Shown: piece by piece, positions 1 through 39,379 of the stretch
Position numbering within the stretch: the stretch's first letter is position 1
Layout: each line of letters starts with the position of its first letter
Source of the DNA: Prevotellaceae bacterium
GTDB taxonomy: Bacteria; Bacteroidota; Bacteroidia; Bacteroidales; Bacteroidaceae
NCBI GenBank assembly: GCA_031262265.1
Contig: JAISIB010000126.1
Coordinates: 1 to 39,379 of the forward strand
Reading direction: 5' to 3'
Length of the DNA stretch: 39,379 nt
The notes under the pieces: generated by a model
Database searches by the model: none
What the model was told of the DNA's origin: nothing
The model's input: the letters and a program-made list of their open reading frames with translations, nothing else
Program-made: the position numbers and the translations under genes

Positions 1-597
1 GGGAACGAGAAGCAGCAGCAGGACGGAGACGGCAATCATCGTACGAAGCCAGCGGACATGCGATTTCACCCAAGCGTGTAGCACGCAAGCGTAACGACCG
101 TACAGCACGACAGCCCCGCCCGACAGGGCGGCCAACCAAGAGGCGCGGCTCATCGCGGCGGGGAGAAGCGGCAGAATGAGCAGGCAGGCGGCCGCACCCG
201 TCCACCGGCGCAGTCCCCTACGAAACAGGTAGTCGTAGAGGGCGAGCGGGAACACGACGGCCAGATAGCCCGCGTAGGGACCGGGATTCAGGAACGAACC
301 GGTGATCCGAAAGAGCGCGTGACGCGAGGGTAGGTAGCCGTAGAGTTGGAGCAAGCCCCAGACGGATTCCGCCAGACCGCTGCATACGAACAGGAAGAGA
401 AACGTATCACGGGCGGAGCGGCGTCTGCACAACAGGCGACACGCCACATACCAAATACCCAAGACAACCAACAACAAGAGCTTTGAACGGTTCAAAGGAG
501 CAGCGGAAAGAAAACAAGATACGCACGCTACGCAGCCAAGGAAAAGAAAGAACAATATCTCTCTGATCAAAACCCTATGAAGCGATAATTGTAACAT
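1..597 (-). CDS. Polytopic membrane protein, O-antigen ligase (Wzy_C)-like, N-terminal part; the 3' end runs off the window
   Basis: Absent from the ORF track because it is open to the window edge. Hand translation of the minus strand from the ATG at 597 gives MLQLSLHRVLIREILFFLFLGC...GSFLNPGPYAGYLAVVFPLALY...LPAAMSRASWLAALSGG. This shows several hydrophobic helices and an SRASWLA-type motif typical of O-antigen-ligase-like proteins. It lies 16 nt downstream of the stop of the 614..1696 gene on the same strand. Confidence 0.5.
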   Translation of the reverse strand, partial: MLQLSLHRVLIREILFFLFLGCVACVSCFLSAAPLNRSKLLLLVVLGIWYVACRLLCRRRSARDTFLFLFVCSGLAESVWGLLQLYGYLPSRHALFRITGSFLNPGPYAGYLAVVFPLALYDYLFRRGLRRWTGAAACLLILPLLPAAMSRASWLAALSGGAVVLYGRYACVLHAWVKSHVRWLRTMIAVSVLLLLLVP

Positions 598-613
598 AAA
601 AGTTTACTTCGAG

Positions 614-1696
614 CTACAATCCTTCTTCGTTCAACTTATACTCTACCAATGCTCCTTCCGGATCCTGACTAATCCCGTAGAGCGTACCTGTCTCCTCTTC
701 GTAGCCGACCGAACGAAGTGGTATCTCTAATACATAATGCCGAACGGGATTGCCGTCCCAATCATAGACAAGTAAATATTCGCCGTTGTTTTGTAAGCCT
801 AATCCATGGGTAGCCACAGTACGACCGGAATATACCGCATAAACGTACTTGTCGGTACAAGCCACACCCGTAAAACCCTCAATGGTGTTTATGGTAAGAG
901 CATGCGCATAGTCGTTTTCTGAGATACGAACCCTCTTTAATTCAGGCTCTTGATAATCCCATCGTTTCACTTCACGAATGCGATTACCCTCTTCAATTGT
1001 TCCGAAAAATAGGCTACTACCATTACGTGAGGCACTGATTATCTTACGTTCGTCCGGAGATAATATGACAATACTACCCGAGTAAACAAAGCCTAACTCC
1101 CTATTGGGCACATTTTCAAAACTTGGATACCTCGGATAGGTGATAGTGGTAAGTAATGAGTCTCGATTATCATACGTAGCCAACCATGCGTCTCCCTGTA
1201 AGCCCGTTGTGATATAGCCATTAGGTAAAAAACGGACATCAAAAGTACGTTCGGCATCTTTTCCTCTTGCCGGATATGTTTTGTACTTGGATATATAAAG
1301 ATACTTGTCATTCTCGTCAACCGTATAATATTGATTTCTGTTCGTATCATAGATAAACAGCGTATCTCTCCGATCTCTGAATTTAATTGAAGGCAATAGT
1401 TCCCCCGGACCTTGTCCGTACGAAATACCGCGTATCATCGTGCTATCTTTCGTATTGAAACGAACGATAATGCTATCGCGGGATGTTTCATCCCAAATAT
1501 AATATATATTGCCGCGCTTAATCACGCTATAAGGCATTAGGAGATCGTATTTTTCCAGTACCGCATAATTCGATATGTGCAACGAATCTACTGGCGTGTT
1601 GCGGAAATGGTACAGTGTCTTATCCGTGTAGTCCAAAGAATCGCCGCAAGCACTCAAGAAGATGAGTACAATCGTACAAATATATAGCTTTCTCAT
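614..1696 (-). CDS. 6-bladed beta-propeller lipoprotein (BF3164 / DUF5128-like family)
   Basis: ORF 614..1750, trimmed to the internal ATG at 1696. That start gives MRKLYICTIVLIFLSAC|GD, a signal peptide with an LSAC lipobox. Repetitive beta-strand-rich sequence (YYIWD, LFIYD, YLLVYDWDG) resembles the Bacteroides propeller lipoproteins found beside NVEALA genes. Confidence 0.7.
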   Translation of the reverse strand: MRKLYICTIVLIFLSACGDSLDYTDKTLYHFRNTPVDSLHISNYAVLEKYDLLMPYSVIKRGNIYYIWDETSRDSIIVRFNTKDSTMIRGISYGQGPGELLPSIKFRDRRDTLFIYDTNRNQYYTVDENDKYLYISKYKTYPARGKDAERTFDVRFLPNGYITTGLQGDAWLATYDNRDSLLTTITYPRYPSFENVPNRELGFVYSGSIVILSPDERKIISASRNGSSLFFGTIEEGNRIREVKRWDYQEPELKRVRISENDYAHALTINTIEGFTGVACTDKYVYAVYSGRTVATHGLGLQNNGEYLLVYDWDGNPVRHYVLEIPLRSVGYEEETGTLYGISQDPEGALVEYKLNEEGL

Positions 1697-1774
1697 AGGA
1701 TAACTGAGTTGCAAAGTTAGTATAATCAATGGGTGGAGAATTCCACCCATTGATTATACACTAATGACGTTAAG

Positions 1775-2029
1775 TTAATTAAAGTAGTAAAATTTCCCTT
1801 TAATAACAATGTCTTCATTTTGCCATTGATCAGCCGGATAGCGACATTCACCATCTTGATCATTGGCACACATCGGTCCAAAAGTTATCTCCTGTGCCAA
1901 TACTTCCACGTTGGCCAGCGATAAATCACTTAACTCACTGTTTTGTGAGTTGATACCCAAGTTCAAAGCAGCTACTGCCACCAGAACAACAGCCAAAAGG
2001 CCGCTTAATAATTTACTTTTTTTGTTCAT
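1775..2029 (-). CDS. NVEALA-family small secreted or membrane-anchored protein (84 aa)
   Basis: ORF 1775..2062, trimmed to the ATG at 2029 (MNKKSKLLSGLLAVVLVAVAALNLG). A basic N-terminus and hydrophobic segment are followed by LSDLSLANVEVLAQE, a variant of the NVEALA signature. The 37-residue tail that follows holds the only two Cys residues (C-x7-C). Confidence 0.75.
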   Translation of the reverse strand: MNKKSKLLSGLLAVVLVAVAALNLGINSQNSELSDLSLANVEVLAQEITFGPMCANDQDGECRYPADQWQNEDIVIKGKFYYFN

Positions 2030-2064
2030 AAAATAGATTTTTAGAATGTTAATAACGAGCACTA

Positions 2065-2601
2065 TTACTCGTTAAGTTGTTGCGTTATTACTCGTTTGTA
2101 TAACTCCCATACCGAAGGTATGTCTGCCGGATTTCCAATCATTAGTACCTTATTGTCTCTATCCAACAAGAAACATTGATAGGCCGGCTGTGTCGGTAAA
2201 GCATTTCGCTTATTTAATTTTCCTCTTTGATCCATAAAGACAGGATGCTCGAAATATTCTCTGTCAAGCAAGTATTTTACCGTTCGTTGATTCTTCGCTT
2301 GAAAGAAGAACACGAAGCCAACCTTATCACTCAATTGTCGCTTGCTTTCTTCTATCAAGCCCGCCCATACGCCTAAGTTTAACTTACATTTCGTACATCC
2401 CGTAGAATCCACGTAAAACAGTACCTTATACTCTTTTGTCAGCAACGAATCCAATACTCTCGCCGTGTCACCTGTCAGTTCGGGAAAACGAATCTCTTTC
2501 CCCATCCATTCCCGAACGATGGCTTCGGCATCGGTGCGTTGCTTGCTTTGGCAAGCGAACACGCAGCAGAGTATGCAAATTATGAACGGCAGTGCTTTCA
2601 T
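2065..2601 (-). CDS. Thioredoxin-fold (TlpA/AhpC-like) lipoprotein with a C-T-K-C redox motif
   Basis: 178-aa ORF. The signal peptide has a lipobox (CCVFAC|QS). 'YVDSTGCTKCKLNLGVW' is a CxxC motif in a thioredoxin-like context. It is the first gene of a same-strand trio. Confidence 0.7.
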   Translation of the reverse strand: MKALPFIICILCCVFACQSKQRTDAEAIVREWMGKEIRFPELTGDTARVLDSLLTKEYKVLFYVDSTGCTKCKLNLGVWAGLIEESKRQLSDKVGFVFFFQAKNQRTVKYLLDREYFEHPVFMDQRGKLNKRNALPTQPAYQCFLLDRDNKVLMIGNPADIPSVWELYKRVITQQLNE

Positions 2602-2625
2602 GCGTATTCTTTATTTTTCTACTGA

Positions 2626-2633
2626 CAAAAATA
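2626..2633 (-). promoter_or_regulatory. Candidate Bacteroides -7 promoter box (TATTTTTG on the minus strand) for the thioredoxin/NVEALA/propeller cassette
   Basis: The plus strand reads CAAAAATA, the reverse complement of the TAnnTTTG consensus. It sits about 25 nt upstream of the ATG at 2601. Confidence 0.35.
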
Positions 2634-2921
2634 ACATATCAACGAACTTTTGACCAAATAAAAATAAAGAAAATCAATAGAACCATTACAATTGTACAAT
2701 GTTTTTATGTTTTATCCTTGTCAAGTATTATCCTATATTAAAAAAGCATTTATATTTTTACACTCAATATGTAATGCTAATCTAATATGAAAAGACATTA
2801 TTAAAAAACGAAAAATCTTTAAGTGAAACAGGAAACAAATACCTATGGCGCGATAAGAGTATCCTGACAAATAGAGGTAACAAAAAATAATAGCCAACGT
2901 AGACAAAGATGGGTACTTATG

Positions 2922-2954
2922 ACAAAGCCGGACAGGGTGTTTTTCCGGCTTTGT
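2922..2954 (+). other. Orphan 11-bp perfect hairpin in an AT-rich intergenic region
   Basis: ACAAAGCCGGA (2922-2932), an 11-nt loop, then TCCGGCTTTGT (2944-2954), followed by TATGTAATT. There is no upstream plus-strand gene for it to terminate. Confidence 0.3.
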
Positions 2955-3041
2955 TATGTAATTATCTCGGTATCTAATTTGATTTTCTTACGAGGAAAAT
3001 AGATTATCCGACCTAAAAAATCTGCGTTTGGATATTATCAT

Positions 3042-3049
3042 TAACTTTG
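3042..3049 (+). promoter_or_regulatory. Candidate -7 promoter box (TAACTTTG) for folP
   Basis: Matches TAnnTTTG, 26 nt upstream of the folP ATG. Confidence 0.4.
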
Positions 3050-3074
3050 CGCTTAATCTGAAATGAATAATTGA

Positions 3075-3929
3075 ATGAGCGACGCTATTTCCATCTGTAT
3101 CAACGGGCGTCTTTTCGACTTGTCGGAGCCGCAAGTAATGGGTATCTTGAACCTGACGCCCGACTCTTTCTATGTCGATAGTCGAATGCAGACCGAAGCG
3201 CAAATCACTGCACGCGTACGTCAAATCATTGAAGAAGGAGCGACGATGATAGATGTCGGTGCGTATTCTTCGCGGCCGAATGCCGAGCACATCGGAGCCG
3301 ATGAAGAGATGCGCCGCTTGGCCGACGGGTTGCGTGTCGTGCGCCGCGAGTATCCGGATGCCGTCGTGTCCGTGGATACGTTTCGCGCGGAAGTAGCTGA
3401 ATTTTGCGTGCGAGATTACGGCGTGAATATCATCAATGACATATCCGGCGGAGATATGGACGAAAATATGTTTGCAACGGTCGCCCGTCTGAATATTCCG
3501 TATGTTCTGATGCACATGCAAGGGACTCCTCAGAATATGCAAGCAGCTCCGCACTATGAGAATCTGATTGAGGAAGTTTTTCTCTATTTGGCCGAGCGAG
3601 TACGACGTTTGCGCGCTTTGGGCGTGAAAGATATAATTCTGGATCCGGGTTTCGGCTTCGGAAAAACGTTGGAGCACAATTATCAATTGCTTTCCGTCAT
3701 GGAAGAATTGCGCATCTTCGAATTGCCGGTCTTGGTGGGAATCTCGCGCAAGTCGATGATTACGCAGCTACTGGGTATCTCCTCAGAAAACGCCCTGAAC
3801 GGGACAACCGTTTTGAACACGATTGCTTTGCTCAAAGGGGCGCATATTTTGCGCGTTCACGACGTGCGTCAAGCGATGGAAGCCGTCCGAATCGTGCAGC
3901 AACTAAAAATGGAACACATTAAACTTTGA
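3075..3929 (+). CDS. folP: Dihydropteroate synthase
   Basis: 284-aa ORF with GILNLTPDSFY, DVGAYSSRP, INDISGG and DPGFGFGKT motifs characteristic of dihydropteroate synthase (DHPS). Confidence 0.93.
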   Translation: MSDAISICINGRLFDLSEPQVMGILNLTPDSFYVDSRMQTEAQITARVRQIIEEGATMIDVGAYSSRPNAEHIGADEEMRRLADGLRVVRREYPDAVVSVDTFRAEVAEFCVRDYGVNIINDISGGDMDENMFATVARLNIPYVLMHMQGTPQNMQAAPHYENLIEEVFLYLAERVRRLRALGVKDIILDPGFGFGKTLEHNYQLLSVMEELRIFELPVLVGISRKSMITQLLGISSENALNGTTVLNTIALLKGAHILRVHDVRQAMEAVRIVQQLKMEHIKL

Positions 3930-3934
3930 TCGTT

Positions 3935-4696
3935 ATGTTTATAGGCTTCGGATTAAAAGATTTTATAGATATTCTGCTGGTAGCCGTGCTGCTGTATTAT
4001 ATTTACAAGCTGATAAAAGGTTCGGGGTCTATCAATATATTTATAGGAATCCTTATTTTTATCCTTGTACGCGTCATTGTCTCGCAAATCTTGGAGATGC
4101 GTTTGCTCGGCTCTATACTGGATGCCCTGTACAGCGTAGGTGCCGTCGCGTTGATAGTAATTTTTCAGGATGAGCTAAGGCGTTTTCTGTTCACGCTGGG
4201 TACGCGGCATCAAGTAGATAAGTTGGTACGCTTCTTTACAAAGGGGTACAGAAAAGAAAATCATGCGCATCTGGAATGGATGCCTATCGTTATGGCATGT
4301 AAAAGCATGAGTAAATATAAAGTTGGCGCGCTTATCATCATGGAGCACAACATGCCGTTGGATAACATCATAGAAACGGGCGATACCATAGATGCTCAGA
4401 TTAATCAGCGGCTCATCGAAAATATTTTCTTTAAGAATAGCCCGTTACATGACGGTGCGATGATCGTACGAGGAAAGCGCATCGTGGCGGCCGGTTGTAT
4501 CTTGCCTGTTTCGCAAGACTTGTCGATACCCAAAGAATTGGGGTTGAGGCATCGGGCTGCTCTGGGTATTTCGCAAGATTCGGACGCGCTGGCCATTATC
4601 GTTTCGGAAGAAACGGGAGATATATCTGTCGCGTATCACGGACAGTTTCATCGCAAACTAACCGTGGAGGGACTGGAAAGTTTAATGTCGAATTAG
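3935..4696 (+). CDS. cdaA: Diadenylate cyclase (c-di-AMP synthase), membrane-anchored CdaA type
   Basis: Three N-terminal hydrophobic helices precede a diadenylate cyclase (DAC) domain: PLHDGAMIV, the GLRHRAALG segment (RHR motif) and IIVSEETGDISVA. ATG at 3935; the track's 3926 start is a TTG overlapping the folP stop. Confidence 0.9.
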   Translation: MFIGFGLKDFIDILLVAVLLYYIYKLIKGSGSINIFIGILIFILVRVIVSQILEMRLLGSILDALYSVGAVALIVIFQDELRRFLFTLGTRHQVDKLVRFFTKGYRKENHAHLEWMPIVMACKSMSKYKVGALIIMEHNMPLDNIIETGDTIDAQINQRLIENIFFKNSPLHDGAMIVRGKRIVAAGCILPVSQDLSIPKELGLRHRAALGISQDSDALAIIVSEETGDISVAYHGQFHRKLTVEGLESLMSN

Positions 4697-4708
4697 GACT
4701 TATTATTA

Positions 4709-6247
4709 ATGGATATGAACAGACGTGATTTTATTAAATCGGGAGGGCTGGCTTTTATCGGCTCATTGGCGGCACCGGCTATCGGTAGCTCGCTGTTGAG
4801 CGGATGCGCAGCCCCGAGTAAGCAGGCAGGCGTGCAGATGGCATTGTCCCACTTTGGCGTTTCCGAAACGCTATTGCGCCAAGTACTGGCAGCCGCATTG
4901 GAAAAAGGCGGCGACTACGCTGATTTGTTTTTTGAACACACGTTCAATAACTCTATCGGCTTGCAAGACGGAGCGGTGAACCGCTGCGGTTCGAATATCG
5001 ACTTCGGTGTAGGCGTGCGCGTATTGGCCGGCGACCGTACCGGTTATGCGTATGTAGAAAACATTACGGCTGATGAAATGCTGAAAGCGGCGCGTACCGC
5101 TGCGCGCATTGCGCAGAGCAATCAGTCGCACCAACCTGTGGCTTTGACGGAGAAAAAGTTGACGCACAACTATTACTCGGTGCAAACGCCTTGGGAGAAC
5201 GTGACCGTTAAAGAGAAGATGCCGTACGTGCAACGTCTCAACGATCAAATATTCTCCCTCGACAAACGCGTACAAAAGGTGAGAGCAAATTTACAAGATC
5301 GCACCTCGCACATTTTCTTTGCGAACTCGGAAGGAGTGATGTATTATGATTACCGCCCGATGGTTGTTCTCAACGCATCGTGCACGATGGAAGAAAACGG
5401 CAAGTATGAAAATGCAGGCGCGGCGCGTTCTTATCAGAAAGGCTTTGAGTTTCTGACGGACGCCGAAGTGGAAACCATTGCGAAAGAAGCGGTAGCGAAC
5501 ACCGCCATCCTATTTGCTGCCATCAAGCCCAAAGGTGGTGAGATGCCGGTAGTCATGGGTTCCGGCGGCTCGGGAATTTTGTTGCACGAGGCTATCGGCC
5601 ATGCGTTTGAGGCTGACTTTAATCGGAAGAACATATCTATTTTCTCCGATCAGTTGAATAAGAAAATCTGCGACGCCCATATCAACGTAATAGATGATGC
5701 GACGATTCCGTTCAATCGCGGTTCGCTCAATATAGACGATGAGGGGATAGACGGACAAAAGACGTACATCGTGAAAGAAGGTGTGCTCACGAGTTATCTA
5801 CACGACCGTATTAGCGCCCACCACTACGGTATTCCGTCAACAGGCAACGGACGTAGAGAATCTTTTCGCAACATGCCGATTCCTCGCATGCGGGCAACGT
5901 ATATGGAAGCGGGTAACATAAAAGAAGCAGATATTATCTCATCGGTCAAACAAGGTATCTTCGTCGACAATTTCACGAACGGACAAGTACAAATCGGTGC
6001 GGGCGATTTCACATTCTTCGTCAAATCCGGTTATTTAATTGAGAATGGGAAGCTAACTCAGCCGATCAAGGACATTAATATCATCGGTAACGGTCCGAAA
6101 GCCTTAGCGGATATTACGATGGTGGGTGATAATCCGAAAATTGACGACGGTTCGTGGACATGCGGTAAAGATGGACAATCTTGTCCCGTGACGTGCGGCA
6201 TGCCGTCGGCTTTGGTTAGCAAACTCACCGTAGGTGGTGAAAGTTGA
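4709..6247 (+). CDS. tldD: TldD-family metalloprotease with a twin-arginine (Tat) signal peptide
   Basis: 512 aa. The N-terminus MDMNRRDFIKSGGLAFIGSLAAPAIG is a Tat motif. HEAIGHAFEAD is the HExxxH zinc site typical of TldD, and the C-terminal GMPSALV region is also typical. Confidence 0.88.
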   Translation: MDMNRRDFIKSGGLAFIGSLAAPAIGSSLLSGCAAPSKQAGVQMALSHFGVSETLLRQVLAAALEKGGDYADLFFEHTFNNSIGLQDGAVNRCGSNIDFGVGVRVLAGDRTGYAYVENITADEMLKAARTAARIAQSNQSHQPVALTEKKLTHNYYSVQTPWENVTVKEKMPYVQRLNDQIFSLDKRVQKVRANLQDRTSHIFFANSEGVMYYDYRPMVVLNASCTMEENGKYENAGAARSYQKGFEFLTDAEVETIAKEAVANTAILFAAIKPKGGEMPVVMGSGGSGILLHEAIGHAFEADFNRKNISIFSDQLNKKICDAHINVIDDATIPFNRGSLNIDDEGIDGQKTYIVKEGVLTSYLHDRISAHHYGIPSTGNGRRESFRNMPIPRMRATYMEAGNIKEADIISSVKQGIFVDNFTNGQVQIGAGDFTFFVKSGYLIENGKLTQPIKDINIIGNGPKALADITMVGDNPKIDDGSWTCGKDGQSCPVTCGMPSALVSKLTVGGES

Positions 6248-6254
6248 TAGGTGA

Positions 6255-7601
6255 ATGTCTCATTTAATAACTTTGAAAACTATGATAGCAAGTACACATA
6301 AAGAATTGGCACAGCGGGCGATGGAATATGCGCTCAAACAAGGGTGCCAAGCAGCTCGGGTAACGTTGTATGCCAACGCGAACACGGCATTTGAACTACG
6401 CAACGGAGAAATAGATCGCCTGCAACAAGCGTCGGAAAACGGGCTAAGCATCGGTTTGTACGTGGATGGTCGCTTTGGCGAGTATTCTACGAATCGTATG
6501 AACGCGCGAGAATTGGAAACCTTTATTAAGCAAGGTATCGAAGCTACGCGCTACTTGGCAGAAGATCCTGCGCGCGTCTTACCGGATCCGTCCAGATATT
6601 ACAAAGGAGGTTTGCCCGATCTGGAACAATTTGACCAAAAAATAGATGCTCTGCTTCCTGATGAAAAGGCCGATATTGCGCGGAAAGCAGCCGAAGAGGC
6701 TATTGGGAAAGACGACCGCATCATTTCGGTAGATTCCTCGTGGAGTGATCGGAAATACGAGTCCTATCGTTTAACGAGCAATGGCTTTGAAGGATCAAGC
6801 CGTCAAACTTCATTTTCCGTGTATGCGGGTGTCAGCATTCGCGGCGAAGGTGAAGCGCGTCCCGAATCCGGTTGGTCGGAGTCTTCGTTGTTTTTCGATA
6901 GCTTACCTACGAAGGACATCGGCACAAAGGCCTTGGAGCGCGTACTGCGTAAGTTGGGACAACGCAAAGTGAAGTCCGGAAAATATACGATGGTGATAGA
7001 TCCACGCGTAGCTACGCAAGTGCTCAGTCCCGTGATGAGTGCGCTCTCCGGCTCGGCGTTGCAGCAGAAAAATTCGTTTCTGATGGATAGAATCGGGCAG
7101 AAAGTGGCGAGCGATAAGTTAACTCTGATCGACGAGCCGCATCTGATTCGTGCGGTGGGTGCTCGTTATTTCGATGCGGAGGGTATTGCTACGCAGCGGA
7201 TACCCGTATTTGAAAACGGCGTGCTCCGGACGTATTACGTAGATACTTACAACGCAAAAAAGATGAACGTGGAACCGACTATTAGCGGTGCGTCCCTGTT
7301 AGTATTGCAGCCGGGAACGAAAAACCTCGATGAATTGGTGAAAAGCGTCAATAAAGGTATTTTTGTAACTGGCTTCAACGGTGGCAACAGCAACAGCTCT
7401 ACCGGCGATTTCTCGTACGGTATCGAAGGATTCCTCATAGAAAACGGCAAGCAGACACAACCTGTCAACGAGATGAACGTCACGGGTAATTTTGTGAAGC
7501 TATGGTCGCAGCTGGCGGAAGTGGGAAATGATCCGCGTCTCAGCTCGTCGTGGCGTATCCCGACGTTGGTATTTGAAAACGTAGATTTCAGCGGCCTTTG
7601 A
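6255..7601 (+). CDS. pmbA: PmbA/TldE-family protein, partner of TldD; no signal peptide visible
   Basis: 448 aa of the TldD/PmbA fold family without the HExxxH motif. The start is 8 nt after the tldD stop. Confidence 0.82.
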   Translation: MSHLITLKTMIASTHKELAQRAMEYALKQGCQAARVTLYANANTAFELRNGEIDRLQQASENGLSIGLYVDGRFGEYSTNRMNARELETFIKQGIEATRYLAEDPARVLPDPSRYYKGGLPDLEQFDQKIDALLPDEKADIARKAAEEAIGKDDRIISVDSSWSDRKYESYRLTSNGFEGSSRQTSFSVYAGVSIRGEGEARPESGWSESSLFFDSLPTKDIGTKALERVLRKLGQRKVKSGKYTMVIDPRVATQVLSPVMSALSGSALQQKNSFLMDRIGQKVASDKLTLIDEPHLIRAVGARYFDAEGIATQRIPVFENGVLRTYYVDTYNAKKMNVEPTISGASLLVLQPGTKNLDELVKSVNKGIFVTGFNGGNSNSSTGDFSYGIEGFLIENGKQTQPVNEMNVTGNFVKLWSQLAEVGNDPRLSSSWRIPTLVFENVDFSGL

Positions 7602-7618
7602 GCCGCTGACTTCTTTTT
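7588..7618 (+). terminator. Rho-independent terminator after pmbA
   Basis: TCAGCGGC (7588-7595), a 6-nt loop, then GCCGCTGA (7602-7609), followed by CTTCTTTTT. It overlaps the pmbA stop. Confidence 0.6.
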
Positions 7619-7714
7619 CCATGAATTCAGGGACTTAAAATTTACTCGTTCCCGCACAAATTCCGATTATTGCGGCGTCAATTTTCAGAGATTCGAAACA
7701 GTAAAGCAAACTTA

Positions 7715-8242
7715 ATGAATACAGAGGAACACCTGTCATTCGATACGATATACAACCAACTTTACGGCAAAGCCCTGCGTTTTACCATCTCTTACGTCCA
7801 TGATGTAGCGGTAGCGGAAGATATTGTCGCCGATGCCTTGGTTGCACTATGGTTGGAATTGAAAGAGCGGACGATCGACCGTCCCGATGCTTTTTTGCTC
7901 ACTGTTCTTCGCAATCGCTCACTGGATTATTTGAAACATCAAGTAATCCGGACGACAAAACTTACGGAGCGAGCCAAATGGGATGCCGATGAATTGAATA
8001 TGCGTATAGCCTTATTAGAAGCTTGCGACCCGAATGAATTGTTTGCCGCCGATATTCGCGTCATTGTGCAAGATACGCTGCGGAGTTTACCCGCTAAAAC
8101 TCGCCGTATATTCCTGCTTAGTCGACAAGGACACCGGATGCAGGATATAGCGGAGCGTATGAATCTCTCATCGAAAGCCATAGAATACCATCTTAACAGA
8201 GCGATCAAACAATTGCGCCGACATCTGAAAGATTACTTGTAG
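7715..8242 (+). CDS. ECF-type RNA polymerase sigma-70 factor
   Basis: Region 2 (VAEDIVADALVALW) and region 4 helix-turn-helix (MQDIAERMNLSSKAIEYHLNRA). ATG at 7715 is preferred over the TTG at 7670. Confidence 0.85.
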   Translation: MNTEEHLSFDTIYNQLYGKALRFTISYVHDVAVAEDIVADALVALWLELKERTIDRPDAFLLTVLRNRSLDYLKHQVIRTTKLTERAKWDADELNMRIALLEACDPNELFAADIRVIVQDTLRSLPAKTRRIFLLSRQGHRMQDIAERMNLSSKAIEYHLNRAIKQLRRHLKDYL

Positions 8243-8344
8243 ACGGTCGCAACGGCCGCGTATGTGTGTGTAATATCTAACTTAGATAATTTATTTTCAA
8301 GGCGGGAAAATTCAATAGCTGACGTTGTTATTTTAAGCAGCGAG

Positions 8345-8377
8345 GAGGTTATCCGACAGGGTAACCTCATTTTTTTT
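8345..8377 (+). terminator. Hairpin plus T8 tract between the sigma and anti-sigma genes
   Basis: GAGGTTA (8345-8351), loop, TAACCTC (8362-8368), A, then TTTTTTTT (8370-8377). Confidence 0.5.
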
Positions 8378-8438
8378 GCCGGTCGGTTTAGGGTTCTTCT
8401 CCGCTCAGTCGTCTTATACGTATAAAAGGGAAAAATGA

Positions 8439-9365
8439 ATGAATCATACGTTGATTAGGAAATACATCGAGGGGAGTGCTACGCCGGATGAGAAGCGGCA
8501 AGTAATGGAATGGGTGAATGAGAGTTCGGCACACGAGATAGAGTTAAAACAAGTACGAAAGGTGTACGATGTCGCTCTTTGGAATGCGGTGGATAGTGAG
8601 CGGGTGTACGTATCGAAGTACCGCCGATCATGGATGGCGGGCGTGGCTGCAGTTATTGCGTTATTCGCATGTGCGGCAAGTATCTATTTCTATCAACGGG
8701 CATCTGTACCACCGCCTGATCCGGTGATGCAGACCATACAAGTGCCGCCTGGTCAACGCGTGTTGTTGACGTTGGTAGATGAAACGCAGGTGTGGCTGAA
8801 TGCTGGTTCGAGTCTGATATTTCCCAATCGTTTCGGCGATACGAAACGGGAAGTTATTCTCGATGGAGAGGGATATTTTTGCGTAGCAAAGGATGCTAAG
8901 CATCCGTTCGTAGTTCGTACGGCCACTTATGAGGTGACTGCTTTGGGGACGGAATTCAATGTGATGGCTTACGACAAATCAAAGTTGTTCGACGTTGCTT
9001 TGTTAGAAGGAGTAGTGACCGTCGGACGAGCGGATGGCAGTAGCGTCTATCGAATGCAACCGAACGAACGACTCATTGCTACCGGCGGCGCGTTGGAAAC
9101 GGATTCGATTTCCAATTTTGATTTCTTGCTGTGGAAAGACGGTATTATCAGCTTAGACGACGAACCGGTGGAAGATATGATACGAAAGATAGAACTTTAC
9201 TATGATGTGCAGATCGTGGTGCAGAACGAGGCATTTGCGCGACGGAGATATACGGGTAAGTTCCGTACGAAGGATGGGGTAGAGCACATCTTGAAGGTTT
9301 TCCAATTGAACAATGACTTCTGTTATACGAAAGACGATGAGAACAATATTATAACCATACGATGA
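8439..9365 (+). CDS. FecR-family anti-sigma factor / transmembrane sensor
   Basis: 308 aa. N-terminal anti-sigma segment (IRKYIEGSATPDEKRQVMEW), a single TM helix (WMAGVAAVIALFACAASIYFY) and a periplasmic FecR-like domain. Confidence 0.85.
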   Translation: MNHTLIRKYIEGSATPDEKRQVMEWVNESSAHEIELKQVRKVYDVALWNAVDSERVYVSKYRRSWMAGVAAVIALFACAASIYFYQRASVPPPDPVMQTIQVPPGQRVLLTLVDETQVWLNAGSSLIFPNRFGDTKREVILDGEGYFCVAKDAKHPFVVRTATYEVTALGTEFNVMAYDKSKLFDVALLEGVVTVGRADGSSVYRMQPNERLIATGGALETDSISNFDFLLWKDGIISLDDEPVEDMIRKIELYYDVQIVVQNEAFARRRYTGKFRTKDGVEHILKVFQLNNDFCYTKDDENNIITIR

Positions 9366-9518
9366 TTTAAACCGATTATTCATTAATAAAAAAGGGAGGA
9401 CGCGCCTATGGACAGGGTCTGAGAAACACTAAAAAACCGGAACATGCTGCCACATATTCCGGTTGTAAAAGTTCTTTTAGAAACGATAAGTCTAATACAA
9501 ACTTTAAGTCGCAAAGTT

Positions 9519-12500
9519 ATGAAATGTAATTTATTGCAAGAAAAAAATCCTTTGTTTAATCGCTTAGTATTGATTATGCGGTTTACCTTAATTTTCTTTT
9601 TCGTTTGTAGTTTGGGGTTGTACGCAGCGGATATTCGCTCGCAAGAAACCCCTATCTCGCTCAATGTTAAACAATTGTCGATTCTGGATGTATTGAAGAA
9701 CATCGAGAGACAAACTGGCTTCTTATTCGTTTATGATAAGAATGAAATTGATGTCAGCTCACTCGTTGACGTTGAAGCCGATAACGAACAACTACAAGCT
9801 GTACTCGCTTCTCTATTCAAGGGCACGGAAATAGGTTACGCCTTTGAGGGGAAAAATATTATGCTGATGAAGAGTCGCAATGCCGATAAACAAATTCAGC
9901 AACAGCAGATCGGACGCACTATTACCGGAATAGTGCTCGACCAAACAGGCGAAAGTGTAATTGGCGCAAACATCCGTGTGAAAGGCGTGTCCAATGCCGG
10001 CACCATTAGTGACATTGACGGCAATTTCACGTTGAGGGACGTGACAAACAACTCGGTCGTCATAGTGAGCTTCATCGGTTATCGCACGAGAGAGATTACC
10101 GTGGGCAATCAACAGTCGCTGCAAATTATTTTGGACGAAGACACGCAAACCCTTGATGAAGTGGTTGTCGTAGGATACGGCGTTCAGAAGAAAAAACTAC
10201 TTACCGGTGCCAATCTTCAAGTGAAAGGGGATGACATCTTGAAGCGTAATGCTCAGAATCCATTGGATGCGTTGGTCGGCCAATCTCCCGGTGTATTTAT
10301 CTCCCAGTCTTCCGGCCAGCCGGGAGAGGACTTCAAGGTAAATATCCGTGGTTTAGGTACAGTAGGTGACGCGACGCCGCTCTATATCGTGGATGGTATG
10401 CAAACGAGCAGCATTGCGTATATCAATCCGTCTGAGATAGAATCAATAGATGTATTGAAGGATGCCGCTTCGGCAGCTATTTATGGAGCGCGCGCAGCCA
10501 ACGGCGTCGTGTTGATCACTACCAAGCAAGGTAAGCCAGGCAAGGCGGTCATTTCGTACGATGGTTTTGTCGGTTTTCAAAGTCCGTCGAAATTGGCAGA
10601 AATGCTGAACGCACAAGACTATGCGATGATACAGAACGAAGCAGCCGTCAACTCGGGTAAACAAGCTTATAATTGGCAAAATGAGTTCGGTATTAACGTA
10701 CCTGCCTTAGGCATGGGAACCAATTGGCTGGACGAATTGGTGGAAAAGAATGCGCTGACACAAAACCACGTGCTGGCCGTGAATGGCGGAACCAATCAAA
10801 GCGTATATTCTCTCTCGCTGGCATACAGCGCACAAGAGGGCGTCATCGGCGGCTCTAAATTTTCTAATAGTGACCGCTACACCTTTCGCGCCAATAGCGA
10901 ACACAAGTTGCATGGCGACTTGATTAAGGTCGGCAATCACCTATCTTATACATACCGGACACGAAACGGTATTAGCAACGGAGGTCAGTATGATAATCTG
11001 ATACACGATGCGTTGCAGGCTACGCCTTTCTTACCGGTCTATGATGCGGATGGTAATTATGCGCAAGCCACAGCGTGGTTTCCGGAAGAGAGTAATCCGA
11101 TGGGATCGCTGTATTATAAAAATCAGAATGCAACGCAGACCAACAGTTTCTTGGGTGACGTCTATATTGAGGTACAACCGATAAAGGGGTTAAAATGGAA
11201 GAGTTCGTTCGGATTGGATTATACTAATTACACCTATCGCAAGTATCTTCCCGTCTATCAATTGAGTTCGACGGACATGAATCAAATGGACTACGTGGAG
11301 CAGCGTGCCAATAAGTCTTATAGCTGGTCTTGGGAGAATACGGTCAATTACGATTTCAAACTCAATGAGCTTCATTCGTTCAATGTCTTGTTGGGAATGC
11401 AAGCGCAACGTTCCGGCGGAGAAAGTCTATATGCATTGAAACGTGCGTTGACGTTCTCGGATTTCGATCACGCGTGGATTTCTAATGCGACCAATGTGGA
11501 TACGGGTCAAATCTCTGTGTCGGGTGCTCCCAATGATGTGGATAACTTGCTGTCTTATTTCGGCCGTGTGACGTATGATTACAACGAGACTTATATGGGA
11601 ACGTTGACGGTGCGTGCTGATGCTTCATCTCGCTTTGGTGAAAACAATCGTTGGGGTTATTTCCCTTCGGCTTCGGCAGGTTGGGTAATTACGAATGAAC
11701 CGTTCATGGAATCCACACGAGACTGGTTGGAATTCTTAAAACTGAGAGTAAGTTGGGGACAGAATGGTAATCAGCGAATTAGCACCTATTCTTATTTGGC
11801 TACGATTGCTTCTAATGCCAATTATGAATTCGGACCGAACGACAACACCAATACAAATTATGTCGGCACTTATCAGAACCGTATGCCGAATCCGGATGTT
11901 AAGTGGGAAACTTCCGAGCAGTTTGACGCAGGGTTCGATGCTCGTTTCTTCGGAGGCAAGCTGAATGCAGCGTTGGACTATTATTCGAAAACTACGAAGG
12001 ACTGGTTGATACAAGTTCCTGTTCCGGCTGTACTCGGTGCGCCTTCCAATCCGTTTGTCAACGGCGGTAGCGTGCGTAATAGCGGACTTGAGTTAAGTTT
12101 GAGTTATCGTGACTATGTGGGCGAACTGAGTTATTCGATTAGCGGAAATTTAGCTTATAATAAGAACGAAGTATTGGATATTCCAAACGACGAAGGTATT
12201 ATTCACGGTCCTCAGGATGTCCTTTTCAAAGGTATGCAAGAGATGTACCGTGCGGAAGAAGGTTATCCGATCGGTTACTTTTGGGGATTGGATATGTTAG
12301 GGGTTTTCCAGACGCAGGAAGAAATCAATAATTACAAGAATGCGGAAGGGAAAGTTATTCAGCCTACCGCTTTATCCGGCGACGTAAAATTTGCCGACTA
12401 CAATGGCGACGGCCAAATTGATATGAGTGATAACATTGACTTAGGCAATCCGTATCCGGATATTACGATGGGATTATCCGTTTCGTTGGCTTACAAAGGA

Positions 12501-12947
12501 TTTGACTTCTACTTATCCAGCAATGGGTCGTTCGGACATCAAGTTGCACAAGCCTATCGTCCGATGGAGCGTTTCCAATATAATTATCCGACGAAAATAT
12601 TGGGACGTTGGACGGGTGCTGGCAGTAGCAATACGATGCCGCGTGTAACGCAGGGCGATGAACCGAATGGGAACTGGCGATATTTGTCACAGCTTTATGT
12701 AGAAAATGCCGATTTCTGGCGCATTAACAACATTACGTTGGGCTATGACTTCAATAAACTGATACCTAACTCTCCGTTGGGGCAGTTGCGCCTCTATGCG
12801 ACCGTACAGAATTTGTTGACGGTGACCGGTTATTCAGGAATGGACCCCGATGTTGGTTGGAGTTCTTCGTCGTGGGGTTCGGGTGTAGATATAGGTTTTT
12901 ATCCCCGTCCGAGAACCGTATTGTTCGGTGTAAACGTAAAATTCTAA
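9519..12947 (+). CDS. SusC/RagA-family TonB-dependent transporter with an N-terminal STN signalling domain
   Basis: A signal peptide is followed by an STN-like domain (LNVKQLSILDVLKNIERQTGFLFVYD). Next come a CarboxypepD_reg-like domain (ITGIVLDQTGESVIGANIRVKG) and a TonB box/plug (DEVVVVGYG). The C-terminal barrel ends in ...VNVKF. ATG at 9519 is chosen within ORF 9444..12947. Confidence 0.9.
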   Translation: MKCNLLQEKNPLFNRLVLIMRFTLIFFFVCSLGLYAADIRSQETPISLNVKQLSILDVLKNIERQTGFLFVYDKNEIDVSSLVDVEADNEQLQAVLASLFKGTEIGYAFEGKNIMLMKSRNADKQIQQQQIGRTITGIVLDQTGESVIGANIRVKGVSNAGTISDIDGNFTLRDVTNNSVVIVSFIGYRTREITVGNQQSLQIILDEDTQTLDEVVVVGYGVQKKKLLTGANLQVKGDDILKRNAQNPLDALVGQSPGVFISQSSGQPGEDFKVNIRGLGTVGDATPLYIVDGMQTSSIAYINPSEIESIDVLKDAASAAIYGARAANGVVLITTKQGKPGKAVISYDGFVGFQSPSKLAEMLNAQDYAMIQNEAAVNSGKQAYNWQNEFGINVPALGMGTNWLDELVEKNALTQNHVLAVNGGTNQSVYSLSLAYSAQEGVIGGSKFSNSDRYTFRANSEHKLHGDLIKVGNHLSYTYRTRNGISNGGQYDNLIHDALQATPFLPVYDADGNYAQATAWFPEESNPMGSLYYKNQNATQTNSFLGDVYIEVQPIKGLKWKSSFGLDYTNYTYRKYLPVYQLSSTDMNQMDYVEQRANKSYSWSWENTVNYDFKLNELHSFNVLLGMQAQRSGGESLYALKRALTFSDFDHAWISNATNVDTGQISVSGAPNDVDNLLSYFGRVTYDYNETYMGTLTVRADASSRFGENNRWGYFPSASAGWVITNEPFMESTRDWLEFLKLRVSWGQNGNQRISTYSYLATIASNANYEFGPNDNTNTNYVGTYQNRMPNPDVKWETSEQFDAGFDARFFGGKLNAALDYYSKTTKDWLIQVPVPAVLGAPSNPFVNGGSVRNSGLELSLSYRDYVGELSYSISGNLAYNKNEVLDIPNDEGIIHGPQDVLFKGMQEMYRAEEGYPIGYFWGLDMLGVFQTQEEINNYKNAEGKVIQPTALSGDVKFADYNGDGQIDMSDNIDLGNPYPDITMGLSVSLAYKGFDFYLSSNGSFGHQVAQAYRPMERFQYNYPTKILGRWTGAGSSNTMPRVTQGDEPNGNWRYLSQLYVENADFWRINNITLGYDFNKLIPNSPLGQLRLYATVQNLLTVTGYSGMDPDVGWSSSSWGSGVDIGFYPRPRTVLFGVNVKF

Positions 12948-12965
12948 TCTAAAAAAGAGAACAAC

Positions 12966-14570
12966 ATGAAAAGATATTTTCAAAAATCAGTTCAATGTTT
13001 GCTGCTTTGCGGGCTTTTGAGCGCGTGCAGCAATAGTTTTCTCGACAGTGTACCAATGACGCAAAAGACCAATGCGGGATACTATCAAATGCCGCAGGAC
13101 GCGTGGGAGACACTTGTAGGCTGTTACAATCGTTTACCCGGAGGTTATGGCGACTTCTTCTTTATAGCCAATATCGCTTCGGACGAATGTTACGGCGGCG
13201 GCGGTTATACCGATGCTTTCGGTAATCAGGTTTGGGACGAATGGACGGATTACAATGACTTGGAAATAAATCGCTACACATGGAGCGGACGTTTCTACGC
13301 GGCTATTCGTCGTTGCCACGTTTTAGTGGAGACATTAGATCAGATAGATTGGGGAGGTGACACAAATTTACGCAATCGCTATGAAGCGGAAGCTCGTATG
13401 TTGCGCGCCCATTTCTATTTCGAGATGCAACGCAACTTCGGACACATTCCGCTCATTACATCGTCGCAAGCGGAGTTGATACCGCAAACGGATCCCGATG
13501 AAGTTTACGCATATATTATCGAAGACTTGAAGTTTGCTATTGAGAACTTACCGAGTGTTAGCTTCCAAAGTACTCCGGAAGCCGAGTTCGGACGCGTAAC
13601 CAAATGGGCGGCCGAAGGATATCTTGCTCGCGTATATTTGTTTTATACGGGCTATTACGGCAAATCGGAAGCTCCCGGAGTTACGAAGCAGGAAGTAATC
13701 AACTATTTGGAAGACTGTATTCAAAATAGCGGTCATGCATTGGTACCACGCTATGGTTCGCTGTGGCCGTGGTCTATGATGGAAAACTATCACAAAGACC
13801 CGACGTTGAGTTATGCCGGCGAATACAATCCGGAAATTATGTTCTGCATCCGTCATTCTACGATGCGTTCCAATCAATACCAACGTTATACCGGCATGCG
13901 TGGCATCGCTAATGCTGGAGATTATGAGCCGTTCTATCCGGGTTGGGGTATGGCTACGATTACGCCGAAGTGTTTCAATAGTTTCGCGGAAGGAGATACG
14001 CGCCGCTACGCCTCTATCATCGATTGCGAAGGCGAAGGGATTCCCAATACGGGCAACGACCAACGCGAATTTACGGGCTATTTCCAAAAGAAATATCAGA
14101 CGTTGACGGATCCGAACGATAAGACGAGGTCTTATCCGCAGACGGTGGGCGGTAGCAGTTGGCAGTCCGAACCGCAAGACGCGATTCTCATGCGCTATTC
14201 CGATGTGTTGCTGATGGCTGCTGAGTTGGAATTGGAAACGAATCAGGCTAAGTCACAAACGTATCTGAATATGGTGCGCGACCGTGCTTTTGAAGACACC
14301 GATCATCGGGTGACGGCTACTGCGCAATCTATTTTCGATGAACGAGGCTTTGAGTTTGTATTCGAGGGTATCCGCTATTACGACGTACTTCGACAAGGTC
14401 TGACCAAAGCGAAGGAAATTCTCGACGTAACTAATGCTCCCGTGCTGAACGGTGGGCAACCGGGTGTGAAGAACATCAATTTCTCGTTGGAAAAAGCCGG
14501 TTTGTTGCGTATCCCGCAAAGCCAGATATTAATTTCCGAAGGGATGTTAGTGCAAAATCCGGGCTGGTAG
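12966..14570 (+). CDS. SusD/RagB-family nutrient-binding outer-membrane lipoprotein
   Basis: Lipobox LLSAC|S. SusD-like helical repeat sequence. Located immediately downstream of the SusC-like gene. Confidence 0.9.
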   Translation: MKRYFQKSVQCLLLCGLLSACSNSFLDSVPMTQKTNAGYYQMPQDAWETLVGCYNRLPGGYGDFFFIANIASDECYGGGGYTDAFGNQVWDEWTDYNDLEINRYTWSGRFYAAIRRCHVLVETLDQIDWGGDTNLRNRYEAEARMLRAHFYFEMQRNFGHIPLITSSQAELIPQTDPDEVYAYIIEDLKFAIENLPSVSFQSTPEAEFGRVTKWAAEGYLARVYLFYTGYYGKSEAPGVTKQEVINYLEDCIQNSGHALVPRYGSLWPWSMMENYHKDPTLSYAGEYNPEIMFCIRHSTMRSNQYQRYTGMRGIANAGDYEPFYPGWGMATITPKCFNSFAEGDTRRYASIIDCEGEGIPNTGNDQREFTGYFQKKYQTLTDPNDKTRSYPQTVGGSSWQSEPQDAILMRYSDVLLMAAELELETNQAKSQTYLNMVRDRAFEDTDHRVTATAQSIFDERGFEFVFEGIRYYDVLRQGLTKAKEILDVTNAPVLNGGQPGVKNINFSLEKAGLLRIPQSQILISEGMLVQNPGW

Positions 14571-14624
14571 TTATCTTTGACGTGCTTTTTCAAAAGAATA
14601 TGTATCACTAAACAATTTAATGTA

Positions 14625-16346
14625 ATGAAGAAACCCCTCTTTGTCGTTCTGACATTTTTGTTGGGCTGCAATCTGATGCTCGAAGCCCAATCTGCCGCGC
14701 CGACATTGCGTAAGCAGGGTACCGCTACGCAATTGATCGTAGAAGGGAAACCATTCCTGATGCTGGCCGGCGAGTTGCACAACTCCTCCACCTCAAGCAT
14801 TGAGTACATGGAGCCTATTTGGCCGCAAATGGCTGCCAAGAATTTGAACACCGTACTAGCCGTCGTTGCTTGGGAGCAGTTGGAACCCGTAGAAGGGAGG
14901 TTTGATTTCACGTTAGTCGATGCGATGATTCGCGGCGCGGAGAAATCTAATCTCAAACTGGTGCTCCTTTGGTTCGGTAGCTGGAAAAACGGTGGCTCTA
15001 TCTATATGCCTTCGTGGGTGAAGAAAGACTACAAACGATTCCCGCGTGCGCAAAATGAGAAGGGCGAAAGTATCGAGATTCTTTCCACGCTGTCGGAGAA
15101 CTCTATGAAAGCGGACGCCAAAGCTTTCGCCGCACTCATGAAGCACCTGAAAGAGTTTGATAAAAACTACACGGTACTGATGGTACAAGTGGAAAACGAG
15201 ATGGGTATCCTGAATACCGTGCGCGATTTTTCACCGGCGGCCAACGCTGCTTTTAACGGAGAGATCCCGGCGGATCTTTCGGCGTTCTTGTCGAAGAATA
15301 AGAACAACTTGGGTGCTGAACTGAGTAAAGTATGGAAAGCGAACGGCTCGAAGACGAAAGGAACGTGGGAAGAAGTATTCGGACGTAGCACGGTCAACCA
15401 CAGTGATTGGCGGGCGATGTCGTTCTATACGGAAGAGCTTTTTATGGCTTACCACTATGCAAAATATGTGGGCTACATAGCCGCCGAAGGAAAGAAGGAA
15501 TACGATATTCCGTTGTACGTCAACGCATGGCTGAAAGGACCGGATTATCCGTGGACGGGACGTTTCCCGGGCGGTGGCCCGCTCCCGCAAGTCATGGACA
15601 TGTGGCATTGCGGCGCACCGGCCATTGATTTCCTTTCGCCGGATATTTATCTGCCTATATTTACCGAGGTGGTAGCCAACTACGATCGTTTAGGTAACGC
15701 TATCTTCGTGCCCGAAACACGGGGCGGTGCGATCGGTGCATCGCGTCTGTTGTGGGCACTCGGTGAGCATAACCTGATCGGGTTCTCTCCGTTCGGCATA
15801 GATGGCCGTCGCGGTGCGCCTGCCCCGACGCCTGTGCCTACGGGTGCGCCGGTGACGGGCACCAATGCGCCACGTCCGGTACAAACCGTGGCGGGCGATC
15901 CGTTGGCCGACACTTACGCATTACTTGAAGGCATGACGCCGATGATTACGGCGCATCAGGGCAAAGGAACGATACGCGGTATGTTTATTGATCAGGACAA
16001 TCCGACGCAAAGTTTTGAGCTGGGCGACTATATCGTGACAGCTGATGCGTCCTCGCCGCGTACGATTGAAGCAAATCCGGCCGGCGGGTTGATTATCAAC
16101 CTCGGCAAAGACGAATATATAGTGATTGCGAGAGGTCTCAACGTACGATTTGCGCCTAAGGTACCCGGCAACGAGCCTTTGATAGGTATCGACAAAGTCT
16201 ATGAAGGCGTATTTGACAACGCCGGCAATTGGAAACCCGGCCGCTTACTGAACGGCGATGAAACGCATTGCAGTACATTCTCGGGCACCGGTCTCAAAAT
16301 GCCCGGTCTCAGCATTCAGCGTATTACGCTTTATCGGTATAAATAA
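14625..16346 (+). CDS. Glycoside hydrolase, clan GH-A TIM barrel (GH35/GH42-like N-terminal domain with a DUF5597-type C-terminal domain), putative beta-galactosidase
   Basis: Signal peptide MKKPLFVVLTFLLGCNLMLEA. LIVEGKPFLMLAGELHNSS and VQVENEMG (candidate acid/base NE) motifs. A Pro/Ala/Thr-rich linker sits near residues 405-440 of the track ORF. The family call is from memory only. Confidence 0.7.
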   Translation: MKKPLFVVLTFLLGCNLMLEAQSAAPTLRKQGTATQLIVEGKPFLMLAGELHNSSTSSIEYMEPIWPQMAAKNLNTVLAVVAWEQLEPVEGRFDFTLVDAMIRGAEKSNLKLVLLWFGSWKNGGSIYMPSWVKKDYKRFPRAQNEKGESIEILSTLSENSMKADAKAFAALMKHLKEFDKNYTVLMVQVENEMGILNTVRDFSPAANAAFNGEIPADLSAFLSKNKNNLGAELSKVWKANGSKTKGTWEEVFGRSTVNHSDWRAMSFYTEELFMAYHYAKYVGYIAAEGKKEYDIPLYVNAWLKGPDYPWTGRFPGGGPLPQVMDMWHCGAPAIDFLSPDIYLPIFTEVVANYDRLGNAIFVPETRGGAIGASRLLWALGEHNLIGFSPFGIDGRRGAPAPTPVPTGAPVTGTNAPRPVQTVAGDPLADTYALLEGMTPMITAHQGKGTIRGMFIDQDNPTQSFELGDYIVTADASSPRTIEANPAGGLIINLGKDEYIVIARGLNVRFAPKVPGNEPLIGIDKVYEGVFDNAGNWKPGRLLNGDETHCSTFSGTGLKMPGLSIQRITLYRYK

Positions 16347-16360
16347 TAAATACTTGATAA

Positions 16361-16567
16361 ATGATGAATAATAGAACAAAAAGAATATTTAGTATCCTGT
16401 GTGTGGCAGTCGTAATGACTGTAATGAATTTTGATCTCTCTTTCGGCCAATCCGGAGCGACGCAGATTCCGCAGCTTATTGAGAAAAACGGAGGTTATAC
16501 CTTGTTGGTGGACGGCGAACCGTATCTGATGAAATTTTGTGGCTTTCTCGTTGAAATAACTGACTAA
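16361..16567 (+). pseudogene. 5' remnant of a second GH35-like/DUF5597 paralog (signal peptide plus about 35 mature residues), truncated
   Basis: IPQLIEKNGGYTLLVDGEPYLM aligns with APTLRKQGTATQLIVEGKPFLM of the upstream gene. Similarity ends abruptly at about 16531 (KFCGFLVEITD*). Confidence 0.6.
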
Positions 16568-16616
16568 GTTATGAAAATATCTAACTCGTTCGTTGCAACA
16601 ACTTAGTCAGTTATTT
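16554..16616. repeat. 17-bp perfect inverted repeat with a 29-nt spacer at the truncation point
   Basis: AAATAACTGACTAAGTT (16554-16570) and AACTTAGTCAGTTATTT (16600-16616). Confidence 0.85.
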
Positions 16617-16772
16617 GAGCGACAAAAGGGCTTAATCTGAGCAGCGGGGGAGATGTCGAAAAAACTCCGAGAAGATTTGGAAATAGTGCGGGAGATGTCC
16701 TATCTTTATCGCCGAAAGGACGATGTATGTGGTTTCCTATGATGATTTAATCATCCGATAATAGAGAACAAT

Positions 16773-17390
16773 ATGAAACAGTTAGGATTATTATTCGTAT
16801 TGACGTTCGTTACTCAGTCGGTATTTGCTCAACTCAGTGACAATGATTATAGGATAGAGACTACGACAAATAATAGTAGTAACCTATCTCCCTCACAAAC
16901 ATCGGTCAACTATTACGAAAAGCCGAAGACGTTTTATGAAAACGGTTATACGTATCAATGCGATGTAGATGACGCGCAACTTGTTACTTTGTATAGTAAG
17001 CCCTCCTCACTCGTGTATGTGGATCCTGTATATAAAGCGACAGGAAGGCTCTATAATGGAGAAGTGAAACTATTTGCGGAAGAAACATGGACGAAACCTT
17101 TATGTTATTCCATAGTTCGCAATGCTTTTCCCACAGCTGCTAAACAGAGAGTACGAGGTGTAAACTTTTCCATAGTTATGTGCATAAATTCTGATACAGG
17201 AAAAGTTATGGAAGTTTATTTTCAGTTTACGAATTATAGTCCTTATACTACGATTCCTGTTTCTGTATATCGTAAGATAGAGACGGAAATTAAGCAGAAA
17301 GTATGGTTTACTCCTACTGCCGAAGGGGCGAAACTCAATTATATTATGCTCGCGTGGCGACAGAATCCGGAAGACGTACTGCATGATTAG
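16773..17390 (+). CDS. Hypothetical secreted protein (205 aa), low-GC orphan
   Basis: Signal peptide MKQLGLLFVLTFVTQSVFA|Q. No family recognised. Markedly more AT-rich than the flanking genes. Confidence 0.55.
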   Translation: MKQLGLLFVLTFVTQSVFAQLSDNDYRIETTTNNSSNLSPSQTSVNYYEKPKTFYENGYTYQCDVDDAQLVTLYSKPSSLVYVDPVYKATGRLYNGEVKLFAEETWTKPLCYSIVRNAFPTAAKQRVRGVNFSIVMCINSDTGKVMEVYFQFTNYSPYTTIPVSVYRKIETEIKQKVWFTPTAEGAKLNYIMLAWRQNPEDVLHD

Positions 17391-17395
17391 GTATG

Positions 17396-17437
17396 AAAAG
17401 CAAGTAGGCTGCCCAAAGGGCAGCTTACTTTGCTTTT
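17396..17437. terminator. Bidirectional terminator hairpin between convergent genes
   Basis: AAAAGCAAGTAGGCTGCCC, AAA loop, then GGGCAGCTTACTTTGCTTTT (one G-U pair and one bulge). A-tract and T-tract flanks. Confidence 0.6.
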
Positions 17438-18710
17438 ACTTTTTAATACACGGTGCTCGTTCGATTATCTCTAAGTACATGCGCCCGTTGTGGTAGGGGC
17501 ATTTCCAAGGGCCGGCCTTGTCGTCCTTACGGTTTTCGACATCGTCGAGGCTGACGCTCCAAAACCATTCGTCGTGTTCGTAATCTACCAACTTGTCGAG
17601 GATAAAGAAATAGGTCTCTTGGACGCGTTTGAGAGCTTCTTTGTCGCCGAAATATTGATAGAGATTCAGGTTGCCGACAACGGTTTCGGCCTGCACCCAC
17701 CAGTGTCTTTCGGTATCGGTGTGGTCGGTATCCAGATTACGCTCATAGGCTGTTCCTTTAAGCATTTGGTATCCTTCGAGCGACGCATGGGCTATTCGTT
17801 TGACCGTCGTTTCTACTTCCGATAACAAAGCATCATAATCAATTATCTCCGTATCTTGTCGTGAGATCTGACTTTGTTGTTTCAACACCAAAGCGGCTTC
17901 GTGCAACAACCATGAGGCCTCGATTTCGTGCCCATAGGAGTGAATTCGATAACGACTTTGCCAATCTTCGGTAAAAAAGAGGTGCAGATGTCCGTCGTCG
18001 TCCGTAAATTTGTCAAGAAACAACCGTATCAGATTATGCAGGCGTTCGGCTAAGCGTGCCGTAGGCCAAACGCGATACAAGTTAGTATACGGTTCGAGTA
18101 AGTGCAGGTGCGTGTTCATCGTTTTGCATTCGTTCGCGTCTTTGTCGCTGAGGCGCATGTCGCCGAGCGGTGACCAGTCGCGTGCAAAAGCCTCGAAATA
18201 TCCGTTACGTTCGGCATCGAAACTGTGTGCTTCGATGCTCTCGAACAAACGAATGGCGTATTCCAATGCTTCTGCGTCGCCCGTCGCCCGATATAGCTCG
18301 CTTAGTCCGTAAACGGCGAATCCTAATGCGTAGATCTGCTTTTTTGTTTCCGTCGGATTCCCTTGATAATCCAACATCCAATAGACTCCGCCGTATTCCG
18401 AATCGTAGAAACGGTCTATCAAATAGCGTTTGGCATGCCATGCGGCTTCCAAATACTCCGGACGTCGCAGCACGCGATACGCGGCTGCGAAGGTCCAGAG
18501 AATACGTGCGTGCAAAACGGCACCTTTGTCGGCCTGCGGCATCAGAACATCCTGTCCGGTCATCCGTCCGTAGTATCCGCCATGTTCGCGATCGGTCATG
18601 CGATTCATCCAAAACGGCAGAATTTGATCGGTGAGGGCGATACGTGAAACCTTCTCCATTTCTTTGATCGAAAAAGGCTTCCTCGAATACGTTTTAGCGT
18701 TTTGCTTCAT
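17436..18710 (-). CDS. N-acylglucosamine 2-epimerase (AGE)-family cellobiose/mannobiose 2-epimerase
   Basis: 424 aa with KTMNTHLHLLEPYT and SYGHEIEASWLL motifs. Last gene of the GH130-symporter-epimerase arrangement known from the Bacteroides fragilis mannan operon. Confidence 0.82.
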   Translation of the reverse strand: MKQNAKTYSRKPFSIKEMEKVSRIALTDQILPFWMNRMTDREHGGYYGRMTGQDVLMPQADKGAVLHARILWTFAAAYRVLRRPEYLEAAWHAKRYLIDRFYDSEYGGVYWMLDYQGNPTETKKQIYALGFAVYGLSELYRATGDAEALEYAIRLFESIEAHSFDAERNGYFEAFARDWSPLGDMRLSDKDANECKTMNTHLHLLEPYTNLYRVWPTARLAERLHNLIRLFLDKFTDDDGHLHLFFTEDWQSRYRIHSYGHEIEASWLLHEAALVLKQQSQISRQDTEIIDYDALLSEVETTVKRIAHASLEGYQMLKGTAYERNLDTDHTDTERHWWVQAETVVGNLNLYQYFGDKEALKRVQETYFFILDKLVDYEHDEWFWSVSLDDVENRKDDKAGPWKCPYHNGRMYLEIIERAPCIKK

Positions 18711-20121
18711 GACGTTGCTTGTCCAAATCTTGCATGACGGCTTTCACTTTGGCTTCTGCCAGCGGATAGAACCACATACCTATTGCCGCTGCGAGACAAG
18801 CTACGGCCGGCAGCCAACTCATCATGAGCCGAACACCATAGATAGCGGTCTCAGACTGCGTAGAGGCATCCTGATTGTAACCGAACGCGGCCAACAGCCA
18901 ACCGACAAGCGCGGAGCCTAATGCCCATCCCATTTTCTGCGAGAAAGAAGAGGCAGAAAAGATAAGTCCCGTGGAGCGGTGTCCGGTTTTCCATTCCGAA
19001 TAGTCGACAATATCGGCAAACATGCTCCATAGCAAGGGCAATACATAACCGGCGCATACGGAAATAACGGCCTGCAAGATAAGTAAAGAGGCTATCTGGT
19101 CGGGTTTTATCGACATAAAGAACACGCTGAGCACGGCCGCCGCCAACATGGCTGCGATATAGGTCGGTCGTTTGCCGAAGCGATTGGAAAGCGGTGTGCA
19201 CAAAGCCACGCCTACCATGTTTCCGGCTTGGCCGATCAACAGGTAAATGGTCGCCATCGTCCAACCGAAGTACGGCATTTTGTATGAAAGCTGAATATAG
19301 TCGGTAAAATAGAACAAAGCTACGCCGTCGCGTATGGCGTTGAAAAGTAAAGCGGCCAAACCCGTCACCAGCAATATCCAAAACGGCGCATTGCCGAGCA
19401 AACGTTTCAAATCTTCGCTCACGGAACTGTGTTGCGCCTCGTTGACCGGTTTTACTCGTTCGCGTGTCCAACTGAAACACAAGAAAAACAATACGGCGCA
19501 TATCAATCCGATCACCGCAACGGCCAGTGTCCAACCGATCGGCTCGACGCTCACGCCCGTCGCAGCATCTTTCGCTGCTATTGCCGACGTCGTTCCGCTA
19601 CCGAAAGCGTCGGCGAAACCGTCAATCAGCGGTTGCAGCAACATAAAGGTGATGAAACTGCCGATGAAAGCGAAAAACATGCGGTAGGAAGAGAGTGCGT
19701 TGCGTTCCTTCGTATTGGCCGACATGACGCCTAAGAGTGAGGCGTACGGCACATTGACAATGGTGTACACCGTCATCATCAATAGATAGGTGATATAGGC
19801 GTATATCAATCGGCCGGTCGGGCTGAACGGCGGCACATAGAAGGTAAGCACGCCGATCAGTGCGAACGGGATAGCAAACCAAAGCAAATAGGGACGATAC
19901 TTGCCCCAACGACTCTGCGTGCGGTCGGAAATAATACCCATCAAGGGATCTGAGATCGCATCATACAGTCGGGTGATAAGCATCATGGTACCTACGACCG
20001 CAGGGTCAATGCCGAATACCTTCGTATAGAAGAATAGGAGATACATCCCGAATATCTTCCAAAACATGGACGACGCCATGTCGCCGAAGCCGTAGCCTAT
20101 TTTTTCTTTCAGTGTAATCAT
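18694..20121 (-). CDS. Glycoside-pentoside-hexuronide (GPH/MFS) sugar:cation symporter
   Basis: 475 aa with about 12 hydrophobic helices. N-terminal GYGFGDMASSMFW and ISDRTQSRWGKYRP motifs. Overlaps GH130 by 4 nt and the epimerase by 17 nt. Confidence 0.85.
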   Translation of the reverse strand: MITLKEKIGYGFGDMASSMFWKIFGMYLLFFYTKVFGIDPAVVGTMMLITRLYDAISDPLMGIISDRTQSRWGKYRPYLLWFAIPFALIGVLTFYVPPFSPTGRLIYAYITYLLMMTVYTIVNVPYASLLGVMSANTKERNALSSYRMFFAFIGSFITFMLLQPLIDGFADAFGSGTTSAIAAKDAATGVSVEPIGWTLAVAVIGLICAVLFFLCFSWTRERVKPVNEAQHSSVSEDLKRLLGNAPFWILLVTGLAALLFNAIRDGVALFYFTDYIQLSYKMPYFGWTMATIYLLIGQAGNMVGVALCTPLSNRFGKRPTYIAAMLAAAVLSVFFMSIKPDQIASLLILQAVISVCAGYVLPLLWSMFADIVDYSEWKTGHRSTGLIFSASSFSQKMGWALGSALVGWLLAAFGYNQDASTQSETAIYGVRLMMSWLPAVACLAAAIGMWFYPLAEAKVKAVMQDLDKQRHEAKR

Positions 20122-21293
20122 GTGGGTAAGATTTGGAGGTTGTGGTCAATGAGCCGGTCTAATGTGCGTACGGATGCCGAAGAAGACAATCCGTCGGGTG
20201 GCGTATGCAGACAATAATCGGTCAAACGTTCGATAGTTGACGTGGCGACATGCATACGCGTGTCGCTGGAAGCATAATAGATGAACACTCTTCCGTCATC
20301 ATCGGCTATCCATCCGTTAGCAAACAAGACGTTGGATACGTCGCCTATACGTTCTTCTCCTTCGGGAGCCATAAAATATCCGCCCGGAGCAGCTATCAAT
20401 CGGGAGGGGTCGGCCAAATCTGTCATATAAAGGTATAAGACATACCGCAAACCGGCGGCGCAATAGCGCACACCGTGCGCCAGATGGAGCCAGCCTTTCT
20501 CCGTTTTCAGAGGTGGCGGCCCCTCGCCGTTTTTGGCTTCCTTGATCGTATGATAATAACGCGCATCGATAATTGTTTCGTCGGCAATCTCCGCATTCGT
20601 AATGTCATCAATCAATGCCCAACCGATGCCACCACCACTACCGGTCTCAATAAACCCATCTTGCGGGCGGGTATAGAGCGCATACTTTCCGTTGATAAAC
20701 TCCGGATGCAATACTACATTGCGCTGCTGATGTGCGGACTTCAAGTCAGGCAATCGTTCCCACTGCTTCAAATCTTTTGTTCGGGCGATACCAGCTGTCG
20801 CGACAGCCGCAGACAGATCTCCTTCGGGTGCCGTATCATCGTGGCGTTCGGCACAGAAGACGCCGTATATCCAACCGTCTTCGTGGGCTGTCAACCGCAT
20901 GTCATACACATTAGTGGCCGGAATAATATCCTCCGGCATGGTAATCGGATGATCCCAAAAGCGGAAGTTATCTATTCCATTGGGACTTTCGGCCACGGCA
21001 AAGAATGATTTTCTATCCACGCCTTCGGTACGTACCATCAACACGTATTTTCCCTGCCATTTAATAGCACCGGAATTCATTGTCGCGTTCATACCGATAC
21101 GTTCCATAAGGAAAGGATTCGTATGTTCGTCCAAATCGTACCGCCAAAAGACCGGTGTGTGCGCGGCCGTTAGTACCGGATATTTGTAGCGGGTATAAAC
21201 CCCGTTGTTATGCGTCGCAATTTCGTTTGGCCGATGAATAAGATTTTCATAGTCGGCAAGTAATTGCGATTTTCTCTGTTCAAATTCGCTCAT
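20118..21293 (-). CDS. GH130 4-O-beta-D-mannosyl-D-glucose phosphorylase
   Basis: 391 aa. Long stretches match my recollection of the B. fragilis enzyme: YPVLTAAHTPVFWRYDL, NPFLMERIGMNAT, RKSFFAVAESPNGIDNFRFW and YYASSDTRMHVATSTIERL. Confidence 0.88.
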   Translation of the reverse strand: MSEFEQRKSQLLADYENLIHRPNEIATHNNGVYTRYKYPVLTAAHTPVFWRYDLDEHTNPFLMERIGMNATMNSGAIKWQGKYVLMVRTEGVDRKSFFAVAESPNGIDNFRFWDHPITMPEDIIPATNVYDMRLTAHEDGWIYGVFCAERHDDTAPEGDLSAAVATAGIARTKDLKQWERLPDLKSAHQQRNVVLHPEFINGKYALYTRPQDGFIETGSGGGIGWALIDDITNAEIADETIIDARYYHTIKEAKNGEGPPPLKTEKGWLHLAHGVRYCAAGLRYVLYLYMTDLADPSRLIAAPGGYFMAPEGEERIGDVSNVLFANGWIADDDGRVFIYYASSDTRMHVATSTIERLTDYCLHTPPDGLSSSASVRTLDRLIDHNLQILPT

Positions 21294-21314
21294 TATACTT
21301 TACTGAGTATATAG

Positions 21315-22016
21315 TTATTTCGCAAGTGCTTTGTCAATAGCTTCTTTTACCAGTTTCTCCATGACTGCGTATCCTTGTGCGGTTACGTGTACGCCGTCGC
21401 TCGTATATTCTTTGGGCAACCCTTTACTCCCGTCGTTACTAACGAGGTGCGTATAGTAGTCCAAATAGGTGAAACCTTTCGCTTGACAGTATTCCTTGAT
21501 CGCCGCATTGAGCTGGTCTACCTTAGCCGGTACGGCGGAAATTTCTTTGCGCCAAGGAATCTCAGCGGCCGGCAGTACGGACGTCAGGATTACTTTGATA
21601 CCGTTGGCGGCTGCGATTTCCGCCATCGATTGGAAGTTGCCGAACGTAAACTCGAAGTCGTAGGTTCCGGTATTGGTGGCAATATCGTTGATACCACCGT
21701 TGATTACGACCACTTGCGGATGCAAGGCTACTACGTCCAACCGGAACCGCGACAGCATTTGCGGCGTGGTTTGTCCGCCGATACCTCGTCCGAGATAGTT
21801 ATTGCTTTGGAAGAAATCTTGCCGCATATAATACCACATTTGGGTAATGGAATTGCCCATGAAGACGGCTTTTACCGGCGTTTTGTCTTGGCGTATTTTC
21901 GTATTAGCATCGGCATAAACGTTGTACATCGCCCAAGATTCTTGGTTGCTTTGTGCATATAGTTCGCCGGCCAATGAAATAATTAAAACGAATAGCGTGA
22001 AACGAAAAACTTTCAT
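21315..22016 (-). CDS. SGNH/GDSL-family esterase (probable carbohydrate acetylesterase)
   Basis: Signal peptide. SGNH blocks FMGNSIT, GIGGQT, GGINDI and DGVHV. Confidence 0.8.
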   Translation of the reverse strand: MKVFRFTLFVLIISLAGELYAQSNQESWAMYNVYADANTKIRQDKTPVKAVFMGNSITQMWYYMRQDFFQSNNYLGRGIGGQTTPQMLSRFRLDVVALHPQVVVINGGINDIATNTGTYDFEFTFGNFQSMAEIAAANGIKVILTSVLPAAEIPWRKEISAVPAKVDQLNAAIKEYCQAKGFTYLDYYTHLVSNDGSKGLPKEYTSDGVHVTAQGYAVMEKLVKEAIDKALAK

Positions 22017-22033
22017 ATCCTTAGTTTATGTAG

Positions 22034-23806
22034 TTAATAATCTATCGGAAGACCTAAGTGTATGCGAATAAATGCTTGCTCGGCTTCTCGCGCATGTGAA
22101 TCGGTCGTATGTCCCGAACGGGCGCAAGCTACCCAAACTTTCTCCGATTTTACTTGATTGTACGCTGCAAAATTGATATGCGGCGGACAGGTTTCGTCTT
22201 GCATGCCGAAGCTCATAATAAGTGGGCATGTAATCCATGGTGCTAAGTTTTTAATGTCGAAATAGGTAAGTAAATCGTACACATGTTCCCAATCCATATC
22301 GGGATGCGCCTTTTTATAATTGTCAAAGTCGCTTCTCGGCCAGTTTACTATCTTGAAATAATCACGATAGTCGGACAGGAACGGAATACTTGGCGCAGCT
22401 ACTTTTACGCGCTTGTCCAGCGCGGCGGCCACAAAGGACAATGCTCCACCTTGGCTACCTCCGATGACGGCAATCTTCTCGGCGTCTACTTCGGGGCGAC
22501 TACATACGAAATCAATCGCGCGTACTACGTCGCAGAAAGCTCCTTGATAATAATAGCCCTCTTTATCTGCCAATCCGATGGTAATCCAAAGATCATCTTC
22601 CGGCGTCAGTCGGTTTAATGCTTGCCCACGAATTGACGGTACATAATGCGCAAATCCGTCCCATCGCGTATTTGAATAATACGGGGTAGAGCCGTAGCCC
22701 ATGTAGTTTATTTGGATAGGGAATTTTCCTTCGCGCGTAGGTTGCGAATAATAGCCGCGAATAATTTTGCCGTTAAGCGATTTCATTTCCACCAAGTAAA
22801 CTTTGTAATCTTTGTTGGATGCGTCGGGCACAAGCGTCATTTTATATTCCGGAGCTACCTTTGCCAGCTCTTTCAGGTTGTTTTCCCAGAAAGCTTTGAA
22901 GTCGCTGTGTGAATCTACGGGCGATTGAATCTTTTCAGGCTCGTAGCCTAAATTGAATTTCTCTTCCATCAATGATTCGCCGTTACGTACAAATTGTACG
23001 GTGAACCGATAAAAACCCGGCACTTGACTGGAATATTCGAAAGTTCTGACGGCTGTTTCTCCCGCTTTGGCACTCACGGTTTGTTTCATCGTGGTGATTG
23101 GTCGGAAATCGTCCGTCGTGATGGTTAGAACGAAGTCGCCGCTAACCGTCCACGGGTTGTCGTTTGTAAGCAGGGCAGACGCTTTTATCGTCTGGTCGCC
23201 GAAAAATATAAAGTCGTCATCGGGAATGGAATAAGCCATCAATAGTCTGTCCGACGTCTCCGCTGTGGTGAACCAGAGCTTAGCTCCTTTGAGCAGGCCG
23301 CCGCCCGTATTCATGCGCCGCCCCCATCTGTCGTAGAATTTGATGGCTAATACGTTATTTTCGCGTATGAGATCGGCGTCGACGAAGTAACGACGTTGCA
23401 TGAAGTTGCCTCCGCGTCTCATGCCGCCTTGCGAAAATGCCGCGATCTCTTTACCATTTAGATAAATGGTATCAGATCCCATAATGCTGTCCAGATGCAA
23501 AATAATGCCGCCTTTGCGGGTAGCGGAACGATAGAATTCGTTAGGCAGCGTAATGGCTTTACGATACCATCCTGTGCCGTTATCGGTTTTCAAACCATAG
23601 TCGGCAAGAGGTTTATCGGTCTTGACTAATTTCCATGAGCCGTCATTAAAGTCAACGGACGCCCACTGTTCGCTGCCTTTGCCTGCTTGAAATTTCCATT
23701 CGTTAGAGAAGTTAGCCGTCAGCGTGGGTGAGGTATCTTCTTGTTGAGCTTGCATGGCGGGTATAGCCAGCCACGCGATCCAAATACATAATATAAGCCG
23801 TTTCAT
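22034..23806 (-). CDS. Acetyl-xylan-esterase (CE7/AXE1-like) with an N-terminal sugar-binding-like domain
   Basis: 590 aa with a signal peptide. The nucleophile elbow GGSQGG lies in the C-terminal alpha/beta-hydrolase part. ATGA start/stop overlap with the upstream GH5 gene. Confidence 0.75.
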   Translation of the reverse strand: MKRLILCIWIAWLAIPAMQAQQEDTSPTLTANFSNEWKFQAGKGSEQWASVDFNDGSWKLVKTDKPLADYGLKTDNGTGWYRKAITLPNEFYRSATRKGGIILHLDSIMGSDTIYLNGKEIAAFSQGGMRRGGNFMQRRYFVDADLIRENNVLAIKFYDRWGRRMNTGGGLLKGAKLWFTTAETSDRLLMAYSIPDDDFIFFGDQTIKASALLTNDNPWTVSGDFVLTITTDDFRPITTMKQTVSAKAGETAVRTFEYSSQVPGFYRFTVQFVRNGESLMEEKFNLGYEPEKIQSPVDSHSDFKAFWENNLKELAKVAPEYKMTLVPDASNKDYKVYLVEMKSLNGKIIRGYYSQPTREGKFPIQINYMGYGSTPYYSNTRWDGFAHYVPSIRGQALNRLTPEDDLWITIGLADKEGYYYQGAFCDVVRAIDFVCSRPEVDAEKIAVIGGSQGGALSFVAAALDKRVKVAAPSIPFLSDYRDYFKIVNWPRSDFDNYKKAHPDMDWEHVYDLLTYFDIKNLAPWITCPLIMSFGMQDETCPPHINFAAYNQVKSEKVWVACARSGHTTDSHAREAEQAFIRIHLGLPIDY

Positions 23807-24975
23807 TTTTTAAGTTTTTTTTGAATATCTAAATTTCCTTTCATTGCTTCACTAAAGAACTTCATCCCCTCGGTAGGTTCGTAGTTCCACGATTTAATCT
23901 TTCCGCCGCCCCATTCGGGGTCGTAAACCCAAATACACCAGCTGATCCCTTTTCCTTCCAAGTAGCCGATGATTTGATTGCCGTAGTGATCGCCTTTCAG
24001 GTCAATCGGTTCGGCCGGCGTCATCTCTATATTTCCTCTCACCATCCCTTTGGCGGGGTCTATCAACTTGAAGTTATCCGGAGCAAAACCTTTGGCCGGA
24101 TCTTTCAATACGGGTCGTTCCATAGAGTCGTGACTGAACTCGGTAGCAAACACCGGCCACGTGTCGGCAGCAAAGCCGAAGTTCTGTTCCCAAGTAGCGT
24201 TCCATGGCTGCGGACTTTTGTTGGCGTACGGGTGCGTAGAGTAAGCGATGTTATCCGCATTGATAGGTTCTATCCGCAGGGGCGTCAGGTCGTAAGCCCA
24301 GTCGAAAGCACCCACGATAGGGATAGTTTCTTTGTCGGCGTAGCGGATAATGGTAATCATGTTCTCAACTAATTTTTTCCAGTCCGTCCATGAGCAAACT
24401 CCCAACTGTCCGCGGTAAGTCGTTGGTTCGTTGAAAAGTTCATAGAAAGCCACCGTATTGTTGCCGGCGAAGCGCATGGAAATTTTACGCCAAAAGTCGT
24501 ATGTTTCTTGTTTGGTAGTGATGTACATCGGATCTTGGAACATTTCCATTTCCAAGTTGCCGATGGTGTGCCAGTCAAGCATGACATACATTTTTAAGTC
24601 GGTACACCACTCGACGGCTTGATCCAGCAACTCAAGATACTTCTCTGGTGTGCGTTCGCGCCATGCTACGGGATGAATCGGCACGCGTATGATATTCGCG
24701 CCGTATGCTTTGATACGTTCGAAGTGCGCTTTGTTCCAATGTCCTTGTCGTTCCACTTTGTCAGGGTCTGAAATGGCAATTCCGCGAAAGAGGATCGTAT
24801 TGCCGTCGGGCGTCTCAAAATGATTGCCGTTGACTTTAATCAGCGGCATGTCTTTGGCTTTCGGACTGGGCGTATTCACGACAAAACGATCCACGTACCA
24901 AGGCTGTTCGTCCTGCGCCCACAGTGTTGTCAGGCACGTCATGCCGAACAGAAGAAAGAATAAAATCTGTTTCAT
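23803..24975 (-). CDS. Glycoside hydrolase family 5 (endo-beta-1,4-glucanase/mannanase)
   Basis: Signal peptide. FYELFNEPT (acid/base) and VFATEFS (nucleophile) motifs typical of GH5. Confidence 0.82.
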   Translation of the reverse strand: MKQILFFLLFGMTCLTTLWAQDEQPWYVDRFVVNTPSPKAKDMPLIKVNGNHFETPDGNTILFRGIAISDPDKVERQGHWNKAHFERIKAYGANIIRVPIHPVAWRERTPEKYLELLDQAVEWCTDLKMYVMLDWHTIGNLEMEMFQDPMYITTKQETYDFWRKISMRFAGNNTVAFYELFNEPTTYRGQLGVCSWTDWKKLVENMITIIRYADKETIPIVGAFDWAYDLTPLRIEPINADNIAYSTHPYANKSPQPWNATWEQNFGFAADTWPVFATEFSHDSMERPVLKDPAKGFAPDNFKLIDPAKGMVRGNIEMTPAEPIDLKGDHYGNQIIGYLEGKGISWCIWVYDPEWGGGKIKSWNYEPTEGMKFFSEAMKGNLDIQKKLKK

Positions 24976-25143
24976 GGTCTATGCGTTATAATTCTCATCG
25001 TTCGGTTGGCAACTATGCCCTTATGCGGGGAGATTATCAAAGCCGGAAAATATTTTTTGCGGGTATGATATTTCCATATCTTACCTTGATAATTTCCTTA
25101 CATACGGGCATAATTGCAACACGAAGAAGTTTGTTGTTAGATG

Positions 25144-26325
25144 TTACTTAATATTCTGAATATCTTTCAAGAACAAATATTTTTTATTGTCCTTCATGAT
25201 TTTCAGCAGGTCTGAATGTTTGGGCATGCGCATCCAACGTTCGTATGCTTCACGTTGATCTGCGGGCATCTGTGCGATTTGTGCAGCCGTGGGAGTCGGT
25301 CTCGGTGTGAAGCCGCCACGCGGCGGTGCGCTACGCCATGTCAATATGTACGACGATTTGTATTTTGCCAGAATCTTTTGCAGGTCGGCACTGATCGGAC
25401 CGCATTCGCTCAACGCATGTAGCTTGTGCTTTTGCGCCGCCAAGTCGGTCGTAAATTTCAGTGCCTTATCTACGTTCTGATTAAACTCTTCGCCTTGTCC
25501 ATACCAGTCGATGGAGAGCATATCAATATATTCATCGCCCGGGTATCCGGCTAAGTATTCTTCCGACGAATATACCTTATCGGTGTTATAAGCATAGAGA
25601 ATATTGTGCAGTCCTTTGTTGCGCAAATATTTCACGGTGTAACGCCACAGCTCGGCGTATTCTTCGTCATAGCAGCGAGTACGTCCCCACCAGAAGAAGC
25701 TACCTGAGTGTTCGTGGTACGGACGGAAAATGAACGGGATCAGTTTTCCTTCTTCGTCGCGCCATGTGTTGAAATAACGAGCCAGTCTGTCCAGCCACGT
25801 ATTAAACATGGCGTGGTTCTTACCGCCCGGCAATACGCTACGCACGGCGTTCATTTCGGGATCATTAGCGGCTAACATTTCCACTTCCCACGCCGAACCG
25901 GCTCCATTTGGCTCTTTGATGCCCGGCCACTGCGAGGTGATCGGATTTACCACGTGCCAGCTGATCGTCATGATGCCGTTTTGTTTGTGCCACCAAATGA
26001 TTCTTTCTCTGGCCTGCGCAAAAGAGATGGAGTCGAGGCTTCGAGAGCCGCCCAATTCCAGTTCGCCAAGCTCCCAACCTACTACGCCGGGATAATCGCC
26101 GACGGCCTCTTTCGTATCCGAGCGGTCAGGCTCGTACCACCAAGTGCTGCCGGTCATCAAATCATCTTGATGTCCGTACATAACGCCTTTGTCCTGCAAT
26201 TTCAGCAGGCGGGCAAACAATGCTTTGGCTTCGGGGGTTGCATCCGGATCGGCCGGTTGCCAAGTTTGTGCGGAGAGGCCGGAGACCATTAACAGCGATA
26301 GTAAACTAACAAAAATGTTTCTCAT
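25144..26325 (-). CDS. Glycoside hydrolase family 26 beta-mannanase
   Basis: Signal peptide. YGHQDDL, GWELGELELG and RPYHEHSGSFFWWG motifs typical of GH26. Confidence 0.85.
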   Translation of the reverse strand: MRNIFVSLLSLLMVSGLSAQTWQPADPDATPEAKALFARLLKLQDKGVMYGHQDDLMTGSTWWYEPDRSDTKEAVGDYPGVVGWELGELELGGSRSLDSISFAQARERIIWWHKQNGIMTISWHVVNPITSQWPGIKEPNGAGSAWEVEMLAANDPEMNAVRSVLPGGKNHAMFNTWLDRLARYFNTWRDEEGKLIPFIFRPYHEHSGSFFWWGRTRCYDEEYAELWRYTVKYLRNKGLHNILYAYNTDKVYSSEEYLAGYPGDEYIDMLSIDWYGQGEEFNQNVDKALKFTTDLAAQKHKLHALSECGPISADLQKILAKYKSSYILTWRSAPPRGGFTPRPTPTAAQIAQMPADQREAYERWMRMPKHSDLLKIMKDNKKYLFLKDIQNIK

Positions 26326-26507
26326 ACATGTTATTGTTAAAGTTATTATTAAAACGTTCCTTTGTCTCAGTTTCCTAATACGGGTGTGAACTACTCATTA
26401 GGAAAGAGATACCACAAATGAATCTTTCGGCAGCAAAATTCCGAATAACGTAGGATACTTACAAGTACAATTATTACAGAGTTTAATACTTTTTTGATTT
26501 TCAGCTT

Positions 26508-28739
26508 TTAGCGCACTAAAAATGTCTCTTTTAACAGTTCCGTATCGGCCGAAGAACCCCCGATTAGGACGAAAAATTCGCCGGATTCTACGATTTTCTG
26601 CATTCGTTTGTCGTAGAAACTTAGCTTTTCTGGCGTGATGGTAAAGCATATCGTTTTAGTCTCACCGGCTTTTAAGTAAACGCGCGCAAAATCTTTCAAC
26701 TCTTTTACCGGACGTGTGACGCTACTATATCTGTCGCGCAAATAAAGCTGAACGATTTCCGTCCCGTCAGTAGAACCGGCGTTGGTCACTTTAACGCTTA
26801 CGCGGAGCGATTCGTCTTTACTGATTTCTTTCGTAGAGAGAGTCAAGTCCTTATATATATAATAGGTATAAGATAATCCGAAGCCGAACGGCCAAAGCGG
26901 CGTGCTTGGTTTTACTACGTACGGATGGAAATATTGAGAGGGCTTATGATTGTATACCATCTGCACTTGTCCTACGCTGCGCGGAATAGTGACGGCCAGC
27001 TTCGCCGATGGATTGATTTTGCCATAAAGGATTTCCGCGATTGCTTGTCCGGCATACATGCCGGGTGCCCATGCTTCGATAATTGCAGGTAAATGTGTCG
27101 CTGCCCATTCTACTCCGAGCGGACGGCCATTGATAAGTATTAGAATTGTCGGTTTGCCGGAGGCCGCCACTTTCTGTATGAGTTCGTTTTGCAAACCTAC
27201 TAAATCAATATCAGAGCGATCGGTGTCTTCTCCGTCCGTCCGTTCCGTCCAGCGAAAACGCATCATGTATTCACCGGCTACCACTATGTTAAGATCAGCT
27301 TGACGGGCGTGCGCGGCAGCGGCTTCGACGGTATCCGGAGACATGTTGCGCGGGTCCCAACCTTGGTCGATGAAATCAAACTCTGTATTGGGTGCGATTT
27401 GTCGTAGCCCGTCGAGAATGGTAACGACCTCTTCTTTCGCTTGCATCGCGCTCCAATCTCCTAGAACGTTGATGTCGTTTGCGTTGATACCTGTCACCAA
27501 TACGCGCCGATACTTGCCGCTATCCAACGGAAGCACTCCGTTGTTTTTCAGCAGAACGATACTGTTGCGCGCAGCCTCCAATGCTGTGTTTCGATGCGTG
27601 GCGCAGCGTGCAATCTCCGTGAATCGTTCTGTCTCGGCAAAGGGTTTTTCGAATAAGCCTAAACGAAACTTTATTTCCAAGATACGGCGAACGGATTGGT
27701 CGATACGCGCTTCGGAGAGGCGGCCTTCGCGTACTAGTTCTACGACTAACTCATTCCATTTTACGCCATGCATGTGCATGTCCATGCCGGCCTCAATAGA
27801 TTGGTAAAAGGCTTCTTTGATATTTTCGGCGGTGCCGTGCAAATCATGGATATGCTCAATATCCATCCAGTCACTGACTACGAAACCCGGGAACTGCCAT
27901 TCTTTGCGTAACACCGTTTGTAGGAGCCATTCGTTACTATGGCAAGGGATTCCGTTTAGTTCGTTGTGCGCCGTCATCAGTGACATCGCACCGGCGTCTA
28001 CGCCCGCCTTGAAAGGAGGAAAGAATATCTCACGCAACGTGCGTTCGGAAATATCGGCCGGCGCACCGTTCGTGCCGTTGACAGGCTGACTACCGCCGAC
28101 AAAATGCTTGATGCAGGCCAATACGTCTTCCGCTCCGTTCAGTTCGCCTTGGTATCCTTTGACGGAGGCAGTTCCTAATTCCGCTACCAAATAAGGGTCT
28201 TCGCCATAAGTTTCTCCCACGCGTCCCCATCGAGGGTCGCGCGCCACTTCGACGTTGGGATTGAATGTCCAATGCATGTTCATGGCACGCATTTCTCGCG
28301 CTGTTTCACGTGCAATCCGGTAGGCCATGGCCGTATCAAACGAGCAAGCCAGTCCGATGTTGGTCGGATATACGGTGTTCCCGGGAGCATTTGCATTTCC
28401 GTGAATAGCGTCAATACCGAAGATCAGAGGAATTTGTAAGCGGCTCTTCATGGCAAGCGATTGCAAGCGGTTGGCTTCTTCGAGGGTCAGCACATGGAGA
28501 AACGACCCGATGAGTCCTTGTTCTGTCCATCGTTCTACGTCGTGCTCGTTGACGCCCGGATAAAATGCATTGGCCGTATTGTTATGCAATTCATCTTCCG
28601 TCATTCCGCTGTTGGCTTTAATATGCTCAATACCTACGAACTGATTCATTTGCCCTACTTTCTCTTCCAGCGTCATGCGTTCGATCAGGTCATTTATCCG
28701 TTTGTCTACGGCAGCCGAAGGGTCTTTGTATATTTCCAT
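26508..28739 (-). CDS. Glycoside hydrolase family 3 beta-glucosidase
   Basis: 743 aa. GIDAIHG, GFVVSDW (nucleophile Asp) and a C-terminal Fn3-like region. No obvious signal peptide. Confidence 0.88.
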   Translation of the reverse strand: MEIYKDPSAAVDKRINDLIERMTLEEKVGQMNQFVGIEHIKANSGMTEDELHNNTANAFYPGVNEHDVERWTEQGLIGSFLHVLTLEEANRLQSLAMKSRLQIPLIFGIDAIHGNANAPGNTVYPTNIGLACSFDTAMAYRIARETAREMRAMNMHWTFNPNVEVARDPRWGRVGETYGEDPYLVAELGTASVKGYQGELNGAEDVLACIKHFVGGSQPVNGTNGAPADISERTLREIFFPPFKAGVDAGAMSLMTAHNELNGIPCHSNEWLLQTVLRKEWQFPGFVVSDWMDIEHIHDLHGTAENIKEAFYQSIEAGMDMHMHGVKWNELVVELVREGRLSEARIDQSVRRILEIKFRLGLFEKPFAETERFTEIARCATHRNTALEAARNSIVLLKNNGVLPLDSGKYRRVLVTGINANDINVLGDWSAMQAKEEVVTILDGLRQIAPNTEFDFIDQGWDPRNMSPDTVEAAAAHARQADLNIVVAGEYMMRFRWTERTDGEDTDRSDIDLVGLQNELIQKVAASGKPTILILINGRPLGVEWAATHLPAIIEAWAPGMYAGQAIAEILYGKINPSAKLAVTIPRSVGQVQMVYNHKPSQYFHPYVVKPSTPLWPFGFGLSYTYYIYKDLTLSTKEISKDESLRVSVKVTNAGSTDGTEIVQLYLRDRYSSVTRPVKELKDFARVYLKAGETKTICFTITPEKLSFYDKRMQKIVESGEFFVLIGGSSADTELLKETFLVR

Positions 28740-28775
28740 AAAATAGTGGGTGTTAGATTATACGGTTTTATTCGT

Positions 28776-29171
28776 TTATTGTTCTTTTATTTTGATGCCA
28801 TTGACGTCTCGGGTGAAAATATATGAGCCGCCGCGCGGACTAAGATCGAAAGGTGAGATGAGATCCGTATGTTGATCGACGATTAAGATAGTATTGTCTT
28901 CTCCCAACCTATGTGTCTCGATGGAACGAGGCGTTGTGGCGATGCGGGCATCCAGTAGCAAACTGTCATTTAGATAAACGGCAATGCTGTCGCCCGCGAA
29001 TCCGTCGGAAAGCGTGAACGTGTAAGTCTCGTGATACTGCGTCGTGCCGGAAAGTTTGCTGTTCATTTGCATACTTATCAGTACGAAAAGAACGACAACG
29101 GCTATAACGGCGAATCCAAGTATGCCGTTTCCGATCATAAAAGCTTTATTTGTATTCAAACGATGCGCCAT
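28776..29171 (-). CDS. Hypothetical single-pass membrane protein (131 aa)
   Basis: One TM helix (GILGFAVIAVVVLFVLI) followed by a beta-rich domain of about 90 aa. Lies 37 nt upstream of GH3 on the same strand. No family recognised. Confidence 0.5.
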   Translation of the reverse strand: MAHRLNTNKAFMIGNGILGFAVIAVVVLFVLISMQMNSKLSGTTQYHETYTFTLSDGFAGDSIAVYLNDSLLLDARIATTPRSIETHRLGEDNTILIVDQHTDLISPFDLSPRGGSYIFTRDVNGIKIKEQ

Positions 29172-29304
29172 ATTCTTCTTTTTTTAGGGCAAAGTAAGGG
29201 AAAAACACCCAATATTTATCAGAAGAACGCCTAAAAACTGTCGAAAGACAGAATTTCCCCGAAACTCTACCTAAAACTATCCTATCGACCCCGCAAAAGG
29301 GGCT

Positions 29305-29312
29305 TACATTTG
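29305..29312 (+). promoter_or_regulatory. Candidate -7 promoter box (TACATTTG) facing the GCTAA-repeat region
   Basis: Matches TAnnTTTG. No plus-strand ORF lies downstream before the hairpin at 29614. Confidence 0.35.
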
Positions 29313-29386
29313 TAACGTCAATCAGAAAGACAGATGCTTTAACCGTAGTAACAAAGAATAAAAAGTTGATAATACAAATTGCCGAG

Positions 29387-29588
29387 AACCAATTATTGAA
29401 AGAACGAAATGCTAAAACAGAAAGTAAATGCTAAGACCTAAGAGAACGCTAAACCCTAACAGACGAAAACCAATTATTAAAGAATTTGCTAAAAACCAAT
29501 TATGACGAAAAGAAAAATGCTAACGACCTAAAATGTAAGAGAAAGGCTAAAACCGACGAAATGCTAAGACCTAAGAGATGCTAAACCG
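29387..29588. repeat. Degenerate direct-repeat array (GCTAA x8, longer duplicated blocks, AACCAATTAT x3)
   Basis: - GCTAA starts at 29411, 29430, 29448, 29488, 29519, 29546, 29563 and 29580.
- AAATGCTAAGACCTAAGAGA is perfectly duplicated at 29426-29445 and 29559-29578.
- ACGAAATGCTAA occurs at 29404 and 29556.
- AACCAATTAT(T) occurs at 29387, 29468 and 29494. Confidence 0.85.
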
Positions 29589-29613
29589 ATTGTAGAAAGA
29601 AATTCGCAACCTT

Positions 29614-29663
29614 AAACGCAGCGCAGCACGACTGACAATAATCAATCGTGCTGCGCTGCGTTT
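29614..29663. terminator. 18-bp perfect hairpin with A/T flanks
   Basis: AAACGCAGCGCAGCACGA (29614-29631), a 14-nt loop, then TCGTGCTGCGCTGCGTTT (29646-29663). Confidence 0.6.
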
Positions 29664-29702
29664 GTCCTGTCCGTCGGTAGAATAAATAGCGCGTAAGTAA
29701 GC

Positions 29703-29746
29703 AAAATATCCGGCTCTGAAAATCTGTTTTCAGAGCCGGATATTTT
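29703..29746 (-). terminator. 20-bp perfect hairpin, terminator of the M64 peptidase gene
   Basis: AAAATATCCGGCTCTGAAAA, TCTG loop, then TTTTCAGAGCCGGATATTTT. It lies 50 nt beyond the stop at 29796. Confidence 0.7.
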
Positions 29747-29795
29747 ATTTACAAGGTTTGAAAATTTACTCTTCCGGTAGGATAATAAAGCGATG

Positions 29796-31043
29796 TTATT
29801 CCGTATAAAACTCAATCATGCGGCGCAATGCGCGCTGACAAACGGGACAGAATGCGGATGCCGTGTTGGTACGCATACGACAGTCGTCGGCCGGACGATA
29901 TACGTCGGCAGAATATCCTCCGCCCTTAAATAGGCCGACGCCGGGCACGTCCATCATATCTTCCCACTTGGAAGCGAAATTGACGCGCGTGGTGATGTTT
30001 TGTTCCCAAGGCTCTACGTCCAACGGATAGGCGGCCGTGGCTATATCGTTAGGGTAGTAGTACTCATCGCCCAATCCCCCGAAACTATGGCCGAACTCGT
30101 GTACGACTACCGGCTTGAATTGCGCATGGTGCGCCGTGGTTAGCGTGTAAGAATTGTAGATTCCGCCGCCGCCGTATGTATTCGTGTTTGCGAGGATAAT
30201 GATATGTTCATAGGGGATGCCGGCCAATTCGTCGTGGATAGCTTTTACGTGTGGCGTAGTCAGGTAGCGAGCGGAATAAAACGTATCGAAATGCGAATCA
30301 ACGGCGGTGCTTTTCCATTCGCCTTTGCGCGGAATACTCACGCCGCTGTCTTCCGACGGACTACAAACGGCGACAATGTTGAAACGCTCGCGCATTGTTC
30401 GGAAAGGCTCGTGTGAAAACAGGGCTTCGCAAGTAGCTTCTGCATCGGCGAGGAAGAGATTCATTTCGTTCTCCGTATATCCTTCTGCCAAGATAGCCAC
30501 GTCAATGTGCGTAGCTACGTCGCCGTTTTTCTCTAAATACTTGTGCGTAGTGATACGCTCGTTACCTATGCGGCGAATGAGTATATCTTTCGGATCCACG
30601 CGGTGACTTAGCGTTGCGATGGTATCGTGATGTGCGTCTAACAAGGTTACATCAATCCACGCCGTTTGCTTGGGCATCGGCAAAAGAAAGACGTTCTCGA
30701 AAGAACGAGGGGTGGTCTTTGCCTCATCTTCGTTCAGCCATTCCAAGAATAAGGCCGAAAATGACGTACGATAGATGATAGTATTACTATCGGCGTCTCT
30801 CATGGAGATTTGTCCGTTGCCTTGTAGTGGCAAGCTACTTAGATTGTGTTTTCTCCCCGCCCATCCGTCGGATTGCGACAGAGCATCCACGTAAATGTGT
30901 TGGCGGGTAATGTCACTACAAAAGGCGTAATCTACCCGAAGCGTTCGCCCGTCGAAATAAGTATCGAACTCTTGGGCGCAAAGCAGCATAGGTAGCCAGA
31001 AAAAACAGCCGGTAATGACCGGCACAAAGAATCTTCGGAACAT
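29796..31043 (-). CDS. M64-family (IgA-peptidase-like) zinc metallopeptidase, secreted
   Basis: Signal peptide. HEFGHSFGGLGDEY is the HExxH site in the M64 context. The N-terminal region is M64_N-like (TLRVDYAF). Confidence 0.82.
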   Translation of the reverse strand: MFRRFFVPVITGCFFWLPMLLCAQEFDTYFDGRTLRVDYAFCSDITRQHIYVDALSQSDGWAGRKHNLSSLPLQGNGQISMRDADSNTIIYRTSFSALFLEWLNEDEAKTTPRSFENVFLLPMPKQTAWIDVTLLDAHHDTIATLSHRVDPKDILIRRIGNERITTHKYLEKNGDVATHIDVAILAEGYTENEMNLFLADAEATCEALFSHEPFRTMRERFNIVAVCSPSEDSGVSIPRKGEWKSTAVDSHFDTFYSARYLTTPHVKAIHDELAGIPYEHIIILANTNTYGGGGIYNSYTLTTAHHAQFKPVVVHEFGHSFGGLGDEYYYPNDIATAAYPLDVEPWEQNITTRVNFASKWEDMMDVPGVGLFKGGGYSADVYRPADDCRMRTNTASAFCPVCQRALRRMIEFYTE

Positions 31044-31106
31044 GGGGTAAAAGGTTTATAATATTGAAAATACGGAACAAAAGTAATGATATTCTTAAAA
31101 AAAGCC

Positions 31107-31114
31107 TACTTTTG
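31107..31114 (+). promoter_or_regulatory. Candidate -7 promoter box (TACTTTTG) for the Lrp/AsnC gene
   Basis: Matches TAnnTTTG, 53 nt upstream of the ATG at 31167. Confidence 0.4.
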
Positions 31115-31166
31115 TGCGGAAATAAAAGTAAACGGTTAATTTTTTGAATAAAACTTACGACTTGTT

Positions 31167-31625
31167 ATGGCACGTAACCAATTGGATGATTTAGACGAGC
31201 AGATTCTTCGGCTCATTGCGAACAATGCACGCATACCGTTCTTGGAAGTGGCGCGCGCATGCGACGTTTCCGGCGCAGCTATCCATCAACGTATCCAGAA
31301 GCTGGCTACTTTGGGTGTTTTGAAAGGTTCGGAATTTGTTATCGACCCCGAGAAAGTGGGTTATGAAACTTGTGCGTACATCGGGATATACCTTCGTGAT
31401 CCCGAGTCCTTTGATAGAGTGGTGGCGGCTTTGCGGGAAATTCCCGAAGTAGTGGAATGCCATTTTACGACCGGTAAATATGATATGTTCATCAAACTGT
31501 ATGCGAAGAACAACCATCATTTGTTGAGTATCATACACGATAAATTGCAACCGCTCGGGCTAACGCGTTCGGAGACGCTGATCTCGTTCAACGAGGTTAT
31601 AAAGCGGCAAATCCCGATTCCTTAG
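31167..31625 (+). CDS. Lrp/AsnC-family transcriptional regulator
   Basis: 152 aa. N-terminal helix-turn-helix (LDEQILRLIANNARIPFLEVARACDVSGAAIHQRIQKL) and a C-terminal RAM/AsnC_trans_reg domain. Confidence 0.9.
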   Translation: MARNQLDDLDEQILRLIANNARIPFLEVARACDVSGAAIHQRIQKLATLGVLKGSEFVIDPEKVGYETCAYIGIYLRDPESFDRVVAALREIPEVVECHFTTGKYDMFIKLYAKNNHHLLSIIHDKLQPLGLTRSETLISFNEVIKRQIPIP

Positions 31626-32200
31626 TTTTTAGCGCGTTCCCGTAGTAGTTCGACCGTACTTGGGTGTAAAAAGTAGCGCACGTCGCGCTCTTCGTCTAAG
31701 GCTTGGCGTACGAAAGTAGAACTAATATTCAACAACGGAGCAGAAACGACCTGAACGGAAGACGGTAGTTTCTGCTTATTTGTTAGCGGGAATCCCGAAC
31801 GCGGATACACCAGAATGTGGTACTCGCGTATGAAGCGTTCATGTTCTTTCCAAAGGTTGAATTGCAACCAATTGTCGGAACCGATAATCAATACGAAGGT
31901 ATAATCGGGATATAGCTTGTGCAAGTAATCAAACGTAGTGATCGTATAAGACGGACGCGGCAGAGAAAATTCTACGTCGCACACGTGGAAACGAGCGTAC
32001 TCTTTCGTTGCCTGTCTTACCAGCTGCAAACGAAACTCGTCGTCCCACAGCTCCTCGGAATCTTTCAAAGGATTGCGCGGCGAGACCATAAACCACATTT
32101 CGTCTACGTAGTCGTAAGCGCATAGGTAGTTGGCCAAAGCCAGATGTCCGATATGAATCGGACTGAACGAGCCGCCAAAAATACCGATGCGTTTGCTCAT
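31622..32200 (-). CDS. nadD: Nicotinate-nucleotide adenylyltransferase
   Basis: The ATG at 32200 gives MSKRIGIFGGSFSPIHIGHLALA, the (H/T)xGH nucleotidyltransferase motif. The ISST motif lies near the C-terminus. Confidence 0.85.
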   Translation of the reverse strand: MSKRIGIFGGSFSPIHIGHLALANYLCAYDYVDEMWFMVSPRNPLKDSEELWDDEFRLQLVRQATKEYARFHVCDVEFSLPRPSYTITTFDYLHKLYPDYTFVLIIGSDNWLQFNLWKEHERFIREYHILVYPRSGFPLTNKQKLPSSVQVVSAPLLNISSTFVRQALDEERDVRYFLHPSTVELLRERAKN

Positions 32201-32201
32201 A

Positions 32202-35039
32202 TTATCCGCGCGTGGGAAGTAGCATTCTGTCTCCAAGCGTATTGTCTGCGCGTGCCACGTTTACCCAGAACTTATTGTCGCGTACGGATTCAATTGGGTA
32301 AGCCGCCTTTTCGCGGGAGTAGGCGTGTTCCCATTTGTCGGCAACTATCTCATATTCGGGATGCGGCGCATTAACCAGTACGTTGTCATCCGCCGGATAG
32401 GCGCCGTTTTTTATTTCTTCGATTTCGTTCCAAATACTCAGCATCACGTTCGTAAAATTATCCAGTTCGGCGAGACTTTCACTCTCGGTAGGCTCAATCA
32501 TTAACGTGCCGTGTACCGGAAACGAGAGAGTTGGCGCGTGATAACCGTAGTCCATTAAGCGTTTGGCTATATCATTTTCACTGATGCCCGTAAGTTCGTG
32601 TAGCTTGCGGCAATCTAATATCATTTCGTGCCCGACAAAACCGTTCGAGCCGCGATATACGATGCCGTAGGTATCTTGTAAGCAAGCCGCCAAGTAATTT
32701 GCGTTGAGTATGGCCGTTTGTGTGGCGCGTATAAGTCCTTCGCTGCCCATCATACAAATATATCCGTAGGTTATCGGTAAGATTCCGGCACTTCCGTAAG
32801 GCGCGGCGGATACTTCGTTACGAGAGTTGCCGAAGAGCGCATGTCCCGGCAAGAATGGGATTAAATGTTCGCCCACGCAAATAGGGCCAACGCCCGGCCC
32901 ACCACCGCCGTGAGGCGAAGCAAACGTTTTATGCAAGTTCAAATGGCAAACATCTGCGCCGATCGTAGCCGGATTCGTAAGACCTACTTGTGCGTTCATA
33001 TTAGCTCCGTCCATGTAAACTTGCGCTCCGTGTTCATGAATAATATGACAAATCTCTACAATATCCGTTTCAAAGATGCCGTGCGTAGAGGGATAGGTAA
33101 TCATCAACGCAGCCAGTTCGTCTTTATGCGTTTCGGCTTTGGCGCGCAAATCATCCATGTCTACATTTCCATGAGCATCGCATGCGCAGGTAACAGTCGT
33201 GTATCCGGCTTGAATGGCCGACGCAGGATTTGTTCCGTGCGCCGATGCCGGAATAAGTACCTTATTTCGGTGTCCTTGTCCGATGCTTTCTAAGTAAGAG
33301 CGTATTACTCGTAAACCGGCGTACTCGCCCGCTGCGCCTGAGTTTGGTTGTAAGCTGACGCCCGCAAAGCCGGTGATTTTTTTCAAAGCTACGCACAAAT
33401 TATCTATTAACTCGCGATAACCGGCAGCTTGTTCGGCCGGCGCGAGCGGATGTACGGCCATTAGCTCCGGACGACTGAGCGGTAGCATTTCGGCAGCGGC
33501 ATTTAGTTTCATCGTGCACGAGCCTAAAGCGATCATCGAGTGCGTCAACGAAATATCCTTGCGTTCCAAACGCTTGATATAGCGCATCAATTCTGTTTCG
33601 GTGCGGTATTTGCGGAATACTTCGTGTTGTAGGAAGTCTGTCTTGCGGTATAATTCGGCAGGAATGGCTTTGTTTGTCGAAACAATCTTCTGCAATTTCG
33701 GAGCTTCCTGCTCGGCGGCAATGCCGAATACCGTTAGTAGGGTATTAACCGAATCTATGTCCGTAGTTTCGTCTACGCTTAATCCCACATCGCCGTTGTC
33801 GTAGTAACGAAGGTTTATTTCTTTGCTCTCGGAAATGGTACGCAATTTATGCGTGGAGACTTGCTCGGGCAGGTGGAAGCGTAGCGTGTCGAAGTAGTTG
33901 CAATTGACTTGGCGGTAGCCAAGTTGTGTTAGATGTTCGTCCAAACAAACAGCAATGTCGTGGATTTGTCCGGCAATGTCCTTTAATCCTTCTGCTCCGT
34001 GGTAAACGGCGTAAAAACTTGCCATTGTTGCCAGCAGAGCTTGGGCGGTACAAATGTTCGAGGTTGCTTTTTCTCGTTTGATGTGTTGCTCGCGCGTTTG
34101 CAAGGCCATACGGTAGCAGGGCTTTCCGTATTTGTCTTGCGAACGACCGATAATACGGCCGGGCATATTGCGTTTGTATTCGTCGCGAGTGGCGAAGTAT
34201 GCCGCCGAAGGACCTCCGTAAAATAAAGGAGTTCCTAATCTCTGGCTACTACCAAAGACAATATCGGCACCCCATTCGCCCGGTGGCGTCAGAAGTACTA
34301 AACTTAGTATATCAGCCGCGACAGCTACTTTGCATTCGGCTTGATGGGCTTGTTCGACCAATGCGCGATAATCTTCTATGCTACCCGAAGCGTTCGGATA
34401 CTGCAATAGGCAGGCGAAAACTTCCGGCGTAAAGGAGAATTCGCTGTATTTTCCTGTTTTTATTTGAATGCCTTGCGGGAGCGCGCGAGTGAGAATGACG
34501 GCCAAGGTTTGCGGAAACACTTCTTCGTCTATGAGAACGATATTGGCTCCCGTTCGTTGTTGAGCGCGCGTACGCAATCCGTACATCATTGATATGGCTT
34601 CGGCGGCAGCGGTGGCTTCGTCCAGCAACGAACTGTTGGCCAAGGGTAAACCGGTTAGGTCGCTAATGACGGTTTGAAAGTTAATTAGTGCTTCGAGCCG
34701 CCCTTGCGATACTTCTGCCTGATAGGGCGTGTAAGACGTGTACCATACGGGATTTTCAAATACGTTGCGCTGAATGGCAGCCGGCGTAATGGTATTGTAC
34801 CAACCCATGCCGATATACGAAGTGAAGAGTTTGTTCTTGGAAGCCAACGCGCCGATATGTTCGGCGAAACGGTGTTCGCTCAGCGGAGCACCTACATCAA
34901 ATGTTTTTAGACGGATGTTGCTTGGTATAGTCTTGTCGATAAGTTCGTCCAACGATGCAACGCCGATTTTTCGGAGCATTTCTTGTTCCTCTTGTCGGTT
35001 GATGCCGATATGACGGCACTGGAATAAATCAGTCTTCAT
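32202..35039 (-). CDS. gcvP: Glycine dehydrogenase (decarboxylating), single-chain P-protein
   Basis: About 945 aa from the ATG at 35039 (MKTDLFQCRHIGI...). Typical GcvP motifs are YQAEVSQGRLEAL and NLHKTFASPHGGGGPG (PLP lysine). Confidence 0.95.
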   Translation of the reverse strand: MKTDLFQCRHIGINRQEEQEMLRKIGVASLDELIDKTIPSNIRLKTFDVGAPLSEHRFAEHIGALASKNKLFTSYIGMGWYNTITPAAIQRNVFENPVWYTSYTPYQAEVSQGRLEALINFQTVISDLTGLPLANSSLLDEATAAAEAISMMYGLRTRAQQRTGANIVLIDEEVFPQTLAVILTRALPQGIQIKTGKYSEFSFTPEVFACLLQYPNASGSIEDYRALVEQAHQAECKVAVAADILSLVLLTPPGEWGADIVFGSSQRLGTPLFYGGPSAAYFATRDEYKRNMPGRIIGRSQDKYGKPCYRMALQTREQHIKREKATSNICTAQALLATMASFYAVYHGAEGLKDIAGQIHDIAVCLDEHLTQLGYRQVNCNYFDTLRFHLPEQVSTHKLRTISESKEINLRYYDNGDVGLSVDETTDIDSVNTLLTVFGIAAEQEAPKLQKIVSTNKAIPAELYRKTDFLQHEVFRKYRTETELMRYIKRLERKDISLTHSMIALGSCTMKLNAAAEMLPLSRPELMAVHPLAPAEQAAGYRELIDNLCVALKKITGFAGVSLQPNSGAAGEYAGLRVIRSYLESIGQGHRNKVLIPASAHGTNPASAIQAGYTTVTCACDAHGNVDMDDLRAKAETHKDELAALMITYPSTHGIFETDIVEICHIIHEHGAQVYMDGANMNAQVGLTNPATIGADVCHLNLHKTFASPHGGGGPGVGPICVGEHLIPFLPGHALFGNSRNEVSAAPYGSAGILPITYGYICMMGSEGLIRATQTAILNANYLAACLQDTYGIVYRGSNGFVGHEMILDCRKLHELTGISENDIAKRLMDYGYHAPTLSFPVHGTLMIEPTESESLAELDNFTNVMLSIWNEIEEIKNGAYPADDNVLVNAPHPEYEIVADKWEHAYSREKAAYPIESVRDNKFWVNVARADNTLGDRMLLPTRG

Positions 35040-35080
35040 ATTAAATATACAAAAAGTGTAGGTAGTTCCAAATTTCGGCA

Positions 35081-35088
35081 CAAACATA
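35081..35088 (-). promoter_or_regulatory. Candidate -7 promoter box (TATGTTTG on the minus strand) for gcvP
   Basis: The plus strand reads CAAACATA, 42 nt upstream of the gcvP ATG. Confidence 0.4.
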
Positions 35089-35233
35089 GGGAATTTTATC
35101 GGCTTTACAAATCGAATGAGCACTTTGTGTATGAAACGGGTGCTTTATCCCTTGCTATTTTCTTACGGAGATATGAATTTTTCATACGAGCTTATCGAAA
35201 TATCAAGGTAAGATATTTGAATATGCTCGTATC

Positions 35234-36262
35234 TTAATTTAGCATCAAACTGAGGAACGGTGTGCGAGGTGAGAGGATAGCATCCGTTAACTGTCCGATC
35301 GTGAGCGATGTGTATGAGGTATTGGGTTGAGGCTCGGTGCTTTTCCGACAAGACCCCTCTTTGATATCATAATAGGCGGTATTTTCCGGCAGTTGCTCGT
35401 CCGTTAGGTAGATATGTTTATCGGCTGTCGGATGCACGGCTGCATATTGTTCGAGGATGCTTTGCAGATGTACGAAGCGCGCCATGCCTGAGAGCATTAC
35501 ATCCTCTTCGTTTTTGACCGGCGCGAATAGCCGTGCATATTTTTTATTGTGGTACTCCATACATCTGGCTATGATTTCGTACGCAACTTGGGGGTCGTCG
35601 GTAAAGATATCCTTTATTATCACTCGTTGCTCGGTGGGTATGACAAATGCCACCCCTACTAAATGAGAATGGAGGTAAGCGGAAACGATATTCCCGCCTG
35701 CCAGATGCAAATCCCTCGTAACAACGCGATAATCCATGCGAGAATGTTGAATGCAGGAAGCACGTTGGGACATGTGCGTCGTACAATAATGCCATATCAT
35801 ATCTTGCATACCTCGCGGACATACGACCCTTATCGCTTCTTGCAGGCGTGGAATTTCATCCAGTCGGTAGTCGTGTACACTACTCCAAAAGGCCGGTACA
35901 AATCCGAACCGGCGGTAATATTCTATCAACGGGAGTGTGGCCGGAATCAAAAAGGTTAGCGGTATTTTCTCCGTATATTGTTGTGCGAGGGTCGTTTCAA
36001 GTAGTTGCGCCATTAGTCCTTGCTTTCGATAAGCGGGGTGGGTGCAAGCACCGGAAATGTATTCCGTCGAAATACGTGTGTCGAGGAATGTCATTTCATA
36101 GGGTAATACTTGCAGGGCGGCTATTACTCGGTCGTCTTTAATAATGCAGCGGTTGTTGGCAGAGGTATATTTGTCGCGGAAATACAGTTTGATGAACGCT
36201 TCCGTGTCATCGAAGCATAGACGCCACAGTCTTTTTACTTCTTCCTTGATACTTCTTCTCAT
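35234..36262 (-). CDS. GNAT-family acyltransferase, Eis-like multi-domain (342 aa)
   Basis: The N-terminal GNAT core carries an acyl-CoA-binding-type motif (THPAYRKQGLMAQLLE) and is followed by further domains. The family call is from memory. Confidence 0.65.
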   Translation of the reverse strand: MRRSIKEEVKRLWRLCFDDTEAFIKLYFRDKYTSANNRCIIKDDRVIAALQVLPYEMTFLDTRISTEYISGACTHPAYRKQGLMAQLLETTLAQQYTEKIPLTFLIPATLPLIEYYRRFGFVPAFWSSVHDYRLDEIPRLQEAIRVVCPRGMQDMIWHYCTTHMSQRASCIQHSRMDYRVVTRDLHLAGGNIVSAYLHSHLVGVAFVIPTEQRVIIKDIFTDDPQVAYEIIARCMEYHNKKYARLFAPVKNEEDVMLSGMARFVHLQSILEQYAAVHPTADKHIYLTDEQLPENTAYYDIKEGSCRKSTEPQPNTSYTSLTIGQLTDAILSPRTPFLSLMLN

Positions 36263-36278
36263 GGATTCGGAGATAATG

Positions 36279-37175
36279 TCACCCGATCCATTCGGCGACG
36301 GATTTTTCTAATAGCAGGAACGGATGATAAGAGAGCTTTGCCTTGCGCAAACCTTCGATGCCCAAATCTTCTTCGCGATTGAGGTATGTATATGCTTCGG
36401 GAACGTGATTGGCAAATTCATAATTAATCATAGCATAGGCACCGTCGATACGAGTATCGGCCTTCTCCACATGTACGCCGAAGGTGTCGTGACTAATGGG
36501 CATCCCGAATGTAAATGCTACGATTCGCCCGTCGACGAAAAGTGCGCCGCCCGTCAGTCCCAGTTCCTCGAAGTGCGTCAATCCGTTGATGACAGCCTGC
36601 CGTTCGTTGTTCGTACCGTCTTGTCCGTTGCAATTGTTTTGGCGACACCATTCGGCTTCCATTTGCAAGCACTCGGGAATCAGATTCCGGTCGATAGAGC
36701 GGTATTCGTAGGAATAAGTTTTTCTAAACTTGTTGACATGGTTGCGTTTCGGCTGATATTTTTTGCCCGTCAGCGTAGCTAAGTCTGTGCGCAAATAAAG
36801 GTAATCGTTGTAATCTCTGTCGGCGGAGATAGAGAACCGTTGCGGCATTAGATTTTCAAGTAGCTGCTTCTGATCAGGACAGATGCCGGATAAGCGGAAC
36901 TTCGCGCTGCGTTCTACATCTAACGCATCTCGTTTCAGTTGAAGTATCATTTCGGAGAGATTGCCCGTACCAAAAGGTAACATGTAGGAAACTTGTCCGT
37001 TTATCCAGAATTTAAAGAGTAAGAAATCGTCCACTTCGGCAAATACCGTGTTGAACATAAAACGCCAACAATAGAGGTTGGAAAACGATACGTCGCAGTT
37101 ACGGCGATTAGAGTTGCGCAGATAAGGGAGAAGAGTATCCTTGTCAGCCAATGTCAAGGGGCGAAAAGTAATCAT
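36279..37175 (-). CDS. DUF2156-domain protein (homologous to the C-terminal aminoacyl-transfer domain of MprF/LPG synthase)
   Basis: 298 aa. N-terminal FRPLTLADKDTLLPYL...CDVSFSNLYCWRF is typical of stand-alone DUF2156 proteins. It ends 16 nt upstream of the GNAT gene. Confidence 0.65.
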   Translation of the reverse strand: MITFRPLTLADKDTLLPYLRNSNRRNCDVSFSNLYCWRFMFNTVFAEVDDFLLFKFWINGQVSYMLPFGTGNLSEMILQLKRDALDVERSAKFRLSGICPDQKQLLENLMPQRFSISADRDYNDYLYLRTDLATLTGKKYQPKRNHVNKFRKTYSYEYRSIDRNLIPECLQMEAEWCRQNNCNGQDGTNNERQAVINGLTHFEELGLTGGALFVDGRIVAFTFGMPISHDTFGVHVEKADTRIDGAYAMINYEFANHVPEAYTYLNREEDLGIEGLRKAKLSYHPFLLLEKSVAEWIG

Positions 37176-37211
37176 AACCGATTAAATTAGAGATTTTACT
37201 TGATTGCTGTG

Positions 37212-37219
37212 CAAAAGTA
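37212..37219 (-). promoter_or_regulatory. Candidate -7 promoter box (TACTTTTG on the minus strand) for the DUF2156-GNAT pair
   Basis: The plus strand reads CAAAAGTA, 37 nt upstream of the ATG at 37175. Confidence 0.4.
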
Positions 37220-37275
37220 GGCTTTTTTGTACTCTTTACAGTTAGATTTGGTTGAAAAAGTGGCATATACGACAA

Positions 37276-37307
37276 ATGCCCCGCTTCTCAGATGAGGGGC
37301 GGGGCAT
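37276..37307 (-). terminator. Terminator hairpin after the acyl-CoA dehydrogenase gene
   Basis: ATGCCCCGC (37276-37284) and GCGGGGCAT (37299-37307). On the minus strand it is followed by TTTGTCGT. Confidence 0.6.
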
Positions 37308-37337
37308 CGTTTGTAAAAAGGAAAAAGATTTTTTGTT

Positions 37338-39047
37338 CTATTTACGGTAGTAAGCTAATTCGTCACGATTGAAATTGCGAATGAATGCCGTGTGTTTAAT
37401 CACCTCTGCTTCGGCATAGCGGAGATATACTTGCGCCGACGTGGCAAAAAGCTCGTTGTTACGCGTAGCGTCTTGCAGCAGCAGATGACTCATCAGAATA
37501 TGAGCAGCGATCTCTACCAAACGACGAGCGCAAAAGTCGAGCATCTCCTGATCCTTGAACTCCGTTACTTTAGTGACGGCTACTTCGTACTCGTTCGCCA
37601 TCTCGTGCAAACGATGTTTCAGCTCTTCCCATTCCGGAGCCACCGGCATAGCCTCGTACTCGCGCATACGTACCAAATAAGCACCTGTCGTTACATAACG
37701 GATAGCGGCTACGACCTGAAGTTGTGTCGTTCCTTCGTAAATGGACGTGATACGGGCGTCACGGTAAATACGTTCGCACGCATAGTCCTTCATAAATCCC
37801 GATCCGCCGTGTATTTGAATGCAATCGTACGCATTTTGGTTAGCGAACTCACTACCTAATCCTTTTACGAGCGGCGTAAAGCTATCGGCCAACTTGGCAA
37901 ATGTTTTTTGTTCGGTACGTTCTTCGGGCGTCAACTTACGTTCTTTGCTGATGTCATCCAGTGCTTTGTAAATGTCTACGAAGCGAGTGGTTTCATAAAG
38001 GAGCGAACGCGACGCATCCAGCTTGGCTTTCATCACGGCAAGCATTTCGCTGACAGCCGGAAACTCAATAATGGTTTTCCCAAACTGGCGACGATCTTTG
38101 GCATAGGCAAGTGCTTCGTTGTAGGCAGCTTGTGAGATGCCTACCGATTGGGCGGCGATTCCTAAACGAGCACCGTTCATCAATGCCATTACGTACTTGA
38201 TCAAACCCAAACGGCGTTCGCCGCAAAGTTCGGCTTTGGCGTTCTTAAATACGAGTTCGCAAGTGGGCGATCCTTTGATGCCCATTTTATTTTCGATGCG
38301 GCGTACGTCCACGCCACCGTTTCTTTTGTCGTATATAAACATGGAAAGCCCGCGTCCGTCACGTGTTCTTTCTTCCGAGCGAGCCAATACTAAATGTATG
38401 TCGGCATCACCGTTAGTGATGAAACGTTTAACGCCGTTCAACAACCAGCATCCGTCGGATTCGTTATATGTTGCTTTGAGCATAACAGATTGTAAATCGG
38501 AGCCGGCATCAGGTTCTGTCAAATCCATAGACATGGTTTCTCCCGCACAAATGCGCGGAATGTAACGTTGCTTCTGCTCTTCATTCGCAAACTCATAGAT
38601 AGTTTCAGCGCAATCTTGCAATCCCCACAGATTCTCAAAGCCTGCGTCGCTTCGACTTACCATGTCGGCAGCCATCATGTAAGGTACATTCGGAAAGTTC
38701 AAGCCGCCCAAACGGCGCGGCATAGAAATTCCCATTAGACCGGCTTGCTTGGTAGCATTCAGGTTCTTTTGCGTTCCCTCGGCATAAGTTACTCGTCCGT
38801 TGCTAACGGTAGGCCCATCATGATCAACGCTCTCTGCGTTGGGCGCGATAATTTCTCCGCAAATCTCACCAACTATTTCCAATACTTTATTGTAACTGTC
38901 CATTGCATCCTCAAAATCAACAGGAGCATAGTTGAATTGATCTTTGTCTGCGTAGTTACGTTCTTTGAGTTCCACAATACGTTGCATCATGGGATGCGTA
39001 AGGTGGTGTTTTAACTCGGGAGTGTCTATATAAAAGTTAGCCATCAT
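37338..39047 (-). CDS. Acyl-CoA dehydrogenase, long (about 570 aa) form, ETF-linked
   Basis: ACAD motifs (MDLTEPDAGSDL, RFITNGD, IYEGTTQLQ). Located directly downstream of etfA. Confidence 0.88.
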   Translation of the reverse strand: MMANFYIDTPELKHHLTHPMMQRIVELKERNYADKDQFNYAPVDFEDAMDSYNKVLEIVGEICGEIIAPNAESVDHDGPTVSNGRVTYAEGTQKNLNATKQAGLMGISMPRRLGGLNFPNVPYMMAADMVSRSDAGFENLWGLQDCAETIYEFANEEQKQRYIPRICAGETMSMDLTEPDAGSDLQSVMLKATYNESDGCWLLNGVKRFITNGDADIHLVLARSEERTRDGRGLSMFIYDKRNGGVDVRRIENKMGIKGSPTCELVFKNAKAELCGERRLGLIKYVMALMNGARLGIAAQSVGISQAAYNEALAYAKDRRQFGKTIIEFPAVSEMLAVMKAKLDASRSLLYETTRFVDIYKALDDISKERKLTPEERTEQKTFAKLADSFTPLVKGLGSEFANQNAYDCIQIHGGSGFMKDYACERIYRDARITSIYEGTTQLQVVAAIRYVTTGAYLVRMREYEAMPVAPEWEELKHRLHEMANEYEVAVTKVTEFKDQEMLDFCARRLVEIAAHILMSHLLLQDATRNNELFATSAQVYLRYAEAEVIKHTAFIRNFNRDELAYYRK

Positions 39048-39063
39048 TATTTCTATTTAGAGT

Positions 39064-39379
39064 TCATTTACTATGTGCCTTGTAGTACTTAATCATCTTT
39101 GGAATGACTTCTTCAATGGAGCCTGTAATGACATAATCAGCCACCGTATTAATAGGAGCATCGGGGTCGCTATTAATAGAAATAATCATCGAACTTTCTT
39201 GCATGCCTGCGATGTGCTGAATTTGCCCGGATATTCCACAAGCGATGTAGAGTTTCGGGCGAACGGTAATTCCTGTTTGTCCGATCTGACGGTCGTGGTC
39301 AATAAAGCCCGCATCTACGGCGGCGCGGCTGGCTCCTACTTCAGCGTGCAACTCTTTGGCTAAATCGAACAATAGACTA
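39064..39379 (-). CDS. etfA: Electron transfer flavoprotein alpha subunit, C-terminal part; the 5' end runs off the window
   Basis: [10 protein letters not shown]...[29 protein letters not shown]...IISINSD..API is the ETF-alpha FAD-binding signature. Confidence 0.85.

Follow-up and report, generated by a model that had tools for sequence, protein, structure and literature searches.

Three genes at one end of the 39,379-nucleotide stretch of DNA analysed here (the window) encode a thioredoxin-fold lipoprotein (T), a small protein of the NVEALA family (N) and a β-propeller lipoprotein (P). There is about an even chance that this cassette is the first part of what we call the NVEALA locus, a widespread and conserved multi-gene system of Bacteroidota for exported, disulfide-bonded peptides. 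The system resembles a peptide toxin or signal system of a kind not described before; in the literature we found no paper on the N–P–T system and none containing the word NVEALA. An earlier note on this DNA had read the cassette as a three-gene peptide maturation system, and that interpretation is partly supported: its genes, its leader boundary and the linkage of the three families stand, whereas its single promoter is not established, its leader analogy fails, and the system comprises more than three genes. The features discussed below are as follows.

1–597, minus strand: N-terminal 199 codons of a Wzy_C (O-antigen-ligase-like) polytopic membrane protein (translation, profile match)
614–1,699, minus strand: P, six-bladed NHL-type β-propeller lipoprotein, 360 aa (PF15869)
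1,712–1,719, minus strand: second −7-like box TAACTTTG (pattern TAnnTTTG; weak alone)
1,720–1,759, no strand assigned: perfect 18-bp stem-loop, candidate terminator or attenuator (z = −6.3)
1,775–2,029, minus strand: N, NVEALA-family pre-pro-peptide gene, 84 aa, stop codon included (PF14055 and leader profile)
1,778–1,894, minus strand: variable tail of N, residues 46–84 (family tail comparison)
1,895–2,029, minus strand: leader of N, residues 1–45 (position-specific conservation of 141 leaders)
2,065–2,601, minus strand: T, thioredoxin-fold lipoprotein, 178 aa (ORF, homologues, AlphaFold2 model)
2,626–2,633, minus strand: candidate Bacteroidetes −7 box TATTTTTG (pattern TAnnTTTG)

The three same-strand genes are all real and lie on the minus strand in the order T, N, P. 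The gap between T and N is 35 nt, as had been claimed, and that between N and P is 75 nt by the same counting rather than 78, a trivial discrepancy. The cassette has a GC content of 41% compared with 47% for the window, which contains no second copy of it; scans for Rfam families and tRNAs found nothing in the window. The operon runs past P into a fourth co-oriented gene, with an ATG at 597, 16 nt after the P stop codon, and this gene is cut by the window end. The product of 597–1 matches a profile of Wzy_C and TPR proteins from nine NVEALA loci, and its full-length relatives match PF04932. Both this gene and the hairpin between N and P were absent from the earlier note.

N is laid out as an exported precursor, as had been proposed, with MNKKSK and a hydrophobic stretch followed by LSDLSLANVEVLA and then QE, and its only two cysteines are indeed C54 and C62 of C-ANDQDGE-C. 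A match to the NVEALA profile, chosen beforehand as a test, was found (PF14055, 29.1 bits against a cut-off of 27, residues 6–62), and N matches a profile built from the family leaders with E = 3e-19. It also has the layout of the family, which comprises proteins of about 70–100 aa with a basic and hydrophobic N-terminal segment and the motif around residue 40. In N this motif reads NVEVLA (residues 40–45; 1,895–1,912), V at position −3 being found in 3% of members. The leader consists of a Sec-type signal (MNKKSK and LLSGLLAVVLVAVAAL), a candidate canonical site INS|Q and a pro-region that runs to N-V-E-V-L-A, and the tail, QEITFGPMCANDQDGECRYPADQWQNEDIVIKGKFYYFN, has a net charge of −4 and one C-x7-C pair. 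A word-indexed protein search with N returned only N itself; an exhaustive HMMER search found 120 representative clusters. In the genome scan, a full-length alignment held no usable conserved stretch, and the scan was redone on leaders only.

Comparison of 152 NVEALA proteins supports well the proposal that the motif marks a boundary between leader and core. The 43-aa leader has a mean identity of 54%, whereas the tails have 19.5% against a shuffled baseline of 17.7%, and the leader closes in a nearly invariant N-V-E-A-L-A (N at −6 in 100%, E at −4 in 99%, A at −3 in 95%, L at −2 in 99% and A at −1 in 99% of 141 leaders). Cysteine makes up 9.0% of tail residues compared with 0.2% of leader residues; it is present in all 152 tails and in even number in 126 of them (83%), with a spacing of 6–7 residues between the first two cysteines as the family mode (65/152). 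Most tails are anionic (124/152), which is unlike typical membrane-active bacteriocins and counts against the pathway proposed below. One tail sub-type, EIxxGPxC..C.Y.W...GxFY, recurs in seven members (P0005, P0015, P0020, P0083, P0100, P0108 and L056). At position +1 after A-L-A, Q is found in 37% compared with 2.8% Q in tails overall, and P is never found. In Bacteroidetes, Q is reported to follow about 71% of signal-peptidase-I sites, the Q-rule (PMC5837995).

Divergence of the tails is also seen within loci and in L031. Among paralogues within one locus, leaders are 91–100% identical, tails about 28% and propellers about 25%. In locus L031, T is 68% identical to T of the window, the tail and the propeller are unrelated, and the chromosomal neighbourhood of the window is not shared. 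Over the collection as a whole we found no rank correlation between tails and propellers (Spearman about 0, 406 pairs) and no enrichment of window-like tails upstream of window-like propellers (3/18 compared with 24/152), and we therefore claim no co-evolution beyond the observations within loci and in L031.

Co-localisation of the three families, also set beforehand as a test, is conserved and strong in other genomes. A propeller gene lies directly downstream of N, on the same strand and within 600 nt, for 33 of 35 NVEALA genes, and the 75-nt gap in the window fits this pattern. Homologues of T were found in 17 of 29 N-seeded loci. Propellers and a small Cys-rich ORF are present in each of the eight T-seeded loci, five of which also have Peptidase_S26 and Wzy_C genes and four of which have RND genes. 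Other recurrent neighbours were a signal-peptidase-I (S26) paralogue, scoring above the TIGR02227 cut-off, a Wzy_C/TPR protein, an RND efflux pump, a transglutaminase-like protein and a two-component system. The gene order T–N–P–Wzy also occurs in L016, and N–P–T–Wzy in L001; L031 and L036 are minimal T–N–P cassettes without S26, RND or two-component genes. These genes are also missing from the window, whose contig ends inside the Wzy_C-like gene that elsewhere lies upstream of the adaptor and RND genes. Seeding with propellers, we found N directly upstream of only 33 of 107 full-length members, so the propeller family extends beyond the peptide family. Across the 29 loci, the called genes included no ABC-type ATPase (Walker A and LSGGQ) and no CxxxCxxC radical-SAM protein, and the eight Pfam-annotated T-seeded contexts contained no ABC exporter or RiPP modifying enzyme (only thioredoxin-like, S26, Wzy_C, transglutaminase-like, RND and propeller families). 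An ATPase of this type is what a peptidase-ABC exporter would bring with it; the S26 paralogue recurs instead.

The first gene had been described as encoding a lipoprotein with a C-T-K-C motif, and T does carry a lipoprotein signal, MKALPFIICILCCVFAC, and C69-T-K-C72. None of its 103 homologues has a precomputed thioredoxin-type Pfam domain. T itself falls below the cut-offs of the curated models (Redoxin, E = 0.028, 14.7 bits against 26.6; StoA_CxxC, E = 7e-7, 29.3 bits against 210), and is therefore not recognizable by curated sequence models. Against the sequences of solved structures, T as a single sequence gave only noise and a 70-sequence profile gave no significant match. In the AlphaFold2 model (pLDDT 92.2) the CxxC at 69–72 precedes a helix at 76–89, and the best PDB matches of this fold were StoA, ResA, DsbE/CcmG and Bacteroides thiol-disulfide oxidoreductases (Foldseek probability 1.0, E = 3e-6 to 1e-4). 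The model thus confidently predicts an extracytoplasmic thioredoxin of the ResA/StoA/CcmG type. Across 70 T homologues, C69 and C72 are invariant and C17 (the lipobox cysteine) and C143 nearly so.

The proposed role of T as a disulfide enzyme is therefore supported, as far as computation allows, by the confident fold and the invariant CxxC; its disulfide activity and redox direction are putative. T shares with the TlpA/ResA/StoA/CcmG-type oxidoreductases the fold, the CxxC before the first helix and the extracytoplasmic anchoring by membrane or lipid. It differs from them in the extra, nearly invariant Cys143 in a YQC-FLLD segment, and many members of its family, unlike that type, carry a C-terminal DUF1573 Ig-like domain. 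Judged by ResA, the position of the conserved cis-proline loop opposite the active site presumably reads Y141-Q142-C143 in T. Known enzymes of this type are mostly reductases, and ResA, StoA and CcmG are reductases, which argues against an oxidase role for T.

The third gene does encode a propeller lipoprotein, with a lipobox LSAC followed by GDSLDYTD and a match to the TolB-like six-blade family PF15869 (E = 1.7e-23, 83.8 bits against 29.2). A word-indexed search with P returned only one homologue (32% identity), and P alone matched none of the solved-structure sequences. Its structure model, built from a two-sequence alignment, was poor (pLDDT 43.5), yet contained 23 strands. The locus propellers are only 12–21% identical to P, and the lipobox cysteine and a GxGPxE motif are all that is conserved among them. 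When 40 locus propellers were combined into a profile, this matched PDB 4RAA (E = 3e-27) and the NHL domains of TRIM2, TRIM3, TRIM71, Thin and Brat. The locus propellers thus share a profile likeness with NHL propellers (4RAA, a 'putative exported protein', PF15869, PF17170 and TRIM-NHL), whose NHL domains are binding platforms, but differ from known NHL propellers in their extreme divergence and in the pairing of each with a small peptide gene. An enzymatic propeller of the glutaminyl-cyclase or amidating-lyase kind was considered and is not supported, with no such profile or PDB match.

A single −7 box had been proposed for the three genes. The box TATTTTTG (2,633–2,626) precedes the T start by 25 nt, within 473 nt of intergenic DNA with a GC content of 29%, and is only a candidate promoter element because TAnnTTTG is common (37 matches observed in the window compared with 26 expected). 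A second box, TAACTTTG (1,719–1,712), lies directly after the hairpin and just upstream of the P start, and a single promoter for all three genes is therefore not established; a generic sigma-70 promoter and terminator scan of the window was uninformative. The hairpin at 1,720–1,759, with a perfect 18-bp stem (z = −6.3) and without a clear U-tract, is a candidate terminator or attenuator. Elsewhere, such a hairpin was also found at 20 of 26 N-to-P junctions (median z = −6.2) and no comparable one at P-to-P or P-to-S26 junctions, so that it is a feature of the N-to-P type of junction only. In operons for lantibiotics and class II bacteriocins, an attenuator hairpin follows the structural gene. 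NVEALA loci resemble these in having a strong stem-loop between a small precursor gene and accessory genes; unlike those hairpins, the one in the window has no clear U-tract and is followed by a second promoter-like box. Its role in termination is putative.

From these observations we infer a pathway of cleavage, disulfide formation, propeller binding and toxin or signal activity. The hairpin 3′ of N would hold the peptide transcript abundant relative to the downstream genes. N, in whose sequence the n- and h-regions are seen, would be exported through Sec as a pre-pro-peptide, with the constant pro-region LSDxSLANVEALA as a handle for shared machinery. A type-I signal peptidase would cut after A-L-A (a site with A or V at −3 and A at −1, and without P at +1): the dedicated S26 paralogue in many loci and, for the window, perhaps the housekeeping enzyme or a copy located past the end of the contig. 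This cleavage would expose Q46, which, in line with the Bacteroidetes Q-rule, could become pyroglutamate. T, facing the periplasm, would form or isomerize the C54–C62 disulfide, and would be needed because Bacteroides lack general Dsb machinery. The resulting 39-residue acidic looped peptide may be bound by P, which would diverge together with the tail; producer immunity or sequestration is the most likely role of P, followed by that of folding template or carrier. Circumstantial observations for an immunity pairing are the 1:1 downstream adjacency, the joint divergence and the propeller arrays without peptide genes. In complete loci the co-occurring Wzy_C/TPR protein, adaptor–RND–outer-membrane-factor pump and two-component system may provide modification, export and control. 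The O-glycosylation motif of Bacteroides is D-(S/T)-(A/I/L/V/M/T). Leader glycosylation as a simple role for Wzy_C is not supported, as inspection of the consensus shows that the conserved leader, with S-D-x-S-L, lacks this motif.

Several explanations compete with this pathway. N might instead stay uncleaved at NVEALA as a single-pass inner-membrane signal-anchor, LSDxSLANVEALA serving as a protein contact helix and the Cys-rich ectodomain standing in a stable envelope complex with the propeller, for example as a sensor, receptor or structural module. We regard this as unlikely, although it has specific points in its favour. The hydrophobic core of about 16 residues is long for a signal peptide; A-L-A lies about 20 residues beyond it, farther from the membrane than is typical of signal peptidase I, and a more canonical candidate site, xNS|Q (Q in 61%), lies upstream, both of which count against cleavage at A-L-A. 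The propellers have no conserved catalytic residues and resemble binding platforms, and several loci have a divergent histidine kinase and a response regulator at their flanks. Against the anchor, A-x-A with Q and never P at +1 agrees with a cleavage site, the loci repeatedly contain signal-peptidase-I paralogues and efflux pumps, random-level tails beside an invariant boundary are the pattern of a secreted pro-peptide, and the terminator-like hairpin behind the small gene suggests that the peptide alone is highly expressed. Slightly less probable still is a reading that keeps the maturation steps but makes the propeller a substrate-specific folding or presentation adaptor that hands peptides to T, as in a split thioredoxin–NHL fusion, the product being a signal for the adjacent two-component system and no toxin. 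Thioredoxin-like and NHL domains are indeed fused in NHLRC2 and SOQ1 (PMC6107167; bioRxiv 10.1101/2021.03.16.435614), whose modules sit in one protein whereas NVEALA loci have two separate lipoproteins; these fusions are a precedent for the preferred pathway as well. The appearance of NHLRC2 and SOQ1 as weak NHL matches in the propeller profile search, the presence of one T per several N–P pairs in a locus, the anionic peptides and the two-component genes adjoining four to five loci and L034 would also fit. However, about 40% of N-seeded loci have no T within the sequence covered, long propeller arrays without peptide genes are hard to square with dedicated folding adaptors, and two-component genes occur in a minority of loci only.

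The earlier note had likened the boundary to double-glycine leaders, and a system in which the NVEALA region is a cytoplasmic leader for a peptidase-domain ABC exporter or a modifying enzyme is very improbable. LS..(S)L...EAL does resemble LS..EL..I.GG leaders, and GG occurs within eight residues of the motif in 36 of 152 tails. The analogy nevertheless fails mechanistically: the N-terminus is Sec-type, the boundary is A-x-A, often before Q, and the called genes of the 29 loci and the Pfam-annotated T-seeded contexts include no Walker A and LSGGQ or CxxxCxxC proteins, so that double-glycine, ABC and radical-SAM readings are contradicted by locus content. No leader-dependent modifying enzyme of the radical SAM, YcaO or lanthipeptide synthetase kind was found among these genes, and disulfide formation alone does not make a RiPP cluster. 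Chance adjacency or a spurious small ORF, for which only the marginal Pfam score speaks (29.1 against 27), is already refuted, with a negligible chance of being right, by the match of N to the family profile, by the adjacency of N and P (33/35) and by independent T- and P-seeded searches that return the same gene set.

The preferred reading, a pro-peptide released at NVEALA and oxidized by T, has partial parallels. Bacteroidetocin loci (class IIf, Bacteroidales) need their own thiol oxidoreductase for activity, which has been explained by missing general disulfide machinery (PMC6671954). Like the predicted NVEALA peptides, bacteroidetocins are small, secreted, Cys-containing and strain-variable Bacteroidales peptides with an oxidoreductase gene in the locus. 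They alone have a 15–16-aa double-glycine leader, a peptidase-domain ABC exporter, a five-helix membrane protein and a cationic peptide without a propeller partner; NVEALA peptides have instead a Sec-type signal, an A-x-A boundary, no nearby ABC-type ATPase and mostly anionic tails. Heat-stable enterotoxins of E. coli combine a Sec-dependent signal, a pro-region and a short Cys-rich peptide, which is oxidized in the periplasm and leaves through a TolC-type tripartite pump, and conotoxin gene superfamilies, oxidized in the endoplasmic reticulum, join a conserved leader to a hypervariable mature region on a Cys framework. Both resemble NVEALA precursors in three-part organization, a likeness that is not homology, and neither is known to have the dedicated oxidoreductase lipoprotein, 1:1 propeller gene and Wzy_C or S26 genes of NVEALA loci.

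It is possible, though doubtful, that the loci encode a hitherto unrecognized, phylum-wide Gram-negative class of peptide weapons or communication molecules: conotoxin-like, hypervariable, disulfide-framed peptides on one invariant pro-region, released at N-V-E-A-L-A by the S26 paralogue, oxidized by T, perhaps modified by a Wzy_C-type ligase, neutralized or presented by the cognate propeller and exported by the RND pump. On this reading, the propeller arrays that lack peptide genes would be sets of immunity genes gathered by acquisition. Should the peptides prove to be toxins or signals, they would represent new and very diverse molecules with which strains compete or communicate in the communities of the gut and the termite gut, as well as a natural library of small disulfide-constrained peptides.

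The analysis joins many Bacteroidales genes annotated as 'NVEALA domain' and '6-bladed beta-propeller', which have no assigned function, into one system that also includes a thioredoxin-fold family without annotation, a paralogue of signal peptidase, a Wzy_C/TPR protein and an efflux pump. It predicts cleavage at a defined site, an N-terminus that is either pyroglutamate or acidic, a specific disulfide bond and binding of each peptide to its cognate propeller. By published annotation, Bacteroides thetaiotaomicron VPI-5482 carries the gene set of an NVEALA locus, with BT0662 (O-antigen ligase family), BT0663 (hypothetical), BT0664 (six-bladed propeller), BT0667 (lepB) and BT0669 (RND adaptor) (PMC10434189), and the hypothesis is therefore testable in a standard model organism.

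The cassette comprises three co-oriented genes on the minus strand that together span 2601-614: T, encoding a CxxC thioredoxin-fold lipoprotein; N, encoding a small NVEALA protein; and P, encoding a six-bladed, NHL-type propeller lipoprotein. A hairpin, a second -7-like box and a fourth gene were absent from the earlier note.

Features of the cassette in the window
2601-2065, minus: T, 178 aa, with a lipoprotein signal (…CVFAC) and C69-T-K-C72
2029-1775, minus: N, 84 aa, with LSDLSLANVEVLA between a basic, hydrophobic N-terminus and a 39-residue tail
1720-1759, between N and P: perfect 18-bp hairpin
1719-1712, minus: second -7-like box, next after the N-P hairpin
1699-614, minus: P, 360 aa, with the lipobox LSAC
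597-1, minus: fourth gene with a Wzy_C-like start, beginning 16 nt past the P stop and running off the window end

In curated profile searches, N scored 29.1 bits against the NVEALA family (PF14055; cut-off 27) and P matched PF15869 (E = 1.7e-23); T gave only sub-threshold matches to Redoxin and StoA. The sole two cysteines of N both lie in its tail, as C-x7-C. The earlier note had the T-to-N gap right at 35 nt, but the N-to-P gap is 75 nt rather than 78, and its low-GC cassette proved moderately AT-rich (41% GC versus 47% in the window). The candidate -7 box it placed ahead of the cassette is present (TAnnTTTG, 2633-2626), although the motif is frequent and the box at 1719-1712 means that it is not the only one. 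As the truncated fourth gene matches the profile of Wzy_C, an O-antigen-ligase-like membrane protein family, the window order reads T-N-P-Wzy, as in comparison locus L016; the remainder of the locus, if any, is beyond the contig end. The flanks are ordinary Bacteroidales chromosome (folP, cdaA, tldD/pmbA, a SusC/SusD locus and mannan-utilisation genes).

An exhaustive HMMER search gave 120 representative NVEALA clusters, which with locus-derived copies made 152 distinct proteins. Across this set the final 43 residues of the leader, the front half ending at NVEALA, share 54% mean pairwise identity (leader consensus MKKKILGGIAxLAIAAVAA(F/W)NVNLNSQxxxLSDxSLANVEALA), versus 19.5% for the tails, where shuffling gives 17.7%. 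Counting from the end of the motif (A-L-A), conservation reaches 100% for N(-6), 99% for E(-4), 95% for A(-3), 99% for L(-2) and 99% for A(-1). Immediately after it, Q occupies +1 in 37% of proteins (2.8% of tail residues overall), P was never found at +1 in the set, and E occupies +2 in 47%. Cysteine makes up 9.0% of tails versus 0.2% of leaders; it occurs in 152/152 tails, in even number in 126/152, with the first ~9-10 residues past A-L-A and a modal C1-C2 spacing of 6-7 residues (7 in the window). Net charge is negative in 124/152 tails. By these sequence patterns, NVEALA proteins look like pre-pro-peptides, with a constant export and processing handle and a hypervariable, probably disulfide-framed product. 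Small Cys-rich ORFs beside propellers elsewhere (L030:4403-4669, L030:5845-6105 and L034:8661-8888) carry degenerate motifs (SAIEALS, REIEVLA, INVGALD) and are missed by Pfam; the family is therefore larger than PF14055 detects.

Linkage of the three genes, tested from three independent seeds, was recovered from each, bearing out their proposed co-localisation and excluding chance gene adjacency. A leader-only alignment of N yielded 29 genomic loci from Tannerella, Prevotellaceae, Dysgonomonadaceae, Parabacteroides, Proteiniphilum, Parapedobacter and unclassified Bacteroidia. For 33 of the 35 N genes with downstream sequence, the next 600 nt of the same strand bring a propeller gene, and homologues of the window T were present in 17/29 loci, arranged as T-N-P or N-P-T. 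Seeding with T gave 103 homologues, every one of which carries the name 'hypothetical' or 'DUF1573'; each of the eight neighbourhoods retrieved held propellers and small Cys-rich ORFs, 5/8 held Peptidase_S26 (signal peptidase I paralogue) and Wzy_C genes, and 4/8 adaptor and RND pump genes. One of the T-seeded loci, L034, also encodes a divergent histidine kinase and response regulator. In L032 and L033, a tyrosine recombinase gene (Arm-DNA-bind_5, Phage_int_SAM_5; L032:6815-7897 and L033:228-1310) precedes a complete T-N-propeller-S26-Wzy-adaptor locus by ~2 kb, hinting at mobility or invertible control. The P seed recovered 79 metagenomic loci, with N in 33/79 and T in 22/79; among 107 full-length propellers, 33 directly follow an N gene and 32 another propeller. 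From these counts, the dependence is asymmetric: an N gene almost always comes with a P, but many P genes lack N. Tandem arrays of 3-5 divergent propeller genes without peptide genes between them occur in L038, L045, L048, L050 and L051 and at L035:4625-9849 and L009:7962-14603. Such arrays are reminiscent, by analogy, of orphan immunity gene arrays.

The T family was not recognised by Pfam, NCBIfam or PDB profiles at the sequence level. A structure prediction with 70 homologues was confident (pLDDT 92.2, pTM 0.85) and had as best PDB neighbours StoA, ResA, DsbE/CcmG and Bacteroides thiol-disulfide oxidoreductases; by this model the family is an unannotated branch of the thioredoxin fold. The CxxC never varies, the lipobox Cys and C143 (YQC-FLLD) are near-invariant, and in many members a DUF1573 Ig-like domain follows at the C-terminus. 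Going by ResA, the segment with C143 (codon at 2173-2175) is the expected place of the cis-proline loop, so C143 may act as a resolving cysteine or stand in for the cis-Pro.

A profile built from 40 locus propellers matched PDB 4RAA, a 'putative exported protein' (E = 3e-27), and the eukaryotic NHL domains of TRIM2, TRIM3, TRIM71, Thin and Brat. Identity of the locus propellers to the window P is just 12-21%, and besides a GxGPxE motif and the lipobox Cys they have little in common, a sparse pattern that suits a binding platform more than an enzyme. In NHLRC2 and SOQ1, a thioredoxin-like and an NHL module form one fusion protein (PMC6107167; bioRxiv 10.1101/2021.03.16.435614), an independent ground for expecting T and P to cooperate.

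Where one locus holds paralogous N genes (L003, L028), leaders are 91-100% identical, tails ~28% and the adjoining propellers ~25%; in L031, T is 68% identical to the window T, and tail and propeller are unrelated. These comparisons mark T and leader as the constant parts and tail and P as the variable ones. A strong stem-loop lies 3' of N in 20/26 other loci (median z = -6.2) and none was found at P-to-P, P-to-S26 or P-to-T junctions. Stem-loops after precursor genes are seen in bacteriocin operons, an analogy that suggests an excess of the peptide message.

Further genes recur in the loci: a Wzy_C membrane protein with TPR repeats (9 loci), a signal peptidase I paralogue (9 loci) that scores above the TIGR02227 cut-off and often adjoins or overlaps the Wzy_C gene, a transglutaminase-like lipoprotein (8 loci), an adaptor, RND pump and outer-membrane factor, a second membrane-anchored CxxC protein, and DUF4221. 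Full-length relatives of the window Wzy_C gene encode TPR repeats at the C-terminus, and their translation is often coupled to that of a signal peptidase I paralogue.

Sequence features, folds and linkage are shown by the analysis, whereas we infer each biochemical step of the following route. N would be exported by Sec and cut after A-L-A by a type-I signal peptidase, pyroglutamate would form where Q is exposed, T would form or isomerise the disulfide, the cognate propeller would bind the peptide and, where present, the RND system would export it. Cleavage after A-L-A is proposed because A or V stands at -3, A at -1 and never P at +1, and because Q is enriched at +1 and the S26 paralogue recurs; the enrichment is consistent with the Bacteroidetes Q-rule (PMC5837995). 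The same evidence argues against N staying uncleaved as a membrane-anchored partner of the propeller, which we consider unlikely. Three candidate cleavage sites can be read from the family sequences, AVA|A, xNS|Q and ALA|Q; of these, xNS|Q (Q 61%), upstream of A-L-A, is perhaps where the canonical first cut falls, which would make A-L-A a pro-peptide site. A version with the propeller as folding adaptor or the peptide as signal is about as unlikely as an uncleaved N. Co-variation of tails with propellers could not be demonstrated statistically (Spearman ~0, 406 pairs; window-like tails upstream of window-like propellers in 3/18 versus 24/152). The double-glycine-like leader analogy of the earlier note, like a RiPP reading, is contradicted by locus content, with no ABC ATPase or radical-SAM motif protein among the called genes of the loci.

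Exported disulfide peptides with accessory genes are known, and the NVEALA locus would be one more form of such a system. The nearest known systems are bacteroidetocins, Sec-dependent pre-pro disulfide peptides and ResA-type oxidoreductases; bacteroidetocins show that disulfide peptides of Bacteroides depend on an oxidoreductase of their own (PMC6671954). A 1:1 propeller partner, a Wzy_C/TPR protein and a signal-peptidase paralogue are each absent from all three. The word 'NVEALA' was not found in the literature searched, and searches by Pfam accession numbers and domain names returned no description of the locus system. What makes the system worth attention is that it is widespread and unannotated and that it can be tested in the genetically tractable B. 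thetaiotaomicron, where the neighbourhood BT0662-BT0669, annotated as O-antigen ligase family, hypothetical, six-bladed beta-propeller, lepB and RND adaptor (PMC10434189), has the same composition as the loci above. Another cultivable carrier is Parabacteroides sp. Marseille-P3160 (L026). Expression changes reported for the B. thetaiotaomicron genes were not significant (PMC10434189).

Elsewhere in the window, a 14-bp inverted repeat at 2919-2957 (ATGACAAAGCCGGA / TCCGGCTTTGTTAT, 11-nt loop) sits in the 473-nt, 29% GC intergenic region from T to folP; it had no match in Rfam and could be a terminator or small RNA element. A TldD/PmbA peptidase pair (4709-7601) is encoded on the plus strand, opposite to the peptide cassette and 2 kb away from it, and other loci showed no link between the two; TldD appears exported, as its N-terminus has a twin-arginine-like signal and lipobox (MDMNRRDFIKSGG…LLSGC). 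The plus-strand region 7670-16346 is a trans-envelope-signalling polysaccharide utilisation locus, with an ECF sigma factor, FecR-type anti-sigma factor, SusC-like receptor with an STN domain, SusD and a GH35/GH42-like enzyme with DUF5597. Two further low-GC patches (about 40-42%) lie at 16773-17390 (plus), with a DUF5043 gene, and at 28500-30000, where an unannotated 131-aa ORF (28776-29171) adjoins an M64 peptidase gene. The region 17436-28739 (minus) holds genes for mannan or mannooligosaccharide utilisation: GH26, GH5, GH130, N-acylglucosamine 2-epimerase, an MFS_2 transporter, acetyl esterases and GH3.

What the first reader, a model, noticed from the sequence alone, without database searches (positions are those of the whole stretch)
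29305..29663. Candidate novel multi-motif ncRNA: an A-rich transcript of about 345 nt with eight GCUAA repeats between a -7 promoter box and an 18-bp terminator
**Seen in the sequence**
- The 625-nt gap between the 28776-29171 gene and the M64 gene contains no ORF of 60 aa or more.
- A TACATTTG box (29305-29312) is followed by a purine- and A-rich stretch.
- In that stretch GCTAA recurs eight times within 175 nt, with spacings of 19, 18, 40, 31, 27, 17 and 17 nt.
- The motifs are embedded in longer duplicated blocks: a perfect 20-mer, AAATGCTAAGACCTAAGAGA, occurs twice, 133 nt apart; a 12-mer, ACGAAATGCTAA, occurs twice; and AACCAATTAT occurs three times.
- The region ends at a perfect 18-bp GC-rich hairpin.

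**Inference**
- This is the architecture of protein-titrating sponge RNAs such as the CsrB/RsmZ type, which carry repeated GGA motifs.
- Bacteroidota lack CsrA, so a repeat-bearing RNA here would imply a different RNA-binding partner, for example an RRM-type Rbp protein or another regulator.
- The region lies divergent from a glycan-utilisation operon.
- Alternatively, the repeats could be DNA-level binding sites (an iteron-like array) for a regulator of the flanking genes.
Basis: partly seen in the sequence, partly recalled or inferred. Interest (0 to 1): 0.7.

Follow-up and report, generated by a model that had tools for sequence, protein, structure and literature searches.

The report
Conserved A-rich multi-motif small RNA candidate
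An intergenic stretch in an uncultured Bacteroides-like bacterium looks like a gene for a roughly 345-nt unstructured, A-rich RNA carrying eight GCUAA sites, and a sister species keeps the same promoter, sites and end hairpin, so it is probably a real new regulatory RNA whose binding partner is unknown.

Summary
GCTAA occurs 8 times on the plus strand in 174 nt, against about 0.7 expected.

The main new result is a homologous element in one other uncultured relative, locus L084. It also lies divergent from the homolog of the 131-aa gene, and it keeps:
- the TAnnTTTG promoter box and the following AACGTCAA;
- seven GCTAA copies plus two one-mismatch copies, mostly as GCUAA(N0-2)ACC;
- the second motif, AACCAATTAT;
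- an 18-bp terminal hairpin with three compensatory pair changes.

Synonymous sites between the two species are only about 50% identical, so this retention points to selection. There is no conserved ORF, no Rfam match, and no predicted structure in the body.

I read it as a new, clade-restricted small RNA that offers many single-stranded sites to a binding factor, most likely as a decoy. It is not a CsrB/RsmZ, CrcZ, FopS/GibS or ToxI member. Transcription and the binding partner are untested. Only two species carry it; more distant relatives with the same neighbouring gene lack it.

The parts
29172..29304 (.). Divergent control region between the 131-aa gene start codon and the RNA promoter. 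It contains blocks conserved with L084: TATCAGAAGA, AAAAAC..TCGAAAG.CAG and CCCGAAA.
   Evidence: Pairwise alignment with L084. The 131-aa gene's own -7-like box lies at about 29191-29199 on the minus strand; it reads TACCTTTG in L084 and CAAAGGTA-type in other relatives.
29305..29312 (+). Bacteroidota-type -7 promoter box TACATTTG (consensus TAnnTTTG).
   Evidence: It is the only match on either strand of the 624-nt gap. L084 has TATCTTTG at the equivalent place. The same box sits 25-60 nt upstream of the M64, AsnC-type and other genes in the window.
29314..29321 (+). AACGTCAA, identical in both species. Probable transcription start region, with the start inferred near 29318-29321.
   Evidence: The start position is inferred from the usual distance to the -7 box and has not been measured.
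29319..29666 (+). Predicted non-coding transcript of about 345 nt.
   Evidence: It is bounded by the conserved promoter and the conserved hairpin. It has no conserved ORF and no Rfam match. The predicted fold is unstructured apart from the terminal hairpin.
29361..29400 (+). Conserved 5' blocks: AAAAGTTGATAATA (29361-29374), and a first degenerate unit GCCGAG-AACCAATTATTGAA with the 16-mer AGAACCAATTATTGAA (29385-29400) identical in L084.
29411..29587 (+). Array of eight GCUAA motifs starting at 29411, 29430, 29448, 29488, 29519, 29546, 29563 and 29580. Seven of the eight extend to GCUAA(N0-2)ACC. Units are 17-40 nt long.
   Evidence: L084 has 7 exact copies plus GCCGAA and GCTTAA variants.
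29387..29503 (+). Second recurrent motif AACCAATTAT at 29387, 29468 and 29494, with a variant AACCGATTGT at 29584.
   Evidence: L084 has two exact copies plus AACCGATTAT.
29614..29663 (+). Terminal GC-rich hairpin (18 contiguous pairs, A-tract before, UUU after). Presumed intrinsic terminator and 3'-end protector.
   Evidence: It is conserved in L084 with 3 pairs changed on both sides and 97% of cells paired.

Best explanation
The region is a stand-alone gene for a non-coding RNA of about 345 nt on the plus strand.

- **Transcription.** It is transcribed from a Bacteroidota-type promoter (TACATTTG) that diverges from the 131-aa membrane-protein gene heading a mannan-type glycan-utilisation cluster. 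It ends at an 18-bp hairpin.
- **Body.** The body is 48% A and essentially single-stranded. It displays 8-9 copies of GCUAA(N0-2)ACC interleaved with AACCAAUUAU.
- **Proposed mechanism.** The RNA acts in trans as a multivalent decoy. Each exposed motif binds one copy of a sequence-specific single-strand RNA-binding factor, most likely a protein. Raising the RNA level would withdraw that factor from its mRNA targets.

**Shown:** the anatomy, conservation of the motifs, promoter and hairpin in a second species, absence of coding potential, and absence of predicted structure.

**Inferred:** transcription, the strand, the trans action, and the nature of the partner.
For: - **Motif enrichment.** GCTAA occurs 8 times against 0.72 expected. 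GCTAA.{0,2}ACC occurs 7 times against 0.01 expected.
- **Independent test in L084.** The motif was fixed in advance from the window. L084 has 7 GCTAA against 0.68 expected, with a maximum of 4 in 2000 shuffles, and 6 extended motifs against 0.01 expected.
- **Neutral divergence.** Fourfold-degenerate sites in the two flanking genes are only 49% and 54% identical. A neutral 5-mer would survive about 3% of the time, and the spacers between motifs have diverged in sequence and length.
- **Promoter.** The promoter box and AACGTCAA are conserved, and the box is the only one in the gap.
- **Hairpin.** It is kept through three compensatory changes.
- **Independent unit.** The far-side neighbour differs between the species: M64 on the opposite strand in the window, DUF4492 on the same strand with its own box in L084. 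The unit therefore travels as promoter-array-hairpin together with the 131-aa gene.
- **Strand asymmetry.** AT skew is +0.48 and purines are 65% of the stretch.
- **Non-coding.** ORFs are 32 aa or shorter and are not shared.
- **Fold.** The plus strand folds no better than shuffles (z = -1.5), and the centroid structure shows only the terminal hairpin.
Against: - There are no expression data of any kind.
- Only two species carry it, so conservation statistics rest on one comparison.
- Part of the motif count in the window comes from a recent internal duplication of about 60 nt, so repeat turnover contributes.
- The U-tract after the hairpin is short (UUU), and the hairpin is symmetric (AAA...UUU), so it does not fix the strand.
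- No -33 TTTG element lies upstream of the box.
- Predicted unpaired probability of the motifs (0.63 in the window, 0.47 in L084) is not higher than that of the rest of the body.
- No candidate binding protein is known. The published RbpB in-vitro motif differs, and the linked 131-aa protein is a single-pass membrane protein with a beta-sandwich domain that is probably extracytoplasmic, so it is unlikely to be the partner.
- More distant relatives with the 131-aa gene have no array.
Confidence: 0.4

Rival explanations
1. It is a real plus-strand small RNA, but the repeated motifs act by base pairing. It would be a sponge for, or a multi-seed regulator of, RNAs that contain GGU(N0-2)UUAGC.
For: The anatomy and conservation are the same as for the main reading. 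The motif with its ACC extension is 8-10 nt long, which is seed length. Known Bacteroides sRNAs act through single-stranded seeds (PMC11697453).
Against: The 39-kb window has only one complementary site outside the array, GGTATTAGC at 10968, which lies inside a coding region. The 5' seed of FopS/GibS (GUGUUUUUCAUAGUAUUAG) is not complementary. The variable 0-2 nt spacer inside the motif fits a two-part protein site better than a duplex. No genome-wide target search is possible from one window.
Confidence: 0.15
2. The repeats are DNA-level binding sites, an iteron-like or operator array, for a regulator of the flanking genes. No functional RNA would be involved.
For: The direct repeats all point the same way and lie next to a conserved divergent control region. 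AACCAATTAT contains a short AATT palindrome.
Against: Double-stranded sites do not require 48% A on one strand. Spacings of 15-40 bp are not helically phased in either species. The array lies 90-270 bp downstream of the conserved promoter box and is closed by a conserved hairpin, not centred on either promoter. No replication or partition gene lies nearby.
Confidence: 0.12
3. It is a degenerate minisatellite with no function of its own. A unit of about 18 bp expands and contracts by slippage or unequal exchange, and concerted evolution keeps the copies alike.
For: TRF reports a period-17 array with 3 copies. The window has a 60-nt internal duplication with a perfect 20-mer. The element is absent from all but two lineages.
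Against: The same 5-mer core and the same second motif are the top enriched words in both species, although the units differ in number, length and spacer sequence. Homogenisation within a lineage does not explain identity of the core between lineages at about 50% neutral identity. It also does not explain the conserved promoter box, the 5' blocks or the compensated hairpin.
Confidence: 0.1
4. The functional strand is the minus strand. The region would be a long U-rich 5' leader (UUAGC repeats) of the 131-aa/GH3 cluster, or the tail of the upstream transcript.
For: Both flanking genes in the window are on the minus strand. The hairpin is symmetric. The minus strand folds better than shuffles (z = -3.3).
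Against: Neither species has a TAnnTTTG box on the minus strand between the hairpin and the array. In L084 no minus-strand gene ends upstream of the array. The 131-aa gene has its own box 20-45 nt before its start codon in every relative examined. An 18-bp GC hairpin followed by U's would terminate such a leader. The better fold of the minus strand is what G-U pairing in a U-rich sequence would be expected to produce (my inference, not a tool result).
Confidence: 0.08

Closest known systems
CsrB/RsmY/RsmZ-type protein-titrating sRNAs (Gammaproteobacteria)
   Same: A stand-alone RNA of a few hundred nt with many copies of one short motif, ended by an intrinsic terminator. The proposed logic is the same: multivalent sequestration of an RNA-binding regulator.
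   Different: The motif is GCUAA(N0-2)ACC, not GGA; the window body has 0 GGA. The motifs sit in an unstructured A-rich strand, not in hairpin loops. There is no Rfam hit. CsrA is reported as undiscovered in Bacteroidetes.
CrcZ/CrcY (Pseudomonas), A-rich decoys for Hfq/Crc in carbon catabolite control
   Same: A long A-rich RNA with several repeated single-stranded sites, located in a carbon-source utilisation context. This is the closest functional analogy.
   Different: AAnAAnAA and (ARN)4 are not enriched: 3 and 1 observed in the window against 3.5 and 2.4 expected, and 0 in L084. There is no Rfam hit. The promoter type differs, and Hfq is not known in this group.
FopS/GibS sRNA family of Bacteroides (RbpB-associated)
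   Same: Bacteroidaceae intergenic sRNAs with a sigma-ABfr-type promoter, a single-stranded body and a terminal hairpin, linked to polysaccharide utilisation (PMC11697453).
   Different: Those RNAs carry a single 5' seed (GUGUUUUUCAUAG...). They are multicopy genes rather than multicopy motifs. The family is deposited in Rfam, and neither the window nor L084 matches it.
Type III antitoxin RNA arrays (ToxI and relatives)
   Same: A promoter, then a direct-repeat RNA array, then a terminator hairpin.
   Different: In my recollection of that family, ToxI repeats are near-identical units of fixed length (about 36 nt) followed by a same-strand toxin gene. Here the units are degenerate and 15-40 nt long. 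No same-strand ORF follows in the window. In L084 the next gene is DUF4492 with its own promoter box.

Membership tests
CsrB/RsmZ-type sponge RNAs | Many GGA/ANGGA motifs, mostly in hairpin loops | tested here: not met
   GGA count is 0 in the window body (3.7 expected) and 2 in L084. The body is predicted to be unstructured.
CsrB/RsmZ-type sponge RNAs | Match to the Rfam covariance models of the family | tested here: not met
   No hit at gathering score in the window. In the permissive scan of 29100-29850, only chance-level miRNA-like hits on the two hairpins appear. L084 has none either.
CsrB/RsmZ-type sponge RNAs | CsrA/RsmA partner encoded in the genome | not testable with these tools
   Only 39 kb of the genome is available. 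The literature states that such regulators are undiscovered in Bacteroidetes.
CrcZ-type Hfq/Crc decoys | Several A-rich AAnAAnAA / (ARN)n Hfq distal-face motifs above background | tested here: not met
   AA.AA.AA is seen 3 times against 3.5 expected in the window, and 0 times against 2.7 in L084. (ARN)4 is seen 1 and 0 times.
FopS/GibS family | Conserved 5' R1 seed and a match to the Rfam model | tested here: not met
   The seed GUGUUUUUCAUAGUAUUAG is absent from the sequence. There is no Rfam hit.
Type III toxin-antitoxin (ToxIN-like) | Near-identical fixed-length tandem repeats followed, after a terminator, by a same-strand toxin gene | tested here: not met
   Units are 15-40 nt long and share only the core motif. 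There is no downstream plus-strand ORF before 31167.
Iteron / operator DNA arrays | Regularly spaced, near-identical duplex sites next to a replication or regulated promoter region, without strand bias | tested here: not met
   Spacings are 17-40 in the window and 15-71 in L084. AT skew is +0.48. No rep or par genes lie nearby. Protein binding to the DNA cannot be tested here.
Bacteroidota sigma-ABfr-dependent intergenic sRNA gene (generic class) | A TAnnTTTG -7 box upstream, no ORF, and a terminal stem-loop, all conserved in relatives | tested here: met
   box in both species; no shared ORF; hairpin with compensatory changes.
Bacteroidota sigma-ABfr-dependent intergenic sRNA gene (generic class) | A detectable transcript with defined 5' and 3' ends | not testable with these tools
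   No transcriptome data are available for this uncultured organism.

The most novel reading that the evidence does not exclude
This would be the first CsrB/CrcZ-style protein-titrating RNA in Bacteroidota. The decoy's GCUAA(N0-2)ACC sites would define the recognition code of an as-yet unidentified global single-strand RNA-binding regulator. Its divergent pairing with a mannan-utilisation cluster would tie it to glycan prioritisation.
Probability: 0.25. Interest if true: 0.8.

Novelty: new variant of a known kind. Interest (0 to 1): 0.55.

Why it matters
Bacteroidota lack Hfq, CsrA and ProQ. How they organise global post-transcriptional control of glycan use is an open question, and so far only RRM-type Rbp proteins and seed-pairing sRNAs are known.

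A conserved, unstructured RNA that carries eight or nine copies of one short motif is the signature of a titration device. If it is real, the motif gives a direct bait (RNA pull-down, EMSA) for finding a new RNA-binding regulator. It would also show that decoy RNAs have arisen independently in this phylum.

The value is limited because the element is known from only two uncultured species. Nothing is known about its expression.

Tried and rejected
- **Synteny through the M64 peptidase.** 80 genome loci (49-64% protein identity) contain no GCTAA cluster. The nearest M64 fragment, L083 (77% nucleotide identity), has an OMP gene directly after M64, so M64 is not linked to the element.
- **Exact-protein look-ups.** They returned only contigs identical to the window from one run (L081, L082).
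- **Metagenome pattern scan.** The A-rich hits I inspected were tandem repeats that look like Ala-Lys-Thr-type coding repeats, and most of the rest had the composition of ordinary repeat arrays. nhmmer and blastn found no homolog among the 120 loci.
- **Viral contig scan and BLAST.** The AACCAATTAT..AACCRATTAT scan of viral contigs, and BLAST against plasmids and phages, found no homolog.
- **More distant 131-aa homolog loci.** L085-L094 and L324-L326 have short upstream gaps and no array.
- **FopS/GibS sponge idea.** Rejected, because the seed is not complementary.
- **RbpB as partner.** No support from the published in-vitro motif. The 2026 Rbp preprint gives no motif.
- **A conserved 5' stem (CGUCAA/GUUGAU).** It folds no better than shuffles.
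- **Small-peptide reading of the recurrent AUGCUAA.** The AUG is not conserved in L084, and no ORF is shared.
- **The linked 131-aa protein as RNA binder.** The AlphaFold model (pLDDT 82.6) shows one TM helix plus a beta-sandwich with only generic fold matches. It has no Pfam, NCBIfam or PDB sequence hit.
- **The other high-AT-skew stretch (1-550).** It is GC-rich sequence that looks coding, not an analogous element.

Full report
**1. The observation**

The 624-nt gap between the 131-aa ORF (28776-29171, minus strand) and the M64 peptidase gene (29796-31043, minus strand) holds no ORF of 60 aa or more. The longest ORF inside the proposed RNA is 32 aa.

TACATTTG lies at 29305-29312. It is the only match to the Bacteroidota -7 consensus TAnnTTTG on either strand of the gap. 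Elsewhere in the window the same box sits 25-60 nt upstream of the M64, AsnC-type and several other genes, so it is informative in this genome.

There are 49 other hits on both strands of the remaining 39 kb.

- Dinucleotide-preserving shuffles of the transcript body give a mean of 0.72 copies and a maximum of 4 in 2000 shuffles.
- No shuffle out of 1000 has any complex 5-mer eight times.
- The 20-mer, the 12-mer and the three AACCAATTAT copies are as stated.
- The hairpin at 29614-29663 has 18 contiguous perfect pairs.
- The body is 47.7% A, with AT skew near +0.48.

Read as units, the array is about ten degenerate repeats of 17-40 nt. Their shared core is GCUAA followed, after 0-2 nt, by ACC in seven of eight cases (7 observed against 0.01 expected). 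Part of the count comes from an internal duplication of about 60 nt (about 29404-29466 versus 29540-29600).

**2. Context**

Both neighbours are on the minus strand.

- The hairpin at 29697-29752 is followed by a T-run on both strands. I read it as the M64 terminator.
- Downstream of the 131-aa gene on the minus strand lie GH3, GH26, GH5, an acetyl-xylan-esterase-like protein, a GDSL esterase, GH130, an MFS sugar transporter and an N-acylglucosamine-2-epimerase-family protein. I interpret this as a beta-mannan-type utilisation cluster.
- The 131-aa protein has no Pfam, NCBIfam or PDB sequence match.
- Its AlphaFold model (pLDDT 82.6) is one N-terminal membrane helix plus a beta-sandwich with only generic fold neighbours. 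The basic residues precede the helix, so the domain is probably extracytoplasmic and an unlikely RNA partner (inference).

**3. Relatives**

The organism is very poorly sampled.

- The best M64 homolog among 5.8 billion proteins is 67% identical.
- The best among 185,579 species genomes is 64% identical.
- None of 80 M64 loci carries a GCTAA cluster.
- Exact-protein look-ups gave only identical contigs from one run.

The 131-aa protein is different. It has one close homolog (P0126, 63% identity) on a 1.8-kb JGI contig, L084. That contig has a 523-nt gap upstream of the gene, and the gap contains a homologous element in the same divergent orientation (nhmmer E = 3.6e-17). The element has:

- TATCTTTG followed by AACGTCAA (the window has TACATTTG-T-AACGTCAA);
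- AAAAGTTGATTATA;
- the 16-mer AGAACCAATTATTGAA, identical to the window;
- seven exact GCTAA copies plus GCCGAA and GCTTAA variants, eight of nine followed by ACC;
- two AACCAATTAT copies plus AACCGATTAT;
- a terminal 18-bp hairpin.

GCTAA was fixed in advance from the window. In L084 it occurs 7 times against 0.68 expected, with a maximum of 4 in 2000 shuffles. It is again the top complex 5-mer.

The hairpin differs at three pairs on both sides while 97% of cells stay paired. Slid controls pair only 19-47%.

Fourfold-degenerate sites between the two species are 49% identical (131-aa gene) and 54% identical (M64 fragment L083 from the same sample). An unconstrained 5-mer would therefore survive about 3% of the time. 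The spacers between motifs have indeed changed in sequence, length and number.

The far-side neighbour in L084 is a DUF4492 gene on the same strand as the array, with its own TATATTTG box, and not M64. A separate contig from the same sample as L084 (L083) carries an M64 homolog 84% identical in protein, and there M64 is followed directly by an OMP gene. So promoter, array and hairpin move as a unit together with the 131-aa gene.

Lineages whose 131-aa protein is 46-57% identical have upstream gaps of 138-430 nt, no array and no nhmmer match. These include Bacteroides togonis-type genomes and another organism from the same JGI sample. The element is thus restricted, as far as sampled, to two sister species.

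**4. What it is not**

- **Rfam.** Rfam 15 gives nothing at gathering score in the window. On 29100-29850 and on L084 it gives only chance miRNA-like hits on the hairpins.
- **Coding.** No ORF is shared between the species, and the AUG in front of six window motifs is not conserved.
- **CsrA-type.** GGA occurs 0 times in the window body.
- **CrcZ/Hfq-type or TRAP-type.** AAnAAnAA, (ARN)4 and (G/U)AG are at or below expectation.
- **FopS/GibS.** The published 5' seed is GUGUUUUUCAUAGUAUUAG, and there is no Rfam hit.
- **ToxI-like.** The units are irregular, and no same-strand toxin gene follows.
- **Mobile or viral.** No homolog exists in plasmid, phage or viral collections.

**5. Strand and structure**

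The hairpin is symmetric (AAA...UUU) and does not decide the strand. The plus strand is favoured for four reasons:

- it carries the only promoter box, and that box is conserved;
- neither species has a minus-strand box beyond the hairpin;
- every relative examined has a -7 box immediately upstream of the 131-aa gene itself;
- the A-richness is extreme on that strand.

The plus-strand RNA folds no better than shuffles (z = -1.5), and its centroid structure contains only the terminal hairpin. Motif positions are not more exposed than the rest of the body: unpaired probability is 0.63 against 0.71 in the window and 0.47 against 0.63 in L084. The support here is that the whole body is open, not that the motifs occupy loops. 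A possible 5' stem is not significant.

**6. Mechanism**

The best-supported reading is a stand-alone RNA of about 345 nt whose function resides in many single-stranded copies of GCUAA(N0-2)ACC, and perhaps AACCAAUUAU. That makes it a multivalent binding platform.

I commit to a protein decoy as the most likely mode (confidence 0.4 for the whole chain).

- A variable 0-2 nt spacer inside the motif suits a two-part protein site better than a duplex.
- Eight or nine identical sites are typical of titration RNAs.

The rivals are an RNA-RNA sponge (0.15), a DNA-level site array (0.12), a functionless minisatellite (0.10) and a minus-strand leader (0.08). No partner can be named. The RbpB in-vitro motif is GUAGGAUA. 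Only one complementary site exists elsewhere in the window, and it is inside a gene.

**7. Novelty and score**

In kind, this is a multi-motif decoy-type sRNA, which is a known kind. Its motif, composition, lineage and lack of any family match make it a new variant, not a member of an existing family.

Literature searches found no decoy-type RNA reported for Bacteroides.

Interest is moderate (0.55). The comparative evidence makes it a credible new RNA gene in a phylum where global RNA regulators are still being sought. However, it rests on two uncultured species and has no expression or binding data.

Noticed in passing
window 29697-29752: A second inverted repeat (26-nt arms, 92% complementary) with T-runs on both sides lies directly after the M64 stop codon. 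It looks like a bidirectional intrinsic terminator for M64, and it would also back up the hairpin of the candidate RNA.
   Followed up: partly
window 29172-29265; L084 1225-1312: Sequence blocks between the two divergent promoters are conserved with L084 (TATCAGAAGA, AAAAAC..TCGAAAG.CAG, CCCGAAA; about 75% identity over 90 nt). They could be a shared operator. The small GAAA-loop hairpin at 29238-29251 in the window is not kept in L084.
   Followed up: partly
window 29191-29199 (minus strand): The -7-like box of the 131-aa gene reads TTACTTTG in the window. That is one base short of the TACCTTTG / CAAAGGTA form found in L084 and in all more distant relatives examined. The gene's promoter may be weakened in this organism.
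   Followed up: no
window 28776-29171 (minus strand): The 131-aa protein belongs to an unannotated family found in Bacteroides-like genomes (77 database clusters). Its N-terminus MAHRLNTNKQFMIGNG is almost invariant, and it has one TM helix and a beta-sandwich domain. It has no Pfam, NCBIfam or PDB sequence match. Its genomic neighbours differ between lineages.
   Followed up: partly
window 17436-28739 (minus strand): A cluster of GH3, GH26, GH5, AXE1-like esterase, GDSL esterase, GH130, MFS_2 transporter and GlcNAc-2-epimerase-family genes has a composition typical of beta-mannan or mannooligosaccharide utilisation. A separate ECF-sigma/FecR/SusD-containing locus, together with the large ORF at 9444-12947 whose family was not checked, lies at 7670-16346 on the plus strand.
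   Followed up: partly
window 29404-29466 versus 29540-29600: A duplication of about 60 nt inside the array, including the perfect 20-mer, has no counterpart in L084. The array is therefore still being remodelled by duplication in this lineage.
   Followed up: partly
L081 and L082 (Logan run SRR14710920): The two Logan contigs that match the window are 100% identical to it. Both end inside the 29614-29663 hairpin, which looks like an assembly break at the inverted repeat. They add no independent information.
   Followed up: yes
whole window: The organism is very sparsely represented in public data. The M64, GH3 and 131-aa proteins each have a 90%-identity cluster limited to this contig. The only exception is a 104-aa fragment from JGI sample 3300042599, the sample that also yielded the sister element.
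   Followed up: partly
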